NCBI GenBank assembly: GCA_946500615.1
Contig: CAMMWP010000002.1
Location: forward strand, 29,968 to 93,967
DNA from: an uncultured Clostridium sp.
GTDB lineage: Bacteria > Bacillota > Clostridia > TANB77 > CAG-508
Length of the DNA stretch: 64,000 bases
Reading direction: 5' to 3'
Shown: one piece after another, positions 1-64,000 of the stretch
How positions within the stretch are numbered: the stretch's first letter is position 1
Layout: the number at the start of each line of letters is the position of its first letter
Position numbers and translations under genes: made by a program
Notes under the pieces: generated by a model
Told to the model about the DNA's origin: nothing
What the model saw: only the letters and a program-made list of their open reading frames with translations
Database searches by the model: none

Positions 1-410
1 AAGACAAAAAATTAGATGGTAGAATTTTAAGAGATTTTAGCGAGGTAAAGAATAAGCAATTTAAAAATAGCTTGGACAAATTGTTACCACAAAAATTAAT
101 ACCAGTTATTATAAAAAGAAGTAAAATAGATTCTAATAAAAAAGTTAATGAGATAACTAGAAAAGAAAGAGAAGAATTAATAAAAGCAATAAAAAGGTTT
201 GAGATTACAATAAAACAATTTAGACCAATAGAAGAAGCCATTATTACAAGTGGAGGGATTAATGCAAAAGAAATAAATCCTAAAACGATGGAATCAAAAA
301 AGATAAAAGGGATGTATTTTGCAGGAGAAATTATTGATGTAGATAGTTATACAGGAGGATTTAATTTACAAATAGCATATTCGACAGGTTATGTAGCAGG
401 ATTAAATTAG
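1..410 (+). CDS. C-terminal part of HI0933-family FAD-dependent oxidoreductase (gene is truncated at the window start)
   Basis: Frame is open from nt 3. C-terminus reads GGINAKEINPKTMES...GMYFAGEIIDVDSYTGGFNLQIAYSTGYVAG, typical of the HI0933/aminoacetone-oxidase-like flavoprotein family. Confidence 0.5.
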   Translation, partial: DKKLDGRILRDFSEVKNKQFKNSLDKLLPQKLIPVIIKRSKIDSNKKVNEITRKEREELIKAIKRFEITIKQFRPIEEAIITSGGINAKEINPKTMESKKIKGMYFAGEIIDVDSYTGGFNLQIAYSTGYVAGLN

Positions 411-411
411 T

Positions 412-578
412 GTCCATTTGGGGACGTTTCCTTTTGAGACATTTTTATGTAAATCTAAGGCGTTAATAATAAAACAAGATAAGTATTTATTTTCTATATA
501 ACAATTCATTATTTATAAATAAAGAAAAGGCAGATTTACATAAAAATGTCTCAAAAGGAAACGTCCCCAAATGGACAT
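412..578. repeat. 167-bp foldback element with perfect 46-bp inverted arms (tgtccatttggggacgtttcc...) around a 75-bp AT-rich spacer. Probably also acts as a terminator.
   Basis: Arm 412-457 is the exact reverse complement of 533-578. A solo arm-like 20-mer (gtgtccaattggggacgtttc) recurs at 31026. Confidence 0.6.
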
Positions 579-636
579 AAGATTTTGTTATAAATCTTAT
601 AAATTTATAAATATATTATACGTGAAGGGAATAAGA

Positions 637-1278
637 ATGAATCATTACGTAACAATAAAAGAAAATTTAGAAACAGAAATTGTCATAAAAAAATCAAAAT
701 TTATTGCTAGTCTCATAAGAGTAGCAACAAAAGAAGAAGCTGAAGAAAAAATTAGAAAAATAAAGAAAAAATATTTTGATGCAAGGCATCATTGTATTTC
801 TTATAGAATTTTAGAAAGTAACAAAATAATAGAAAGGTTTAGTGATGATGGAGAGCCTTCTGGAACAGCTGGAGGACCTATGTTAAATATTTTACAAAAA
901 AACAATTTAGTCAATATATTAGTGGTTGTTACTAGATATTTTGGAGGAATACTATTGGGAACAGGAGGACTTGTTAGAGCTTATTCTGAAAGCGTTTTAA
1001 AAGCAATAGAGGAAAGTGAACAATTAGAAATTTTAGAAGGAAGAGAATGTGAAGTTGGAATAGAATATAGTAATTTTGAAAAATTTAAGTATTATTGTAA
1101 AAATAATGGAATATCTATAAAAGATTCTATTTATACAGAAGAAATTGTTTGTAAAATAGAGATGGAAGAACAAATAAAAGAAAAATTATTAAGAGATTAT
1201 GAGTTAAAAAATATAAATTTATTATATTTAAATGTTTTATCTAAAAAATATATAGAGAAAAGTATAGAAAAAACATAG
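637..1278 (+). CDS. yigZ: YigZ/IMPACT-family protein
   Basis: IKKSKFIAS...FDARHHCISYRI...DDGEPSGTAGGPML motifs. RBS gaagggaa lies upstream of the ATG at 637. The track start at 571 lies inside the inverted repeat. Confidence 0.7.
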   Translation: MNHYVTIKENLETEIVIKKSKFIASLIRVATKEEAEEKIRKIKKKYFDARHHCISYRILESNKIIERFSDDGEPSGTAGGPMLNILQKNNLVNILVVVTRYFGGILLGTGGLVRAYSESVLKAIEESEQLEILEGRECEVGIEYSNFEKFKYYCKNNGISIKDSIYTEEIVCKIEMEEQIKEKLLRDYELKNINLLYLNVLSKKYIEKSIEKT

Positions 1279-1385
1279 TTTTATAAAATAAATGGAAAAA
1301 ATTACCAATTATCATTGCAATTTATTTTCTATAATACTATAATTTGAACTGTAAAATATTTACAATTTATTTTTGGAGGGAAAAA

Positions 1386-2210
1386 ATGAAAGAAAAAATT
1401 ACAGTTTTGATTGCAGATGATAATCAAGAATTTAGTCAAACATTAGCATCATACATAGATGCACAAGAAGATATGGAGGTTATTGCAAAAGCCAAGGATG
1501 GAACAGAAGTAATAGATATAATAGCGAATACAGTCCCAGATATAATATTACTAGATGTTATAATGCCACATTTAGACGGGTTAGGAGTTTTAGAAAATAT
1601 CAATAAAATAAAGATAGCTAAGAAGCCAATTTGCATCATGTTATCAGCAGTTGGACAAGATAAGATAACACAAAGAGCAATAGAATTAGGTGCACAATAT
1701 TATGTAGTAAAACCATTTGATATTGAAGTATTAATCAAAAGAATTAGAGAATTTAAATTTTACAAACCAGTAGCACAAAATACGAATAATAATTTTTTGG
1801 CTAGAGAAGTAAAACCACAATATATTGAGATTTCTTCAGATAATGCTAAGCCAGAAGAAAACTTAGAAGCATTAGTAACAAATATTATACATGAAGTTGG
1901 CGTACCTGCACATATAAAAGGATATCAATATTTAAGAGAAGCGATTATGATGGTTGTAAATGATATTGATGTGATTAATCAAATTACCAAAAGCTTATAT
2001 CCACAAATTGCACGCAAATTTAATACAACACCAAGTCGCGTAGAACGTGCCATTCGTCATGCTATAGAAGTGGCATGGGGACGTGGTCAACAAGAAATTG
2101 TTGAGAATATATTTGGATATACCATTTCAGCTGCTAAAGGAAAGCCTACCAATAGTGAATTTATAGCGATGATAGCTGATAAATTACGCTTAGAATTAAA
2201 ATCAGCATAG
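1386..2210 (+). CDS. spo0A: Sporulation master response regulator Spo0A
   Basis: RBS ggaggg, then [16 protein letters not shown] receiver domain (D-D-K residues). C-terminal Spo0A-specific DNA-binding domain ([18 protein letters not shown]...[15 protein letters not shown]). The last ~50 codons lie in a sequence duplicated at 10772-10920. Confidence 0.92.
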
Positions 2211-2417
2211 GATATGGCTAGAAGTATTGCAAGAGTAAGAATATATAAAATTAGAAAATCTGCTTGCAAGGCTATAAACTATATGAAAATAGTCATAGAT
2301 TAAGTGAAAAATCAGCTCTCAAGGCAATAAATGAAAATTGAATAGGACAATAAACTTCCAAGATTTATTGGTTAATATTTAAAAATGTTAATCAGTAAAA
2401 ATTGGAGGTTTTTTTGT

Positions 2418-3404
2418 ATGGAGAAAATTGATTATGAGGTAGATGACTTTATGAATTATTGTGATTATAAAGGATTATCAAAAAAGAGCATGAGAAGTTA
2501 TGAGCAAACATTAAGGTTATTTATACGATATTTAAAAGATGAGTGTAATATCACAAACACAGGAGATATAAAAGAACAAACGATAAAAGAATATATAAGC
2601 AGTATAAAGGAAAGAGGAAAATACACAGTAGTTGCAAATGACAATTCAAAAAAATTTAATAATCCACAAAACAGACAAGATTTTGGAAAAAAAGTCAGTT
2701 TAGCAACAGTTAATAATTACACAAGAAATTTAAGAGTATATTTCAACTATATGTATGATAATAGGCTTATAAAAGTAAACCCAATGAAAAATATAAAAAC
2801 AATAAAAATACCAAGAAAAGTAGTAGGGTATATGGAAAATAAAGACTTTAATAATTTACTAAAATGCTTTGATTTATCTAAATTTCACGAATATAGGGAT
2901 TATGTAATAACACAATTAATATTTGATACTGGTATGAGATTAGGGGAAACACTTTCAATAAGAGATGAAACAGATATAAATTTCACAGATAGAACAATAT
3001 TTTTACCAGCAGAGAATACAAAAGGAAAAAAGGACAGATATGTATTTTTTTCAATAAAAATGGCAACTGAATTAAAAAGGTGGTTACAGTTTAGAGATAG
3101 ATACAAAGATAGTGAATATTGTTTTTGCACAATAAAAGGCACAAAATTAAAAGGTAGTAATTTTGAAAAGAATTTCACAAAATATGGAGAAAGAATTGGA
3201 AAAAGAGAAATACACCCACATCAATTAAGGAATAATTTTGCTAAAAGATTTTTAATGAGCGGTGGGGATATTTATACATTATCAAAAATATTAGGACATA
3301 GTTCAGTTCAAGTTACAGAACAAGCATACCTTGATTTAGATACCGAAGATTTAAGACAAATGTATCAAAAACATTCCCCACTTATGAATTTAAAAAGGAT
3401 ATAA
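2418..3404 (+). CDS. int: Tyrosine-type site-specific integrase
   Basis: RBS ggagg. C-terminal catalytic residues R..HxxR..Y (HPHQLRNNFAKRF...GHSSVQVTEQAYLD). Immediately adjacent to the att region. Confidence 0.85.
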   Translation: MEKIDYEVDDFMNYCDYKGLSKKSMRSYEQTLRLFIRYLKDECNITNTGDIKEQTIKEYISSIKERGKYTVVANDNSKKFNNPQNRQDFGKKVSLATVNNYTRNLRVYFNYMYDNRLIKVNPMKNIKTIKIPRKVVGYMENKDFNNLLKCFDLSKFHEYRDYVITQLIFDTGMRLGETLSIRDETDINFTDRTIFLPAENTKGKKDRYVFFSIKMATELKRWLQFRDRYKDSEYCFCTIKGTKLKGSNFEKNFTKYGERIGKREIHPHQLRNNFAKRFLMSGGDIYTLSKILGHSSVQVTEQAYLDLDTEDLRQMYQKHSPLMNLKRI

Positions 3405-3409
3405 AAAGA

Positions 3410-4123
3410 TTATTCTTTTGGGTATTCTTCTTTTGCCTTTTTGATTTTTTTATTTATCTCATCAAAATATACTTTGTCAACTATTGCATTTGTTGTTACA
3501 ATTTTGTTAGACAACAATGTCCTTTCCATAGTAACTTTTTCTTTTGTAATATATATTTTATCATTTTCTTTAACTTTTGAGGTAAAATATTCATGCAATA
3601 TCCTCAAAATTGGGAATTGCTTTTCATACCAACTTTCTTCCTCTTTATAATATTTTTCAAATGCTTTGCTTTCTGCTTTTTCTAACTCTTTTTGTGTATA
3701 ATTTTTTTTCTCTATAATAACTCGTGGATTTCCATCAAATGGACGATTTTTTTTTCTACTTTCTTGTTCTATTAAAAAATTTATGGTATTTAATAGGCTT
3801 TTTTTATTACTATATTTTAATTCATTTAATGCTTCTATTGCCTCATCAGTTAAACCTGTTAAATTATATATAGTAATATAATCTGGATTTGTACTAGCAA
3901 TATCTGTTTTACCCAATAAATAATTTTCTGAAACATTAAATTCTTTTGCTATCTTTTCTAAATCTTCTAGTGGGATAGGACGTTTTCCACTTTCATACAT
4001 GGCTACCGCTGACCTACTTATATTTAATATGTTATTGGCTAAGCCATCTTGTGTAATACCATTTTTTTCTCGTACCTTTTGAATTCTCTTACCTACTATA
4101 ACATAATTAATTTCTTGTGACAT
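3410..4123 (-). CDS. XRE-family HTH repressor (cI-like), divergent from the replication genes
   Basis: N-terminal HTH_3 (ITQDGLANNILNISRSAVAMYESGKRP). Divergent promoter region with a palindromic operator downstream. Confidence 0.7.
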   Translation of the reverse strand: MSQEINYVIVGKRIQKVREKNGITQDGLANNILNISRSAVAMYESGKRPIPLEDLEKIAKEFNVSENYLLGKTDIASTNPDYITIYNLTGLTDEAIEALNELKYSNKKSLLNTINFLIEQESRKKNRPFDGNPRVIIEKKNYTQKELEKAESKAFEKYYKEEESWYEKQFPILRILHEYFTSKVKENDKIYITKEKVTMERTLLSNKIVTTNAIVDKVYFDEINKKIKKAKEEYPKE

Positions 4124-4150
4124 TTTTTAAATTTTCCTCCTTTTGACACT

Positions 4151-4177
4151 TTTGTGACAAGTATTTTATTTGTCACG
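4151..4177. promoter_or_regulatory. Palindromic operator TTGTGACAA-N9-TTGTCACGA in the divergent promoter region of the island
   Basis: Perfect inverted half-sites tgtgaca/tgtcaca lie between the repressor and the rightward genes. Confidence 0.45.
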
Positions 4178-4385
4178 ATTTTATGATATTATAATCCAAA
4201 TAATCAAAAAAATCAATAAAAACATAATTAAGGGGGTGATTAATATTACAGCAGAAGAAATAAGAAAGGCTAAAAACGAATATTTTAGAACTTGGAGAAA
4301 AAACAACAGAGATAAAGTAAAAAAAGCCCAAGAAAGATACTGGGAGAAAGTAGCAAAAGAAAAACAAAAAAACTCACAAATGTAA
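4170..4385 (+). CDS. Small basic protein (possible Cro/excisionase-like; start uncertain)
   Basis: Lys/Arg-rich 50-70 aa ORF immediately rightward of the operator. Confidence 0.3.
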   Translation: MSRFYDIIIQIIKKINKNIIKGVINITAEEIRKAKNEYFRTWRKNNRDKVKKAQERYWEKVAKEKQKNSQM

Positions 4386-4471
4386 ATATCATTAGGCTAT
4401 GTCAGAAAATCAAACTGATATAAGCCTATTGTTAAGGATATAAAATAAAATAGAAAAGGAGAAATAAAAAA

Positions 4472-4810
4472 ATGAAATATATTGAGTTAAATAATGACAA
4501 AAGTCCAAAATATGGATTTCAAACAACATATAAAACTATGGAAGAATTAGAAAATGCAGGACTACTGCTAAACACAAAAGTTGTACTTGTCGATTTTGAC
4601 AATGACAATATAAATGAAGAAAAAATTATTGATTACATTAAAAAGGAATACCCAACATTAACAGTAAAAACAACAAAAGGTACACATTTTTATTATGCTA
4701 AACCTGATAATGTAAAAATCGGTTGTTATACTGATACGATTACAGTTGGAGGATTTCAAGTTGACTATAAAACAGGAACAAAAGCTTATGCTGTTGTAAA
4801 ACTTAATTGA
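4472..4810 (+). CDS. Primase-polymerase (prim-pol) N-terminal domain protein
   Basis: VLVDFDNDN acidic DxD motif and a YYAKP region typical of bifunctional primase/polymerase. Ends at a TGA that is in frame with the downstream helicase ORF. Confidence 0.5.
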   Translation: MKYIELNNDKSPKYGFQTTYKTMEELENAGLLLNTKVVLVDFDNDNINEEKIIDYIKKEYPTLTVKTTKGTHFYYAKPDNVKIGCYTDTITVGGFQVDYKTGTKAYAVVKLN

Positions 4811-4834
4811 ATAGAAAGGGAAACAAATCAACCG

Positions 4835-6310
4835 TTGTCATTTGATAACTTACCAGAATTACCGCCTATACTATATCCATTAAAAGTATCAAAAGAAAAT
4901 TTAAGTGGAATGGCAGATGGTGACGGAAGAAATGACAAAATGTTTAATCATTTATGTTGGGTGCAACGAATTTATCCTGACATCGACCTAGAAGATATGG
5001 CACAAATAATAAATGAAAAATTATTTGTAGAAAGACTAGAAACAAAAGAGTTAGAAAGTATTATAAAAAGTGTAAAAAGCTATTATGATCCAAACGAATA
5101 TACAGGAGATTTAACAGATATGATAGCATTTGCACAATGGATTATTCCTAAACTAGATATAAAAATTTATAATGGTCAATTATATTTCAAAGATGATAAA
5201 ACATATATTACGGATAATCGTTTATTATTACGAAAAGTAACACATTATTCAAAACTTAAAAGAGTTCAAGATAACGAACTTATACATCAATTACTAAAAT
5301 TTTGGGAGGAAATTGATATTACAACTATGAATTTACCAGTGTATATAAGAAATGGAAGTTTAATTGATGGTGAATATAATTCAAATGATATGCAAATATT
5401 CAGTCCATTTTATTTGGACGTGGAATATAATGAAAATGCTTATGATGAACACGTTGATAAATTTCTAAATGATATTACGTGTAATCGTATAGAATTACGT
5501 CAGACATTAGAAGAAATTTTAGGTCACATATTATTGACCAGTAAATTTCCAGCTCATGTATTCTTCTTATCAGGTGGTGGGAACAATGGCAAAAGCACAT
5601 TCCTAGAAATGATAAATAATTTTGTAGGAAAGGCAGGACAAAATTTAAGTTTAGACGCATTTAATGACGACACCAGTATTGCGGCACTAAATAGTAAATT
5701 ATGTAATTGTGCTGACGAAACTGACGACATAAAAATTGATAAATGCAAACGTTTTAAAAGTTTAGCGAGTGGAAACACAATAACAGTACGACCGATATAT
5801 CAACAACCAGTCAAAATTAGAAATGTTGCAACTCTCATACTATCTGCAAATAAAATGCCAATTTTTAAAGATAAGACAGAAGGTTTTTTCAGACGTCTTA
5901 TGATAATTCCGTTTGATTTTGTAATTACAGAAAAAAACGAAAATTTAGACGAATTATTAAGCACTGATAATGCAAAAAGCTACATATTGAATTTGGCATT
6001 AAACGGTGTGCAACGAATAAAAACAAATGGGTATAAAATGACTAAAAATCAATATGTTGACGCTAAAACTGAGGAATACATAACAGATAATGACCCAATA
6101 GCGGCATTCTTAAAAAATTATCCAAATATTGATGGGGAATTAACTAGTGCTGTATATTATCAGTATGAAACATTTTGCACCACATCAGAAATTGACAGTA
6201 ATTCAATGTCATTATCGCAATTTTCCAGCAAAATGCGTGAATACGGATACAAATCTACACCGACAAAAATTAATAAACAATCGGTCCGTGTTTACAAAAA
6301 AATGCGATAA
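4835..6310 (+). CDS. D5/P4-type primase C-terminal helicase (SF3 NTPase)
   Basis: Walker A FFLSGGGNNGKSTF and Walker B ILSANK motifs. Same reading frame as 4472..4810, separated by a single TGA. The called start is TTG. Confidence 0.65.
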   Translation: MSFDNLPELPPILYPLKVSKENLSGMADGDGRNDKMFNHLCWVQRIYPDIDLEDMAQIINEKLFVERLETKELESIIKSVKSYYDPNEYTGDLTDMIAFAQWIIPKLDIKIYNGQLYFKDDKTYITDNRLLLRKVTHYSKLKRVQDNELIHQLLKFWEEIDITTMNLPVYIRNGSLIDGEYNSNDMQIFSPFYLDVEYNENAYDEHVDKFLNDITCNRIELRQTLEEILGHILLTSKFPAHVFFLSGGGNNGKSTFLEMINNFVGKAGQNLSLDAFNDDTSIAALNSKLCNCADETDDIKIDKCKRFKSLASGNTITVRPIYQQPVKIRNVATLILSANKMPIFKDKTEGFFRRLMIIPFDFVITEKNENLDELLSTDNAKSYILNLALNGVQRIKTNGYKMTKNQYVDAKTEEYITDNDPIAAFLKNYPNIDGELTSAVYYQYETFCTTSEIDSNSMSLSQFSSKMREYGYKSTPTKINKQSVRVYKKMR

Positions 6311-6870
6311 ACTGATACACTAACTGATACACTATGCCATACGTGAAACTGCTGATATTACTGAACTATACACAATTACACTATTACACATATATTTTTT
6401 TAAAATATTTTAATTTTTATTTGTATATTATGAAATATGAAAAAAATTAATAATAAAAAATATATAAAATAATGGTGTAATTGTGTAATAGTGTAACGTA
6501 CTACGCTGACAAGTTGTTGGCGATAGAACAAGTGTATAGGAAAGTGTAATCACTTCAAATTTGTGTATAAAAATGATTTTGAATTAAGTTTTATGTAATA
6601 AAAAAATGGTAACCGAAAAGCACATATTATAGTAATGGCAATATGTTGGTGTGGTTACAAATTTAAAGTTGAATATTTAAACATGGTAACCTAGTCATAT
6701 TTTAAATTTAGGTTTATTTTTTGTGAATTTATAATAAAGTTGGATACCGAAAATGCGAAACATCAGTTATATCAATTTGTTTATGAGGTAACCAAAAGGA
6801 AACCAACTAAAAAAAGTAACCCAAGATAGTTACCGTAAATCATAAAAAAGATAGCAAAGAGCTATCGTAT
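6311..6870. promoter_or_regulatory. Putative replication origin of the island: inverted GTGTAAT iteron clusters flanking an AT-rich unwinding region, plus GGTAACC repeats
   Basis: tacacaattacactattacaca at about 6367 and ggtgtaattgtgtaatagtgtaac at about 6473 in inverted orientation. Between them is an 80-bp stretch that is essentially pure A/T. GGTAACC occurs three times in 6600-6830. Located just 3' of the helicase gene. Confidence 0.5.
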
Positions 6871-6877
6871 ATTATAA

Positions 6878-7117
6878 TTAATCGGCTATATCAATATTAT
6901 CAAATAATTTATCATCGAAAAAATCTTTTAATTTCATATTTAATGCTTCACAAATATATTCTATCATATCAAGTCTAATTATTTTTCTTTTGCCTGATAA
7001 AAATTTAGATAAAGTTGAGCGAGAAATACCAGCCAATGTAGAAAGTTTTGATACATTGAGATTATTTTCATTTATTAAATTAGTAATTCTCATTCTAACT
7101 GCTTCTGATAAATCCAC
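6878..7117 (-). CDS. Small XRE-family HTH regulator
   Basis: 79 aa with LSTLAGISRSTLSKFLSGKR helix-turn-helix. Confidence 0.6.
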   Translation of the reverse strand: MDLSEAVRMRITNLINENNLNVSKLSTLAGISRSTLSKFLSGKRKIIRLDMIEYICEALNMKLKDFFDDKLFDNIDIAD

Positions 7118-7181
7118 TCTAAAATCTCCTTTTATATAGTATTCCTATTAAAGAAAATTTTAACAAAAAACATATTTACAT

Positions 7182-7439
7182 TTGTTGACAAACGCCAACA
7201 TTTTTAGTATTATTTATACAGAAAGGTGCAGTAAAATGGAACAAATAAATAAAGAATTCGATGTGCCATATTACATATTTGAAGAAATAGTTAATTATGT
7301 TGAATTAACAGCACATGGAAAAAATAAAAGTATGAAATGGGAAAATATAAAAATGCTATTAGGATTAGCAAAAGTAAATGATAGATTAACAAGTGAACAA
7401 GTTGAATTTCTTATAAATAAATATAACAGGGAATTATAG
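7182..7439 (+). CDS. Hypothetical protein
   Basis: ORF with a likely start at MEQINKEF (7237). Located downstream of a ttgaca promoter-like box. Confidence 0.35.
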   Translation: MLTNANIFSIIYTERCSKMEQINKEFDVPYYIFEEIVNYVELTAHGKNKSMKWENIKMLLGLAKVNDRLTSEQVEFLINKYNREL

Positions 7440-7472
7440 TTCAATAATTTACAAAAGAAGGGGGATGAATAA

Positions 7473-7559
7473 ATGGACGGAAAAGGAAAATGGTGGAAAG
7501 TGATTTTAGGTATAGGACTTTTAGTTGGTGGATGTATCTTAGTTGCTATAACAGCATAA
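7473..7559 (+). CDS. 28-aa hydrophobic peptide MDGKGKWWKVILGIGLLVGGCILVAITA
   Basis: Strong RBS aagggggatgaataaATG. Single TM segment. Not in the ORF track because it is under 60 aa. Confidence 0.35.
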   Translation: MDGKGKWWKVILGIGLLVGGCILVAITA

Positions 7560-7598
7560 ACATTTTAAAAATTATAGAGAGGAAAGAGGAATATTTAT

Positions 7599-8060
7599 AT
7601 GAATATGAAATTAAAAAATCAAACAGGAATAAGTTTAATGAAAGTAATAATTATCGTAGCAGTAATAATTATAGGAATAGTAATCATTAGTGCGATTACA
7701 AGTAAACCGGGTTACGAGTTAAGTGTAGAAAAAAGCGAACCAGTTGCATATACAAATTTAAGATATTCTATTGCACAGGCAGCTGCAAGTAGTGGTGGTG
7801 CTAGTACATTAAAAAGCGAATATATTGATACACTTGGAAAATTAGTAAAAAGTGCAGATAGTAATAATCAATGGTTTTCAAGTAATAGTGGTGTGTTTTA
7901 TGGTGGAACAGCAGATACTTCTGATTATCAATATACTTGGATTTCAAACGGAACTTATTGTGCAACATTTTGTATAAAACAAGAGGGCAATACATATTAT
8001 TTATGTGATTTTAAATTTTCAACTGATACTGTAAAAGGTTATACACTTTTTGTTGAGTAA
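7599..8060 (+). CDS. Hypothetical secreted or membrane-anchored protein with a pilin-like N-terminus
   Basis: N-terminus MKLKNQTGISLMKVIIIVAVIIIGIVI: short basic leader, a Gly, then a roughly 20-residue hydrophobic stretch. No E at +5, so it is not a canonical prepilin. Confidence 0.4.
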   Translation: MNMKLKNQTGISLMKVIIIVAVIIIGIVIISAITSKPGYELSVEKSEPVAYTNLRYSIAQAAASSGGASTLKSEYIDTLGKLVKSADSNNQWFSSNSGVFYGGTADTSDYQYTWISNGTYCATFCIKQEGNTYYLCDFKFSTDTVKGYTLFVE

Positions 8061-8353
8061 TATGGATAATATAACGATAAAATAATAAAAAGTAGAAGAT
8101 ATTATCAATTTATCTTCTATTTTTGTAAATTTATATAGAAAAATAATCATAAAATAAAAATAAATAGCGGTAATTAGTATTATACAGGTGTTTTTAGGGA
8201 TTTTATATTTTAGTAAAGGTAATTTCATAGGTAATATATTAAAAGTGTTTAAAATTAAAATTACGACCACGTTTTTTATAAAAGTTCATAAAAAAGAAAA
8301 ATGTAAATATGTTTTATGAATTTTTTCTGTGTTTAGCAATATCAAACTGTTTT

Positions 8354-8542
8354 TTAATATATGGTCTGCCGACTAACAGGAATAATATTGCGAATATACC
8401 AGTTTTCTGCATTATCACTCATACGAGCCATAATTGTTTTATTCCAGTGTTTTATTTGTTCCTCTGACATTGGAACTTTTGAACAAGAGGATAATTGCAC
8501 AATATTAATAATATCTATATCATCTAAATCTGGTTTGTTCAT
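8354..8542 (-). CDS. Hypothetical protein (62 aa)
   Basis: Good RBS aaaggtggtg upstream on the minus strand. Confidence 0.35.
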   Translation of the reverse strand: MNKPDLDDIDIINIVQLSSCSKVPMSEEQIKHWNKTIMARMSDNAENWYIRNIIPVSRQTIY

Positions 8543-8700
8543 TTTTTATGCACCACCTTTTTCTATTTGATAAATTACATTATAAGATAAAATTAAAAAA
8601 AAATAAACAATGTTCTTACATTTTACAAATAACTACATTAAGAAAATAATAAAAATCTCTTAAAATAAAATGTGAATATAAAGTGAAAGGGGTGGATTTT

Positions 8701-8904
8701 ATGGAACAAGATTTTTATAGTGCAATATTAAAAATACTAGAAAAGGATATAAAAATTAATACAAATGAAAATTTAATAAACACATTATTTGAAAAAAGGT
8801 CAGAAAAATTTCATGTAGCAGTTACTAAAAATGACAAATATAAAGTTCAAAAAGAAAATTTAAAAAAAGCAAATGAAAAAATATATAGAATTACAAATGT
8901 ATAA
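8701..8904 (+). CDS. Hypothetical protein
   Basis: RBS aaaggggtgg, then ATG at 8701 (MEQDFYSAIL...). Confidence 0.35.
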   Translation: MEQDFYSAILKILEKDIKINTNENLINTLFEKRSEKFHVAVTKNDKYKVQKENLKKANEKIYRITNV

Positions 8905-9186
8905 ATATGGTGTTTATGACGGTATAAAATTAATACTTGACAGCATAAACAAATAATAAACTGTGATATTAAAAAGCAAGGGTGCAATATACCTTGTTTT
9001 AATTTTGTTTATTAAATTATGAATGTAATACAATGACAATTTAATTACATTTGATAAAACACACATAAAGCCAGTAATATCAACCGTTAAATACATTTTT
9101 GCTCGAAATATATACAGACAAATGTAATACAATTCATTTAGATTTTACATTAAATGTCTTATAATGAATAAAAAAGAGGTGGTTTT

Positions 9187-9747
9187 ATGAATACAGTTCA
9201 GCCAATAAGGGATAGGGAAAAATTAGAAGATTTAAAAGAGGAATTAAAGAAAAACGGAACAAGAGATTATATGTTATTTTATACAGGTATCAATTCGGGT
9301 ATGAGAATATCAGACATTGTAAAATTAACAAAAGAAGATGTAAGAAATAGTGATAATAGTATGAAACAACATATTACAGTAATTGAAAAGAAAACAGGAA
9401 AACAAAAACGATTTCCACTATGTAACGGTTTATTAGTAGAAATGGAAAAATACACAAAAAATATGAGAGCAGGGGAATATTTATTTAAAAGTAGAAAAGG
9501 AGAAAACAAACCAATAACAACAGTACAAGCATATAGGATAATAAGTGAAGCGGCAAAAAGAATAAGTTTAGAAGAAATAGGAACACATACTATGAGAAAA
9601 ACATTTGGGTATTGGCATTATCAACAATATAAAGATGTTGCAATATTACAAGAAATATTTAACCACTCATCACCATCAGTTACATTAAGATACATTGGAA
9701 TAAATCAAGATAACATTGATAAGTCATATATGAATTTTAGTTTATAA
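9187..9747 (+). CDS. Minimal tyrosine recombinase (186 aa, catalytic domain only)
   Basis: RBS aagaggtgg. Catalytic residues R (SGMRISD), K (KKTGKQKRF), HxxR (HTMRKTF), W/H (YWHY), Y (LRYIG). A degenerate 3' copy is at 11140-11285. Confidence 0.7.
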   Translation: MNTVQPIRDREKLEDLKEELKKNGTRDYMLFYTGINSGMRISDIVKLTKEDVRNSDNSMKQHITVIEKKTGKQKRFPLCNGLLVEMEKYTKNMRAGEYLFKSRKGENKPITTVQAYRIISEAAKRISLEEIGTHTMRKTFGYWHYQQYKDVAILQEIFNHSSPSVTLRYIGINQDNIDKSYMNFSL

Positions 9748-9863
9748 AAAATGTAAAATTTTACAATGTTCGCTTGATTTTTGCAAACAAATGTTGTATA
9801 GTATTAAACATAGGAAATGAGAATAAGCAGATGTGGTTTGCCTCCAATAAGGAGGTGAGGCAT

Positions 9864-9986
9864 ATGGTAGAAATACAAACATTAATTGCAACAATATACA
9901 TATTATATTATTCATTAATTGGCGTAACTATCATAGCTCTTACTTCGATAATAGCACTTGTAATACTACTTTGTAAGAGCAAATAA
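9864..9986 (+). CDS. 41-aa hydrophobic peptide with a C-terminal KSK; candidate type I toxin
   Basis: Promoter-like ttgcaa..tatagtat at 9782-9815. Strong SD aaggaggtg. Peptide is MVEIQTLIATIYILYYSLIGVTIIALTSIIALVILLCKSK. Followed by a rho-independent terminator. Confidence 0.45.
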   Translation: MVEIQTLIATIYILYYSLIGVTIIALTSIIALVILLCKSK

Positions 9987-9994
9987 ACCAAAAA

Positions 9995-10036
9995 AACAGA
10001 CACATCTGTAAACTCGCCAAAGTTTGATGTGTCTAA
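9995..10036 (+). terminator. Rho-independent terminator hairpin (agacacatc ... gatgtgtct)
   Basis: 9-bp stem plus a downstream A/T run. Confidence 0.5.
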
Positions 10037-10771
10037 AACATTATTCCGAGGTTGACCACGTTTGTGGTTTCTCCATTTCCTATAATTATTATACACAGAT
10101 TAAATGGATTTGTCAAATATAATTTTTTAATAAAATTGCATAAAAAGTGATATTTGCAACAGAAAAAAATAAAAATAAGTGTATAATAATAATTAAGTAT
10201 TAAAATGTATTAATTAAATAAGAGAGGAGGAATGACGAAGGAACTTAGATTCAAGTTAAATAAGACCTTTCAATAAATAAAAATTTATAGAAAGGAGGAA
10301 TTTTAAGGAAGTATCCTTTAATATGCTTAATAAGAATATTAATATTAATAATAATTTTTTTATTTGGTGAAGATACAATTCCAATCATAAAAGATTGGTT
10401 GCTTGGAGAATTGATTAGTTATTTCATAAAATCATTTTATACTAGTAAAATTAAAACTGAGCCAAAAAATGAAATAATTGTAAATATAAATCAAAATAAT
10501 TATTATACAGTAATAAAAAAACAATAATCCAAATTCCTAAACTTGTCTAAAACCTTTAAATTATTCCTATTTGTGTTAATAAAAGTAAGAATAAGTGATT
10601 AAGTTCATTTATTCTTTTTAGTTTCTATTGAGATTTCACGAATAATCTCTTAAAATCATACCAATAAACATTTTTGGATAAAACCAATAAATATTTATTG
10701 GAATGTGAAAATTTATTGCCCTCGTAACCTTTGACAAAATCTAAAAAGTTTGGTTTATAAAAATCCGCCAT

Positions 10772-10920
10772 GCCATAGAAGTAGCATGGGGAAGAGGACA
10801 AACGGATGTTGTAGAAAGTATATTTGGATACACCGTATCAGCAGCAAAAGGTAAGCCAACTAATAGTGAATTTATAGCAATGATAGCTGATAAATTAAGG
10901 CTAGAATTAAAATCAGCATA
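10772..10920 (+). pseudogene. Displaced second copy of the spo0A 3' end (last 50 codons, about 85% nt identity, mostly synonymous differences); att-associated
   Basis: Encodes [50 protein letters not shown]. spo0A positions 2058-2210 encode [50 protein letters not shown]. Confidence 0.8.
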
Positions 10921-11700
10921 ATGAATAATCTAGTATGTTTGAAGGTATTGATATAATAAGAATACGGAAATTTATAAAATATGATTTTATAGCTATAAAC
11001 TATATGAAAATAGTCATAAAATAAGTGAAAAATCAGAGGTTAAGGCTATAAATGAAATATTCATAGGACAATAAACTTCTAAAATTTATTGGTTAATATT
11101 AAAAAACGTTAATCAGTAAGTTTTGGAATTTTTTTTCATATGTGTAAAACATGTGGATATTGGCATTATCAACAATATAAAGATGTTGAAGAAATAGTTA
11201 ATCACTCATCACCATCAGTTACATTAAGATACATTGGAATAAATCAGGATAACATAGATAAATCATATATGAATTTTAGTTTATAAAAATGTAAAATTTT
11301 ACAATGTTCGCTTGATTTTTGCAAACAAATGTTATATAGTATTAAACATAGGAAATGAGAATAAGCGGAGTGTGTTGCCACCTTTTACTCTTTGATGTGT
11401 ACATATTTATTCCACAGCTTTTAGCTTGTGAGATTGACTGGCTGGTGGTGGTGCTATGGTAGAAACAGCTTATTAGTAATCATCAAACTACTTTTCCTTG
11501 GATTAGTAGGTGTAACTATCATAAATTTTGCCTTAGTATTCATCATCTTGTATTTACTACATAGGCAATAAAAATAACCATTCTGCTTTGACGGGTCGAA
11601 TGGTTATTTTATTCTTCTCGGCAACCACAAAGTGGTTTCTTCATTTCTTATAATTATTATACACAGATTAAATGGATTTGTCAAATAATAATTTTCCCAT
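10921..11700. mobile_element. Remnant of a second, related element E2: a left end homologous to 2211-2400, fused to the 3' fragment of the small recombinase and a disrupted toxin-peptide region
   Basis: 10975-11110 matches 2265-2400. 11140-11285 encodes ...WHYQQYKDVEEIVNHSSPSVTLRYIGINQDNIDKSYMNFSL*, matching the 3' end of 9187..9747. 11630-11690 matches 10060-10120. Confidence 0.6.
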
Positions 11701-11820
11701 CTGTACCACCTAATATTATTATGTACAAAAATAAATAATAGTATAAAAATAATGCAAATAGAGTTATCTGTCATGTTCGCTAGACAATAAAGTAAAAATA
11801 TAATGTACTAATTAACATAG

Positions 11821-11888
11821 GAAAGAGAAGAACAAGAAGCAGTTGAAAATATCTTTGGATAAACAACAAGCGTGGTACTGCAAAGCGT
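11821..11888 (+). pseudogene. Third, highly degenerate relic of the spo0A 3' end (likely the original chromosomal copy)
   Basis: acaagaagcagttgaaaatatctttggata aligns 25/30 with spo0A acaagaaattgttgagaatatatttggata. The frame is broken by TAA. Confidence 0.5.
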
Positions 11889-11983
11889 AAAAATAAAAAA
11901 ATAATCATATAGTATGAATTTGTATAAAATGAAAAATTATGGAAATACTGAAGATAAATACATAAGAAACTAAGGAGGTACAG

Positions 11984-12319
11984 ATGGAAGATATTGATTT
12001 AAAAAATATGATAATTTTAAAAGATTTACCATCAAATATAGTAAAAGAAGCGTATGTGGTATTCAAATCTAATAAAATGATAAAAAAATTTCAGAAAATT
12101 AATAAAAATAAAGAAAAAAAACAAATTGACAGAGAATGTGAAGAAGGCCAATATGCAATAAAAGAAGCAGAAATGTTAGTATCAGAATATATAGAAAAAG
12201 TAGAAAAATCTGAAAAAGAAGTCATATTAAATTCCAAAGTGAACAAAAAATTAAAAAGATATGCATATATAACAAGTATGATTATCGTTTTACAATTTAT
12301 ATTATTAATCATTAAATAG
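11984..12319 (+). CDS. Hypothetical protein with a C-terminal TM segment
   Basis: RBS aaggaggt. 111 aa, K/E-rich with a hydrophobic tail. Confidence 0.5.
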   Translation: MEDIDLKNMIILKDLPSNIVKEAYVVFKSNKMIKKFQKINKNKEKKQIDRECEEGQYAIKEAEMLVSEYIEKVEKSEKEVILNSKVNKKLKRYAYITSMIIVLQFILLIIK

Positions 12320-12381
12320 GCATAAAATACCTTTTCCAAACATATAGTTTAACAAGAAACGAAGGAAGAGGTGTTTTTTTA

Positions 12382-13275
12382 ATGGAAAGAGTAATGACAG
12401 TAGAAGAAAGAATCAAACGAGCAGAAGAAATATATGCAAGGCGAAAAAGAAATGAAGGACTGACAGTTATTAAAGATGAAGATATCAAAAAAGAAAAATC
12501 TGAAAAAAAAGATATAAAATTATTAAAAAAAATGTTAATTCAATTAATGGTTTGTGTATGTATATATTTAGTCATTTATATCATACAAAATAACCAATAC
12601 ATATTTTCAGAAGATTTTATTCACAAAGTAAATGAAATCATATCATATGATATTGACTTAAAAAAAATTTATGAAGACACAAAAAACTATATAATGAGTA
12701 TCTTCAATAAAGAAAAAGAAGAAGAAAACAAAGAAGAAGAGCAAAATGATCAAACAAATACGACGCAAAGCAATGAAGCAAATAATGGAATTGGAGGTGC
12801 AGTAGAAGAAACAAATAAGGAACCAGAGCAAGAAAAAGAAAATGAGGTTTTATCACAAGAAGAACAAGACATTTTAAATGTAAAAAATACAGCTAACTTT
12901 ATAAGACCGGTGGAGGGAACAATTAGTTCTGTATATGGATACAGGGAAACAGCAACAGGTACAGTGCCCAAAAATCATACAGGAACAGATATAGCAGCAA
13001 CAATGGGGACAAAAATAAAATCAGCAACAGATGGGCAGGTAGTTTTAGTTTCAGAAGAAGGAGATTATGGAAAACATATAAAAATACAAATTGGAGAAGT
13101 GAGTATTATTTATGCACACTGTAATAGCTTATATGTAAAAGAGGGGGAACAAGTAACACAAGGACAAGAAATAGCAGAAGTAGGATCTACAGGAAATTCG
13201 ACAGGTCCACATTTACATTTTGAAATTAGAATATCAGAAAGAACAGTTGACCCACAAAAGATACTAGAATTATAA
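12382..13275 (+). CDS. M23-family peptidase-domain membrane protein (SpoIVFA-like)
   Basis: N-terminal TM segment, C-terminal LytM/M23 motifs HTGTDIAA and GPHLHFEI. Lies immediately upstream of the SpoIVFB homolog. Confidence 0.6.
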   Translation: MERVMTVEERIKRAEEIYARRKRNEGLTVIKDEDIKKEKSEKKDIKLLKKMLIQLMVCVCIYLVIYIIQNNQYIFSEDFIHKVNEIISYDIDLKKIYEDTKNYIMSIFNKEKEEENKEEEQNDQTNTTQSNEANNGIGGAVEETNKEPEQEKENEVLSQEEQDILNVKNTANFIRPVEGTISSVYGYRETATGTVPKNHTGTDIAATMGTKIKSATDGQVVLVSEEGDYGKHIKIQIGEVSIIYAHCNSLYVKEGEQVTQGQEIAEVGSTGNSTGPHLHFEIRISERTVDPQKILEL

Positions 13276-13285
13276 AGGAGACAAC

Positions 13286-13996
13286 ATGAAATTTAGAATC
13301 GATTTGAAAATATTTATATTTATGATATTGTTTTTGATAACAAATCAGATAAAAATATATGCAATGATCATGCTATTTGCGATTATTCATGAATTAGGAC
13401 ATTTAGTCGCAGGAATATTATTAGGAATGCATGCCGAAAAAATAGAAATAAAACCATTTGGGGTAGCAATAGATTTGAATATAAAGAGAAAAGATTATAT
13501 GGTTAAACTACGAAGAGGAAATATTTTAGAAGTAAAAAAAATCATAGTGGCTTTAGCAGGTCCTTTAACAAATGCATTTATCATTTTGATACTATCAGCA
13601 CCACCAATTTTTCGATTAAATCCAGAAGAAACCATAGTAATGATTTTTTCTAACATTACTTTAATTTTATTTAACATATTACCAATTTATCCATTAGATG
13701 GTGGCAGAATCATTAAAAGCATGATGTATATTGTAAAAGGAAAACAACGTGCAGAAAAATACACATATTATATTTCTTACATAACACTAGTAGTGATAAC
13801 AATGATAAGTAGCATAGCAATTTTGTATTTGAAAAATATTGCTATATTTTTAGTAGTTATTGTTTTATGGGGATTACAAATGAAAGAGCAAAAAATATAT
13901 AGAAATAAAATGACATTATATGAAATAATAGAAAAAGAAATGAAAAAAGATGAATGTAAAAATATAAAAATTCCTATTGAAAATAAAATAAATTAA
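13286..13996 (+). CDS. spoIVFB: Site-2 protease, M50 family (SpoIVFB-like, pro-sigma-K processing)
   Basis: HELGHLVAG zinc motif in a TM helix and a second LDGGR motif. Multi-TM protein. Confidence 0.7.
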   Translation: MKFRIDLKIFIFMILFLITNQIKIYAMIMLFAIIHELGHLVAGILLGMHAEKIEIKPFGVAIDLNIKRKDYMVKLRRGNILEVKKIIVALAGPLTNAFIILILSAPPIFRLNPEETIVMIFSNITLILFNILPIYPLDGGRIIKSMMYIVKGKQRAEKYTYYISYITLVVITMISSIAILYLKNIAIFLVVIVLWGLQMKEQKIYRNKMTLYEIIEKEMKKDECKNIKIPIENKIN

Positions 13997-14028
13997 TAGT
14001 AAACTATACTAAAGAAAGTTGGAGGTAA

Positions 14029-15459
14029 ATGCAAATGATAAAAAAGGAGAAGGGTATTACAGTGATTTCATTATCAATAGCAGTCATTATTATATTGGCA
14101 ATAACAGGAATGATTTTATATTCAGCAAAAGATAGTATATATATACAAAGATTAACCAATATGCAAAATGATATAGCGAATTTAAGAGATAAAGTATCAC
14201 TATATTATTCAGAGTATGGAGAAATACCAGCAAAAACAGAATATTTTGACATTAGTAATTTACAAACATCAGGGGTTATTGGAGCCAATGATACAGGAAA
14301 ATTTCTAATCTTAGAAATAGAGAATCTAGAAGGATTAACATTAAATTATGGAAAGGATTATGAAAAATATAAAGCCAATGATTATACCGATTTAGCAGAC
14401 TTAACAGATATATATATTATAAATGATGTCAGTCACAATATTTTTTATGTGCAAGGAATTAATGTAAAAGAAAATGACCAAATGAAAACATATTATACAG
14501 ATTATACAGAAGGAGATAAACAGGAAGTTCAATTAATAGAGATAAAAGAAAATACAATAAAAGTAGGAGACTATGTAAATTATACATATGATGAAAAGAA
14601 TCAAGGCTATACTCTATTAGCATCACAAAGTGGATATATAAATGATCAAACGATTAATCAAAAAAGTGAAATGAAATGGAGAATTTTGAATATTCATACA
14701 GATGGAACAGTAGATTTAATAGGGGATATCAATTCATTTGATCAAACAGTGTATTTCATGGGAGGGCTTGGATATAACAATGGAGTATATTTATTAAATG
14801 ACATATGTAAAGAACTGTATAGCAATAGCAATTTAGAAATAGAAGCAAGAAGTATAAATTTAGAAGATATAGAAAATCAAATGAGTGAGGAAGGAATTAG
14901 AGCAAGAAATACTTATAATAATGGAACAATAACATATGGAAAGAGCAAAACATATACAGAAAATAATACAAATTATCCAAACTTATATGCAAGGGAAAAT
15001 GGAAGTGGAATTAATTCACAAGAACCCAAAAAAGATGGAATAGAAGTAAGTGATAATGGATATACAAGTCAGACACAAGAAATATCTACTAAAGCAGATA
15101 GCTTAACAGTAACACAAAACAGATATTATTTTAGTAATCCACCAGCAAGTTATTTTAAAGACTATGATGGTAATAGTAGTGCAATAAAAGACTTGTTATT
15201 TGAAACAGAAACAGAATATTGGTTAGCTTCTCGTTTTGCCAATTGTTATTCAGTCAATGTGGATTTTGGATTATGCAATATAGCTACTAATAAACTTAAT
15301 GAAGATATATTGTTGTATGATTCTACTAGTGATACTACAGGGGAAGGAAACAGACGTATACGTCCAGTGATTTCTCTAGGAAATGATATTGAAATTACAG
15401 CAGTAGAAAATGCTGATGGAAGCAATACAAAAAATATGCACCAAATTAGTAAAAAATAG
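14029..15459 (+). CDS. Hypothetical 476-aa membrane-anchored protein with a pilin-like N-terminus. Sits where minC is expected.
   Basis: N-terminus KKEKGITVISLSIAVIIILAITGMILYS. Mostly N/Y/T-rich extracellular-looking sequence. No MinC motifs. Confidence 0.45.
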   Translation: MQMIKKEKGITVISLSIAVIIILAITGMILYSAKDSIYIQRLTNMQNDIANLRDKVSLYYSEYGEIPAKTEYFDISNLQTSGVIGANDTGKFLILEIENLEGLTLNYGKDYEKYKANDYTDLADLTDIYIINDVSHNIFYVQGINVKENDQMKTYYTDYTEGDKQEVQLIEIKENTIKVGDYVNYTYDEKNQGYTLLASQSGYINDQTINQKSEMKWRILNIHTDGTVDLIGDINSFDQTVYFMGGLGYNNGVYLLNDICKELYSNSNLEIEARSINLEDIENQMSEEGIRARNTYNNGTITYGKSKTYTENNTNYPNLYARENGSGINSQEPKKDGIEVSDNGYTSQTQEISTKADSLTVTQNRYYFSNPPASYFKDYDGNSSAIKDLLFETETEYWLASRFANCYSVNVDFGLCNIATNKLNEDILLYDSTSDTTGEGNRRIRPVISLGNDIEITAVENADGSNTKNMHQISKK

Positions 15460-15669
15460 ACAGTAAAAATTCAAGAAGCGAAAATACTACTTGAATTTTT
15501 TGTTATATACAAAAAAGGGATTGTAAATTGCTACAAAATGTAATGAAATTGTAACAATTTAGCAATCTTTTTGTAATTTTAGCATGAAATATGATTGACA
15601 ATTAATGGATTTCGTTATATGATATACACATCAAAAATATGTGTTTTTAAAATCCTAAGGAGGAAAATT

Positions 15670-16464
15670 ATGGGAGAAGTAATTGTTATCACATCAGGAA
15701 AAGGTGGAGTAGGAAAAACAACAACAACAGCAAATTTAGGCTCAAGCTTAGCATTAGAAGGAAAAAAAGTAGTTTTAATTGATACAGACATAGGATTACG
15801 TAATTTAGACGTTGTTATGGGATTAGAAAATAGAATTGTATATGACATTGTTGATGTTGTAGAAGAAAAATGTAAATTAAGACAAGCATTGATAAAAGAT
15901 AAACGATTTAAAGAATTATACCTATTACCAGCAGCCCAAACAAGAGATAAAAGTGCAGTAAATGAAGAACAAATGAGAAACTTAGTAGGCACATTAAAAG
16001 AAGAATTTGATTATATTTTAATAGATTGTCCAGCAGGAATAGAACAAGGTTTCAAAAATGCCATAGCTGGGGCTGATAGAGCAATCGTTGTAACCACTGC
16101 TGAAATATCTGCTATTAGAGATGCAGATAGAATTATAGGTCTATTAGAATCATCTGACATTAAAAATCCAGAATTAGTCATTAATAGAATTAGACCAAAC
16201 ATGGTAAGAAAAGGAGAAATGATGGATGTAGATGATATTGTAGATTTATTGTCTATTGATCTAATTGGTGTCGTACCAGATGATGAATATATTATTACAC
16301 AAACAAATAAAGGAGAGCCAGTCATACAAAATAGAAGGGCACCATCAGGAAAAGCATACATAGAAATTGCAAAAAGAGTATTAGGAGAAAAAATAGAAGT
16401 GACGATACCGGGAAGAGAAAAGGGATTTTTTGCAAAGATAAAAAGATTATTTAAAAAATCATAA
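15670..16464 (+). CDS. minD: Septum site-determining ATPase MinD
   Basis: RBS aaggagg. Deviant Walker A GKGGVGKTTT. MinD-typical length and motifs. Confidence 0.9.
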   Translation: MGEVIVITSGKGGVGKTTTTANLGSSLALEGKKVVLIDTDIGLRNLDVVMGLENRIVYDIVDVVEEKCKLRQALIKDKRFKELYLLPAAQTRDKSAVNEEQMRNLVGTLKEEFDYILIDCPAGIEQGFKNAIAGADRAIVVTTAEISAIRDADRIIGLLESSDIKNPELVINRIRPNMVRKGEMMDVDDIVDLLSIDLIGVVPDDEYIITQTNKGEPVIQNRRAPSGKAYIEIAKRVLGEKIEVTIPGREKGFFAKIKRLFKKS

Positions 16465-16498
16465 ATAGATAGAACAAAAGTTGGAGGGTAATTGAATA

Positions 16499-17065
16499 AT
16501 GTTTGAAAGCATAATGAAATTCTTTAATAAAATGAGAAAAAAAGAAGAAAAAGTAGCATCAAATTCTAAAGAAGCTGCGAAAGAAAGATTACATTTAGTA
16601 CTAATGCAAGATAGAGCAAATGTTTCAGCAGACTTTTTAGAACTAATGAAACAAGAAATCATAGAAGTAATAAAAAAATATATAGATGTAGATGAAGGAG
16701 CAATAGATGTAAGATTAACGAACAAAGAAAATGAAGATGGTACAAATGGCGCTCCAGCTTTATATGCCAACATTCCTATTTTAAACATAAAAAATGAAGC
16801 TAGAAAAATAGAAAAACAAAATAAAAAAGAAGAAAAAAATAAGGAAAGTAAAGAAGAAACACAAGCAAAACAAGAAAATACACCACAAGAAGATAAAAAA
16901 GAAACCATACAAGCAGAAGCAAATAATCAGAAAGAGCATACAGAGAAGAAAAATATAAAGAAAAGTGAAAATGAAAATAAAGATGATGAAAAAGATATAA
17001 AAGAAATTGCAGAAGAAAAAGAAACAAAAGAAGAATTAAATCAAGATAAGAAAAGCGTAAATTAG
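16499..17065 (+). CDS. minE: Cell division topological specificity factor MinE with a roughly 100-aa K/E-rich C-terminal extension
   Basis: N-terminal MFESIMKFFNK...ERLHLVLMQDR...LYANIPILN is a canonical MinE of about 90 aa. It is followed by low-complexity KEEKNKESKEE... up to 188 aa. Confidence 0.8.
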   Translation: MFESIMKFFNKMRKKEEKVASNSKEAAKERLHLVLMQDRANVSADFLELMKQEIIEVIKKYIDVDEGAIDVRLTNKENEDGTNGAPALYANIPILNIKNEARKIEKQNKKEEKNKESKEETQAKQENTPQEDKKETIQAEANNQKEHTEKKNIKKSENENKDDEKDIKEIAEEKETKEELNQDKKSVN

Positions 17066-17182
17066 TCAAGTAAAGTCTATTATGTAGTACTTATAAAACA
17101 TAGGGAGCTTGTATGTAGAAAATCTATAGGACCAAGCTAGAAATGATTTTCTTATATAAAAAAATAGAAAAAGAGTGATTTA

Positions 17183-18289
17183 ATGAGAAAAAGAGAATTA
17201 AAAAATATGGAGTGGGGAATTCTAATTACTGCAATTATTCTATGTGTTATAGGAATAGTTGCTTTATTTTCGGCCACACAAGAAACAGAATATGAAGAAT
17301 TTACAAAACAAATTATATGGTTTGTTGTTAGTTTAGTGATAATGATAGGCATTATGTTTATAGACTATAATTTGTTGCTAAAAGCATCTCCCATAGTATA
17401 TGGAATATTTATTGTACTATTAATTGGCGTCATGTTTACAACACCAATTAATGGAGCAACAAGTTGGTTTAATATAGCTGGATTTTCGTTCCAACCAGGA
17501 GAATTTGCGAAAATATTTGTTATTTTATTTTTAACATATACTATCATAAAAATACAACGTAAAGGGCAAGAAGAAATCAATAGAATAACTAGATTACTTA
17601 TACCATTAGCTGTAGTAGGATTGCCGGTTTTATTAATTATTATGCAACCAGATTATGGAACAGCACTAGCCTATATAGTAGCTACAGCATTAATGCTGTT
17701 TTCAGCAGGATTAGATAAGAAATATATTATAGGTACGATATTATTAATTGTAATTGCTGTGCCAATATTATATAATTTTGTGTTGCCAGAACATGCTAAG
17801 CAAAGAATAGATATATTTTTACATCCAGAATCAGATCCAAGAGGAGCAGGATATAATATTCTTCAATCAAAATTGGCAATTGGTGCTGGTGGATTGACAG
17901 GGATGGGATTATTAAAAGGAAACCAAACACAATTAGGTTTTTTATATCCTAAAACAACAGATTTTATTTATTCTGTTATTGGAGAAGAAATGGGATTTAT
18001 TGTAGCAGGAGGTATTATATTACTGTATGTATACTTAATAACCAAATGTATCTATATTGCTAAAACAGCAAAAGATAGGGCAGGTTCATTAATAGCTATA
18101 GGAATAACAGGTGTTTTTCTATTTCACATAATAGAAAATATAGGAATGGTTATGGGATTATTACCAATAACAGGTGTACCTTTGCCATTTATAAGTTATG
18201 GAGGAAGTTCTTTAATTACAAATTTTATATGTATCGGTCTTTTATTAAATATTAGTGGAAAAAGACAAAAAACAATATTTGTGCAATAA
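17183..18289 (+). CDS. rodA: Rod-shape determining protein RodA (SEDS family)
   Basis: 10-TM FtsW/RodA/SpoVE-family signature (GFSFQPGEFAKI, PESDPRGAGYN, GGSSL). Confidence 0.85.
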   Translation: MRKRELKNMEWGILITAIILCVIGIVALFSATQETEYEEFTKQIIWFVVSLVIMIGIMFIDYNLLLKASPIVYGIFIVLLIGVMFTTPINGATSWFNIAGFSFQPGEFAKIFVILFLTYTIIKIQRKGQEEINRITRLLIPLAVVGLPVLLIIMQPDYGTALAYIVATALMLFSAGLDKKYIIGTILLIVIAVPILYNFVLPEHAKQRIDIFLHPESDPRGAGYNILQSKLAIGAGGLTGMGLLKGNQTQLGFLYPKTTDFIYSVIGEEMGFIVAGGIILLYVYLITKCIYIAKTAKDRAGSLIAIGITGVFLFHIIENIGMVMGLLPITGVPLPFISYGGSSLITNFICIGLLLNISGKRQKTIFVQ

Positions 18290-18328
18290 TTGTACAAATA
18301 TTTTATATATTAATAAGAAGGAGAAAAA

Positions 18329-19303
18329 ATGGGGTATTTACAAAAATTAAAAATAGGAAATGTAGAATTAGAAAATAATTTAATATTAGCCCCAATGGCA
18401 GGAGTAACCAATAGACCCTTTCGAATCATTTGTAAAGATTATGGGGCAGGTATGGTATGTACAGAAATGGCAAGTGCAAGAGCAATGTTTCATAATGATG
18501 CAAAGACAAATAGGTTATTAAATACAGAAGGAGAAAAAAGACCAATTAGTATGCAAATATTTGGAAGTGATGAGGAATCTATGGTCTATGCAACAAAGTA
18601 TGTAAGCGATATGGCAGATATTATTGATATTAATATGGGATGCCCGGCACCAAAAGTTGTAAAAAATGGTGATGGCAGTAAATTATTATTAGATCTAGAA
18701 AAAGCAGAGTGTATTTTAAAATGTGTTGTTCAAAATGCAAAAGTTCCAGTTACATTGAAAATACGAAAAGGTTGGGACAAAGAAAATATAGTAGCAGTTG
18801 AAATTGCCAAAATAGCAGAAAAAGTAGGTATATCAGCAATTACTGTACATGGAAGAACAAGAAGCGAATTTTATACAGGGACAGCCGATTTAGATATCAT
18901 CAAAAAAGTAAAAGAAAGCGTAAAAATTCCTGTTATAGGAAATGGAGATGTTGTAGATGGGGAAACAGCAAGTAAAATGTTTGAGTATACAGGCGTAGAT
19001 GGCATTATGATAGGAAGAGGTACTTTTGGAAATCCATGGGTATTTCAACAAATTATCAGTTATTTGAAAACAGGAAAGACATTGGAAGAGCCATCAAAAG
19101 AGGAAAGATTGAAAGTTATGAAAAAACATATTGCATTAGCAGTAGAAGAAAAGGGAGAAATAGCTGTTAAAGAGTTAAGAAAACACATTGCTTGGTATAC
19201 AAAAAATTTAAAAAATTCTAGTGAATTTAGAGCATCAATTAATAGAATAGAAACAAAAGATGAATTGTTAGAAAAAATAGAAGAATATTTTAAAACATTG
19301 TGA
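18329..19303 (+). CDS. dus: tRNA-dihydrouridine synthase
   Basis: LAPMAGVTNRPFR...MGCPAPKV...GNGDV: Dus TIM-barrel motifs. Confidence 0.85.
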   Translation: MGYLQKLKIGNVELENNLILAPMAGVTNRPFRIICKDYGAGMVCTEMASARAMFHNDAKTNRLLNTEGEKRPISMQIFGSDEESMVYATKYVSDMADIIDINMGCPAPKVVKNGDGSKLLLDLEKAECILKCVVQNAKVPVTLKIRKGWDKENIVAVEIAKIAEKVGISAITVHGRTRSEFYTGTADLDIIKKVKESVKIPVIGNGDVVDGETASKMFEYTGVDGIMIGRGTFGNPWVFQQIISYLKTGKTLEEPSKEERLKVMKKHIALAVEEKGEIAVKELRKHIAWYTKNLKNSSEFRASINRIETKDELLEKIEEYFKTL

Positions 19304-19401
19304 ATAAAATGAAACAAGAAACTATTTGTAAAATTATATACAAATAGTTTATGTTTTTTATATATTAGGAAAGTCATGCTGACTTTCTAATATATAAAAA
19401 C

Positions 19402-19510
19402 ACATTGCACACAATTTTACATGCGTAAAATTAGCGCAGAACAAATTTACGGAAAGCCTAAGCAAAATTTAAAGTGTAGTTGTATTTAATGGCTTTCCGA
19501 TTTGTTCTAT
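19402..19510. repeat. Mosaic intergenic repeat family R1, copy a (modules: palindrome aattttacNNNNgtaaaatt; hairpin gaacaaatttacggaaagcc/ggctttccgatttgttc)
   Basis: The same modules recur at 23259, 25284, 28895 and 34484. Confidence 0.6.
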
Positions 19511-19511
19511 A

Positions 19512-20141
19512 TTGCAGGAGGTCTTTTTGGATTATAGAAAATTATTAAAATTTATCTTTATATGTTTTTTTATATTCGGCTGTATCTTTTTCGGACTTTT
19601 TTTTATAAATAAGACTAAAAAAATGAAATGGGGGAATAATAGAAATAGTCAAGAAATCATTGATCATATTTTAAATATTAGTTCATATGAAGCAATCATA
19701 GAAGTAGAAGTAAATAGTAATAAAAATACGAACAAATATCTAATAGAACAAACCTATGTAGCACCTAATACATCTGAGCAAGAAGTAATAGAACCAGAAA
19801 ATATTCAAGGAATCAAGATAATAAAAAATGAAAACGAATTAAAAGTGGAAAATACAAAAATGGATCTGATAAAAATATATAACCATTATGAATATATGAC
19901 AGATAACTGTTTAGATTTAAATGCTTTTATAGAAGATTATAAAGGAATCAATAAACAAAAATATGAAGAAAAAGACAATGAAATCATACTTACGATTGAA
20001 AATAAAGACGAAAAATATCATAGAACGAGAATGTTGTATATTAGTAAAGAAACAGGAAAACCTACTAAAATGGAAGTAAAAGATAATAACAAAAAAACAT
20101 TAATTTACATATTATATAAAGAAGTAGAGTTAAATCATTAA
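19512..20141 (+). CDS. Hypothetical membrane-anchored protein
   Basis: N-terminal TM ([19 protein letters not shown]). 209 aa. Confidence 0.45.
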
Positions 20142-20209
20142 ACTCTACAAAACTAATATTTAAAATAAGACACATACTTGATAATATAACAATATTGGGA
20201 GTGAAATTA

Positions 20210-20560
20210 ATGGTAATAAAAAGAGGAGATATGTTTTATGCAGATTTAAGCCCAGTAGTAGGATCTGAACAAGGAGGAATTAGACCAGTATTAATTATAC
20301 AAAATGATTTAGGAAATAAATATAGTCCAACCGTAATAGCTGCTGCTATTACATCACAAACAGGAAAAAATAAATTACCAACACATATAGAAATTGACTC
20401 AGAAAGTTGTGGATTGAAAAATAATTCAGTTGTTTTGACAGAGCAAATAAGAACAATCGATAAAAGTAGATTAAAAGAGAAAATAGGGCATATTGATGAT
20501 GAAACAATCATTAATCAAGTAAATAATGCCTTAGGAGTAAGCTTTGGGCTAGAAGAATAA
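20210..20560 (+). CDS. mazF: MazF/PemK (EndoA)-family endoribonuclease toxin
   Basis: [33 protein letters not shown]...[11 protein letters not shown] is the canonical MazF/NdoA motif set. No antitoxin ORF lies in the 68-nt gap upstream. Confidence 0.8.
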
Positions 20561-20596
20561 AGAGGATTTACCAAAAAAGTAAATCCTCTTTAAAAA
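20560..20596. terminator. Bidirectional terminator hairpin between the convergent mazF and HD-GYP genes
   Basis: aagaggatttac...gtaaatcctcttt. Confidence 0.55.
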
Positions 20597-20599
20597 TAC

Positions 20600-21547
20600 T
20601 TATACTCTTAATTTTTTTATAATCTTAATTTCATGGTATAAATTATCAATAATGGCTTTTCTGGTTTGATAAGCTTCAACATATTCTTGATAAATAGTTT
20701 CTAAATTTTCAGCAGTTTCACCAGATTTCGCTAAAACTTTAATTCCTTCAGCATAGTAATTTTTATCTTTTTCACTTTTAGCTTTTTCCATTTTTTCTTT
20801 ATATTTTTTCATTTGTTTTAATCGTTTAATATCTTCTGACAAAGCATCGACATAACTTTGTGTACAAGTAATTTCATACCCGATATCATCAATGACAACC
20901 TTAAACAAAGTACGAACAATAACAGGATTACTTTTACCAAGTTTGGCATCTTCTGCAAGATGATTTAACGTTCCCGAATAATTAGGGGTAATAGATGGTT
21001 TCGTTTCATCTATCAAAATTTTTAATGTATCAGATATTCCGATATGAGATTTATATTGCCTTCTACTGACAATCGCATCATATTCATCAGCAACTCGGAT
21101 AATTTGCCCTTCATAAGGAATATCTTTTTTAGTTAATCCTTGAGGATATCCAGAACCATTAAGTGCTTCATGATGATATAAAGGCCCAGCTGCATAAGGT
21201 CTTAATTTTAAATCTTTCATACACATCTCATACCCTAAAGTTGTATGTGTTTTCATAACAGCAAATTCTTCTTCCGTTAATTTAGAAGGCTTTTGCAAAA
21301 TAGCTGGAGGGATGAAAAGCTTTCCAATATCATGTAAATAAGCACAAATAGTACAATATTCTGTAAACCCTTTATTACAATGTAAATATTCACAAAGTCT
21401 ACAAGTTAAAGCTGCTACATTTTCACAATGCTTTCTTGTAAAAACGTCTAATGTATCTAACATATCTAGCTGATATCTCATAGTTTTATCTAGGTTGTAT
21501 GATTTTAAACTAGTTTTATCATAAAAATCAAATTCTGGTTGTTTCAT
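20600..21547 (-). CDS. HD-GYP domain phosphohydrolase (putative c-di-GMP phosphodiesterase)
   Basis: HD motif (YLHDIGK) and HHEALNGSGYP (GYP signature). Confidence 0.7.
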   Translation of the reverse strand: MKQPEFDFYDKTSLKSYNLDKTMRYQLDMLDTLDVFTRKHCENVAALTCRLCEYLHCNKGFTEYCTICAYLHDIGKLFIPPAILQKPSKLTEEEFAVMKTHTTLGYEMCMKDLKLRPYAAGPLYHHEALNGSGYPQGLTKKDIPYEGQIIRVADEYDAIVSRRQYKSHIGISDTLKILIDETKPSITPNYSGTLNHLAEDAKLGKSNPVIVRTLFKVVIDDIGYEITCTQSYVDALSEDIKRLKQMKKYKEKMEKAKSEKDKNYYAEGIKVLAKSGETAENLETIYQEYVEAYQTRKAIIDNLYHEIKIIKKLRV

Positions 21548-21694
21548 TCTTTATCTCATTCCTTTCACTAGGTACAAATTTGGTTGACAACACCAAATTT
21601 GCAATTATTTTTCAACCTTATTAAAAATATCATAACATTAAATAAAAAAAACTGCAATAAAAAAATAGATATATCATCAATATTTAGGAAAAAA

Positions 21695-21927
21695 TAGTTC
21701 CCCTTCAAGCTTTCCAAGCTGAGAGCCATCAGTATATTTTAAGCTTCTCGGCTACCCTCCAATTGACGTTTAAGAAATTCTAATATCTAAATCGTAACAA
21801 TACCCGGAAACAGGACCCTTTATGACTTATATATAAGAATTTCTAAAACGATTCCGGTCGCATTCGAAACTTAAAAATATACTGATGGCTCTCAGCTTGG
21901 AAAGCTTGAAGGGGAACTAAAAAAACG
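21695..21927. repeat. Foldback element R2 copy 1: perfect 46-bp inverted arms around a 140-bp core that is HindIII-site delimited
   Basis: Left arm tagttccccttcaagctttccaagctgagagccatcagtatatttt is the exact reverse complement of the right arm. The core is shared with 27726-27850 in the opposite orientation. Confidence 0.7.
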
Positions 21928-22079
21928 CCAAAACATGTAATTTTGACTTGATAAGGTTGATTTTTAGTATATAACATAGTAAACTAAATATAGTTAAAGC
22001 TAAATTAGCGAAGTGGAGGAAAAAATGGGGAAAAGTATATTTAAATGGATTATCATGTTTTTTTTAATATTTATACGGC

Positions 22080-23156
22080 ATGTTCTTAGGCAGTTACTTG
22101 ATTGTAAACAATCATAGTTTTTTGATAGTTATAATGATTGCTATATTTTTGGTAGTAGTTTTTTTAGTATTATTAAGAACTTTATTAATAGAAAGTGGAA
22201 CCATAAAACCACATATAAAACATAAACATAATAAAATAAAGAAAAAGATAGTAAGTAAGAGATTTCAAGAAATTTACAACTATATAGAATCAGAATATGC
22301 TAAAGATTTAGAGTCCAATAGAAAAAAACTAATAAAATATATGATTATTTGTGCCATATTATTTATTATCTCATGTTTACTATTTTTGTTTTTAGTAACC
22401 AATTTACGAATACATACAAGATTGGGATATAAATTAATTGGTTTTATATGTATTCCTATTATCATGGTTGGAGTACATAGTTATCTTAAATACAATAAAA
22501 TATATAAAGAAAATTTTAAAGATAAAATTATCAAAAATTTGTTTAAATACATAAACCCCAATTTACAATATGATCCAATTGGAGGAAACAATTTACACAA
22601 ATACTATTTAGATGCAGGTTTTAAAGGAGATTTTAATAAATTTATCACAGATGATTATATAGAAGGATGCCATGAAAATAATATAAATTTAAAAATGGCG
22701 AATATAGCATTAGGAGATAATGATAAAACAAAATTTTTATATGAAGGCATTTTTTCTGTTACAGAAATCAATCAATACTTACAAGATAAAGTTATCATAA
22801 AGAAAAATAAGTATATGTTTAAAGATAATGATTATAAAAAAATAGGAATGGATAGTGAGGAATTTGAGAAATATTTTGATGTATATAGTACATCAAGTAT
22901 GTTAGCGATGGAAATATTAACACATGATATTATGGAAGAATTAGTGGAATTTTACAATACCTATAGAATTGAATTTGAAATTGTTTTTAAAGATAATCAC
23001 ATTTATATTAGGTTTGATACAGGTGTTATGTTCGAACCCAATATATTAAAAAAATCAAATGATTTAAGTACAATATGGGTTTATTATAATGTAATGAATT
23101 TTGCTATATCATTAACCATGAGAATAAATAATGTATTACAAGAGATAGATATATAA
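22080..23156 (+). CDS. Hypothetical multi-TM membrane protein (358 aa)
   Basis: Two N-terminal TM segments, another TM pair around residue 90, and a large C-terminal soluble domain. Confidence 0.5.
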   Translation: MFLGSYLIVNNHSFLIVIMIAIFLVVVFLVLLRTLLIESGTIKPHIKHKHNKIKKKIVSKRFQEIYNYIESEYAKDLESNRKKLIKYMIICAILFIISCLLFLFLVTNLRIHTRLGYKLIGFICIPIIMVGVHSYLKYNKIYKENFKDKIIKNLFKYINPNLQYDPIGGNNLHKYYLDAGFKGDFNKFITDDYIEGCHENNINLKMANIALGDNDKTKFLYEGIFSVTEINQYLQDKVIIKKNKYMFKDNDYKKIGMDSEEFEKYFDVYSTSSMLAMEILTHDIMEELVEFYNTYRIEFEIVFKDNHIYIRFDTGVMFEPNILKKSNDLSTIWVYYNVMNFAISLTMRINNVLQEIDI

Positions 23157-23258
23157 TAAAATAATCAAGGAATATCATTTGAATAAATCATCAAATAAAG
23201 GGAACTGAACCTAAAAAATCAAAACTTAGACACACTAACCATTGAAAAATAGCCAAAA

Positions 23259-23425
23259 CTATGATAATATAAGTAAGAGAACAAATCGGAAAGTCTTAAC
23301 ATTTGTGCAATCTTTAACTTTTCGCTTTGGCTTTCTGTAAATTTGTTCAGCGCCAATTTTACGTATGTAAAATTGTGTGCAATCGTTAGCGCGAAGCGAG
23401 ATTTGTCCTACAATAGGAAAGGGTT
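23259..23425. repeat. Mosaic repeat R1 copy b
   Basis: gaacaaatcggaaagtc...ggctttctgtaaatttgttc hairpin, aattttacgtatgtaaaatt palindrome, tacaataggaaag..ctttcctattgta palindrome. Confidence 0.65.
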
Positions 23426-23514
23426 ACTTTCCTATTGTATAAAAAAGGGAAAAAGTTAGAAAAGAAATAAAATTTTAACTGAATGGATACCAAAAAGAAG
23501 GGAATGAGATAAAA

Positions 23515-25257
23515 ATGTATAGAACAAAAACTTGTGGAGAATTAAATATAAAAAATGTAGAAGAACAAGTAGAACTTGCAGGCTGGATTCAGAAAATAAG
23601 AGATTTAGGTGGAATGACCTTTATAGATTTAAGAGATGAATTTGGAATAACACAAGTTGTTATAAATGATGAAGAACTAAAACAATTTTCAAAAGGTCTA
23701 CATACAGAAAGCTGTATCCACATAAAAGGAAAAGTTGTGGAAAGAACAAGCAAAAATGCACATATGAAAACAGGAGATATTGAAGTTGTAGCTGAAAACA
23801 TAGAAGTATTAGGAAAATGTAAAAATATCCTTCCTTTTGAGATTAATACAGAACAAGAAGTTAGAGAAGATTTACGATTAGAATATCGATTTTTGGATTT
23901 AAGAAATGAAAAATTGCACAATCATATTTTGTTGCGTTCAAAGATATTAAAAACAATACGAGATAAAATGGATGAATTAGAATTTACAGAAATCCAAACG
24001 CCTATCTTAGCAAATTCTTCACCAGAAGGAGCAAGAGACTATTTAGTACCAAGTAGATTAAATCCGGGAGAATTTTATGCACTTCCACAAGCACCACAAC
24101 AATTTAAACAATTATTGATGGTAAGTGGGTTTAATAAATATTATCAAATAGCACCATGTTTTAGAGATGAAGACCCAAGAGCAGATAGAGCACCGGGAGA
24201 ATTTTATCAATTAGATTTTGAAATGAGTTTTGCAACACAAGAAGATGTATTTAAGGTTATTGAAGACGTCATACCATATACCTTTGAAAAGTACACAGAT
24301 TGGAAAGTAGATAAAGGACCATTTGTTAGAATTCCATATAAAGAAGCTATGGAAAAATACGGAATCGATAAACCAGATTTAAGAAACCCATTAATCATTC
24401 AAGATGTTACAAAATTATTTGAAGATTCTGATTTTAACGCATTTAAAGATAAAACAATTAAAGCGATTATCGTACCAAATGGAGCAGAACAAGGAAGAAA
24501 ATTCTTTGATAAAATGGGAGAATTTGCAATGACAGAAGAAGTAGGAGCAAAAGGATTAGCATGGACCAAATTAGATAATGAAGGAAATATACAAGGAGGT
24601 ATTGCAAAATTTATAACAGAGGAAATCAAGGAAAAATTAGAAAAAGACTTTGGACTAGAAAGAAATGCAAGTATATTCTTTATTGCAGATGAATTTGAAA
24701 AAGCACAGAAAATAGCAGGACTAGTCAGAATAGAATTAGGAAAACGATTAGATTTGATTGAAAAAGGTGTATATAAATTCTGCTTTATTGTAGATTTTCC
24801 AATGTATGAATTATCTGATGAAGGAACAATCGATTTTAGCCATAACCCATTTTCAATGCCACAAGGGGGATTAGAAGCATTAAATCATCAAAACCCATTA
24901 GAAATTTTAGCATACCAATATGATTTAGTATGTAACGGATATGAAATGGCATCAGGAGCTGTTAGAAACCATGACCCAGAAATCATGGTAAAAGCATTTG
25001 AAATTGCAGGATATAGTGAAGAAGATGTAAAAAATCGATTTGGTGCATTATATAATGCGTTCCAATATGGAACACCACCACATGCAGGTGCAGCACCCGG
25101 AATAGATAGAATGGTTATGTTAATTGCAGATGCGCAAAATATCAGAGAAGTCATTGCATTTCCAAAAAATAAAAGAGCAAGAGATTTACTAATGAGAGCG
25201 CCATCTGTTGTTACAGAACAACAATTGAAAGATGTACATATAAAATTAGACCATTAG
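23515..25257 (+). CDS. aspS: Aspartate--tRNA ligase (bacterial type with GAD insertion)
   Basis: 580 aa. Class II motifs FRDED, GGAAPGIDR. N-terminal OB-fold. Confidence 0.9.
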   Translation: MYRTKTCGELNIKNVEEQVELAGWIQKIRDLGGMTFIDLRDEFGITQVVINDEELKQFSKGLHTESCIHIKGKVVERTSKNAHMKTGDIEVVAENIEVLGKCKNILPFEINTEQEVREDLRLEYRFLDLRNEKLHNHILLRSKILKTIRDKMDELEFTEIQTPILANSSPEGARDYLVPSRLNPGEFYALPQAPQQFKQLLMVSGFNKYYQIAPCFRDEDPRADRAPGEFYQLDFEMSFATQEDVFKVIEDVIPYTFEKYTDWKVDKGPFVRIPYKEAMEKYGIDKPDLRNPLIIQDVTKLFEDSDFNAFKDKTIKAIIVPNGAEQGRKFFDKMGEFAMTEEVGAKGLAWTKLDNEGNIQGGIAKFITEEIKEKLEKDFGLERNASIFFIADEFEKAQKIAGLVRIELGKRLDLIEKGVYKFCFIVDFPMYELSDEGTIDFSHNPFSMPQGGLEALNHQNPLEILAYQYDLVCNGYEMASGAVRNHDPEIMVKAFEIAGYSEEDVKNRFGALYNAFQYGTPPHAGAAPGIDRMVMLIADAQNIREVIAFPKNKRARDLLMRAPSVVTEQQLKDVHIKLDH

Positions 25258-25283
25258 GGACGAGGCAAATTGTTCTAAGAGTG

Positions 25284-25445
25284 AAGAACAAATCGGAAAG
25301 CCTTAACATTTGTGCAATCTTTAACATTTCTCTTTGGCTTTCCGTAAATTTGTTCTGTGCCAATTTTACGGAAGTAAAATTGTGTACATCTGTTGCGCGA
25401 AGCGTTTCTTATACAATAGGAAAGGGGAACTTTCCTATTGTACAA
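25284..25445. repeat. Mosaic repeat R1 copy c. The track ORFs 25281-25699 inside it are spurious.
   Basis: Near-identical modules to copy b in the same orientation. Confidence 0.65.
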
Positions 25446-25523
25446 GAAATGCGAAACGAATAAAAATAGTGGTTAAAAGGGGAAACAAACAAGATGTATG
25501 CATTGAGAAAGGGATGTGAAAGA

Positions 25524-25784
25524 ATGGAATATAGATATAAACCAAGTGGTGTTTGCTCAAGAGAAATGATAATAGAATTAGATGGAAATATTATTAAAAA
25601 ATTGACAATTATAGGAGGATGTGCTGGAAACACACTAGGAGTTTCTAGATTGGTAGAAGGTATGAATATCAATGAAGCGATTAGACGATTGAAAGGCATT
25701 CCTTGTGGTACAAAAGGAACATCTTGCCCGGATCAATTATCAAAAGCCTTAGAGGAAGTAAAAGAAAAATATCAGATTGATTAG
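25524..25784 (+). CDS. TSCPD-domain protein
   Basis: Contains the eponymous ...GTSCPDQLSKAL motif. Upstream of mnmA, as is common. Confidence 0.6.
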   Translation: MEYRYKPSGVCSREMIIELDGNIIKKLTIIGGCAGNTLGVSRLVEGMNINEAIRRLKGIPCGTKGTSCPDQLSKALEEVKEKYQID

Positions 25785-25797
25785 ATGAGGAATTTGA

Positions 25798-26847
25798 ATG
25801 AAAGAAAAAGTGTTATTAGGAATGAGTGGAGGGGTTGACAGTTCTGTGTCAGCCGTTCTTTTAAAAGAAGCAGGATTTGAAGTTATTGGTTGTACTATGA
25901 ATTTATTAGATGAACCAAATGAAGAAGCGATAAAAGATGCTAAAAAAGTATGTGAAAAATTAGGAATTGAACATCATGTATTTGATTGTAAAAAAGAATT
26001 CAGATGTTATGTAATGGATACCTTTATTTCTGAATATGAGAATGCAAGAACACCAAATCCATGTGTAGAATGTAATCAATATTTAAAGTTTGGTATGTTT
26101 TATGACAAAGCGAAAGAATTAGGATGCAAATATATAGCCACAGGGCATTATGCTAAAAAAGAATATTCAGAAAAATATAAACAATATGTTTTAAGAAAAT
26201 CGAGTGAAGAGAAAAAAGACCAGACCTATTTTTTATATACGATTCCGAGAGAAAAAGTAGAGTATATTATATTTCCATTGCAAGATAATGTAAGTAAACA
26301 AGACACAAGGCGATTAGCAGAACAAAATGGACTAGAAATTGCAGATAAAAAAGACAGTCAAGAAATTTGTTTTATCAAAGATGATGACTATCAAAAATTT
26401 TTAAAAGAACACATGAAGCAACAACCCAAAAAAGGAAATATTGTTTTAACAACAGGTGAAATTCTAGGAAAACACAATGGACTGATAAATTATACAATTG
26501 GACAAAGAAAAGGATTAGGTATTTCTTACAAAGAGCCATTGTATGTGGTAGCATTAGATATGCACAAAAATCAAGTGATTGTTGGAACAGAAAAACAGTT
26601 ATATAGCAGTGAATTAGAGGCCATTCATTTAAATTGGATTATAGATGTTGAGAATGCATTACAAAAAGGATTAGAATGTTTTGCCAAAATTCGCTATAGA
26701 GCTAAAGAAGCAAAAGCAAAAGTGATAAAAGAAAATGAGAAAATAAAAGTAGTATTTCAAGAACCACAAAGAGCTATTACTAAAGGACAATCTGTTGTAT
26801 TTTACGATGAAGATGGTATTGTTCTAGGCGGAGGAAAAATTAAATAA
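25798..26847 (+). CDS. mnmA: tRNA-specific 2-thiouridylase MnmA
   Basis: PP-loop LLGMSGGVDSSVSA. Catalytic Cys motifs. About 350 aa. Confidence 0.88.
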   Translation: MKEKVLLGMSGGVDSSVSAVLLKEAGFEVIGCTMNLLDEPNEEAIKDAKKVCEKLGIEHHVFDCKKEFRCYVMDTFISEYENARTPNPCVECNQYLKFGMFYDKAKELGCKYIATGHYAKKEYSEKYKQYVLRKSSEEKKDQTYFLYTIPREKVEYIIFPLQDNVSKQDTRRLAEQNGLEIADKKDSQEICFIKDDDYQKFLKEHMKQQPKKGNIVLTTGEILGKHNGLINYTIGQRKGLGISYKEPLYVVALDMHKNQVIVGTEKQLYSSELEAIHLNWIIDVENALQKGLECFAKIRYRAKEAKAKVIKENEKIKVVFQEPQRAITKGQSVVFYDEDGIVLGGGKIK

Positions 26848-26944
26848 AAGGTAACAACAAAAGATGTAATTCATAAAATCTTAATATTTCCTTTGTTGTA
26901 AAAACACAGTTCTTAGTATATAATGTAAAAAAAGAAATAAAGAG

Positions 26945-27655
26945 GTGTCTATGAAATTATTTAGAAAACTTTTATTGATTATGTTTATATTCATAGTAAT
27001 AGCAGTTATTGTTTTAGGAATAATTGGTTTTACAACTTACTCTAAAGCCTTAGATGAAAAACCATTAATAACAAGAACGGATGAAATAACAAAAGATGAA
27101 CATTATGTACCATTTAGTGAATTATCTGAAGATTATATACATGCAGTTGTTTCTGTAGAAGACAGAAGATATTATGAACATGGAGCAGTTGATTTTATTG
27201 GAATCGCTCGTGCCATTTGGACAAATATACGAACAGGAAAATTACAAGAAGGTGGTAGCACCATAACACAACAAGTAGCAAAAAATATTGTATTTACACA
27301 AGAAGAAACCATTACAAGAAAAATGGGAGAAATATTTGCTGCCATTGATTTAGAAAATAAATTTTCTAAAGATGAAATTTTTGCTCTATATGTAAACAGT
27401 GCTTACTTTGGCGATGGATATTATGGTATTTATGATGCTAGTATGGGGTATTACAAGAAAGAACCAAAAGATTTAACATTAGATGAAGCGTCTATGCTGG
27501 CAGGTGTACCAAATGCACCTTCTGTATATGCACCAACTGTCAATCCGAAGTTAGCAAACGAAAGACAATCACATGTATTAGATACAATGGTTGAAAATGG
27601 ATATATTTCACAAGGACAAGCTGATGAGATTATCAATAGCAAAAAAACAGAATAG
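26945..27655 (+). CDS. Monofunctional peptidoglycan glycosyltransferase (GT51 transglycosylase domain)
   Basis: N-terminal TM. EDRRYYEHGAVD, GGSTITQQVAKN motifs. Confidence 0.8.
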   Translation: MSMKLFRKLLLIMFIFIVIAVIVLGIIGFTTYSKALDEKPLITRTDEITKDEHYVPFSELSEDYIHAVVSVEDRRYYEHGAVDFIGIARAIWTNIRTGKLQEGGSTITQQVAKNIVFTQEETITRKMGEIFAAIDLENKFSKDEIFALYVNSAYFGDGYYGIYDASMGYYKKEPKDLTLDEASMLAGVPNAPSVYAPTVNPKLANERQSHVLDTMVENGYISQGQADEIINSKKTE

Positions 27656-27668
27656 AAATTAACTAAAA

Positions 27669-27907
27669 CAAGGTTACCGTTCAAATCTTCCAAAGTGAGG
27701 GGGGATTCATATAGTAGATTTTTTAAGCTTCGAATGCGACCGGAATCGTTTTAGAAATTCTTATATATAAGTCGTAAAGGGTCCTGTTTCCGGGTATTGT
27801 TACGATTTATATATCAGAATTTCTTAAACGGCAATTGGAGGGTAGCCGAGAAGCTTAAAAAATCTACTATATGAATCCCCCCTCACTTTGGAAGATTTGA
27901 ACGGTAA
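27669..27907. repeat. Foldback element R2 copy 2: perfect 57-bp inverted arms. The core is inverted relative to copy 1.
   Basis: ttaccgttcaaatcttccaaagtgaggggggattcatatagtagattttttaagctt is the exact reverse complement of 27851-27907. The core 27726-27850 is the reverse complement of 21741-21866, with a few substitutions. Confidence 0.7.
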
Positions 27908-28038
27908 CAAACATAGGAGGAATCGTGCAAAAAACGTGTTAAAAAAGTTGCATAAAATAAAATACTGTGATAAAATCCGTAAGTAGAAGCATATAATTAT
28001 ATGATTCTATATAGTAATACCTAAAAGAGGTGAAGAAA

Positions 28039-28890
28039 ATGATAAAATTTACAAAAATGCATGGGCTAGGGAATGATTATGTCTATATGGATGCCATCCA
28101 CCAACATATAGAAAAAGAATCATCTCTAGCTCAATTTGTTAGCAATCGACACTTTGGAATAGGATCAGATGGATTAATTCTAATATGTAAAAGTGAAGTT
28201 GCTGATTTCAAAATGAGAATGTTTAATGCCGATGGTAGTGAGGCAGAAATGTGTGGAAATGGAATTCGATGTGTTGGGAAATTCGTTTATGATAAAGGAC
28301 TAACAAAAAAGGAACAAGTTACGATAGAAACACTAGCAGGTATAAAAACATTGAAATTCAATATAGAAGAAGGAAGGGTCAAGACAGTAAGGGTAGATAT
28401 GGGAGAACCGATTCTTGAACCTAAAAAAATTCCTGTTATTTCAGAAGAAAAACCAGTAAAAAATTTAAGTATACATGTAGAAGATAAAGAATTTCAATTT
28501 ACATGTGTATCAATGGGAAACCCACATGCCATAACCATGGTAGATACTGTAAAGGATTTTGAGGTAGAAAAATACGGAAAACAGTTAGAAGTAAATAAGG
28601 TTTTTCCCAATAAAACAAATGTAGAATTTATTGAAATAATAGATGAAAACCACATTAAAATGAGAGTTTGGGAGAGAGGTGCAGGAGAAACATTAGCTTG
28701 TGGAACAGGGGCTTGTGCTTCTGTGGTAGCCTGTGTATTAAATGAATTAACAAAACATATAGTAAGTGTTGAATTGTTAGGAGGAACCCTAGAAATAGAG
28801 TGGAACAAAGAAGACAATCATGTATATATGACAGGACCAGCAGTTACTGTTTTTGAAGGAGAATTATTAGAAGAGGCAAAAAAATTTTAG
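28039..28890 (+). CDS. dapF: Diaminopimelate epimerase
   Basis: [12 protein letters not shown] start. Catalytic Cys motifs CGNGIRC and ACGTGACA. Confidence 0.88.
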
Positions 28891-28894
28891 CATA

Positions 28895-29050
28895 AAATTG
28901 GCGAAGAAACAGAAAAAACTATAATCGATAGCCCTTTGAGATTTTCTCCTTACAGTCGAAAACTCAAATCAAGCGAAAACAAATTTACAGAAAGGCAAAG
29001 AGAAAATATCAAATTAGTATCATTATAAGGTTTTCCGATTTGTTTAAAAC
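28895..29050. repeat. Degenerate R1 mosaic repeat, copy d
   Basis: gaaaacaaatttacagaaaggc ... aaggttttccgatttgttt. Confidence 0.4.
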
Positions 29051-29082
29051 CTAAATATAAGAAAAGGAAAGGAAAGATATAT

Positions 29083-30321
29083 ATGAGTTATATAAATGAA
29101 AATTTTTTAAATTTACAAGATAGTTATCTATTTTCCACAATAGCTAGAAAAGTGGCAGAATATGCGAAAAATCATCCAGATAAAGAAGTCATTAAATTAG
29201 GAATAGGAGATGTTACAAAACCAATTGTGCCAGCATGTATAGAGGCTATGCATAAAGCTGTTGATGAAATAGGAACACAAGAAGGATTTAAAGGGTACGG
29301 ACCAGAACAAGGATATGAATTTTTAAGAAAAGCCATAGTGGAAAATGACTATAAAGCAAGAGGGGTAGATATAGAGGCAGATGAAGTATTTGTATCAGAT
29401 GGAGCAAAATGTGATTGTGGAAATATTGTAGATATATTTGCCGAAAATAATAAAGTAGCAATTACAGATCCTGTATATCCAGTTTATTTAGATACGAATG
29501 TGATGTCTGGTAGGAGCGGAGACTATAATGAACAAAAACGAGTATATGAGAATATTGTATATTTACCAGTAACAGCAGAAAATGATTTTAAACCAGCACT
29601 ACCAAAAGAAAAGGTAGATATGATTTACTTATGTTTTCCAAACAATCCAACAGGTACAGTATTAACAAAAGAAGACTTAAAAGTATGGGTAGATTATGCA
29701 AAGCAAAATAATAGTGTTATTTTATATGATGCTGCATATGAAGCATTTATAGAAGAGGAAGGTATACCACATAGTATTTATGAAGTAGAAGGTGCAAAGG
29801 ATGTAGCAATAGAATTTAAAAGTTATTCTAAAACAGCAGGATTTACAGGAACAAGGTGTGCTTATGTTGTGGTTCCTAAAACAGTAAAAGGTTACACAAA
29901 AAATGGAGAAGCAATTGCATTAAACAAATTATGGAATAGAAGAACTTGTACAAAATTTAATGGTGTATCTTATATCGTTCAAAGAGCAGCAGAAGCGACA
30001 TATTCAACAGAAGGAAAAAAGCAGATAGAAGAAAATATAACATATTATAAAGAAAATGCAAAAATAATAAAAGAAGGATTAGAAGAGGCAGGATTTACAG
30101 TATATGGGGCAATTAATTCACCATATATTTGGTTAAAGGTACCAGAAGGAATGACATCATGGGAATTTTTTGATGCATTACTAGAAGAGGTATATGTTGT
30201 AGGAACACCGGGGAGTGGATTTGGACCTCATGGAGAAGGTTACTTTAGATTAACTGCTTTTGGAACAAAAGAAAATACAATAAAAGCAATTGATAGAATA
30301 AAAAATTGGAATAGAAAATAA
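29083..30321 (+). CDS. dapL: LL-diaminopimelate aminotransferase
   Basis: About 410 aa PLP aminotransferase with a DapL-like N-terminus [18 protein letters not shown] and a [13 protein letters not shown] lysine motif. Confidence 0.8.
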
Positions 30322-30399
30322 AAGAACTTCTAATATCTAACTACCCTCAGATTGAAAGGTAATCTACGGACAAAAACAAAACAAAAGTTCGAAAAAGTA

Positions 30400-30428
30400 T
30401 TGACTTTTTAGAATAAAATTTATATAAT
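30400..30428 (+). promoter_or_regulatory. Sigma-A-type promoter: TTGACT, 17-bp spacer, TATAAT
   Basis: Consensus hexamers with a 17-bp spacer, upstream of the 30460 gene. Confidence 0.5.
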
Positions 30429-30459
30429 GTGAAAGAAATAAAAGAAAAAGGAGCAGAAA

Positions 30460-31014
30460 ATGAAAGAAGAATTTTTAAGACTATTAAAAACAGTAAAAAG
30501 AGAAGGAATAGAAGACATCATCAATTTTTTAGAAAAATCAGATTTTTTCAAAGCACCTGCTAGTACAAGATTTCATGGTGACCATGAAGGTGGATTAGTA
30601 GAACATAGTTTAAAGGTATATGAAATTTTAAAACATAAAGTAACAAATAATATAAAAGGAATAACAGTACCAGAAGAATCCATCATTATCATAGGATTAT
30701 TGCATGACATCTGTAAAACAAACTTTTATAAAGTAGATTACAGAAATGCCAAAAATGCTTTAGGAGTTTGGGAAAAAGTACCATATTATACAATTGAAGA
30801 TACCATTCCTTATGGGCATGGAGAAAAATCAGTTATGATGATTACAGAATATATGAAATTAACACCAGAAGAAAAATATGCTATCAGATGGCATATGGGA
30901 TATACAGAACCAAAAGAATTATATAATGCAATAGGTGCATCTTATACAAAATATCCAATTGCACTATTAACACATGAGGCAGACTTAGAGGCAACGTATT
31001 TTTATGATACATAA
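30460..31014 (+). CDS. HD-domain phosphohydrolase
   Basis: H...HD...D metal-binding pattern (FHGDHEGGLVEHSL, LHDICK). Confidence 0.6.
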   Translation: MKEEFLRLLKTVKREGIEDIINFLEKSDFFKAPASTRFHGDHEGGLVEHSLKVYEILKHKVTNNIKGITVPEESIIIIGLLHDICKTNFYKVDYRNAKNALGVWEKVPYYTIEDTIPYGHGEKSVMMITEYMKLTPEEKYAIRWHMGYTEPKELYNAIGASYTKYPIALLTHEADLEATYFYDT

Positions 31015-31142
31015 TATCCAAATGTGTCCAATTGGGGACGTTTCTATTTGGACAAAAAGAAATATAGTATATGAGAAAGAACTCTTTTGCAGTTATATAA
31101 ACTGGATAAAAAGAAATATAGTATACGAGAAAGGAAAACAAT

Positions 31143-31781
31143 ATGTTAGCATATATAAAAGGAACATTAGAAATGAAAATGACAGAATATGTAGTAATTG
31201 ATGTAGGCGGACTAGGATATAAAGTATTCATGTCAAGCATTGGAATAGAAAAATTGGGCGAAATTGGAAGTCAAGTAAAAGTATATACATATTATAGAGT
31301 GAGGGAAGATGATATCAGTATATATGGATTTAATACAAATGAAGAATTAAGAATGTTTGAATTATTATTATCTGTAAGTGGGGTAGGCGCAAAAACAGCA
31401 TTAGCAATGCTTGCTGTTTGTACGCCATCTGAATTTGTATTAGCTATCGTCTCAGAAGATATCAATGTTCTAACATCCATTCCGGGAATTGGACCAAAAT
31501 CTGCCAAAAGGATTATTTTAGAGCTAAAAGATAAAATCAAAAAAGAACAACAAATTCAAGAATTATCAAGTGCTTCAAAAACAAATAAAGAGATGAGTGA
31601 AACAAATATAAAAGTAAAACAAATGATAGAAGATGATAATAAAATACAAGAAGCAGTAGCAGCATTACAAGTTTTAGGCTATAACAAAAAGGAAATCGAA
31701 AAAGCATTTATGAAACTAGATAAAACAAATTTAACAACAGAAGATTTAATAAAAAAAGGACTAATGATTTTAGCCAATTAA
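31143..31781 (+). CDS. ruvA: Holliday junction branch-migration protein RuvA
   Basis: MLAYIKGTL...GGLGYKV OB domain, twin HhH motifs (VSGVGAKTALA, IPGIGPKSAKRI), C-terminal domain III. Confidence 0.85.
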   Translation: MLAYIKGTLEMKMTEYVVIDVGGLGYKVFMSSIGIEKLGEIGSQVKVYTYYRVREDDISIYGFNTNEELRMFELLLSVSGVGAKTALAMLAVCTPSEFVLAIVSEDINVLTSIPGIGPKSAKRIILELKDKIKKEQQIQELSSASKTNKEMSETNIKVKQMIEDDNKIQEAVAALQVLGYNKKEIEKAFMKLDKTNLTTEDLIKKGLMILAN

Positions 31782-31888
31782 TAGAAAAAATTCGAGATTT
31801 TTATAGAAATAATAAGAAAGATAATAAGCAAAAAATGTGCTTGTATTTACAAAATCAGTTTATCATCTTTCCTATTCTGGAGGAAAAT

Positions 31889-33133
31889 ATGAATAGTAAT
31901 GAGCCATTAGCTTTTAGAGTAAGACCAAGAACACTTGAAGAATATGTAGGACAAGACCATGTCTTGGGAAAAGACAAAATATTATATAGAACCATAAAGG
32001 CGGACAGATTATCCAGTATTATTTTATTTGGACCACCTGGATGTGGAAAGACCTCATTAGCAAGAGTGATTAGTGAAACAACGAAATATAAATTTTATAA
32101 AATAAATGCAGTTACTTCTGGAGTAGCAGATATAAAAAGGGTTGTAGAAGAAACCAAAAATTTTATGATAAATCCAACAGGAAAAAGTATTTTATTTATT
32201 GATGAGATTCATAGATTTAACAAATTACAACAAGATGCATTATTACCATATGTAGAAAATGGAACTGTCATTTTGATTGGAGCAACCACAGAAAATCCAT
32301 ACTTTGAGGTAAATAAAGCGTTGATTTCTAGGTCAATGGTTATAAAATTAGAGCCTTTAACAATAGAAAATATTTTTACAATTTTAAAAAATGCGATAAC
32401 AAGGCAAGATGGATTAGGAGAATATTCTATAAAAGTAGAAGATGAAACTTTGAAAAAGTTGGCGATGATATCTAATGGAGATGTTAGAACAGCACTAAAT
32501 GGGTTAGAGGTTGCAGTATTAACAACCAACATGGAAGCAGATGGATATATTCATATTACAGATGAAGTAATCAAAAATAGTGTGCAAGATAGAAAAGCCA
32601 TATTTGATAAAAATGGTGAAGCTCATTATGACAATATTAGTGCATTTATTAAATCTATGAGAGGTTCTGATCCAGATGCAGTGGTATTTTATTTAGCAAG
32701 AGCTTTAACTGGAGGAGAAGACCCAATGTTTTTAGCAAGGAGAATCGTCATTTGTGCTTCAGAAGATGTGGGGTTAGCAAATCCACAAGCACTAGTGGTG
32801 GCGAATGCTGCCATGCAAGCTGTTCATATGGTGGGGATGCCAGAAGCAAGAATTATATTATCAGAAGCAGCTGTATATGTAGCATTGTCAAAAAAATCAA
32901 ATGCAAGTTATTTGGCAATTAATAAGGCATTAGAAGATGTAAAAAATAAAGAAACTGGAGAAGTTCCTATGCATTTAAGAAATGCACCCATTGACAATAT
33001 GAAAGACTTGGGATATAGTCAAGGATATTTATATCCTCATGATTTTCCGGGACACTATGTAGAACAACAATATTTGCCAGATAAAATGATTGGAACAAAA
33101 TATTTTATAAAAGATGAAAATATAGATTTATAA
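31889..33133 (+). CDS. rarA: Replication-associated recombination protein A (RarA/MgsA AAA+ ATPase)
   Basis: RBS ctggagg, then MNSNEPL. Walker A GPPGCGKTS. Walker B LFIDEIHRFNK. MgsA C-terminal domain. It sits where ruvB would normally follow ruvA. Confidence 0.8.
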   Translation: MNSNEPLAFRVRPRTLEEYVGQDHVLGKDKILYRTIKADRLSSIILFGPPGCGKTSLARVISETTKYKFYKINAVTSGVADIKRVVEETKNFMINPTGKSILFIDEIHRFNKLQQDALLPYVENGTVILIGATTENPYFEVNKALISRSMVIKLEPLTIENIFTILKNAITRQDGLGEYSIKVEDETLKKLAMISNGDVRTALNGLEVAVLTTNMEADGYIHITDEVIKNSVQDRKAIFDKNGEAHYDNISAFIKSMRGSDPDAVVFYLARALTGGEDPMFLARRIVICASEDVGLANPQALVVANAAMQAVHMVGMPEARIILSEAAVYVALSKKSNASYLAINKALEDVKNKETGEVPMHLRNAPIDNMKDLGYSQGYLYPHDFPGHYVEQQYLPDKMIGTKYFIKDENIDL

Positions 33134-33159
33134 TAAATTAAGATAAACTTATATAATAA

Positions 33160-33200
33160 AGATGACATTTGATAAAAAAAGTGTCATCTTTATATTTTTT
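33160..33200 (+). terminator. Rho-independent terminator
   Basis: aaagatgacat...gtgtcatcttt plus a T-run. Confidence 0.5.
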
Positions 33201-33272
33201 TAGTATAAAATGTGAAATTATAGAAAAAAATAAATAGAAAAAAATCGATAGAAAAAAAGATAGGAGGACCAA

Positions 33273-33488
33273 ATGCATCATATTGAAAAAAAGCAATATA
33301 CCAAAGAAAGTCAATGGAAAAATGCAGATGAAATTTACCTATTTGAAGTACAAAAATTTTTAGATTTAACAGAAAATATCAAAGAAGAAGAATTGAAAAA
33401 AGAAATTGTAGCACAAATGTTGAAATGTGATAAAAGAGTAACACAACTAGCTGAAAAAAGATTTGAAGAATTAGAAAAGAATGAATAA
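33273..33488 (+). CDS. Hypothetical 71-aa protein
   Basis: RBS taggagg. Confidence 0.4.
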   Translation: MHHIEKKQYTKESQWKNADEIYLFEVQKFLDLTENIKEEELKKEIVAQMLKCDKRVTQLAEKRFEELEKNE

Positions 33489-33517
33489 AAAGAAAAAAAT
33501 TGTAAAAAATAGATAGT

Positions 33518-33874
33518 ATGAAAAATATAAGTAAAAAAATCATAATAGGATTATTAGCTGGAATAGTCAGTGGACTTTTTTCAACAGGAGGCGGAATGAT
33601 TGTTGTTCCAGCATGTATCTATTTGTTAAATATGGAAGATAAAAAGGCAAGAGGAACATCGATATTTTGTATATTACCAATGGTAGTGACAAGTGGTATC
33701 TTTTATTATAAAAGTAATTATATTGACTGGAATATTTCCATATTATGTGCAATAGGTGGGATGATAGGCGGATATATTGGTGCAAAGGCATTAAAAAAGA
33801 TGCCAGTTCAGTACTTAAAAATTGCATTTACAATTTTTTTACTATATGCATCTTATAAAATGTTTTTTAAGTAA
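33518..33874 (+). CDS. TSUP (TauE/SafE) family transporter, N-terminal half (4 TM)
   Basis: GLFSTGGGMIVVP motif. Followed in the same frame, after a single TAA, by the second half. Confidence 0.6.
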   Translation: MKNISKKIIIGLLAGIVSGLFSTGGGMIVVPACIYLLNMEDKKARGTSIFCILPMVVTSGIFYYKSNYIDWNISILCAIGGMIGGYIGAKALKKMPVQYLKIAFTIFLLYASYKMFFK

Positions 33875-33883
33875 GAGGAAGAA

Positions 33884-34285
33884 ATGGTAGAGATTTTAAT
33901 TGGGATTATATCTGGAATGATTAGTGGAACAGGAATGGGAGGAGGGACAATATTAATCTTTCTCCTTGTATATTTGTTAGGTATAGAGCAACATATTGCT
34001 CAAGCCACTAACCTCATTTTTTTTATACCAACTTCGATAATTGCGATTATCATTAATTCTAAGAATAAAAATATTGCTTTACAAAGTGCTATTTTTATTT
34101 CTGTATTTGGTATATTAGGAGCGATTATTGGAGCAAATATATCTATACGAATTGATGTCAATATATTAAGAAAATGTTTTGGGATTTTTTTGGCAATAAT
34201 TGCGATACATGAAATATATACCATTGTAAAATGGTATAAAAAAAAGAAATTAAGAGATAATAAGGAAAATGGATTTATAAAATAA
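33884..34285 (+). CDS. TSUP (TauE/SafE) family transporter, C-terminal half (4 TM)
   Basis: GTGMGGGTILIFLL motif. Own RBS gaggaag. Confidence 0.6.
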   Translation: MVEILIGIISGMISGTGMGGGTILIFLLVYLLGIEQHIAQATNLIFFIPTSIIAIIINSKNKNIALQSAIFISVFGILGAIIGANISIRIDVNILRKCFGIFLAIIAIHEIYTIVKWYKKKKLRDNKENGFIK

Positions 34286-34306
34286 TATAATAGAGAGGAT
34301 GATGAA

Positions 34307-34447
34307 TATGAAATTTGTTAAAGGTATTGTTATAGGAGGATTATTAGTAACAGGAGCTGCTATGATGTATACAGAAATGGGAAAAAGTACAAAAAGAAAA
34401 ATGATGAAAAAAGGAAGAAATATGATAAAGAAAATGGGAATTGTTTA
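34307..34447 (+). CDS. 46-aa small membrane protein
   Basis: RBS agagaggatg. MKFVKGIVIGGLLVTGAAMMY... Terminator follows. Confidence 0.4.
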
Positions 34448-34448
34448 A

Positions 34449-34481
34449 AAAAAGATGCCAATACAGGCATCTTCTTTTTAT
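34449..34481 (+). terminator. Rho-independent terminator
   Basis: aagatgcc...ggcatctt plus ttttt. Confidence 0.55.
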
Positions 34482-34483
34482 TG

Positions 34484-34745
34484 AATAGGAAAAATCGAGT
34501 TTTTCCTATTCAAGAACATCGCTTCGCTCTAACAATTGCACACAAATTTTACTTACGTAAAATTTGGCGCCGAACAATGACGCGGGCTTTAAAATGTTAT
34601 AAACAGAGAAAATGTTCAAAAAAGCCCGCTATTGTTCTACAATAGGAAAGTTCCCCTTTCCTATTGTATAAAAAACGCTTCGCATAACGGATGTACACAA
34701 TTTTACATACGTAAAATTGGCACAGAACAAATTTACGCAACGCTT
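34484..34745. repeat. Mosaic repeat R1 copy e (largest: two aattttacNNNNgtaaaatt modules, two ataggaaa palindromes, one GC hairpin)
   Basis: See the R1 family. Directly abuts the prophage junction. Confidence 0.65.
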
Positions 34746-34806
34746 TAATAATTTAATTTTGGTACTAAATTAAAATTTTCGATTGTAATAACATACTGTA
34801 AATTTA

Positions 34807-35181
34807 TTAGCATTCTGGTTTTTCTGGATAATCTGGTTTTTTATCGTCATCTTTTTTACAGTCACATTTATCACATTCTATAAAGCAATCACATTTTTCG
34901 CACTTTTCACCTTTTAAGCATTTTCCTTCATGATGACATTTTGCACAAACTTTAACTTTTTTAGTATCATTTACCCAAATTTGAAGTGCATATTGTTTTC
35001 CCGGACATAAAGGACCGAAAACAAATTCTCCTTCACAATCAGTAAACGTATGCCCAATAGGTCTACGTTCCTCTTTGTCACAGTTGTAAACGATTTCAAC
35101 TAATTTAACAACAGCATCTGCAACTGGTTCTTTGAAACAATTTTTAACAACACCATAAATGACATCTCTATTGTCTTCTGT
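34807..35181 (-). pseudogene. 3' fragment (124 codons, no start codon) of a host gene for a CarboxypepD_reg-like beta-sandwich plus Cys-rich protein, interrupted by the prophage
   Basis: Frame is open from the att-proximal TAG to TAA with no ATG/GTG/TTG. Reads ...GVVKNCFKEPVADAVVKLVEI...GEFVFGPLCPGKQYALQIW...CAKCHHEGKCLKGEKCEKCDCFIECDKCDC... Confidence 0.55.
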
Positions 35182-35206
35182 CTAAGTGAAAAAGTACCAA
35201 GACAGA

Positions 35207-36598
35207 TTAAATAAAAAATATTTTCATATTATAATCCTTATCTATTACTACGTAATCAATCACAGATAGCCAAATTCTTCTTTTTTCTATTCGAGATAAC
35301 GAATTATATACTAAATTAAAATCATTGCTTAAAAACGATTTTAAAGCGTCTAGGTTTGTATCTGGAATATTAGTTTCTATTTTTTCCTGTTGTTTATATA
35401 ATTCATCTAGTTGTGCAACATATTCTTTATAATCTTTTTCATAATCTTCAATCCTTATTAAATCTCTTACATATAAATCTTTTAATTTAGACAATTTGTT
35501 TTCTACAGAAGTTATTTCTTTTGACATATCAATTTCTTTAAAGTGTTTTTCTTTGTATTCATAATCAGAAACATATTTTTTTAATTGGATATTAAATTCT
35601 TGTAAAAGTTTTTCTTCTATTTTTACTTCATTAAAATTCACATTGCAAGAGCATTTCATTGTTAAATGATGTCTTTTACAAATGTAATAATATTTAGAAC
35701 TTTCGGGATTTTTAGAATAGAATTTTCCGCCTAACCTATAACCACATTCAGCACATTTTAAAAGTCCTTGAAAAATATATCCACCAGAATTTTCGGCAGA
35801 TGGTTTTCTTGCATTTTTACTTAACAATCTTTGTGTATTTTCAAAATCTATTTTATTAATTATAGCAGGACAAAAATCTTCAATATCTCCATATCTAGTT
35901 TTCTTAATTCCTATATATAATTTATTAGTAAGTATTCTATATACCCTCATATAATTCAATTGTAGTTCTGGATATTTTAAATCTAATTTTTGAAAAGTTT
36001 GATAAGCACTAGTAGTTTCTTTATAAAACTGAAATGCATCTAAAACTACTTGTTTTTTATCTTCATCGATGACAAGTTTTTTATCTTGTTTTTTTAATCC
36101 AACTGGGATTTTTCCGCTAATCAATTCTTTACTTTCTACCTTTGTTTTAAATACACTTCTAATTCTTTCAGAAGTTTGAGCAGACTCGTTTTCGGCGACA
36201 GAAAGCATGATGTTTATATGCAATCTACCACTAGCTGTAGAACTATCATATTTTTCAAAAATAGTTTGCCAAAATACACCGTGTTCATCTAAAACATCTA
36301 ATACTTTATAATAGTTTCTAACACCACGAGAAAGACGATCTAGTTTAGTTATAAGTATTCTGTTTATCTTGTTTTGCTCAACATCTTTTAAAAGTCTTTG
36401 TAAAGCAGGTCTTTTTAAGTTAGTAGCAGAAAAACCGTCATCTTCATAAATTCCATAAATGTGAAAACCATTCTTTAAAGCATATTTAGTTAATTCTTCT
36501 CTTTGCGTTCTTAAACTATCTCCATTAATGGCTTGCTCTTCTGTACTAACTCTAACATATAAAGCTACTTCTTCAGTAACATTTTTAACATTTTCCAT
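35207..36598 (-). CDS. Large serine recombinase (phage integrase)
   Basis: N-terminal resolvase domain ALYVRVSTEEQ (catalytic Ser), recombinase domain, Zn-ribbon CxxC...CxxC, coiled-coil C-terminus. 463 aa. Confidence 0.85.
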   Translation of the reverse strand: MENVKNVTEEVALYVRVSTEEQAINGDSLRTQREELTKYALKNGFHIYGIYEDDGFSATNLKRPALQRLLKDVEQNKINRILITKLDRLSRGVRNYYKVLDVLDEHGVFWQTIFEKYDSSTASGRLHINIMLSVAENESAQTSERIRSVFKTKVESKELISGKIPVGLKKQDKKLVIDEDKKQVVLDAFQFYKETTSAYQTFQKLDLKYPELQLNYMRVYRILTNKLYIGIKKTRYGDIEDFCPAIINKIDFENTQRLLSKNARKPSAENSGGYIFQGLLKCAECGYRLGGKFYSKNPESSKYYYICKRHHLTMKCSCNVNFNEVKIEEKLLQEFNIQLKKYVSDYEYKEKHFKEIDMSKEITSVENKLSKLKDLYVRDLIRIEDYEKDYKEYVAQLDELYKQQEKIETNIPDTNLDALKSFLSNDFNLVYNSLSRIEKRRIWLSVIDYVVIDKDYNMKIFFI

Positions 36599-37236
36599 TA
36601 TTCAAAAGCTCCTTTTATTTTTGCTTCTTTAACTCTACCAATTATTTTAATAGGAATACTTTTCATATCCTCAAAAGTGAATTTTTTAATAGGATAATAT
36701 GGATTCATAGCATGTAATTCTATTCCTTCATTCGTCTTGATTACTTTTTTTACTGTTGCTTCTTCTCCGTTAATAAGAATAACAGCAGTTTGCCCACTTT
36801 CAACATCATCTTGGTCATGTACTATAACTAAGTCTCCATCACTAAGAAGAGGGAGCATACTATCTCCAGTTACTTTTAATGCAAAATACTCATTTATGTT
36901 TTTTTCATAATCTTTTATAGTATCTCTATCAGTTATATATCCAATTACATTTTCTTCTGCTAACCAATTATATCCAGCTTTTACTGTTCCTAAAATTGGT
37001 ATACTTTTATTAGAATTTGAATTGCTTTCTACTAAATCAGATTTTTGTATTCCAAAATAGTTAGCCAATATTTGTATCTTATCTATACGAGGATATATGT
37101 TGCCGTTATACCAATCTGTTAATGTAGAATAAGGTATCTCTAAATCTCTAGCAACATCGTTCCTATCTTTATTGTTAAGTCTCATATATCTTCTTAAATT
37201 TCTTGAAAAAATTTCTTTATTTCCTAAATCGCTCAT
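36598..37236 (-). CDS. cI-like repressor with an S24 LexA-type autopeptidase domain
   Basis: N-terminal HTH and C-terminal GDSMLP (Ser) ... VKKVI (Lys) dyad. Confidence 0.8.
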   Translation of the reverse strand: MSDLGNKEIFSRNLRRYMRLNNKDRNDVARDLEIPYSTLTDWYNGNIYPRIDKIQILANYFGIQKSDLVESNSNSNKSIPILGTVKAGYNWLAEENVIGYITDRDTIKDYEKNINEYFALKVTGDSMLPLLSDGDLVIVHDQDDVESGQTAVILINGEEATVKKVIKTNEGIELHAMNPYYPIKKFTFEDMKSIPIKIIGRVKEAKIKGAFE

Positions 37237-37312
37237 AAGTACCTCCTGAGCATATTATACGACTTTACCGTAAAAAAATCAATAAAAAAATAAAAAAATT
37301 ACGAAAAAACTA

Positions 37313-37341
37313 TTGACAACGGAGAAACCGTCGTATATAAT
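37313..37341 (+). promoter_or_regulatory. Consensus promoter TTGACA, 17-bp spacer, TATAAT, with flanking ACGG-N5-CCGT operator palindromes (37320-37332, 37355-37367)
   Basis: Perfect -35/-10 hexamers. Two near-identical palindromes overlap and follow the promoter, between the cI and cro genes. Confidence 0.6.
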
Positions 37342-37387
37342 ACAGACAAGAAAAACGGAAAAACCGTCAAGAAAAGAGGTGAAATAA

Positions 37388-37585
37388 ATGCAATTAACAT
37401 TAAAAGCTATAAGAGTTAATAAAGGGTGGACACAGGAAGAAGCTTCAAAAGAAATAGGAGTAAGTGTAGATACACTAAGGAATTACGAAAATGGAAAAAG
37501 TTATCCAGATATACCAACTTTAAAAAAAATAGAAGAGGTTTATGAAACCCCATACAATAATATAAATTTTTTTCCAGAAAAATAA
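37388..37585 (+). CDS. Cro-like XRE HTH protein
   Basis: 65 aa. WTQEEASKEIGVSVDTLRNYENGK. Confidence 0.75.
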   Translation: MQLTLKAIRVNKGWTQEEASKEIGVSVDTLRNYENGKSYPDIPTLKKIEEVYETPYNNINFFPEK

Positions 37586-37621
37586 CGGTTTATTCGTAAA
37601 AAAACAAAAAGAGGTGAGAAG

Positions 37622-37780
37622 ATGAAAATAGAAGGTAGTGTGCAAGAATTAGAATTATTTTTCAAAAAGTTTAATTTAATAGAAAAAGCAGAAATAAAAA
37701 TAGATGGCACAAAAGTTGGGGAACAGATTGTACCATCAATTATAAATACTTTAAAAAATGCAAGACCTATTGATTCTTAG
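37622..37780 (+). CDS. Hypothetical 52-aa phage protein
   Basis: RBS aaagaggtgagaagATG. Not in the track (under 60 aa). Confidence 0.3.
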   Translation: MKIEGSVQELELFFKKFNLIEKAEIKIDGTKVGEQIVPSIINTLKNARPIDS

Positions 37781-37997
37781 GTGTAATATCAAAATTTTCA
37801 GTTAACCATTTATGATAATGAGAAAGTATAGTTATATCTGCTCCAAGAGAATTTCCAACAGTTGTACCTACAATATCTTCTAAACTAGGATTTTTACTAA
37901 AAGAATTTTCTAATTCATTTTTAAGTTTAGGCAGTACATTATCAAAATAATGGTTTTCAAAATTTTTAAAATCGCAACTCATATAATTCACCTCCAA
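37767..37997 (-). CDS. Hypothetical phage protein
   Basis: 76-aa ORF with an RBS-like ggaggtgaa upstream on the minus strand. Confidence 0.4.
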   Translation of the reverse strand: MEVNYMSCDFKNFENHYFDNVLPKLKNELENSFSKNPSLEDIVGTTVGNSLGADITILSHYHKWLTENFDITPKNQ

Positions 37998-38393
37998 TCG
38001 AGGTAATTATAACAGAAAATATCAACAAGTACAAACTATAAGAATAAAGATAGGGAGAGGTGGTGGTCTTGGAAAAAGATAAAACACAATTTACATTAGA
38101 ACACGCACAAATATTATATCAAACAATAGCAGACATTATGGGAGAAAAATACAACGTAGAAATAAAAGCAAAAGTTAAAGAAAAATAAATGAAAGAAGGT
38201 GATACAAATGAAAAGTAAAATTTATGAACTAATTGGACGAGCAGTAGTATATAGTACTTTATACATCGGAGCAGTCGCAGGATTTGTTTGGGCATTTTGC
38301 CAAAATACGATTTATTAGGAGGGAGAAAATGTATAGTTTTATTTTTACAATAATTATTTAGAATTTAAAAATTAGGAAAGGAGAAAACAAAAA

Positions 38394-38660
38394 ATGGAAA
38401 ACTTACTACAAAAAATAATGTTAAAAGCATATGAAGTAAACAAGAATACAGAGCATACAGTTTTTGTAGATTTTATGGGACATGTGAATTGTTTTCAAAT
38501 TTATTTATATTTGAATGGATGGAAAGAAAATTCAAACCCTGATATAAAAATTGAAACTTATTTAGATGAAAAATTCGCAACAGAAAATTTACAATATATG
38601 TTAAATAAATTAGAAGAATTGGAGGGAAAGGAATGTTTACAAGAAAAGATAGAAAAATAA
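38394..38660 (+). CDS. Hypothetical phage protein
   Basis: RBS aaaggagaaaac. Confidence 0.45.
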   Translation: MENLLQKIMLKAYEVNKNTEHTVFVDFMGHVNCFQIYLYLNGWKENSNPDIKIETYLDEKFATENLQYMLNKLEELEGKECLQEKIEK

Positions 38661-38908
38661 GAAATTTAGAAACTAAAGTGTTAAATAGAGACATTTTAAT
38701 AGAAGATTTAAAAAGCAAAGAAGCAATACAAAAACAAGAAAATTTAGCATTATATGAAGAAAATAAAGACTTAAGATTTGAAAATGAAGAGCAGAGAGAG
38801 TTTATAAGCAGAATAGATAGATTAGTAAATTCTAATAAATATAACAACGAAAAAGCAATTTTAAGTAAATTAAAAGAACTAGTTAGCGACTACCAATCAT
38901 TAAACTAG
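38633..38908 (+). CDS. Hypothetical coiled-coil phage protein
   Basis: Overlapping start. Charged coiled-coil sequence. Confidence 0.4.
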   Translation: MFTRKDRKIRNLETKVLNRDILIEDLKSKEAIQKQENLALYEENKDLRFENEEQREFISRIDRLVNSNKYNNEKAILSKLKELVSDYQSLN

Positions 38909-38990
38909 CTCTACATAAACATATATAAACATATGATTTTCTACTACATTATAACAAAAATCAGGTAGAAAATCAAGAAAGGAAATAAAA

Positions 38991-39212
38991 ATGAATAGAA
39001 AATTAGATAAATTAGGAAGAATTGTAATTCCAGTAGAAATAAGAAAAGAAATGGATTTAAAACCGGGAGATGAAGTAGAAATAATGCAAACAGGGAACAG
39101 TTTCAATATCTCTAAATATAAAAATACATTTTGTCCAGAGTGTTTAACAAGATGTGAATATACAGATAATTATTGCAGAAATTGTGGGTTAAATTTTGGA
39201 CATTTAGTTTAA
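38991..39212 (+). CDS. AbrB/MazE-family swapped-hairpin DNA-binding domain fused to a C4 zinc ribbon
   Basis: LDKLGRIVIPVEIRKEMDLKPGDEVEI followed by CPEC...CRNC. Confidence 0.6.
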   Translation: MNRKLDKLGRIVIPVEIRKEMDLKPGDEVEIMQTGNSFNISKYKNTFCPECLTRCEYTDNYCRNCGLNFGHLV

Positions 39213-39224
39213 AAGAGGTGCAAG

Positions 39225-39632
39225 ATGGTAGTAAAAGATTTGTCAAAAAGTTTTAATCCATGTCCAAAAAATAAAGTTATAGCAAAAGAGAGTAAAAAAG
39301 AAATTCTTAAAGAAATTAAGAAACAGAAAAAAGAATTAGAGTCTGATTTTTGTATTATGCCGAAAAGTACGAAATATAGCACGGTAAGAACTAAAAAATA
39401 TAGTGAAAGGCATGAGGTTTTCTTCTCTAAAGCTTACAGAATAAAAAGCATAAAAGATGGTTTAATAATATTTTTAACAGAAGAGGATCATCGAGGAACT
39501 AATGGAGTTCATGGAAAAAACGGAGACAAACTTAATAGATATTTAAAAAGAACAGCAGAAAAGGCATGGATTAGTTATTACAAAAAAACAAAAGAAGAGT
39601 TCCAACAAAGATATGGAAAAAATTATATTTAG
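39225..39632 (+). CDS. Hypothetical phage protein (possible HNH-like nuclease)
   Basis: ERHEVFF...TNGVHGKNGDKLNRY pattern. Weak. Confidence 0.3.
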   Translation: MVVKDLSKSFNPCPKNKVIAKESKKEILKEIKKQKKELESDFCIMPKSTKYSTVRTKKYSERHEVFFSKAYRIKSIKDGLIIFLTEEDHRGTNGVHGKNGDKLNRYLKRTAEKAWISYYKKTKEEFQQRYGKNYI

Positions 39633-39643
39633 GAGGAAGAAAA

Positions 39644-40009
39644 ATGAAAAGTGAAAATGGATTTAGTGACTTAGCTTTTGTGATAATTTTGGCAATAATA
39701 TTAATCACATTTATAGGATTCATCTTTTATTGTATAACAGTAGAATATCAAAATGAAGAAACAATAGAAATAACAGTTAAAGACAAGTACATAAAAAGAA
39801 GTGGAAAGACAGATTTATACTTAATAGCTAGTGAAGAGGGAGAAACATATAAAATATCAGATTTATTTTTTAAAAGCAAATTTAATAGTACAGACTTATA
39901 CAATCAATTAGAAATAGGAAAGAAATATAAAGTAGAAGTAACAGGCATTAGAAATCAATTTTTAAGTATGTATAAGAACATAAATAAAATAGAAGAAATA
40001 GAAAAATAA
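39644..40009 (+). CDS. Membrane-anchored hypothetical phage protein
   Basis: N-terminal TM. Confidence 0.4.
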   Translation: MKSENGFSDLAFVIILAIILITFIGFIFYCITVEYQNEETIEITVKDKYIKRSGKTDLYLIASEEGETYKISDLFFKSKFNSTDLYNQLEIGKKYKVEVTGIRNQFLSMYKNINKIEEIEK

Positions 40010-40025
40010 CAAAAGGAGAAAAACA

Positions 40026-40796
40026 ATGGAAAGTCCTAATTATTACGCAATTATACCTGCAAAAGTACGATATGACAAGGAATTAATGGCTAACGCAAAA
40101 TTGTTATACAGTGAAATAACGGCACTATGTAATGAGAAAGGAATATGCTGGGCAGGAAATGAATATTTTGCCAATTTATATGGCGTTAGTAAAGAGACAA
40201 TATCAAGATGGATTAGTCAGTTAAATAAAAAAGGATATATATACATCACATTTTTTTATAAAAAAGACTCTAAAGAAATAGACAAAAGAATAATTTCTTT
40301 AGTTAATATCGAAAATCAAGGGGGTATTGACGAAATCGTCAAGGGGTATTGTCAAAAAAATCAAGGGGGTATTGACGAAAACATCAAAGAGAATAATACA
40401 AGTATTAATAATAAAAAAGAAAAAGAAGAAGCATATAAAAAAATTATAGAATTTTATGAAAACAATATCACGTTAATCACACCATTTGTTTCAGAAGATA
40501 TTGATAAATTTTTAAAAGTAGATAACTTAGAAGAAGATCTAATAATCGAAGTAATGAAAGAGGCAGTTTCGAGAAATAAAAGAAATTGGAAATATATATC
40601 CACAATTCTAGTTAATTGTGTGGATAACAATATAAAAACAGCAAAACAATTTAGAATCAGTCAAGAAGAATTTAAGTCGAATAAAAATCAAAACAACAAG
40701 AAAGATGAAACAAAAGAAGAGGAAATAGAATACAAAGAATGCACAATGACAGAAGAAGAATACTTTAAAAAACTGAGAGGAGAAAAGGATGTATGA
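40026..40796 (+). CDS. Phage replisome organizer / DnaD-like replication initiator, with iterons inside the gene
   Basis: N-terminal phage_rep_org_N-like HTH (ANLYGVSKETISRWISQLNKKGYIYI). Internal DNA direct repeats at 40313-40380. Confidence 0.6.
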   Translation: MESPNYYAIIPAKVRYDKELMANAKLLYSEITALCNEKGICWAGNEYFANLYGVSKETISRWISQLNKKGYIYITFFYKKDSKEIDKRIISLVNIENQGGIDEIVKGYCQKNQGGIDENIKENNTSINNKKEKEEAYKKIIEFYENNITLITPFVSEDIDKFLKVDNLEEDLIIEVMKEAVSRNKRNWKYISTILVNCVDNNIKTAKQFRISQEEFKSNKNQNNKKDETKEEEIEYKECTMTEEEYFKKLRGEKDV

Positions 40797-42009
40797 TGAA
40801 GAAATTGAAAAAACAGTACTTTACTACATAATTTTCAAAAATGAAGAATTAGACATAGAAGAATCAGACTTTATAAACATGAAGAATAAATTAATAGCAA
40901 AAGCAATAGAAGAATTAAAACTAGAAAAGGAAGATATATCAATTTTAGCGGTACAAAATAAAATAAAAGGAAATCAAAAGCAAATTTTAGAGTACATATC
41001 AAATTTAGGAAATAACATCTATGGAATAACAGCAGAAGGTTGCTATAACAGATTAAAAGAATTTTCTAAAAAAAGAAAAGTATTCGAATTAGCACAAAAT
41101 ATTTTAGCAAATGTTACAGAAGAGGAAAATATAGATATATATATTCAAGATTGTATAGACAAATTAAATAATATCGAAAAGATAAATACAAAAGAGAAAA
41201 CATTTATAGAACAAATAGCAGAAACAACAAGCGAGATAGAAAAGAATTATAACAATAGAAATGATTATAGTCTATATACAGGAATTTTTGATTTAGATAA
41301 ATTAACATGTGGATTACATAATCAAGAATTAACAATTATTGGAGCAAGACCAGGAATGGGAAAAACGACATTAACATTACAGATAGCACAAAATATAGCA
41401 AAAGAAAAAAATGTTGTATTTGTGAGTTTAGAAATGTCCCAAACTCAGTTAATTCAAAAAATGATAGCAAAACAGAGCATAGTTAATAGTTACAAAATGC
41501 GACTAGGAACACTTGAAGAAGGAGATTGGGAAAAGATAGCAAAAGCAAGCGTACAATTATCTGAATTAAATTTGACAATAAATACAAGAGTTAGAACAAT
41601 ACAAGACATAGAAGTTATGGCTAAGAGATTAAAAAATAAAGATAAATTAGATTTATTGATAATAGATTATATTCAACTACTAAAAAGTCAAGGAAAATTT
41701 AATTTAAGAGAACAAGAGGTAGCAGAAATAAGTAGAAGACTAAAACTATTAAGCTTAGAAATAAATATTCCAATAATTGCACTTTGCCAATTAAACAGAA
41801 ATGCAAACATAGGAGAGCCAACATTAGCGGACTTAAGAGAAAGTGGAAGTTTAGAACAGGATGCAGATAATATAATTTTTATTTATAAAGAAAATGAAGA
41901 GGATAATATTACAACATTAAAACTAGCAAAACAGAGAGCAGGAGACATTGGAAAAGTAAAAGTTAAATTTAATAAACAACTAAGTACATTCGTGAATTTA
42001 GTGAGGTGA
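40789..42009 (+). CDS. DnaB-type replicative helicase
   Basis: GARPGMGKTTLTLQIA Walker A. DnaB C-terminal RecA-like domain (IIDYIQLL, SGSLEQDAD). Confidence 0.8.
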   Translation: MYDEEIEKTVLYYIIFKNEELDIEESDFINMKNKLIAKAIEELKLEKEDISILAVQNKIKGNQKQILEYISNLGNNIYGITAEGCYNRLKEFSKKRKVFELAQNILANVTEEENIDIYIQDCIDKLNNIEKINTKEKTFIEQIAETTSEIEKNYNNRNDYSLYTGIFDLDKLTCGLHNQELTIIGARPGMGKTTLTLQIAQNIAKEKNVVFVSLEMSQTQLIQKMIAKQSIVNSYKMRLGTLEEGDWEKIAKASVQLSELNLTINTRVRTIQDIEVMAKRLKNKDKLDLLIIDYIQLLKSQGKFNLREQEVAEISRRLKLLSLEINIPIIALCQLNRNANIGEPTLADLRESGSLEQDADNIIFIYKENEEDNITTLKLAKQRAGDIGKVKVKFNKQLSTFVNLVR

Positions 42010-42148
42010 AACATATGAAAAAAGTAATTAATGAAGAGGATATTAGAAAAGCAAATAATCTAGAAAGATGTAGATTATTACTAATGATTATAAAAGGACA
42101 AGCAGTATATACACAAGATATAAAAACACATTAAAGGAAGTGTTGAAG

Positions 42149-42424
42149 ATGATAGAAACAAGACAATTGAGTTTTGAAGATATAAAACCACAAAAAAGAA
42201 CTAAATATATGCAGATTTTAGAAATACTTGGAGAAAGAAAAATGACAGCTAGAGAGATAGAAAAAGAAATGAATAGAAGAGGATATTCAAAGTATTTTGA
42301 CATGAATCATGTAAGACCAAGATTAACAGAACTAGTAAAAGACTATGAAAAATTAGTTGAATGTGGTGTAAAAGAAGATAGCTTAACGAAGAAGAGGGTA
42401 GCAGTATACAAAAAGAAAGAGTGA
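42149..42424 (+). CDS. Hypothetical phage protein
   Basis: 91-94 aa ORF. Confidence 0.4.
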   Translation: MIETRQLSFEDIKPQKRTKYMQILEILGERKMTAREIEKEMNRRGYSKYFDMNHVRPRLTELVKDYEKLVECGVKEDSLTKKRVAVYKKKE

Positions 42425-42546
42425 TAGAAAATGAATAAATGTAATAATTGTGCAAAATTCTTAACATGTAACAGAAAAGAATGTGATCAAGTAACTTTTT
42501 TACAAGCAAAACAATTAGATAAATTAGAAGTAAAGGAGAAGAAAAA

Positions 42547-43197
42547 ATGAAAAATAAAATAATTAAAATAGTTAGTATGATAGCAATAATAATAACAATA
42601 ATAGGAGTAACAACTCCAACAATTTATGCAAGAGCTCATTCACGTGGTGCAAGAAGTAGTGGTTCGCATAGTAGTGTAAAGTCTAGTACACCAAAAAGTT
42701 CTACTAAAAGTAGTACAAGTAGCTCTGTAAAAGCTAGTACTCCAAAATCTAGTACAACAAAAAGTAGCACATCAGGAAAAAGCTATACAACAACTAAAAG
42801 TAGTTCTGGAAGGACAACAGTTAGTCACGATACAGTTAAACCAAAGACAGATTCAACTGGAAAATCAACAATAGTTAATAATAATCCAACATATTATACA
42901 ACATACAGTACAGACACAGGATTTTCTCTAACAAATAGTATATTTCAATTTTATATGTTGGATCAAATATTTTCTGACAAAGAAAAAGTAACAGAACAAG
43001 ATGTAGCAAAAGCATTAGAAGAAAGAGGATACAGTAAAGAAGAAGTAGATCAAATTCTAGACGAAGCAAGAACAGAAGAAAAAGCAAATAAACCATTTTA
43101 TGATGGTTGGAAATGGTATAATTGGCTACTATTTGTAGTTATTATATTAGCGATAATTGGAGGAGTAGTAGAATTAGCTATATGGTTAACATGGTGA
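42547..43197 (+). CDS. Secreted Ser/Thr-rich protein with a C-terminal TM anchor (first gene of the K+ channel operon)
   Basis: Signal peptide, long S/T/K low-complexity region, C-terminal WYNWLLFVVIILAIIGGVV TM. Stop overlaps the next start. Confidence 0.5.
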   Translation: MKNKIIKIVSMIAIIITIIGVTTPTIYARAHSRGARSSGSHSSVKSSTPKSSTKSSTSSSVKASTPKSSTTKSSTSGKSYTTTKSSSGRTTVSHDTVKPKTDSTGKSTIVNNNPTYYTTYSTDTGFSLTNSIFQFYMLDQIFSDKEKVTEQDVAKALEERGYSKEEVDQILDEARTEEKANKPFYDGWKWYNWLLFVVIILAIIGGVVELAIWLTW

Positions 43198-43901
43198 GAA
43201 AAAAGTTATTTAAGATAGTTGAAAAAGATACAACATATTACGAATGGTATGACATATTAATACTAATTTGCATATGGATTAGTATAATTCCGTTAACGTT
43301 TAAAGAACAAAATAATTTTACATATATTCTAACAATTTTAACAACAATAGTATTTGTGATTGATTATATGTTGAGATGGATAACGTCAGATTTTAGGTTA
43401 AAAAAAGGAATAGATAGCTTTATAAAATATCCATTTACGATTTCAGCAATATTTGATTTAGTAGTTATCTTATCATGTTTTAGTGAAATATTTAACAGTT
43501 CATATATTTTAAGAATATTTAGCATATTTAGAATATTAAGAATAGCAAAAACATTAAGATATTCTAGTAAATTTGAAATAATTAAGAACGTAGTCAACAA
43601 AAATAAAAAAATATTAGAGGTAGTATGTGGATTTACAGCAGGATTTATATTCATTTCAGCATTAATAATGTTTCAGTTTGAAAATCAAAGCTTTAAGAAT
43701 TTTTTTGAAGCAATATACTGGTCTACAACAGTATTAACAACAGTAGGATATGGAGACATATGTCCTAAGACAGAAATAGGAAGATTGATAAGTATAATAT
43801 CTAGTTTAGTAGGAATTGCATTTGTAGCACTTCCTACAGGAATTATAACAAGTGGATTTGTAGAAGAATTAAATAGAGAAAAGGAGAATGATGAAAAATG
43901 A
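43182..43901 (+). CDS. Voltage-gated-type (6TM) potassium channel
   Basis: S4-like helix LRIFSIFRILRIAKTLRYS with R/K at every third position. Pore helix plus selectivity filter TTVGYGD. S5/S6 present. Confidence 0.75.
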   Translation: MVNMVRKKLFKIVEKDTTYYEWYDILILICIWISIIPLTFKEQNNFTYILTILTTIVFVIDYMLRWITSDFRLKKGIDSFIKYPFTISAIFDLVVILSCFSEIFNSSYILRIFSIFRILRIAKTLRYSSKFEIIKNVVNKNKKILEVVCGFTAGFIFISALIMFQFENQSFKNFFEAIYWSTTVLTTVGYGDICPKTEIGRLISIISSLVGIAFVALPTGIITSGFVEELNREKENDEK

Positions 43902-44512
43902 AAAAAATAACAAAATTAAAAATAGTATTTGATAGGATATTTAATAAATTTGTAAAGGTAGACAATATTGAAAAAATAGAAGAGGGACTAAATAGACAAA
44001 AAGAAGCTTTAAAGAATTTAAATAACAGCTATTATAATGCACAAGGAGCATTAGAATCTTATAAAAATGAATTAAAGAAAAACCAAGAAAATGAAAAGAA
44101 GTTAAATAAATGTTTTGAGATTTGTAAAACAAAAAATGATAAAGAGGGAGCTAAGCAAATATTTGAAGAATTAAATACAACAAAACAAAGAATTATAGTT
44201 TTAAAAGAGCAAAGTCAAAAACAAGAATTAATAGTTCAAAGATTCAAAGAAGCAAAAGAAAGATATGAAAAAGAAATAAGAAACTTACAAAATAATTTAG
44301 AAACAATGAAATCTAAAAATAGATTTAGTAAAGCTGTAAAAGAATATGAAAGTCAATTTGGAGAATTTGAAGAATTTAATATAGATGATATACAAAAAGA
44401 TATAGACATAGAATTTAATGCAAGTAATGCACAACTTCAAGAACAAGAAAATAAAATTGATTTAGATCAACTAGAAAATGAATCAAATTTTGAAGAAATG
44501 TGGGGGAAATAA
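43898..44512 (+). CDS. Coiled-coil protein (PspA/IM30-like?) translationally coupled to the channel gene
   Basis: ATGA overlap with the channel stop. 204 aa all-helical K/E-rich. Confidence 0.4.
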   Translation: MKKITKLKIVFDRIFNKFVKVDNIEKIEEGLNRQKEALKNLNNSYYNAQGALESYKNELKKNQENEKKLNKCFEICKTKNDKEGAKQIFEELNTTKQRIIVLKEQSQKQELIVQRFKEAKERYEKEIRNLQNNLETMKSKNRFSKAVKEYESQFGEFEEFNIDDIQKDIDIEFNASNAQLQEQENKIDLDQLENESNFEEMWGK

Positions 44513-45045
44513 TGAGGGAATATATTACAAAGAAAGAATATGAAGAGATTATAAAAGAAAAAGAAAGATTCAAAAAATTGTTTCAAGTACTAAAAATAGA
44601 CTCCGAAGAGATTATCAAAGAAGAAAGAAAAAATAATAAAATTACATATTTTTGTATAGTAAGCAATAAAGAAAAAACATATATAATATTTTACAATTCT
44701 GATAGTGAAGACTTAATACAAGTCTTACTATCAGAAGAAATCAATATATATGACTATCTAGAAGAAAATTTAATAGAAGAGGTTAATGTAGAAAAGCCAC
44801 AAGATAACTTTAATTACAGAGGATTTAATTTTAAATATTTGGAAGAGCCATATTTCATAAATCAAATTTTTGAAGGAATAAAATTTGAAAGTACAGAACT
44901 TATAAAAGAAATAGATCAAGAAATAAAATTCTATAAAGATAAAATTACAGAGGAAAGACAAGAGATATTTGATTATACAAAAACAAATAATATTTTAAAT
45001 AAATATAAATTCGAAATTGAGGAGAAATTAAATGAAAAAGACTAA
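44500..45045 (+). CDS. Acidic hypothetical protein (operon member)
   Basis: Overlapping start with the previous gene. Confidence 0.4.
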   Translation: MGEIMREYITKKEYEEIIKEKERFKKLFQVLKIDSEEIIKEERKNNKITYFCIVSNKEKTYIIFYNSDSEDLIQVLLSEEINIYDYLEENLIEEVNVEKPQDNFNYRGFNFKYLEEPYFINQIFEGIKFESTELIKEIDQEIKFYKDKITEERQEIFDYTKTNNILNKYKFEIEEKLNEKD

Positions 45046-45247
45046 ATATTTTAATAAAGATATTTACGAAACAGAAAAGAAAATAAAAACAGCATTTATA
45101 ATACTAATCATATTTCTATTAGGTTTATACATAGGACTAGCAATAAATTATTTAGAGATACAAAACAAAGAGCAAAAAATACGAGAATATCAAGTAGAGA
45201 TAGATAGTTTAAAAGAAACAATATACTTGATAGAAAGGAAGAATTAA
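45032..45247 (+). CDS. Small single-TM protein (operon member)
   Basis: TM helix AFIILIIFLLGLYIGLAINYL. Confidence 0.4.
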   Translation: MKKTKYFNKDIYETEKKIKTAFIILIIFLLGLYIGLAINYLEIQNKEQKIREYQVEIDSLKETIYLIERKN

Positions 45248-45581
45248 TATTAAAGAATATGGAGTATATGATTTAAAAAATTATGAGCAATGTATATACA
45301 TAGGAACAATATCAGAAGTTTCAAAATTTTTAAATTATCGTAAAGATACTTTAAGGAGCTATCTATCAAGAAAAAAACATGACAGAAGTTTATTAATAGA
45401 TCATAGATACGAAATAGTAGAAGTAATAGAGGAAGAACAACAAGAAGAAAAAAGAAAAACAGATCAAGAAGTATTTGAAGAACTTATCAAAAGTTTTACA
45501 GGACAACGTAGTATAACAACACTAAAAGAAGAAATCTCAAAATTTAAAATATTTGATGAAGTTAAATGGATTGTAAAAGGA

Positions 45582-45896
45582 TTGGCAGACAAAGTAATAA
45601 TTGAAGAAGAATGGAAAAAGATACCACAATTCGACTATTCAATAAGCAATTATGGACGTATTAGAAATGATAAAAATGGAAAGCTAAAAAGCTTGAGATA
45701 CCATAGATGGATGATACAAGTTGATATATACAAAGACGGAAAGAGATATACAATAGATGTTCCTAGATTAGAAGCAATGTTATTTATAAGAAAAGTAGAA
45801 AGAAATGAAAGAGTAAGTTACATAGATGGAGACAGAAGAAATCTTTACTATAAGAATTTGAAGATAATAGAAAGAGGTGTAAAAAATGAATTGTAA
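45582..45896 (+). CDS. Compact HNH homing-endonuclease-like protein (NUMOD4 plus HNH_3 motifs)
   Basis: EWKKIPQFDYSISNYGRIRN (NUMOD4-like) and RYHRWM...VSYIDGDRRNLYYKNL (HNH_3-like). TTG start. The upstream in-frame open region has no start codon. Confidence 0.45.
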   Translation: MADKVIIEEEWKKIPQFDYSISNYGRIRNDKNGKLKSLRYHRWMIQVDIYKDGKRYTIDVPRLEAMLFIRKVERNERVSYIDGDRRNLYYKNLKIIERGVKNEL

Positions 45897-46049
45897 ACAT
45901 GCAAAAGTAATAAGAATAACAAACAATAAACAAGAATATTACTGCATAGCAAAACAGAAAGAAGTAACAGAAAGCGACTGTAGAGGTTGTATGTTATACA
46001 ATCCAGATTTGCCAGATGTAATAAAGAATATTTTTGGAGGTTTTAGAAG

Positions 46050-46409
46050 ATGAGTAATATAGAAGAAGATATAATGAGTGAAGAAGCATTTAATGAATTA
46101 ATAGATAATTTTGAGATAGTAAATACTTTGACCGAATATGGTAGAAAAGCAATAAAACAAAATGTGAAGAAATTACAAAAGAGAATCAAAGAATTAGAAG
46201 AAATAAATACAGCTAACAGAAAAGTAATAGTAGAACAATGTGATTATATACAAAATAAGAGTATACCAGTTCAAAAAGTAAAAGATAAGATAGAAGAATT
46301 AAAAAAACACTATAATACAGACAATAATATAAGGATTTATACATTAAAAGACAGTTATGAATTACAAGCAACTGTTTTAGAAGAATTATTAGAGGAGGAC
46401 AAGCAATGA
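46050..46409 (+). CDS. Hypothetical phage protein
   Basis: RBS ggaggtt. Confidence 0.4.
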   Translation: MSNIEEDIMSEEAFNELIDNFEIVNTLTEYGRKAIKQNVKKLQKRIKELEEINTANRKVIVEQCDYIQNKSIPVQKVKDKIEELKKHYNTDNNIRIYTLKDSYELQATVLEELLEEDKQ

Positions 46410-46588
46410 CAAAAGAACAAGAAGTAATAACATATATAAAAAAACGAATTAAAATATGCAACGAAAATGCAGACATATGTGACGACAATGATTTTGATGA
46501 AGAAGCTACATATTTAAGAGAAGAAAGTTATATGTTAGAAACAGTCTTATCTATGCTAAAACAAAAAGATAAAGAGATAGAGGAGTGA
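46406..46588 (+). CDS. Hypothetical phage protein
   Basis: Coupled start. Confidence 0.35.
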   Translation: MTKEQEVITYIKKRIKICNENADICDDNDFDEEATYLREESYMLETVLSMLKQKDKEIEE

Positions 46589-46593
46589 TTTAA

Positions 46594-46851
46594 TTGGGAA
46601 AATACACAGATAAGAAAGTAAATAATACACCTAAAGCAAAAAAGATAAAAAAATATCTAGAAAATTTAGGACATACAAATGTAGAAGTTTGGTATGAAAC
46701 CATAAAAAAAGGTTGTGAAATGAGTGGCTATGAAGGTGGATGGGCATTTTGTAGTGGAATCGAAGATGAAGAATATTTTGATCCTTGTTTAGGTTACAAC
46801 ATTGAAGAAGCATTAGAAAACATAGAACAATATAATTTAAAGGAGGAATAA
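46594..46851 (+). CDS. Hypothetical phage protein
   Basis: RBS ggagtg. Confidence 0.35.
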   Translation: MGKYTDKKVNNTPKAKKIKKYLENLGHTNVEVWYETIKKGCEMSGYEGGWAFCSGIEDEEYFDPCLGYNIEEALENIEQYNLKEE

Positions 46852-46955
46852 ATTATGTTATCAGAAGATAAAAAAAAGACATAGAACAAGCAGTAAGTAA
46901 TGTATTAAGTGGAATAGATATTGAAAGTTCATCATTAATATTAGAAAAAGCAATT

Positions 46956-47420
46956 ATGGATAATTATATTATATCAAGAGGAAGAGTAAATATATTGAAA
47001 ATTGCAACACGACAAATATTAAATTTTATTGAAGAATATAAAAATAAAGGATATTTAGATGTTGTAAGAGAAAAGGTAAAAGCAAATGAAGAGATAACTA
47101 AACTACAAAAAGAAATAGAACATCAAAAAGAAAAAAGAGAAAATCAAAAAGCAGAATTAACAATATTAAATGAAAAGCAAAAAGAAATGAATAAATTAAC
47201 AAATACAGTTAGTTCATATAAAGGAATGTTTAAGAAAGAACAAAAAGACAATAAAAAGAAAGATAAGATAATAGATTTAATGGCAGAATTTATAAAAAAT
47301 AGTGTATCAGAAAAGAAACTCATAAATGAAATATGTATAAAAGGTAAATGTAACAATGAAGAATGTCACGAAGATGATTGGAAAGAGTGCATAAAACAAT
47401 ATTTTGAAAATGAGGTGTAA
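46956..47420 (+). CDS. Hypothetical coiled-coil phage protein
   Basis: 154 aa. Confidence 0.35.
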   Translation: MDNYIISRGRVNILKIATRQILNFIEEYKNKGYLDVVREKVKANEEITKLQKEIEHQKEKRENQKAELTILNEKQKEMNKLTNTVSSYKGMFKKEQKDNKKKDKIIDLMAEFIKNSVSEKKLINEICIKGKCNNEECHEDDWKECIKQYFENEV

Positions 47421-47752
47421 GAATGTTTGAAATAGGAGATTATGTAAGAACTAAAAAAGGAAAGATTGAAAAAGTTATAAATAATAATTATCATATGTCA
47501 CAATACATAGAATGCGAAAAAGGCATAGTAGATAAAGAAAATATAGTAAAACACAGCAAAAACATAATAGATCTAATAGAAGTTCGGAGATATAGTAAAT
47601 AATGGATACATTTATGAAATAGGAAATACAGAAGATGGACATAAATGGGTACATAACTTAAATGGACTTTTATTGTTTGAAAATGACATAGAAACAATAT
47701 TAACTAAAGAACAATATATGCAAAACTGTTATACAGTAGAAAGGAAATAAGA

Positions 47753-47965
47753 ATGTTAAAAATAAAAGATAGTGTAGATTTAAAGGAATTAGAAAAATTT
47801 GGATTTAAAAAGGATAAAAATATATATTTTTTCAAAAATATTTGCAATGCGACTGTTTTAATGGCTTTTGATAATAGAAAAATATCTAATCCAAAAGATG
47901 ATCAAGGAAATGAAGTTTTATATGACTTAATCCAAGCAGGATTAGTCGAGAAAGTAGAGAAATAA
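47753..47965 (+). CDS. Hypothetical phage protein
   Basis: RBS aggaaataagaATG. Confidence 0.4.
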
Positions 47966-47967
47966 AG

Positions 47968-48354
47968 ATGAGAGATATAAAATTTAGAGGAAAAATAAAA
48001 AATTCAAAAGTGAATAAATGGGTATATGGTTATTTAGTAGATGAATGTCATATAAATGAAAAAAATCAATTAGGATATACTCCAATCAGAAAAGAAACAA
48101 TAGGACAATACGCAGGACTAAAAGATAAAAACGGAAAAGAAATTTATGAAGAAGATATAATTAAAATTAAACATAAATTTGATAATACAGAATATATTTG
48201 TGAAATTATATATATAGATGGAGCCTTTAGAACTAAAAAATTTATATTTGGTAGTTACTATGATTGCTTATATTACTGGTATGCTAATGATTGTGAAATA
48301 GAAGTAATAGGCAACATATATGACAACCCAGAATTGTTAGAGGAAGGAGAATAA
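47968..48354 (+). CDS. YopX-family phage protein
   Basis: IKFRGK...[14 protein letters not shown]...[12 protein letters not shown]. Confidence 0.65.
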
Positions 48355-48356
48355 AG

Positions 48357-48545
48357 ATGAGTATATTAATTGATAAAGTAAAAACTTATGAAAATAATAA
48401 ATGTAAAATTAAAGGAAAATGGTATATAGCAAAACCTTTAAATAAATTATCTTTAAAAAATAAATTAAAAGATTGTATAAAAATTCTAAGAAATAAAGCA
48501 ATAGCAGTACATTTTAAAGAAGATGAGGTAGAGGAAGGAGAATAA
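48357..48545 (+). CDS. Hypothetical phage protein (ends ...EEGE)
   Basis: Coupled start. Confidence 0.35.
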   Translation: MSILIDKVKTYENNKCKIKGKWYIAKPLNKLSLKNKLKDCIKILRNKAIAVHFKEDEVEEGE

Positions 48546-48546
48546 C

Positions 48547-48738
48547 ATGGAGGAAGAAAGAAAAATTATAGAAGTTTACGTTAAAGAAAATAAAGAAGAA
48601 GGAATAGTTTCATTTACATTTAAGAAAACAGAAAATTCTGAAATAGCAAATTCTACCTTGAAAGGGCTTGCAATGATATTTGCAGCACAAAAAGAAGCAG
48701 AAGATGAATTAGAAGTAGAAACACAGGAAGGAGAATAA
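48547..48738 (+). CDS. Hypothetical phage protein (ends ...QEGE)
   Basis: Coupled start. Confidence 0.35.
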   Translation: MEEERKIIEVYVKENKEEGIVSFTFKKTENSEIANSTLKGLAMIFAAQKEAEDELEVETQEGE

Positions 48739-48902
48739 AGATGCGTAGAATATTAAAGGCATTATTAAAAACAATACTAGTAATCTCAATAGCAAGTTTA
48801 TTCATGTTTTTAGTAAATAGATTTCCTTATATAATATGTATTTTAATGATTATTATTAGCATAATATTTATGTTTTTATATTTTTATTGGGAGGACTAGC
48901 TA

Positions 48903-49289
48903 ATGAATAAAGAAATAGAAAGTTTATTAGAAATAAATGAAACAATAATAACCAGAGAACAACGCAAAGAACATAGAACATTAAGGAATGATGAAACAGT
49001 TTTATTAATGAATAATATAAAAATTAAAGAATACATACAAGAATTAGAATTTCAAAATACAGCATTAAAAGCAGAACACAATCATAACATAGATAAAATT
49101 AAAGAGTTAGAGCAAAAAGAAAGCATATTAGATAAAGTAACAGACAAATTAAAAGAAAGAATAAAAGAGTTAGATAATTTAAAAGAAAATTATATAAAAC
49201 TAAAAGAATATGACCAAGTAGATTTTACATTATGCAAAAAAAGAGAGGTAAGAGAAATATTAAATATCATAGAAGGAGAAAAGGAATAA
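48903..49289 (+). CDS. Hypothetical coiled-coil phage protein
   Basis: 128 aa. Confidence 0.4.
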   Translation: MNKEIESLLEINETIITREQRKEHRTLRNDETVLLMNNIKIKEYIQELEFQNTALKAEHNHNIDKIKELEQKESILDKVTDKLKERIKELDNLKENYIKLKEYDQVDFTLCKKREVREILNIIEGEKE

Positions 49290-49441
49290 TGAAAAGGATA
49301 ATAGTATTTATAATAGAATTTTTAATTGGCTTAGGAGTGATTATTATAGGAAGAGCTATTTCGGATAGTTTCTTATGTGGTGCAATATGTGGAATTATAT
49401 ATGCAGTTATCGGAGACACAATAGAAACTGCTTTAGATTAA
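49289..49441 (+). CDS. Small membrane protein
   Basis: MKRIIVFIIEFLIGLGVIIIG... TM. Confidence 0.35.
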   Translation: MKRIIVFIIEFLIGLGVIIIGRAISDSFLCGAICGIIYAVIGDTIETALD

Positions 49442-49459
49442 AAGAAAAGAGGTAGAAAA

Positions 49460-49756
49460 ATGAAAGAAAATAAAATGCTAAGAAAAAGCAAAAAGGAACT
49501 AGAAGAATTAAAAATAAGAAATACTTTTCCACTTAAATACTTTATAATTGATTATTCGATATTTCATAAAAGATATATACTAGTAAATGTAAGTTTAGAT
49601 TCAGAAATAGATGATGGAGAGAAATGGTATTTTGTTTTAAGCGATGAAGAAGGTTGGGAATATCAGAAAGAAATACAAGAAATTTACGGAATAGAAGATT
49701 TACAGTATTTAGAAGAAAAGGCAAACAAACTAAACAAAGAAAGAGAGTGTGAATAA
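49460..49756 (+). CDS. Hypothetical phage protein
   Basis: RBS gaggtag. Confidence 0.4.
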   Translation: MKENKMLRKSKKELEELKIRNTFPLKYFIIDYSIFHKRYILVNVSLDSEIDDGEKWYFVLSDEEGWEYQKEIQEIYGIEDLQYLEEKANKLNKERECE

Positions 49757-49994
49757 TATGGCAAAATTTTCAGATATATTAGTTAGCACAAATGAATATA
49801 GACCATGTAAAGTTATGGGAAGGAAATGTTTATTTCATCAATGGATTAAGAAAAATGATATATTAAAAAATGAATATTTGTTAGGACTAATAGAATTTGA
49901 AGATGGACATTTAGAAGAAGTCCCAGTTAATAATATAATTTTTGATGATAATAAAATAGAAAAATATTATTTTAAAGAAAGAGAGGATAAATAG
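49749..49994 (+). CDS. Hypothetical phage protein
   Basis: Overlapping start. Confidence 0.35.
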   Translation: MNNMAKFSDILVSTNEYRPCKVMGRKCLFHQWIKKNDILKNEYLLGLIEFEDGHLEEVPVNNIIFDDNKIEKYYFKEREDK

Positions 49995-49996
49995 AT

Positions 49997-50386
49997 ATGA
50001 ATTATAAAGAAGAAGATAAAAAGTTAATAGAAAGTGCAAATTATAGATACTATAAATTTACAGATAAAATAATAGAAAATATAGTTAGCAAAGAAATGAA
50101 TCAAGTAGCTAATGAAGAATGGAGAACTTTAATACAAATGTTATATCCCAAAAATATGATAGGAAGCGGCCTATTTCAACCAATCTTAATATTTAAAATA
50201 AATAAAAAAGGAAAAAGAGTGGATCCACCAATAGAAGCTTATAACTCATTAGATGATATACAAGAAGATACATGCTTATTTTACAGAATAATAGAACATA
50301 TAGAAAAGAATAGCAAAATAAAAATAGATGAAAGTTTTTATAAATTTAAAGAAAGAATCCAAGCAAAAGAAAGAGAGGAAAAGTAA
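49997..50386 (+). CDS. Hypothetical phage protein
   Basis: 129 aa. Confidence 0.4.
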   Translation: MNYKEEDKKLIESANYRYYKFTDKIIENIVSKEMNQVANEEWRTLIQMLYPKNMIGSGLFQPILIFKINKKGKRVDPPIEAYNSLDDIQEDTCLFYRIIEHIEKNSKIKIDESFYKFKERIQAKEREEK

Positions 50387-50762
50387 TATGACAATAAAAT
50401 CAAAATATAATATACGGACAAAGAGTCTGGGTAATTTATGAAAATTAAGGAGAAGCTTGTGTTTATAATGATTATATTGATGAAATATGTGTAAATACTG
50501 AAAACGGCATATATTATATATTAAAAGATGCTTGTATAGATAGAAGTGAAAATGACATAGTCTTATATGAAGACACAGAGATTTTGATAGAAAGAATTAA
50601 AGAAATAACAAACAAAACAGTAGAAAGTAAGTGATTTTATGACAAAAGAAATAAAGAACATATTAAAGAAAGACTTAAAGAAATATGAGAGCTTAGTTAA
50701 TATAACAGAAGGAGAAGCATAAGAAATATACATGGAAGTAGTTATGTTTTTTCAAGAATTAA

Positions 50763-51263
50763 TTGAAGAGTAAGGAGGAACAAATGACTAAACCAGAATT
50801 AATAGAATTGTTAAAAAGTTATAAAGAAAATAAAGCTAAATTAAATATAAGACTAAAAGAATTAAAACTAGCAAGGATAAAGCTAAAATCATTAGAAGAG
50901 GTAGATGTTAATTTATCTGTAGCATATGGATTAAATCAAGATATACATAGTAAGAATAAAATATCTGACAAAGTGGGAAGACAAGTAGAAGAAAATGATA
51001 GTAAAAGAAGAGAATTAGAAGAGGAAATTAAAGAGCTAGAAAAAACAGTAAGAGAATTAAGAGATAAAGTAGAATCAGTAGATGACAGATTAGAATGTTT
51101 AAAATACAGAGAAAAAGAAATACTTTATGCTTATTACATAGAAGGTAGAACATATCAAGATATAGGTGATAATTTATACTTTAAATTGTTTCACCAAACA
51201 AGAGATGGTGATACTATTAAAGATATAGTAAAAGAAGCAACCAAAAAAATGATAAATTTATAA
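50763..51263 (+). CDS. ArpU/RinA-family phage late-gene transcriptional activator (sigma-like)
   Basis: C-terminal region-4-like REKEILYAYYIEGRTYQDIGDNL. Positioned upstream of the packaging module. Confidence 0.55.
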   Translation: MKSKEEQMTKPELIELLKSYKENKAKLNIRLKELKLARIKLKSLEEVDVNLSVAYGLNQDIHSKNKISDKVGRQVEENDSKRRELEEEIKELEKTVRELRDKVESVDDRLECLKYREKEILYAYYIEGRTYQDIGDNLYFKLFHQTRDGDTIKDIVKEATKKMINL

Positions 51264-51979
51264 ATTCCCCTGTTTTTCCCCTCATTATAAGGTATTAATT
51301 AGTATTTATATATAGTATAATAACAATAGTAAGATTGTCGCAAGACAAAATATAGAAACTTTAAATAAGTTTATCCCCTTTTATTTTTGAAATATTTTTT
51401 TACAAAAGTTTCATAGAGATTGTACTTTAACAGTCTCTTGCCAATTACATTTTAACCATGTGAATAAACACAATATCATGTGTCATGGAATTATCCGACA
51501 AGTAGTCAGCTAAAAGGATACTTTTAGAAGGTTGCTTTTTAATTATAGTAATATAGTTAAAGAAGATGTAAAAATCAATACTGGATAATGTGCAAATGTT
51601 ATCGCTTAATAAAATACTAGAGTTGTCGTAGCCGTAATAGACGGACTAGTAGTCAATAAGCCTATAACTCATATCTAGCAAATATGAAGCAATGTAGGTA
51701 ATGCTAAATAAGGCTATTTCTCGTGAATACTCTGAAAAGAGGATATAAGACATAACTAGGTTAAAGTAGCTCAATTCGAGATAAAAAAGCAATGTTAGGA
51801 TTGGAAATTCAAAAACATTCTGAATGATGGGTGAAATTTATGGGCAGTCAATCCCATACGAGCTTGAAAGGGGCAAGAAGTTATAAGGTCGCTACTTATA
51901 ACTCAGACTTGTTCTCTCGGTGATTGAATAATTAAGAAGATAATAATTTGTAAGGTGAAAGTCTAAATGTATTTTATAT

Positions 51980-52056
51980 TGCGGAATGGAGAAGAGGTCA
52001 ATCTCGCTAGTCTCATAAGCTAGAGATCGTAAGTTCGAATCTTACTTCTGCAACCA
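51980..52056 (+). tRNA. tRNA-Met (anticodon CAT; could alternatively be tRNA-Ile2 lysidine type), phage-encoded
   Basis: Manual fold: acceptor tgcggaa/ttctgca, D-stem gaga/tctc, anticodon stem ctagt/gctag with loop ctCATaa, T-stem gtaag/cttac with loop TTCGAAT, discriminator A, CCA encoded. Confidence 0.7.
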
Positions 52057-52156
52057 AACCCTATAAAGTATAATTAAAAGAAAAGGGTATTTAAGAGAAG
52101 AGTAGATGTTAATATTAATGTCTGCTCTTTTTAATTTAATTAGGAGGAGTAGAAAA

Positions 52157-52420
52157 ATGGGAAGTAAAGAATTTATTGATGATTGCAAAGAAAAAGTAAG
52201 AAGTTATGCAATGGGACATTTAGATAAAAGCGATGAAACACCAACATTTGAAGTTTTTGTGGTGTGGTATAGTAAAACATTGCAAAATCATAAAGCGTTA
52301 TTAAGTACATCATTGCCAGATGGTATGTATTATGAATTAACTTACAATGGAGATAAAAAAGAACTATATTTTGATGCATATAAAAAATTTGAAAATAAAT
52401 GTATAAAATATGAAGATTAG
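52157..52420 (+). CDS. Hypothetical phage protein
   Basis: RBS aggaggagtagaaaaATG. Confidence 0.4.
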   Translation: MGSKEFIDDCKEKVRSYAMGHLDKSDETPTFEVFVVWYSKTLQNHKALLSTSLPDGMYYELTYNGDKKELYFDAYKKFENKCIKYED

Positions 52421-52585
52421 TTTTCAACAATTACTAACTATATTCTATATAGTTAAAGAATTGTGAAATAAATTACCTATCTACCAAGAAGTAGAAAAGG
52501 TTTCTGGAAATGTACTATAAATGCAAGTGAACATTGCTGTGATTACTTGTAAATACTAGTTTATTATAGTGCAATTTCTGTATAT

Positions 52586-52660
52586 TTGGGAATAGTTAAA
52601 TTGGTATAACAACAGGCTTTGACCTTGTCATTCTTAGTTCGAGTCTAAGTTCCCAAGCCA
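52586..52660 (+). tRNA. tRNA-Gln (anticodon TTG), phage-encoded
   Basis: Manual fold: acceptor ttgggaa/ttcccaa, D-stem gtta/taac, anticodon stem acagg/cttgt with loop ctTTGac, T-stem cttag/ctaag with loop TTCGAGT, CCA encoded. Confidence 0.7.
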
Positions 52661-52672
52661 AAGGAGAAACGT

Positions 52673-52876
52673 ATGAAAAATAATTTTGAAAGATTTGTAG
52701 AAGAAATCTGCAGTAATTGTAAAGACAGAGAACGAAAAGATTGTGAAATAAGAAAAAGATTAGATGGAACTTTGTATTGTGAACCGTATGAAAGAGCAAG
52801 TAGACCAGAAAAGAAAAAGAAACCAGAAGTTGTAACAGCTAAACAGAGTAAACCATTGATGAAAGGATTAGTGTAA
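52673..52876 (+). CDS. Small Cys-containing phage protein
   Basis: RBS aaaggagaaacgtATG. Confidence 0.4.
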   Translation: MKNNFERFVEEICSNCKDRERKDCEIRKRLDGTLYCEPYERASRPEKKKKPEVVTAKQSKPLMKGLV

Positions 52877-52877
52877 A

Positions 52878-53153
52878 ATGAAAAAATTAAAGTTTTTAGT
52901 AAATGTACCAGACAAATATACTAAAGAAAAATACGAAAAGGGACAAATAAAAGAATTTAATAATAAAAGAGCAGAAGAAATATTAAATACTAAAAGAGCA
53001 AATGGAGAACCTTATGCAATTTTAATAGAAGAGGAAATAGAAACAGCAACAGTAAAACCAAAAGCAGAAAAGGCAGTAAAGAAAAGCAGAAAAGTAAAGA
53101 GTATAGAATTAGATTTGGATAAGGGAATTGTTAAGGAGAATTATGACATATAG
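52878..53153 (+). CDS. Hypothetical phage protein
   Basis: Coupled start. Confidence 0.4.
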   Translation: MKKLKFLVNVPDKYTKEKYEKGQIKEFNNKRAEEILNTKRANGEPYAILIEEEIETATVKPKAEKAVKKSRKVKSIELDLDKGIVKENYDI

Positions 53154-53463
53154 AGATAATCTAGAAATAGCAAGAAAGTATAAAAGTAAAAGATGGCAAA
53201 AGCTTAGAAAAGAAAAGCTATTATTAACAAATGGATTATGTGAAAGATGTTTAAAGAAGCGGGTTATATATACCTGCTTTTTTTGTGCATCACAAGGAAT
53301 ATGTAACAGACCAAAACTATCAAGATGATAATGTATTCTTTAATATAAATAATACAGAAAGCTTATGTAAGGAATGTCACAATAAAGAACATTTTGCTAA
53401 AGAAGAGGAATATAGTTTTAACGAGAATGGAGATTTAATCCCCCCTATAAGCCGAAAAAAATA
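53128..53463 (+). pseudogene. HNH endonuclease, frameshifted
   Basis: Frame 1 reads ...RWQKLRKEKLLLTNGLCERCLKK. The second half, in another frame, reads LYIPAFFVHHKEYVTD...NTESLCKECHNKEHF. Deleting one G at about 53266 restores a contiguous HNH protein. Confidence 0.55.
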
Positions 53464-53552
53464 GGACTAAGGGAGAACGGTGAGTGGGCATTCGAAAAAT
53501 GCACAAGTTATTTTGCGTGAGGGGTGTAGTCAAGAGGAGGTGTAGATATAAA

Positions 53553-53942
53553 GTGGAAGAAGATGAAAATATTTTAGGTTTAAGTGGACAAGAATTAATA
53601 GAAAAAAACAAAACAATAAAAAAAGAAGTGAATAGGTTAAAAAAATTATTTAAGGATTTAGAAGAAAACAAAAAGAAGCTAGCAAAAAGTTTAATTGAAA
53701 ATGCAGCCTTTATGTCTATAACCTTAGAAGATTTAAAAAAGGATATTGTTAAATACGGAGTAAAAGAAACATATGTAAATGGAAGAGACCAATATGGATT
53801 TAAAGAATCAATTGAAAGTAAAACATATAATACTATGATAAAAAATTATATGAATATAATAAAACAGTTGAATGATATGATGCCAGAACAAAAAAAAATA
53901 GATGAGGATGATGAATTTAAGAAATTCAATGGTTTATCATGA
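53553..53942 (+). CDS. terS: Terminase small subunit (P27 family)
   Basis: RBS aagaggaggtg, then GTG start (53553). ...LSGQELIEKNK...AAFMSITLEDLKKDIVKYG. Confidence 0.65.
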   Translation: MEEDENILGLSGQELIEKNKTIKKEVNRLKKLFKDLEENKKKLAKSLIENAAFMSITLEDLKKDIVKYGVKETYVNGRDQYGFKESIESKTYNTMIKNYMNIIKQLNDMMPEQKKIDEDDEFKKFNGLS

Positions 53943-55645
53943 TTACATATATAGAAGAATATTATCAATTTTTATTAAAAAATCCAGATAAGGCTTGCCG
54001 AAAAGTATTGATTACATACAAGAAACTTGTTCAAGATTTATATAATCTTAAACAGGTTTCTTTTTTTAATGAAATAACAGAAGAAGATGAAACACATACT
54101 TATATATTTGATATAAAAAAAGGTAATAGACCTATCGAGTTTATAGAAAGATTTTGTAAACATTCAAAAGGAAAGTGGGCAGGACAACCTGTTATTTTAG
54201 AATTGTGGCAAAAAGCTTTTATTCAAGCACTATTTGGATTTGTAGATAAGGATACAGGTTTAAGAAAATATAAAAAAGGAATCTTATTTGTTGGAAGAAA
54301 AAATGGAAAATCTACAATAGATGCAGGACTTGGTAATTATATGCTTACTTCTGCAGGAGAAGGAGGAGCAGAGGTCTATTCTGTAGCAACTAAAAAGGAT
54401 CAAGCTAAGGTTGTTTGGGAAGAAGCAAAAAGGATGATTAAGAAAAGTCCTGTTTTAGCAAAAAGGATAAGAACTTTAGTAAATGGATTATTTTATGATT
54501 CAACAGAAAGTTTCTTTAAAGCATTAGCCAGTGACAGTAATTCGCTAGATGGTTTAAATGCATTTTTTGTAATAGGGGATGAAATTCATGCTTGGAAAGA
54601 TAAAAATTTGCTTGATGTTATGTATGATTCTATGTCTGCTAGGGAAGAGCCACTTTTTCTTGAAACATCTACAATGGGAATTATAAGAGAAAGCGTCTTT
54701 GATAATGAATATGAATATGCTAGTTCAGTAATAGATGGATATGAAGACCTAGAAGGCGGAATAGAAGATGAAACAATTCTTGCGGTTATATATGAATTAG
54801 ACAATCAAAATGAGTGGCAAGATGAGAAAAAATGGTATAAAGCAAATCCTGGTTTAGGAACAATTAAAAATATAAGAGATTTAAGAGACAAAGTAAATAG
54901 AGCTAAAAACAATCCAACAGAGCTATCTAATTTACTTTGTAAAGACTTTAATGTTAGACAAAACGAACAGGATAAGTGGTTAACATTTGATATAGCTAAC
55001 AATGAAGAGGTTTATAATTTAGAGGAATTGTTTGATACTTATGCAATTGGGGGAGCTGATTTATCTAGTACAACAGATTTAACATGTGCAACGTTAGTTA
55101 TAGTTAAACATAATAAAAAATATGTAATACAGCAGTATTTTATACCTTCTGAAAGACTAGAATTTAAGATAAAAGACGATAAAATTCCATATGATAAATG
55201 GGAAAAGAGAGGACTAGTTACAATATGTGATGGAGCTAAAGTGAATTATAGTGATGTAACACAATGGTTTTTGAGAATGTATGAAGATTATAATATTTCT
55301 ACATTATGGGTAGGATATGACCCTTGGAATACACAATATTGGGTAGAAGAAATGAAAGAATATGGATTTAATATGATAGAGGTAAGACAAGGAGCTAAAA
55401 CAATGTCTAATCCGATGAAACAATTAGAAGCGGATTTGATTGAAAAGAATGTGAATTATAATAATAATCCAATTTTAAAATGGTGTTTATGTAATACATC
55501 TGTAAAAAGAGATGAAAATGATAATATAAGACCAGTTAAAGGACAAAAACAAAGAGCAAGAATTGATGGCACAGTAAGTTTGATAATAGCTTACTGTGTT
55601 TTATTTGAAAAAATGCAAGATTATCTAGTATTGCAGGAGGAATAA
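53939..55645 (+). CDS. terL: Terminase large subunit
   Basis: 568 aa. ATPase Walker A (LFVGRKNGKS) and C-terminal nuclease domain. Confidence 0.85.
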   Translation: MITYIEEYYQFLLKNPDKACRKVLITYKKLVQDLYNLKQVSFFNEITEEDETHTYIFDIKKGNRPIEFIERFCKHSKGKWAGQPVILELWQKAFIQALFGFVDKDTGLRKYKKGILFVGRKNGKSTIDAGLGNYMLTSAGEGGAEVYSVATKKDQAKVVWEEAKRMIKKSPVLAKRIRTLVNGLFYDSTESFFKALASDSNSLDGLNAFFVIGDEIHAWKDKNLLDVMYDSMSAREEPLFLETSTMGIIRESVFDNEYEYASSVIDGYEDLEGGIEDETILAVIYELDNQNEWQDEKKWYKANPGLGTIKNIRDLRDKVNRAKNNPTELSNLLCKDFNVRQNEQDKWLTFDIANNEEVYNLEELFDTYAIGGADLSSTTDLTCATLVIVKHNKKYVIQQYFIPSERLEFKIKDDKIPYDKWEKRGLVTICDGAKVNYSDVTQWFLRMYEDYNISTLWVGYDPWNTQYWVEEMKEYGFNMIEVRQGAKTMSNPMKQLEADLIEKNVNYNNNPILKWCLCNTSVKRDENDNIRPVKGQKQRARIDGTVSLIIAYCVLFEKMQDYLVLQEE

Positions 55646-55646
55646 G

Positions 55647-56880
55647 ATGAAAAAAGAAAAAAGAAGCCTATTTAATATGATTTTTCGGAAATAAAAAGCA
55701 AAAAATAATAGAGCAAACATTACAGTTATTAAGTGGATTTAATGCTACATATACAGATATCTCTGACAATGTAAAGGATAATATCATAGCAAAAGAATGC
55801 ATAAATGCAATAGCAACACATTGTGCAAAAATGATGCCAAGGCATTATCAAAGAGATGGACAATTAAAAAACTCAATAAATGGAGATATAAATTATATAA
55901 TAAGCTGTAGACCAAATCCATTTATGACAGTATATCAGTTTTTATACAAAACAGTAAGTTTATGGTTATCTCAAAATAATGAATTTATATATATTGATAT
56001 AGATAATAGAGGATATTTAAGAGGTTTATATCCATTAAATCCTTTATTCTGCACTTTAATCGAATACGAAAACGAGATTTGGTTAAAGTTTCAATTTTTG
56101 AATGGAAATATATATTACATAAAATATAGTAGAATAATACATTTAAGAGATTATTATATAGACCATGATTTTTATGGAGATACAAATGAGGTTTTATTAA
56201 GTGCAATAGAAACTCAGACTGTAGCTGATGATGGAATAAAAAATGCTATAAAAATAAGTACATCTCTAAGAGGGATTATAAAAGCAGCGAATGCAATGTT
56301 AAAAAATAAAGATATACAGGATATGAGGGATGACTTTATAAATGATTTATTAAAAAGCACAACAGGAATAGCTGGATTAGATTCAAGAATGGATTTTAAA
56401 GAAATAAATTTAGAACCAGTATTGTTAAATAAGGACCAGTTAGAAATGGTAAATGGTAACATATATGGATATTTTATGGTATCAGAAAAAATTATAAAAA
56501 GTGAATATACGTCAGATGAATGGAACGCTTTTTATGAAAGTGTTTTAGAACCACGTGCAATACAGATGGGACAGACTTTTACAAATGCAATATTTGGAGA
56601 TAAGGCTATAAAAGAAGGACACTGTGTAGAATTTTCAGTAAATCGTATAAAATATGCCAAGACAGATACAAAAATAAGTTTAATTAAAGAAGCAGGAAGT
56701 TTAGGGTTATTAACTGTAGATGAGGGTAGAGAAATATTAGATTTACCAGCAATTGGAGGAGAAGAAGGAAATAAGAGATTACAAACATTAAATGTTATAA
56801 ATGCAAATTTAGCAGACAAATATCAAGGAGGTGTAAATAATGGGCAAGAAGGAACTAGCAATGAAGGAAATGAGAATTAG
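55647..56880 (+). CDS. Portal protein (HK97 family), with a +1 frameshift in a T5 run at about 55681-55685
   Basis: RBS aggagg, ATG 55647. MKKEKRSLFNMIF then stop. The continuing frame reads (F)GNKKQKIIEQTLQ... and is the 55831..56880 ORF. Removing one T joins them into a portal of about 410 aa. Confidence 0.7.
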
Positions 56881-57421
56881 TGAATTAAGAGCATTAGACA
56901 TTACAGAAGAAAATAAAGATATGATAGTAGAAGGTTACGCAGCGGTATTTGAAACTGAAACTGATTTGGGTTGGTGCAAAGAAGTAGTAAGTAGAGATGC
57001 TTTTAATGACTGTAATATGAGTGATTGCGTGTTAAAATACAATCACAATGATAATTGTTTAATTCTAGCACGAACAAGAAACAAAAGCTTAGAATTAACT
57101 GTTGATAATAAAGGATTAAAAATAAAAGCAAATTTAATCGATACAACACAAAATAGAGATATTTATAAGATGATAAAAGCAGGACTCTTAGATAAAATGA
57201 GTTTTGCTTTTTCTGTTAGAAAACAAGAATGGGATTATGAAAATGATGTAAGAAGAATAACAGAAATATCTCAACTATTTGATGTTTCTGTTGTGGATGT
57301 ACCAGCTTACGAAACTACAGAGATATATGCAAGAAGTAAAGAAGATTATGAAAAAGAAAAAGAACAATACAAACATGAAAAACTAGAAAAAGAAAAATTA
57401 AATTTATTATTAAGTTTATAA
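56840..57421 (+). CDS. Prohead protease (HK97 family)
   Basis: ...ISELRALDI...IVEGYAAVFETETD...RDAFND... typical of HK97 gp4-like proteases. Confidence 0.7.
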   Translation: MGKKELAMKEMRISELRALDITEENKDMIVEGYAAVFETETDLGWCKEVVSRDAFNDCNMSDCVLKYNHNDNCLILARTRNKSLELTVDNKGLKIKANLIDTTQNRDIYKMIKAGLLDKMSFAFSVRKQEWDYENDVRRITEISQLFDVSVVDVPAYETTEIYARSKEDYEKEKEQYKHEKLEKEKLNLLLSL

Positions 57422-57540
57422 ACTCGATAAAAGAAGTGGTGGTAGAACTGCTTCTTTTTTTGCTGGTAGAAGTAAAATAGAGTCTTTATAAAAAGCGGTG
57501 GTAGAACTGCCATAAAAAATAAAATTAGGAGGAAACAAAG

Positions 57541-58785
57541 ATGACATTAAAAGAAAAGAAAGAAGAATTAAGAAAAAAAATTAATGAAGCTAAAGATGAA
57601 AACGAATTAGCAGAATTAAGAAAACAAGTTGAATTACTAGAAGATTTAGAACCAGAGGAAGAAAAGAAAGAAGAAAAAGTAGACGAAAGAAGTCTATTGA
57701 GAGGAGCAATTAAAGATTTAGAACAAGAAAAAAGAAATTTAAATCTACAAGATGCAAAAGAAATTGAAAAGCCAAAAAAGGAGGAAAGAAAAGTGGACGA
57801 AAAGCAAATGATTAAAGAAAGAGCAAAAGACTTAAAAGAAGGAAAAGCAATAAAAATTGGTTTTGACAATGGAGAACAAAGAAGTGTTACTGTATCTGGT
57901 GGCACTATTTTAGTACCTAAAAAATACAAAAATGAAATCCAAGAAAGCTTCAATGCTGTATCTGGAATGGTAGATATGTTAAATACTATTCCACTTAATG
58001 GTGGAGAGTCTTATTCTGTAGCTTTTGAAAAAGGATACGGAGAAGGTGACTACACAACAGAAGGCGGAGAATACAAAGACATAGATGTAGAAACAGATTA
58101 TGTTGAAACAGGTAGAGCAAAAATAACTTCTTACATAGAGGTTACAAAAGAAGTTAAAAATTTACCAGCAGCTAATTATTTAGCATTAATAGCTAAAAGA
58201 GTAAATAGCTCTATCAAGAAGAAAATTGGTGCACAATCTATTGTTGGTGCAGGAACAACAAATACAATAAAAGGTATTTATAATGCAGACACAAAAGTAA
58301 TGCCTACATCTACTGGAACTGCAGATATAGAACTTACAGGAATAGACGCAGATACATTAAATGAAATTACATTTGCATATGGAGGAAGTGAAGATGTAGA
58401 AGCACCACAAACATTAATACTATCTAAAGCAGATTTAAAAGAATTTGCTAAAGTAAAAACTACAGATGGCAAATTTGTTTATGCAATAACTAAAAATGGA
58501 GCAAGAGGTACAATATCTTATAAAGATGGTGGACTTGCTGTACCATTTGTTATTAACTCTGCTTGCAATTCTATTTCTGATACAGCTACTACAGCTGGAA
58601 AATACACTATGATCTATGGTTCACTTTCTGATTATGAAATGCCAGTATTCTCTGACATAGAAGTACAAGAAAGTACAGATTACCAATTCAAGAAGGGCAT
58701 GATTGCTTATAGAGCAGATTGTATAATCGGTGGTACTGTATCTAAATACAACGGATTCGTAAGAGTAAAAAAAAAAGTAGCGTAG
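57541..58785 (+). CDS. Major capsid protein (HK97 fold) with an N-terminal coiled-coil delta/scaffold domain
   Basis: 414 aa. An A10 slippery run lies immediately before the stop. Confidence 0.8.
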   Translation: MTLKEKKEELRKKINEAKDENELAELRKQVELLEDLEPEEEKKEEKVDERSLLRGAIKDLEQEKRNLNLQDAKEIEKPKKEERKVDEKQMIKERAKDLKEGKAIKIGFDNGEQRSVTVSGGTILVPKKYKNEIQESFNAVSGMVDMLNTIPLNGGESYSVAFEKGYGEGDYTTEGGEYKDIDVETDYVETGRAKITSYIEVTKEVKNLPAANYLALIAKRVNSSIKKKIGAQSIVGAGTTNTIKGIYNADTKVMPTSTGTADIELTGIDADTLNEITFAYGGSEDVEAPQTLILSKADLKEFAKVKTTDGKFVYAITKNGARGTISYKDGGLAVPFVINSACNSISDTATTAGKYTMIYGSLSDYEMPVFSDIEVQESTDYQFKKGMIAYRADCIIGGTVSKYNGFVRVKKKVA

Positions 58786-59081
58786 TAGACCCAGAAATTA
58801 CACAATTAACTATTACACCAGTTGAAGAATTAGAAACACCTGTTGAAGCTGATACAAAAGTTGCAGATTTAAGTGCAACAGGAGGAACAGCACCTTATAC
58901 ATACAGTTTAAAGGATAGTACAGGAGATAATGCAGAATTTAAAATAAATGGAACAGAAGTACAAGCCAATACACAAATTGCAACAGCTAGTACAAAAAAT
59001 ATAACTGTAATAGTAACAGATAGTAAACAAAAAACAAAAGAAGCTTCTGCTCAAATTGAAATATCAGAAGCTTCTGTTTAA
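58776..59081 (+). CDS. Ig-like (Big_2-type) domain, possibly appended to the MCP by a programmed -1 frameshift at the A10 run
   Basis: 102-codon ORF in the -1 frame with no start codon. Reads ...VDPEITQLTITPVEELETPVEADTKVADLSATGGTAPYTYSLKDSTGDNAEFKINGTEVQA...ITVIVTD... Confidence 0.5.
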   Translation, partial: SSVVDPEITQLTITPVEELETPVEADTKVADLSATGGTAPYTYSLKDSTGDNAEFKINGTEVQANTQIATASTKNITVIVTDSKQKTKEASAQIEISEASV

Positions 59082-59096
59082 TTTTAGGAGGAAGAC

Positions 59097-59450
59097 ATGA
59101 CATATGAAGAAGTTAAAAATTTAGAAATTTCTGAAGTTGTAACTAGCACTAACTTAGAAAAATTAGCAAAACAATGCTTAAGTATTGTTGATACATCTAC
59201 ATTTAAAGATGAAGAGATAAAACTTTTTATTAACGCTGCAATCTTGGATATGAAAAGACAAAATATAGATTCCGAAAATAAGATAGACGATTATTTAATT
59301 CAAGCAGGAATTGTAATGTACGTTAAAGCAAATTTTGGAATGTGTGATATTAAAGAAAAAGAATTAGCACAAGAAAGATATATTCAGCTTTGCAACAATT
59401 TGTCATTGTCTTCTGATTATAAGATAAAAGAGGTTGATAACAATGCGTGA
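59097..59450 (+). CDS. Head-tail connector (gp6-like)
   Basis: RBS aggaggaagacATG. 117 aa. Confidence 0.6.
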   Translation: MTYEEVKNLEISEVVTSTNLEKLAKQCLSIVDTSTFKDEEIKLFINAAILDMKRQNIDSENKIDDYLIQAGIVMYVKANFGMCDIKEKELAQERYIQLCNNLSLSSDYKIKEVDNNA

Positions 59451-59760
59451 TGTAAGTTGTAAATTATTATCTACTACTTATAAAGAAGATGATAGAGGTG
59501 TTAAAAAACCAATAGGGACTGTTGAGAGAGAAATTCCAATTATAAAAACTGAGGATATCTATGCTAAGGAATATTATGAAGCTAGTCAAGCAGGTTACAA
59601 ACCTAGTTTGAGGATTAGAATTAGTGCTTTAAATTATAATAATGAAACAGAAGTAATCTACATGGGAACAACTTATACTATTGTGCGAATTAGTGAGCCT
59701 TACGCAGATGAAATAGTTCTAATTTGTGAAAGGAAAATAAAAAATGTCAAAAACAGTTAA
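59434..59760 (+). CDS. Head closure / head-tail adaptor protein
   Basis: 108 aa with the typical ...ISEPYADEIVLICERKI C-terminus. Confidence 0.55.
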   Translation: MITMRDVSCKLLSTTYKEDDRGVKKPIGTVEREIPIIKTEDIYAKEYYEASQAGYKPSLRIRISALNYNNETEVIYMGTTYTIVRISEPYADEIVLICERKIKNVKNS

Positions 59761-60131
59761 AGCTAATCTTTTAACAAAAGAAATAATGAAAGCCTTAGAA
59801 AGTTATAGCGATGATATATCTGAAATAGTAGAAGAAACTGCGAATAAAGTAGGAAAAGAAGCCGTAGCAGAGATTAAACAAGAATCTCCAAAACGGGGCG
59901 AGAAAAGAATACGCAAAAGGATGGAGATTAAAAAAAGATAAATTAAGCAAGAACAGATATATTGTAAAAATACATAATAAAACAGATTATCAATTGACAC
60001 ATCTATTGGAATTTGGACATTCTACCAGAAATGGTGGAAGAACGAAAGCACAACCTCACATTAGACCAATTGAAGAAAAATATTCAAAAGAATTTGAGAA
60101 TGAATTAAAGAAAAAGATTGGAGGATTAAAA
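59744..60131 (+). pseudogene. HK97 gp10-family tail-attachment protein, frameshifted in a G4 run at about 59886
   Basis: Frame 1 ends ...SPKRGEKRIRKRMEIKKR*. The alternative frame reads ...ARKEYAKGWRLKKDKLSKNRYIVKIHNKTDYQLTHLLEFGHSTRNGG... (gp10 hallmark LEFGHS). Confidence 0.55.
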
Positions 60132-60442
60132 TGACGCTAGAAGAATTGAAGACAAGGTGTAAAAATGAAAAAATACAATATGCCTATGGAAACTTTATAG
60201 AAGAAGTTAGTCCCCCACACTTAGTAGCATTAGAAACAGAAACAGATAATTTTATGGCAGACAACAAAGTCTTTAGCAGAAAAGGAAGAATCCAATTAGA
60301 TTTAACTATGGATTATATAGATTTTGACTTAATAGACAAAGTCGAAAATAAAATTTTATACGATGTATGTTGGAATAAAACAGAAGCAACTTATTTGTCG
60401 GATGAAAAAATTTGGCAGATAAGTTATTTTTTTGAAATTTAA
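60131..60442 (+). CDS. Tail completion or terminator-like protein
   Basis: ATGA-coupled start. 103 aa. Confidence 0.45.
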   Translation: MTLEELKTRCKNEKIQYAYGNFIEEVSPPHLVALETETDNFMADNKVFSRKGRIQLDLTMDYIDFDLIDKVENKILYDVCWNKTEATYLSDEKIWQISYFFEI

Positions 60443-60462
60443 AAATAAGGAGGAAATGAAAA

Positions 60463-61044
60463 ATGTCAGATACAAATAATAAAGTCCTTTATGGAATAGA
60501 ACAATGCTATGTAGCAAAAATTACAGAAACAGATGGTGAAATAACATATGGGACACCATTTCCTATGCCAGGTGCAGTAGGATTAAATTTTGACCCAGAA
60601 GGGGAAGAAACACCTTTTTATGCAGATAATGTCAAATATTTTATTGCAAGTTCTAATCAAGGATATTCTGGAGATTTAGAAATAGCAATGACACCAGAGC
60701 AATTTTTAACAGAAATATTAGGCAGACAAAAAGATACAAATGGAGCAATTTTCGAAAATGCTGACGATAAGACAGCAAGATTTGCTCTAATGTTTCAAGG
60801 GCAAGGTGATGCTAAAAATAGAAGATGGGTTTTCTTTGATTGTACAGCAACTAGACCAAGTAAAGAAAACAATACAAAAGAAGAATCTATTGAAGTTGGA
60901 ACAGAAACAATGACAATAACAATGTCTCCAAGAAGTACCGATAAAGCTGTTATGGCTTATATTGAGCCAAATGATACAAACGAAGATGTTTACAACTCAT
61001 TCTTCACAAAAGTTTATGAAAAAAATGCTCAGGCAAGCGTGTAG
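60463..61044 (+). CDS. Major tail protein
   Basis: RBS aaggagg. 193 aa. ...LYGIEQCYVAKITETDGEITYGTPFPMPGAVGLNFDPEGEE... Confidence 0.7.
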   Translation: MSDTNNKVLYGIEQCYVAKITETDGEITYGTPFPMPGAVGLNFDPEGEETPFYADNVKYFIASSNQGYSGDLEIAMTPEQFLTEILGRQKDTNGAIFENADDKTARFALMFQGQGDAKNRRWVFFDCTATRPSKENNTKEESIEVGTETMTITMSPRSTDKAVMAYIEPNDTNEDVYNSFFTKVYEKNAQASV

Positions 61045-61053
61045 GAGGTAAAA

Positions 61054-61440
61054 ATGAAAAAGATAACAATTTGTGAAAAAGAATATCCAATAGATTGTAA
61101 TGCCTTTACTAGATTCCAGTACAAAAAAGTTTTTGGTACTGGAATTTTTTCAGATATTAAAATCTTAAATCAATTTTCAGATAGACAAAACGATATAAGA
61201 AAAAAACTAGAAAAAGAAAATGCAACAGAAGATGAAATACAAAAAGCCATAAATGAAATGATGATGGATAACTTAGATGATTTTATAGATGTTATAGAGA
61301 AAATTACCTATATCTTAATTTATACAGCTAATCCAGAAATAGAATCGTTTGAGAATTGGTTAAAAGGAATTGAAAAAATAGATTTAAGTGCTAGTTGGAT
61401 TGCTGAGGTAACGGAATTAGCCGTAAATTCATTTTGTTGA
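61054..61440 (+). CDS. Tail assembly chaperone (gpG-like)
   Basis: Position between the major tail protein (MTP) and the tape measure protein (TMP). Acidic 128 aa. Confidence 0.6.
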   Translation: MKKITICEKEYPIDCNAFTRFQYKKVFGTGIFSDIKILNQFSDRQNDIRKKLEKENATEDEIQKAINEMMMDNLDDFIDVIEKITYILIYTANPEIESFENWLKGIEKIDLSASWIAEVTELAVNSFC

Positions 61441-61675
61441 TAAAGAATTAATAGAAGAAAGTGAAAAAAGAGTAAAAAAAGCTAATGAAGAGCTTGAAGG
61501 ATTAGATGAACATAGATTCATTGCGAATTGTTTGCAAATAGGTTTAAGAATAAATGATTTAAAAGAATTAGAGTATAAAGATGTAGCAAAAATAATGCTG
61601 TGTTTTGTAGAAACAAAGAAAAAACCTAGAAAAGCTACGCAGGCAGATTGGGATAAATTAGCGGGAAGGAGGTAA
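61427..61675 (+). CDS. gpT-like chaperone extension, reached by a +1 frameshift at TTT_T just before the gpG stop
   Basis: The +1 frame opens only 4 codons before the gpG stop and runs 82 codons to just before the TMP start. Confidence 0.45.
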   Translation: MHFVDKELIEESEKRVKKANEELEGLDEHRFIANCLQIGLRINDLKELEYKDVAKIMLCFVETKKKPRKATQADWDKLAGRR

Positions 61676-61677
61676 AT

Positions 61678-64000
61678 ATGTCAGGCTCAATTAAAGGAAT
61701 TATAGTTGAAATCGGGCGGAGATACCTCTGGATTGCAGAAATCCTTAAGTAAAGTAAATTCTGCAACTTCTAGTCTATCTAAAGAATTAAGAGGAATAAA
61801 TACATTACTAAAGCTTGACCCTAAAAATACTGAATTATTAGCACAAAAACAAACCGTTTTAAGTCAAAATATTCAAGAAACCACCAACAAATTAAATCAA
61901 TTAAAGCAAGTACAAAAGCTAGCAGATGATACGATAAAAAACGGTGGAGAAATTTCTCAAGAAAACTATAGAAATCTTCAAAGAGAAATAATAAATACAG
62001 AAAACAAGTTAAAACAATTAAAAGCAGAAGCATCTGATTGGACTTCTATTAGCAAATCACTTGACTCATTGAGTAAAAAAACATCAAAAATAGGACAAGG
62101 ATTTACAAATATAGGAGGAGCATTAACAACTGGAATAACACTACCAATTCTTGGCTTAACTACTGCTGCAGTAAGTGTTGGAAATAGTTTCGAAAAACAG
62201 ATGAGTAGAGTACAAGCTATTGCAGGAGCTACAAAAGATGAATTAAAACAATTAACAGATCAAGCTATGGATTTAGGAGCTGAAACATCTTTTAGTGCTA
62301 CACAGGTTGCAGAAGGAATGGAAAATTTAGCAAGTGCTGGCTTCACAACTCAAGAAATCATGGAAGCTATGCCAGGTTTGTTAGATTTAGCAGCATCTAG
62401 TGGAGCAGATTTAGCAACATCTTCTGAGATTGCAGCAAGTGCAATAAGAGGTTTCGGATTAGAAGCCAGCAGTAGTGCTCATATAGCTGATGTGTTTGCA
62501 GAGGCAGCAGCAAGAACAAATGCACAGACAGAAGATATGGGAGAGGCTATGAAATATATAGCACCAATCGCAAATACAATGGGACTAAAAATAGAAGAGA
62601 TCGCAGCTGCGATAGGAATTATGTCTGACGCTGGAATAAAAGGAAGTCAAGCAGGTACATCCTTAAGAGGAGCTTTAGTAAGATTAACCAAGCCAACAGA
62701 CAAAATGCTTGGAGTGATGGAAGATTTAGGAATAAGCTTCTATGATAATGAAGGTAAAATGAAATCTCTTACTGAGATGATTTCTATGTTACAAGAGGCA
62801 ACAAAAGGACTAACAGACGAACAAAAACAAAACGCGCTTACAATTTTGTTTGGAACAGAATCTTTATCTGGTATGATGTCTCTAATTAACAGAGGTTCAG
62901 GAGATTTAGCCGACATGACTAAATCTTTTGAAGATTGTGACGGAGCAGCACAGAATATGGCAGATACAATGCTAGACAACACAGCTGGATCTATCGAGGA
63001 AATGACAGGAGCGCTAGAAAGCTTAGCAATTAAGGTTCAACAAATGTTAGCACCTTATATAACGGAAGCAGCTAATAAGATTCAAGAATTAATTAATAAA
63101 TTTATGGAGTTGCCAGAAAGTACGCAGAAAACAATTCTAGCTATAGCTGGAATAGCGGCAATAGTAGGACCTGTTTTACTTATTTTAGGTCGAATAATAA
63201 CATCTATAAGTGCAATAAGTGGAGTATTAAGTAGTTTTACTGCATGGATAGCAAGTACAAGTGCAGGATTAACTGGTTTTTCTAAAGTACTAACGGCTTT
63301 AACAGGACCTGTTGGAATAGTTATAGGAGTAATTACAGCTTTAGTTGGAGTATTTACATATTTATATAATACTAATGAGCAATTCAGATTAAAAGCACAA
63401 GAAACATGGAATAATCTAGTAGCTTTATTTCAAAACACTGTAATGCCTGTTATTCAAAATATAGAAAATCTAGTTATGAGCGTAATCAACACAGTAATAT
63501 CAATTTTACAACAATTATGGAGTTTTATAGAACCATTCTTTACTGAAATGTTTACATGGCTAATGGATTTTTGGAATAATACAGGTTCAAAAATATTTGA
63601 AAATGTAATGGGATTTGTAAATGGATTAATAGATTTAGTATCTATGATTTGGAACAATGTCATATCTCCAATAATAAATTTCTTAGTTCAAAATTTACAG
63701 CCAGCTTTTAGTACGGTATTTGGTATTATTTCTGGGATAGTTCAAGGATTTGGAAATACAATAGGAGCGATAATAGAATCTGTAACAGGAATCTTAAAAG
63801 GAATAATAGATTTTATTACAGGTGTATTTAGTGGAAATTGGGAAAAAGCATGGAATGGAGTAAAAGATATATTTTCTAATATTGTTTCTAGCCTTGGAAA
63901 TATAATAAAAGCACCAATTAACTTTATAATAGATACTATAAATGGACTAATCAGGGGATTAAATAATGTTAAAGTGCCAGATTGGGTACCAGGTATTGGA
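61678..64000 (+). CDS. Tail tape measure protein. It is frameshifted near 61717 and the gene continues past the window end.
   Basis: ATG at 61678 gives MSGSIKGIIVEIG, then a stop. The +1 frame continues GDTSGLQKSLSKVN... through the TMP core (..AGATKDELKQLTDQAMDLGAETSFSATQVAEGMENLASAGF..) to nt 64000. Removing the c at 61717 yields the canonical IEIGGDT N-terminus. Confidence 0.7.

What the first reader, a model, noticed from the sequence alone, without database searches (positions are those of the whole stretch)
43182..43901. Prophage-encoded 6TM potassium channel with an S4-like voltage sensor and a GYGD filter
S1-S3 hydrophobic helices are present. The S4 helix ILRIFSIFRILRIAKTLRYS has R/K at every third position. 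The pore helix plus TTVGYGD selectivity filter and S6 follow, in only about 240 aa (KvAP/KvLm-like, with no cytoplasmic domains). Viral K+ channels are well known in chlorella viruses but rare in bacteriophages. The start codon overlaps the stop of the upstream gene.
Basis: partly seen in the sequence, partly recalled or inferred. Interest (0 to 1): 0.65.

Follow-up and report, generated by a model that had tools for sequence, protein, structure and literature searches.

The report
Phage-borne voltage-sensor potassium channel gene
A prophage in a low-GC gut bacterium carries an intact, conserved gene for a small potassium channel with a voltage sensor, sitting next to a likely membrane-repair (PspA-like) gene, which suggests that some phages tune the electrical state of the host membrane.

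Summary
ORF 43182-43901 (+) encodes a 239-aa six-helix Kv-type K+ channel: Pfam Ion_trans 2.5e-26, best solved relatives KCNQ2/Kv2.1/Kv1.2, AF2 pLDDT 83.7, TM-score up to 0.75 to Kv channels. It has a TTVGYGD filter, an invariant charge-transfer centre (F58, D61, D92) and five S4 charges, with Ser at the R2 position. It has no cytoplasmic domains and is under purifying selection (dN/dS 0.15-0.22).

It lies inside a prophage, in a tightly overlapping gene string downstream of a consensus early promoter, so lytic-cycle expression is inferred.

New context:
- It sits in a cassette: surface membrane protein, channel, probable PspA/Vipp1-like protein, 181-aa acidic protein. The cassette is conserved across mosaic prophages and a 124-kb phage-like contig.
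- A channel-less version of the cassette exists, so the channel is an optional insert.
- The cassette clade has lost S4 charges that more distant relatives keep.
- More distant relatives (38-49% identity) are chromosomal in gut bacteria, or sit between repressor and integrase in many temperate phages.

Phage K+ channels have been reported before, and a PHROG family of unknown function matches this protein. I found no description of a sensor-bearing phage channel. Physiological role is inferred only. Verdict: real, a new variant of a known kind, moderately interesting.

The parts
43182..43901 (+). Kv-type 6TM K+ channel gene (239 aa). An alternative start is ATG 43191, which forms ATGGTGA with the upstream stop.
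   Evidence: Pfam Ion_trans 2.5e-26 and Ion_trans_2 2.5e-17. PDB KCNQ2 1.5e-23. AF2 pLDDT 83.7. Foldseek TM-score 0.72-0.75 to Kv4.2, Kv2.1 and Shaker. dN/dS 0.15-0.22.
43503..43562 (+). S4 voltage-sensor helix (residues 108-127) with R111, S114, R117, R120, K123 and R126.
   Evidence: Sequence. Helix 108-127 in the model. Column counts across 61 homologues.
43737..43757 (+). K+ selectivity filter TTVGYGD (residues 186-192).
   Evidence: Sequence. L185, T186, T187, G189, Y190, G191 and D192 are invariant in 61 sequences.
42547..43197 (+). Cassette gene 1 (216 aa). It has an N-terminal signal or anchor helix, a Ser/Thr-rich stalk, a conserved C-terminal region with an RGY..EEVD motif, and a C-terminal TM anchor. 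It is probably exposed on the cell surface.
   Evidence: phrog_30129 9.4e-17. Co-conserved with the channel. Weak DivIVA-motif hit. Topology is inferred from the sequence.
43898..44512 (+). Cassette gene 3 (204 aa), a probable divergent PspA/IM30/Vipp1-like (ESCRT-III superfamily) coiled-coil protein.
   Evidence: The family profile against PDB puts Vipp1/PspA in the top four, E 0.026-0.045, collinear 8-148 with 8-150. The AF2 model is a helical hairpin 7-78 / 82-139 plus three helices. Foldseek ranks 1-9 are all Vipp1/PspA chains, E 3e-3 to 0.09. Pfam PspA_IM30 hits 12 of 28 members, best E 0.0018.
44500..45045 (+). Cassette gene 4 (181 aa from GTG 44500, or 177 aa from ATG 44512 in a TAATG overlap). 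Acidic (pI 4.7), soluble, no known family.
   Evidence: No Pfam, PHROG, PDB or PADLOC match. Co-conserved with the cassette. Junction sequence.
45032..45247 (+). Small single-TM protein (71 aa) following the cassette. Conserved only in the closest relatives.
   Evidence: ORF list. 74-78% identity in L001-L003 only.
42432..42550 (+). 39-aa Cys-rich ORF whose TGA overlaps the start of cassette gene 1 (ATGA).
   Evidence: Sequence. A 39-aa gene is called at the same place in L001-L004.
37313..37341 (+). Perfect sigma-70 consensus promoter (TTGACA-17-TATAAT) facing the early genes. It is the probable early lytic promoter.
   Evidence: 12 of 12 match. The only + strand terminator-like site before 47 kb is one weak site inside a gene at 40151. 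Function is inferred.
36598..37236 (-). CI/LexA-type repressor (HTH plus Peptidase_S24).
   Evidence: Pfam. phrog_4 4.9e-37.
35207..36598 (-). Large serine integrase, marking the left end of the prophage.
   Evidence: Resolvase, Recombinase and Zn_ribbon_recom domains. phrog_95 2.6e-109.
40026..42009 (+). Replication module: DnaD-like helicase loader (40026-40796) and DnaB-like helicase (40789-42009).
50763..51263 (+). Sigma-70 region-4-like protein, a candidate late-gene regulator downstream of the channel.
   Evidence: Pfam Sigma70_r4 8.5e-06. The role is inferred.
53939..55645 (+). Large terminase subunit, marking the start of the late packaging and structural genes.
   Evidence: TerL_ATPase and TerL_nuclease. 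About 51% identity to Bacillus and Caldibacillus phage terminases.

Best explanation
The gene encodes a functional tetrameric voltage-sensor-bearing K+ channel of the prokaryotic minimal Kv type: S1-S4 sensor, S4-S5 linker, then S5-P-S6 pore, with no cytoplasmic domain. It belongs to a temperate siphophage-like prophage.

It is an optional insert in a small phage 'envelope cassette'. The cassette consists of a surface-exposed bitopic membrane protein, a probable PspA/Vipp1-like membrane-binding protein and an acidic 181-aa protein. All are joined by overlapping stop and start codons inside the long early/middle operon. That operon starts at a consensus promoter next to the repressor gene.

The inferred working is as follows. 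After induction or infection the channel is inserted into the host cytoplasmic membrane. There it gives the membrane a K+ conductance gated by membrane voltage, which pulls the potential towards the K+ equilibrium potential. Paired with a PspA-like protein, whose established role is to limit ion leak and loss of proton-motive force in stressed membranes, the most coherent role is to buffer membrane potential and integrity during lytic development. That would guard against premature collapse caused by accumulating holin, by membrane-protein overload or by depolarising host abortive-infection effectors.

What is shown:
- channel identity and fold;
- intact filter and sensor residues;
- purifying selection;
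- prophage location;
- cassette conservation and a channel-less variant.

What is inferred:
- K+ selectivity;
- gating polarity;
- timing of expression;
- the PspA-like assignment (likely, with marginal statistics);
- the physiological role.
For: Channel identity:
- Ion_trans 2.5e-26 over residues 21-231.
- KCNQ2, Kv2.1 and Kv1.2 at 1e-23 to 1e-15.
- AF2 pLDDT 83.7 with six TM helices plus a pore helix.
- Foldseek TM-score up to 0.75 to Kv2.1 and Kv4.2.

Functional residues: F58, D61, R65, D92, TTxGYGD, P218 and G211 are invariant in 61 homologues.

Selection: dN/dS is 0.15-0.22, the lowest of the four cassette genes.

Prophage and operon:
- Integrase, repressor, replication genes and terminase are present.
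- The consensus promoter lies at 37313-37341.
- Only one weak intragenic terminator-like site, at 40151, lies on the + strand before 47 kb.
- Promoter-like sites are no more frequent than in shuffles, so there is no sign of a dedicated promoter.
- Stop and start codons overlap at every cassette junction.

Cassette: the same four genes occur in prophages with different integrases, replication modules and terminases. They also occur in a 124-kb phage-like contig with DNA pol III alpha, RNR and RNA ligase.

PspA-like neighbour.

Channel-less cassette: L166/L167.

Background knowledge:
- Bacterial minimal Kv channels such as KvLm are K+-selective and depolarisation-activated (PMC2151562).
- PspA is described as preventing membrane depolarisation (PMC12234005 discussion).
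Against: - There are no expression, electrophysiology or phenotype data.
- Gating polarity cannot be read from sequence. The KvLm paper states this for Kv sensors generally, and a hyperpolarisation-activated archaeal model gives a weak sub-threshold hit.
- The cassette clade has lost one to three S4 charges. The sensor may therefore be weakened, and the channel could behave as a leak that depolarises the cell rather than protecting it.
- The PspA-like assignment rests on marginal E-values (0.003-0.05) amid coiled-coil noise.
- The cassette works without the channel in some phages, so the functional link between the channel and its neighbours is not proven.
- More distant phage relatives sit in the lysogeny module. 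This points to a role in the lysogen for those relatives, and perhaps to a different general logic.
Confidence: 0.55

Rival explanations
1. Superinfection exclusion by depolarisation. The channel, whose sensor has lost charges, opens at resting potential and brings the membrane down to the K+ equilibrium potential. The surface protein encoded upstream acts at the envelope. Together they block DNA entry by other phages. The chlorovirus channel Kcv is proposed to prevent multiple infection in a similar way.
For: - Kcv-type channels are reported to limit hyperinfection (Greiner 2018, PMC6163359).
- The upstream gene encodes a probably surface-exposed membrane protein.
- S4 has lost charges in this clade.
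- More distant phage relatives lie between repressor and integrase. That is the classic position of exclusion genes, which are expressed in the lysogen.
Against: - In this window the gene is in the early lytic string, not the lysogeny module.
- A PspA-like partner would oppose depolarisation.
- There is no match to known defence or exclusion models in PADLOC.
Confidence: 0.2
2. Abortive-infection or defence effector. The channel is the membrane effector of a phage-carried defence system, and the neighbouring soluble proteins act as sensors. This would resemble lambda RexA/RexB, or the membrane effectors of CBASS and type III CRISPR systems.
For: - The cassette moves as a unit between unrelated phage backbones.
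- More distant relatives occur next to Abi_2 genes and in repressor-integrase positions.
- One relative lies in an island with a kinase, a PP2C phosphatase, a ClpB-like ATPase and radical-SAM/HxsD genes.
Against: - No PADLOC model matches the channel or the 216-aa and 181-aa neighbours. The 204-aa protein gives only weak coiled-coil matches.
- The channel is a canonical selective-filter Kv, not a toxin-like pore.
- A cassette without the channel exists, so the channel cannot be its sole effector.
- It is placed in the early lytic operon.
Confidence: 0.12
3. Lysogenic-conversion gene for host K+ homeostasis. The channel is expressed in the lysogen and helps the host take up or release K+ in the gut, for example under osmotic or pH stress, which benefits host and prophage alike.
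For: - Chromosomal relatives at 45-47% identity sit among housekeeping genes in gut Bacillota, so the family has a cellular role.
- K+ channels can support K+ uptake in E. coli mutants (KvLm and SynK papers, one search list).
Against: - There is no dedicated promoter or terminator signal, and the gene overlaps both of its lytic-operon neighbours.
- It also occurs in a 124-kb phage-like contig beside DNA polymerase and RNR genes.
Confidence: 0.08
4. Decaying passenger gene. It was recently captured from a host and has no role for the phage.
For: It is gained or lost within an otherwise conserved cassette. S4 charges have been lost.
Against: - dN/dS is 0.15-0.22 across 67-79% identical copies, with dS near saturation.
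- All pore and charge-transfer residues are invariant.
- The close clade comprises about 70 protein clusters at 90% identity, seen on many contigs.
Confidence: 0.03

Closest known systems
Prokaryotic minimal Kv channels (KvLm of Listeria monocytogenes, KvAP of Aeropyrum pernix)
   Same: They share a single 6TM subunit of about 240-295 aa, an S1-S4 sensor plus a GYGD pore, and no large cytoplasmic domain. KvLm is K+-selective and depolarisation-activated (PMC2151562). KvLm also works with few sensor charges, as the charge-poor relatives of this protein may.
   Different: This protein is encoded by a phage. By sequence and fold it is closer to the KCNQ, Kv2 and Kv4 cores than to any prokaryotic chain among the 60 PDB sequence hits listed or the 50 Foldseek matches listed. 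It keeps the full charge-transfer centre and five S4 charges, whereas KvLm has three of the eight conserved charges (abstracts). I did not align it directly to KvLm or KvAP.
KCNQ/Kv7 channels (transmembrane core)
   Same: These are the best sequence hits (1.5e-23) and share the pore and S6 motifs. The filter regions read TLTTIGYGD in KCNQ2 and VLTTVGYGD here. The S6 regions read FFALPAGILGSGF and FVALPTGIITSGF. Both also have an uncharged residue at one S4 position.
   Different: It has no C-terminal calmodulin-binding or tetramerisation helices and ends right after S6. Identity is about 22-25% in structural alignments. It is not a Kv7 orthologue.
Viral K+ channels of the Kcv type, and the phage K+ channels listed by Greiner et al. 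2018
   Same: They are virus-encoded and carry the canonical G(Y/F)GD filter. Proposed roles involve the host's membrane potential (PMC6163359).
   Different: Kcv and the mycobacteriophage channels are pore-only proteins (2 TM, 79-156 aa). In the viral structure library the only K+ channel matches cover just the pore region, 74-117 aligned columns, all with E above 0.01. The word 'voltage' does not occur in that survey. This protein has a complete voltage-sensor domain.
PHROG phrog_7872 (unknown function) and Dulem virus 33 'Ion transport protein'
   Same: phrog_7872 gives a full-length match at 2.2e-36. Dulem virus 33 gives 42% identity over 96% of the length in a complete 40-kb phage genome.
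   Different: Neither has a described function. In Dulem virus 33 the gene lies between the XRE repressor and the integrase. That is the lysogeny module, not an early lytic cassette.
Psp / Lia envelope-stress modules (PspA with membrane partners PspB/C, or LiaH with LiaI)
   Same: The cassette pairs a probable PspA/Vipp1-like protein with a small membrane protein encoded just upstream. The resemblance to Psp and Lia organisation is from my own knowledge.
   Different: It is phage-encoded, the sequence similarity is marginal, no PspF or LiaRS regulators are present, and a K+ channel gene is inserted between the two genes.
Lambda cI-rexA-rexB
   Same: For the more distant phage relatives, an ion-conducting membrane protein gene sits directly downstream of, and co-directional with, the repressor gene. 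The Rex comparison is from my own knowledge.
   Different: There is no sequence relationship. RexB is not a K+ channel fold. The gene in this window is not in the lysogeny module.

Membership tests
Voltage-gated cation channel superfamily, 6TM Kv type (Pfam Ion_trans PF00520) | Sequence match to the family model above the curated threshold, spanning S1-S6 | tested here: met
   92.8 bits against a cut-off of 25, residues 21-231 on model positions 2-238 of 241.
Voltage-gated cation channel superfamily, 6TM Kv type (Pfam Ion_trans PF00520) | Six transmembrane helices with a re-entrant pore helix between S5 and S6 | tested here: met
   AF2 helices 18-39, 45-67, 78-103, 108-127, 142-166 and 198-238, plus pore helix 174-187. 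Hydropathy peaks. TM-score 0.72-0.75 to Kv4.2, Kv2.1 and Shaker.
Voltage-gated cation channel superfamily, 6TM Kv type (Pfam Ion_trans PF00520) | K+ signature sequence T-x-G-Y/F-G-D | tested here: met
   T187-V-G-Y-G-D192, invariant in 61 homologues.
Voltage-gated cation channel superfamily, 6TM Kv type (Pfam Ion_trans PF00520) | S4 with basic residues at every third position | tested here: met
   R111, R117, R120, K123 and R126, with Ser at the R2 position.
Voltage-gated cation channel superfamily, 6TM Kv type (Pfam Ion_trans PF00520) | Charge-transfer centre: aromatic plus acidic residue in S2 and an acidic residue in S3 | tested here: met
   F58, D61 and D92 are invariant in 61 of 61 sequences. 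Assigning them to the Shaker F290, E293 and D316 positions is my inference from spacing and the KCNQ2 alignment.
Voltage-gated cation channel superfamily, 6TM Kv type (Pfam Ion_trans PF00520) | Tetrameric assembly, K+ selectivity and voltage-dependent opening | not testable with these tools
   Needs reconstitution or patch-clamp. Only a monomer model was made.
Kcv-type miniature viral K+ channels | Pore-only architecture (2 TM, about 80-130 aa) | tested here: not met
   The protein is 239 aa with a full S1-S4 domain. The BFVD K+ channel matches (Kcv-like, pore-only proteins) align only to the pore region, 74-117 columns, all with E above 0.01.
KCNQ/Kv7 subfamily | C-terminal helices A-D (calmodulin binding, tetramerisation) | tested here: not met
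   The protein ends at residue 239, directly after S6. The KCNQ alignments stop at residue 234.
MVP-type hyperpolarisation-activated K+ channel (NCBIfam NF040645) | Score above the equivalog cut-off | tested here: not met
   46.1 bits against a cut-off of 300.
Known anti-phage defence systems (PADLOC-DB 2.0) | Match of the channel or its neighbours to a defence-system model | tested here: not met
   No hit for the channel or for the 216-aa and 181-aa proteins. The 204-aa protein gives only weak coiled-coil matches (JetC, ZorA, E >= 3e-4).
PspA/IM30/Vipp1 family (ESCRT-III superfamily), for the 204-aa neighbour | Sequence match to PF04012 or to solved family members | tested here: inconclusive
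   PF04012 is hit by 12 of 28 family members, best E 0.0018, and not by the window's own copy at E <= 5. The family profile puts Vipp1/PspA chains at the top of PDB, but at E 0.026-0.045.
PspA/IM30/Vipp1 family (ESCRT-III superfamily), for the 204-aa neighbour | Long alpha1 / alpha2-3 helical hairpin followed by shorter helices, with fold similarity to solved members | tested here: met
   Hairpin 7-78 / 82-139 with block-mean pLDDT 73-97 from residue 21 (52 or lower before that), then three helices. Foldseek ranks 1-9 are Vipp1/PspA chains, probability 0.99-1.0, 132-212 aligned columns, E 3e-3 to 0.09. The E-values are modest and helical hairpins are easy to match.
Prophage (temperate Caudoviricetes) gene | Located between the lysogeny/replication genes and the packaging genes of one element | tested here: met
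   Integrase, repressor, DnaD/DnaB and TerL flank it. The same cassette occurs in IMG/VR viral contigs.

The most novel reading that the evidence does not exclude
Phages carry voltage-gated K+ channels as 'electrical' control devices. In this lineage a Kv channel is coupled to a phage-encoded PspA/ESCRT-III-like membrane stabiliser. The pair acts as a repolarising safety circuit that holds the host membrane potential during lytic growth. It would set lysis timing and neutralise host abortive-infection systems that kill by depolarisation, making it a new class of counter-defence. In a second set of temperate phages the same channel family, placed between repressor and integrase, is expressed in the lysogen. 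There it acts as a Rex-like exclusion device or as a membrane-potential sensor.
Probability: 0.2. Interest if true: 0.8.

Novelty: new variant of a known kind. Interest (0 to 1): 0.6.

Why it matters
Virus-encoded K+ channels have so far been studied as pore-only proteins (Kcv). A compact phage channel with a complete voltage sensor offers several things.

- It is a natural and experimentally tractable minimal Kv. The window's copy has five S4 charges, close relatives have three or four, and chromosomal cousins have six. That is a ready-made series for studying how many gating charges a sensor needs.
- It links phage biology to bacterial membrane electrophysiology. The genomic pairing with a probable PspA-like protein, and the recurrent repressor-channel-integrase layout in other gut phages, both make a testable prediction: phages manipulate host membrane potential for lysis timing, exclusion or counter-defence.
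- It gives a function to a PHROG family currently labelled 'unknown function'.

Tried and rejected
- Megablast of 24 kb of the prophage against 50,697 phage records found no match, so no named close phage exists. TerL and DnaB tblastn gave at most 53% identity to phages of Bacillus, Clostridioides, Terrisporobacter and others.
- The host species could not be named. The one genome-contig scan returned only relatives at 63% identity or less. Exact-sequence look-ups gave no organism names. What can be said is 24-34% GC and that the related loci retrieved come from ENA, Logan and NCBI assemblies.
- PADLOC gave no defence-system match.
- Single-sequence searches of the 204-aa and 181-aa neighbours against Pfam, PHROGs and PDB gave nothing. 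Only the family profile and the fold search brought out PspA/Vipp1.
- A dedicated promoter or terminator for the cassette was considered. Promoter-like sites are no more frequent than in shuffles (54 against 61.8 +/- 7.4), and no + strand terminator flanks the cassette. A stand-alone transcription unit was therefore rejected as unsupported.
- The 123-nt 'gap' upstream of the 216-aa gene is filled by a 39-aa ORF.
- Literature searches for phage or prophage voltage-gated K+ channels, Kcv plus prophage, and PF00520 plus phage found nothing specific. A search for phage-encoded PspA also found nothing specific. One search failed on syntax.
- A second channel copy in the window was looked for and not found.
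- The idea that the four cassette genes are inseparable was rejected after a channel-less cassette turned up.
Full report
**1. The observation**

The ORF is real. It runs from ATG 43182 to TGA 43901 on the + strand and encodes 239 aa. A second in-frame ATG at 43191 forms ATGGTGA with the upstream stop.

Pfam Ion_trans matches residues 21-231 in one stretch (E 2.5e-26, 92.8 bits against a cut-off of 25). Ion_trans_2 matches the pore half (2.5e-17). Against all PDB sequences the best hits are the transmembrane cores of KCNQ2 (1.5e-23, residues 18-234), KCNQ5, KCNQ4, Kv2.1, the Kv1.2-2.1 chimera, Kv4.2 and Shaker.

An AlphaFold2 model built on 61 homologues has mean pLDDT 83.7. It shows:
- an amphipathic N-terminal helix;
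- S1 (18-39), S2 (45-67), S3 (78-103) and S4 (108-127);
- an 11-residue S4-S5 linker helix (130-140);
- S5 (142-166), a pore helix (174-187) and a long S6 (198-238).

Foldseek against PDB gives only Kv channels at the top. TM-scores reach 0.72-0.75 for Kv4.2, Kv2.1 and Shaker monomers. Together with the helical S4-S5 linker, this suggests the domain-swapped Kv1-Kv7 arrangement, which is my inference.

There is no cytoplasmic domain. The protein ends at the end of S6.

**2. Functional residues**

Across 61 homologues the invariant residues include:
- F58, D61 and R65 in S2;
- D92 in S3;
- L185, T186, T187, G189, Y190, G191 and D192 in the filter;
- P218 in S6.

G220 in S6 is conserved in at least 90% of the sequences.

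F58, D61 and D92 have the spacing of the Kv charge-transfer centre. That assignment is my inference, supported by the KCNQ2 alignment.

S4 in the window reads LRIFSIFRILRIAKTLRY, with R111, R117, R120, K123 and R126 and Ser114 at the R2 position.

The S6 motif ALPTGIITSGF resembles the KCNQ ALPAGILGSGF hinge.

Pairwise dN/dS against copies that are 79% and 71% identical is 0.15 and 0.22, the lowest of the four cassette genes. The gene is maintained by selection.

**3. Where it sits**

The window holds host genes up to about 34.3 kb. These include an aminotransferase, MgsA and two half-size TauE genes. A prophage follows:
- large serine integrase, 35207-36598 (-);
- CI/LexA-type repressor, 36598-37236 (-);
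- a perfect TTGACA-17-TATAAT promoter facing rightwards, 37313-37341;
- DnaD-like loader and DnaB helicase, 40026-42009;
- the channel region;
- HNH, YopX and a sigma-70 region-4-like protein (50763-51263);
- two tRNAs;
- large terminase, 53939-55645.

No convincing + strand terminator lies between the promoter and 47 kb. Promoter-like sites are no more frequent than in shuffled sequence.

The genes around the channel are joined by overlapping stops and starts:
- the 39-aa ORF and the 216-aa gene share ATGA;
- the 216-aa gene and the channel overlap by 7 or 16 nt;
- the channel and the 204-aa gene share ATGA;
- the 204-aa gene and the next gene share TAATG.

I therefore infer that the channel is translated as part of the early/middle lytic operon and is not an autonomous lysogenic-conversion unit. 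This is inference and there are no expression data.

**4. A conserved cassette**

Look-ups of contigs encoding 98%-, 78%- and 71%-identical channels show the same four genes in the same order:
1. a 213-231 aa membrane protein (phrog_30129);
2. the channel;
3. a 204-205 aa coiled-coil protein;
4. a 172-181 aa acidic protein.

The surrounding prophages differ in integrase (tyrosine or serine), in replication or recombination module (DnaD/DnaB, Gp157/AAA_24, RecT, ERF, primase) and in terminase.

The cassette also occurs in a 124-kb contig beside a DNA polymerase III alpha (phrog_405), a helicase, a ribonucleotide reductase and an RNA ligase. That contig looks like a large phage.

Between clades the four proteins diverge together:

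| Protein | Identity to 79% clade | Identity to 71% clade |
|---|---|---|
| Channel | 79% | 71% |
| 204-aa protein | 75% | 54% |
| 216-aa protein | 61% | 51% |
| 181-aa protein | 55% | 44% |

The 204-aa family is narrow. It has 60 clusters, and every full-length member is at least 52% identical.

**5. The neighbours**

The 216-aa protein has four parts:
- an N-terminal signal-like helix ending IYA/RA;
- a Ser/Thr-rich stretch;
- a conserved region containing an RGYSKEEVD motif, which gives a weak DivIVA-motif hit;
- a C-terminal TM helix.

I infer that most of it lies outside the cell.

The 204-aa protein looked PspA-like by eye, and I tested this in three ways.
- A profile of 28 family members searched against PDB ranks Vipp1/PspA chains first to fourth. 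E-values are 0.026-0.045, the alignments are collinear (8-148 against 8-150), and CHMP2A appears lower down.
- The AF2 model is a long helical hairpin (7-78 and 82-139, block-mean pLDDT 73-97 from residue 21) followed by three shorter helices.
- Foldseek ranks 1-9 are all Vipp1/PspA structures, with E 3e-3 to 0.09 and probability 0.99-1.0. PspA entries 7abk, 4whe and 9hzm also appear.

Pfam PspA_IM30 is hit by 12 of 28 members (best E 0.0018), among unspecific coiled-coil hits. I rate 'PspA/IM30-like' as likely (about 0.6) but not proven.

The 181-aa protein has no detectable relatives outside the cassette.

**6. The channel is optional**

A search with the conserved C-terminal half of the 216-aa protein found 188-204 aa relatives. 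In two contigs (L166, L167) one of these, a 190-aa protein, is followed after 44 nt by the PspA-like gene and the acidic protein gene, with no channel. Identities to the window's proteins are 69%, 73% and 49%.

Nearly the same PspA-like protein also occurs next to a channel. P0373 and P0065 come from contigs of identical length, 24,801 bp. I did not check directly that they share a contig.

The membrane protein, the PspA-like protein and the acidic protein therefore form the core module. The channel has been gained or lost within it.

**7. The wider family**

An exhaustive HMMER search finds 17,441 cluster representatives at E <= 1e-3 and 160 at E <= 1e-30. Most are 230-260 aa.

Relatives at 38-50% identity occur in at least 559 species genomes, mostly gut and rumen Bacillota and Bacteroidota. 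Where I checked, their settings were:
- among housekeeping genes, for P0102 and P0100;
- in an island with radical-SAM/HxsD genes, a ClpB-like ATPase, a PP2C phosphatase and a kinase, for P0093;
- in prophages.

In phages these more distant relatives have a different, recurrent position, directly between an XRE/CI-type repressor and the integrase, all co-directional. This layout is seen in:
- the complete circular genome of Dulem virus 33;
- locus L160;
- IMG/VR contigs. Among 37 dereplicated loci with a downstream neighbour, the next downstream ORF is a tyrosine integrase in 12 and a serine recombinase in 3. Among all 39 dereplicated loci, the next upstream ORF is an HTH_3-type protein in 15, four of them with Peptidase_S24.

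These relatives all keep six S4 charges. The cassette clade has lost R2 (Ser in 15 of 15 sequences), and its sub-clades have also lost R1 (to T or Q) and R4 (to M or T), leaving three to five charges.

Phages have therefore taken up this channel family at least twice, into two different expression contexts.

**8. How it most likely works**

Shown: this is a selected, intact Kv-type channel gene in a phage early-region cassette.

Established for the family: minimal bacterial Kv channels such as KvLm are K+-selective and open on depolarisation. The polarity of gating cannot be read from the sensor sequence (PMC2151562).

Inferred: the channel is made after induction or infection. It tetramerises in the host membrane and adds a voltage-dependent K+ conductance that pulls the membrane potential towards E_K.

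If it is depolarisation-activated, K+ efflux would repolarise a membrane that starts to collapse. PspA-family proteins are described as preventing depolarisation of stressed membranes (discussion in PMC12234005). The two genes would then act in the same direction, keeping the membrane energised during phage replication. They would work against premature holin triggering, membrane-protein overload or depolarising abortive-infection effectors. I give this specific role about 0.35.

The main rival is exclusion by depolarisation (about 0.2). It fits the reduced S4 charge, the surface protein and the Kcv precedent (PMC6163359). A defence-effector role, host K+ homeostasis and a decaying passenger gene are less likely, for the reasons given under rival explanations.

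**9. Comparison with what is known**

By membership tests the protein belongs to the 6TM Kv-type branch of the Ion_trans superfamily. Every sequence and fold criterion is met, and function is untested. It is not any of the following:
- a Kcv-type pore-only viral channel;
- a KCNQ orthologue, since it has no C-terminal helices;
- an MVP equivalog, at 46 bits against 300;
- part of a catalogued defence system.

Phage K+ channel genes were reported by Greiner et al. 2018. That survey covered 2-TM mycobacteriophage proteins, 149-228 aa vibriophage proteins and a 259-aa Lactobacillus phage PLE protein, and it contains no mention of voltage sensors.

PHROG phrog_7872 already groups such proteins under 'unknown function'. 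One GenBank phage annotates its copy as 'Ion transport protein'.

In the viral structure library the only K+ channel matches are pore-only proteins aligning to the pore region. My literature searches found no paper describing a phage-encoded voltage-sensor K+ channel or a phage-encoded PspA homologue. The library is incomplete, so this is absence of evidence only.

**10. Verdict**

The protein itself is an ordinary member of a large prokaryotic family. What is new is its setting:
- a complete voltage-sensor K+ channel recurrently carried by phages;
- here, as an optional insert in a phage envelope cassette with a probable PspA-like protein;
- a charge-depleted S4;
- elsewhere, placement between repressor and integrase.

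I rate it a new variant of a known kind, interest 0.6. The physiological role is open and directly testable.

Noticed in passing
window 43898-44512: The gene directly after the channel encodes a 204-aa coiled-coil protein that appears to be a divergent PspA/Vipp1 (ESCRT-III superfamily) homologue. I found no report of a phage-encoded PspA-like protein.
   Followed up: yes
L166 6001-7749; L167 1921-3669: A channel-less version of the cassette: a 190-aa membrane protein, 44 nt, a PspA-like 205-aa protein, then a 171-aa protein. The channel has therefore been gained or lost within a conserved three-gene module.
   Followed up: yes
L165 (Dulem virus 33) 4681-8514; L160 7444-10317; IMG/VR loci L099-L156: In the more distant phage relatives the channel lies between an XRE/CI-type repressor and the integrase, all co-directional. 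It was seen in a complete phage genome. In IMG/VR, the next downstream ORF is an integrase or recombinase in 15 of 37 dereplicated loci, and the next upstream ORF is an HTH_3-type protein in 15 of 39. The layout recalls lambda cI-rexAB.
   Followed up: partly
window 43503-43562 and alignment A2: S4 charges have been lost specifically in the cassette-linked phage clade. R2 is Ser in 15 of 15 sequences, R1 is T or Q in 10, and R4 is M or T in 8. All 46 more distant relatives keep basic residues at R2-R6, and 45 of 46 keep one at R1, the exception being an alignment gap.
   Followed up: partly
L161 1-18714 (contig of 123,857 bp): The same four-gene cassette sits in a large phage-like contig, right after DNA polymerase III alpha, a UvrD-like helicase and a ribonucleotide reductase, and before a T7 Gp5.9-like gene and an RNA ligase.
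   Followed up: partly
L164 1-16705: A 46% relative of the channel lies in an island with HxsD/radical-SAM genes, DUF4236, a ClpB-like AAA ATPase, a PP2C phosphatase and a Ser/Thr kinase. DUF4236 proteins also neighbour the channel in three IMG/VR loci.
   Followed up: no
P0103 (271 aa): A 47% relative carries a SHOCT domain (PF09851) fused to the channel.
   Followed up: no
P0121, P0122, P0157, P0218: Very long proteins (1032-1748 aa) contain two to six tandem copies of this channel-type domain. P0121 is 37% identical to the window's channel, with three matched stretches. Origin unknown.
   Followed up: no
window 51980-52056 and 52586-52660: The prophage carries tRNA-Met (CAT) and tRNA-Gln (TTG) genes between the early region and the terminase.
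   Followed up: no
window 33518-34285: Two adjacent half-size TauE/SafE genes lie just left of the prophage integrase. The first matches the C-terminal half of the Pfam model and the second matches the N-terminal half. It is unclear whether this is a natural split pair or is related to the integration site.
   Followed up: no
window 42432-42550: A 39-aa Cys-rich ORF (CxxC...C...C) overlaps the start of the 216-aa cassette gene by ATGA. It is conserved in the closest relatives, L001-L004.
   Followed up: no
L001 19365-19559; L006 15799-16053: Related prophages that carry the cassette also encode anti-defence-type genes (an Acb2/Tad1 hairpin protein and a Tad2-like protein) just upstream of the terminase.
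   Followed up: no
window 50763-51263: A sigma-70 region-4-like 166-aa protein lies upstream of the tRNAs and terminase. It is a candidate late-gene activator.
   Followed up: no
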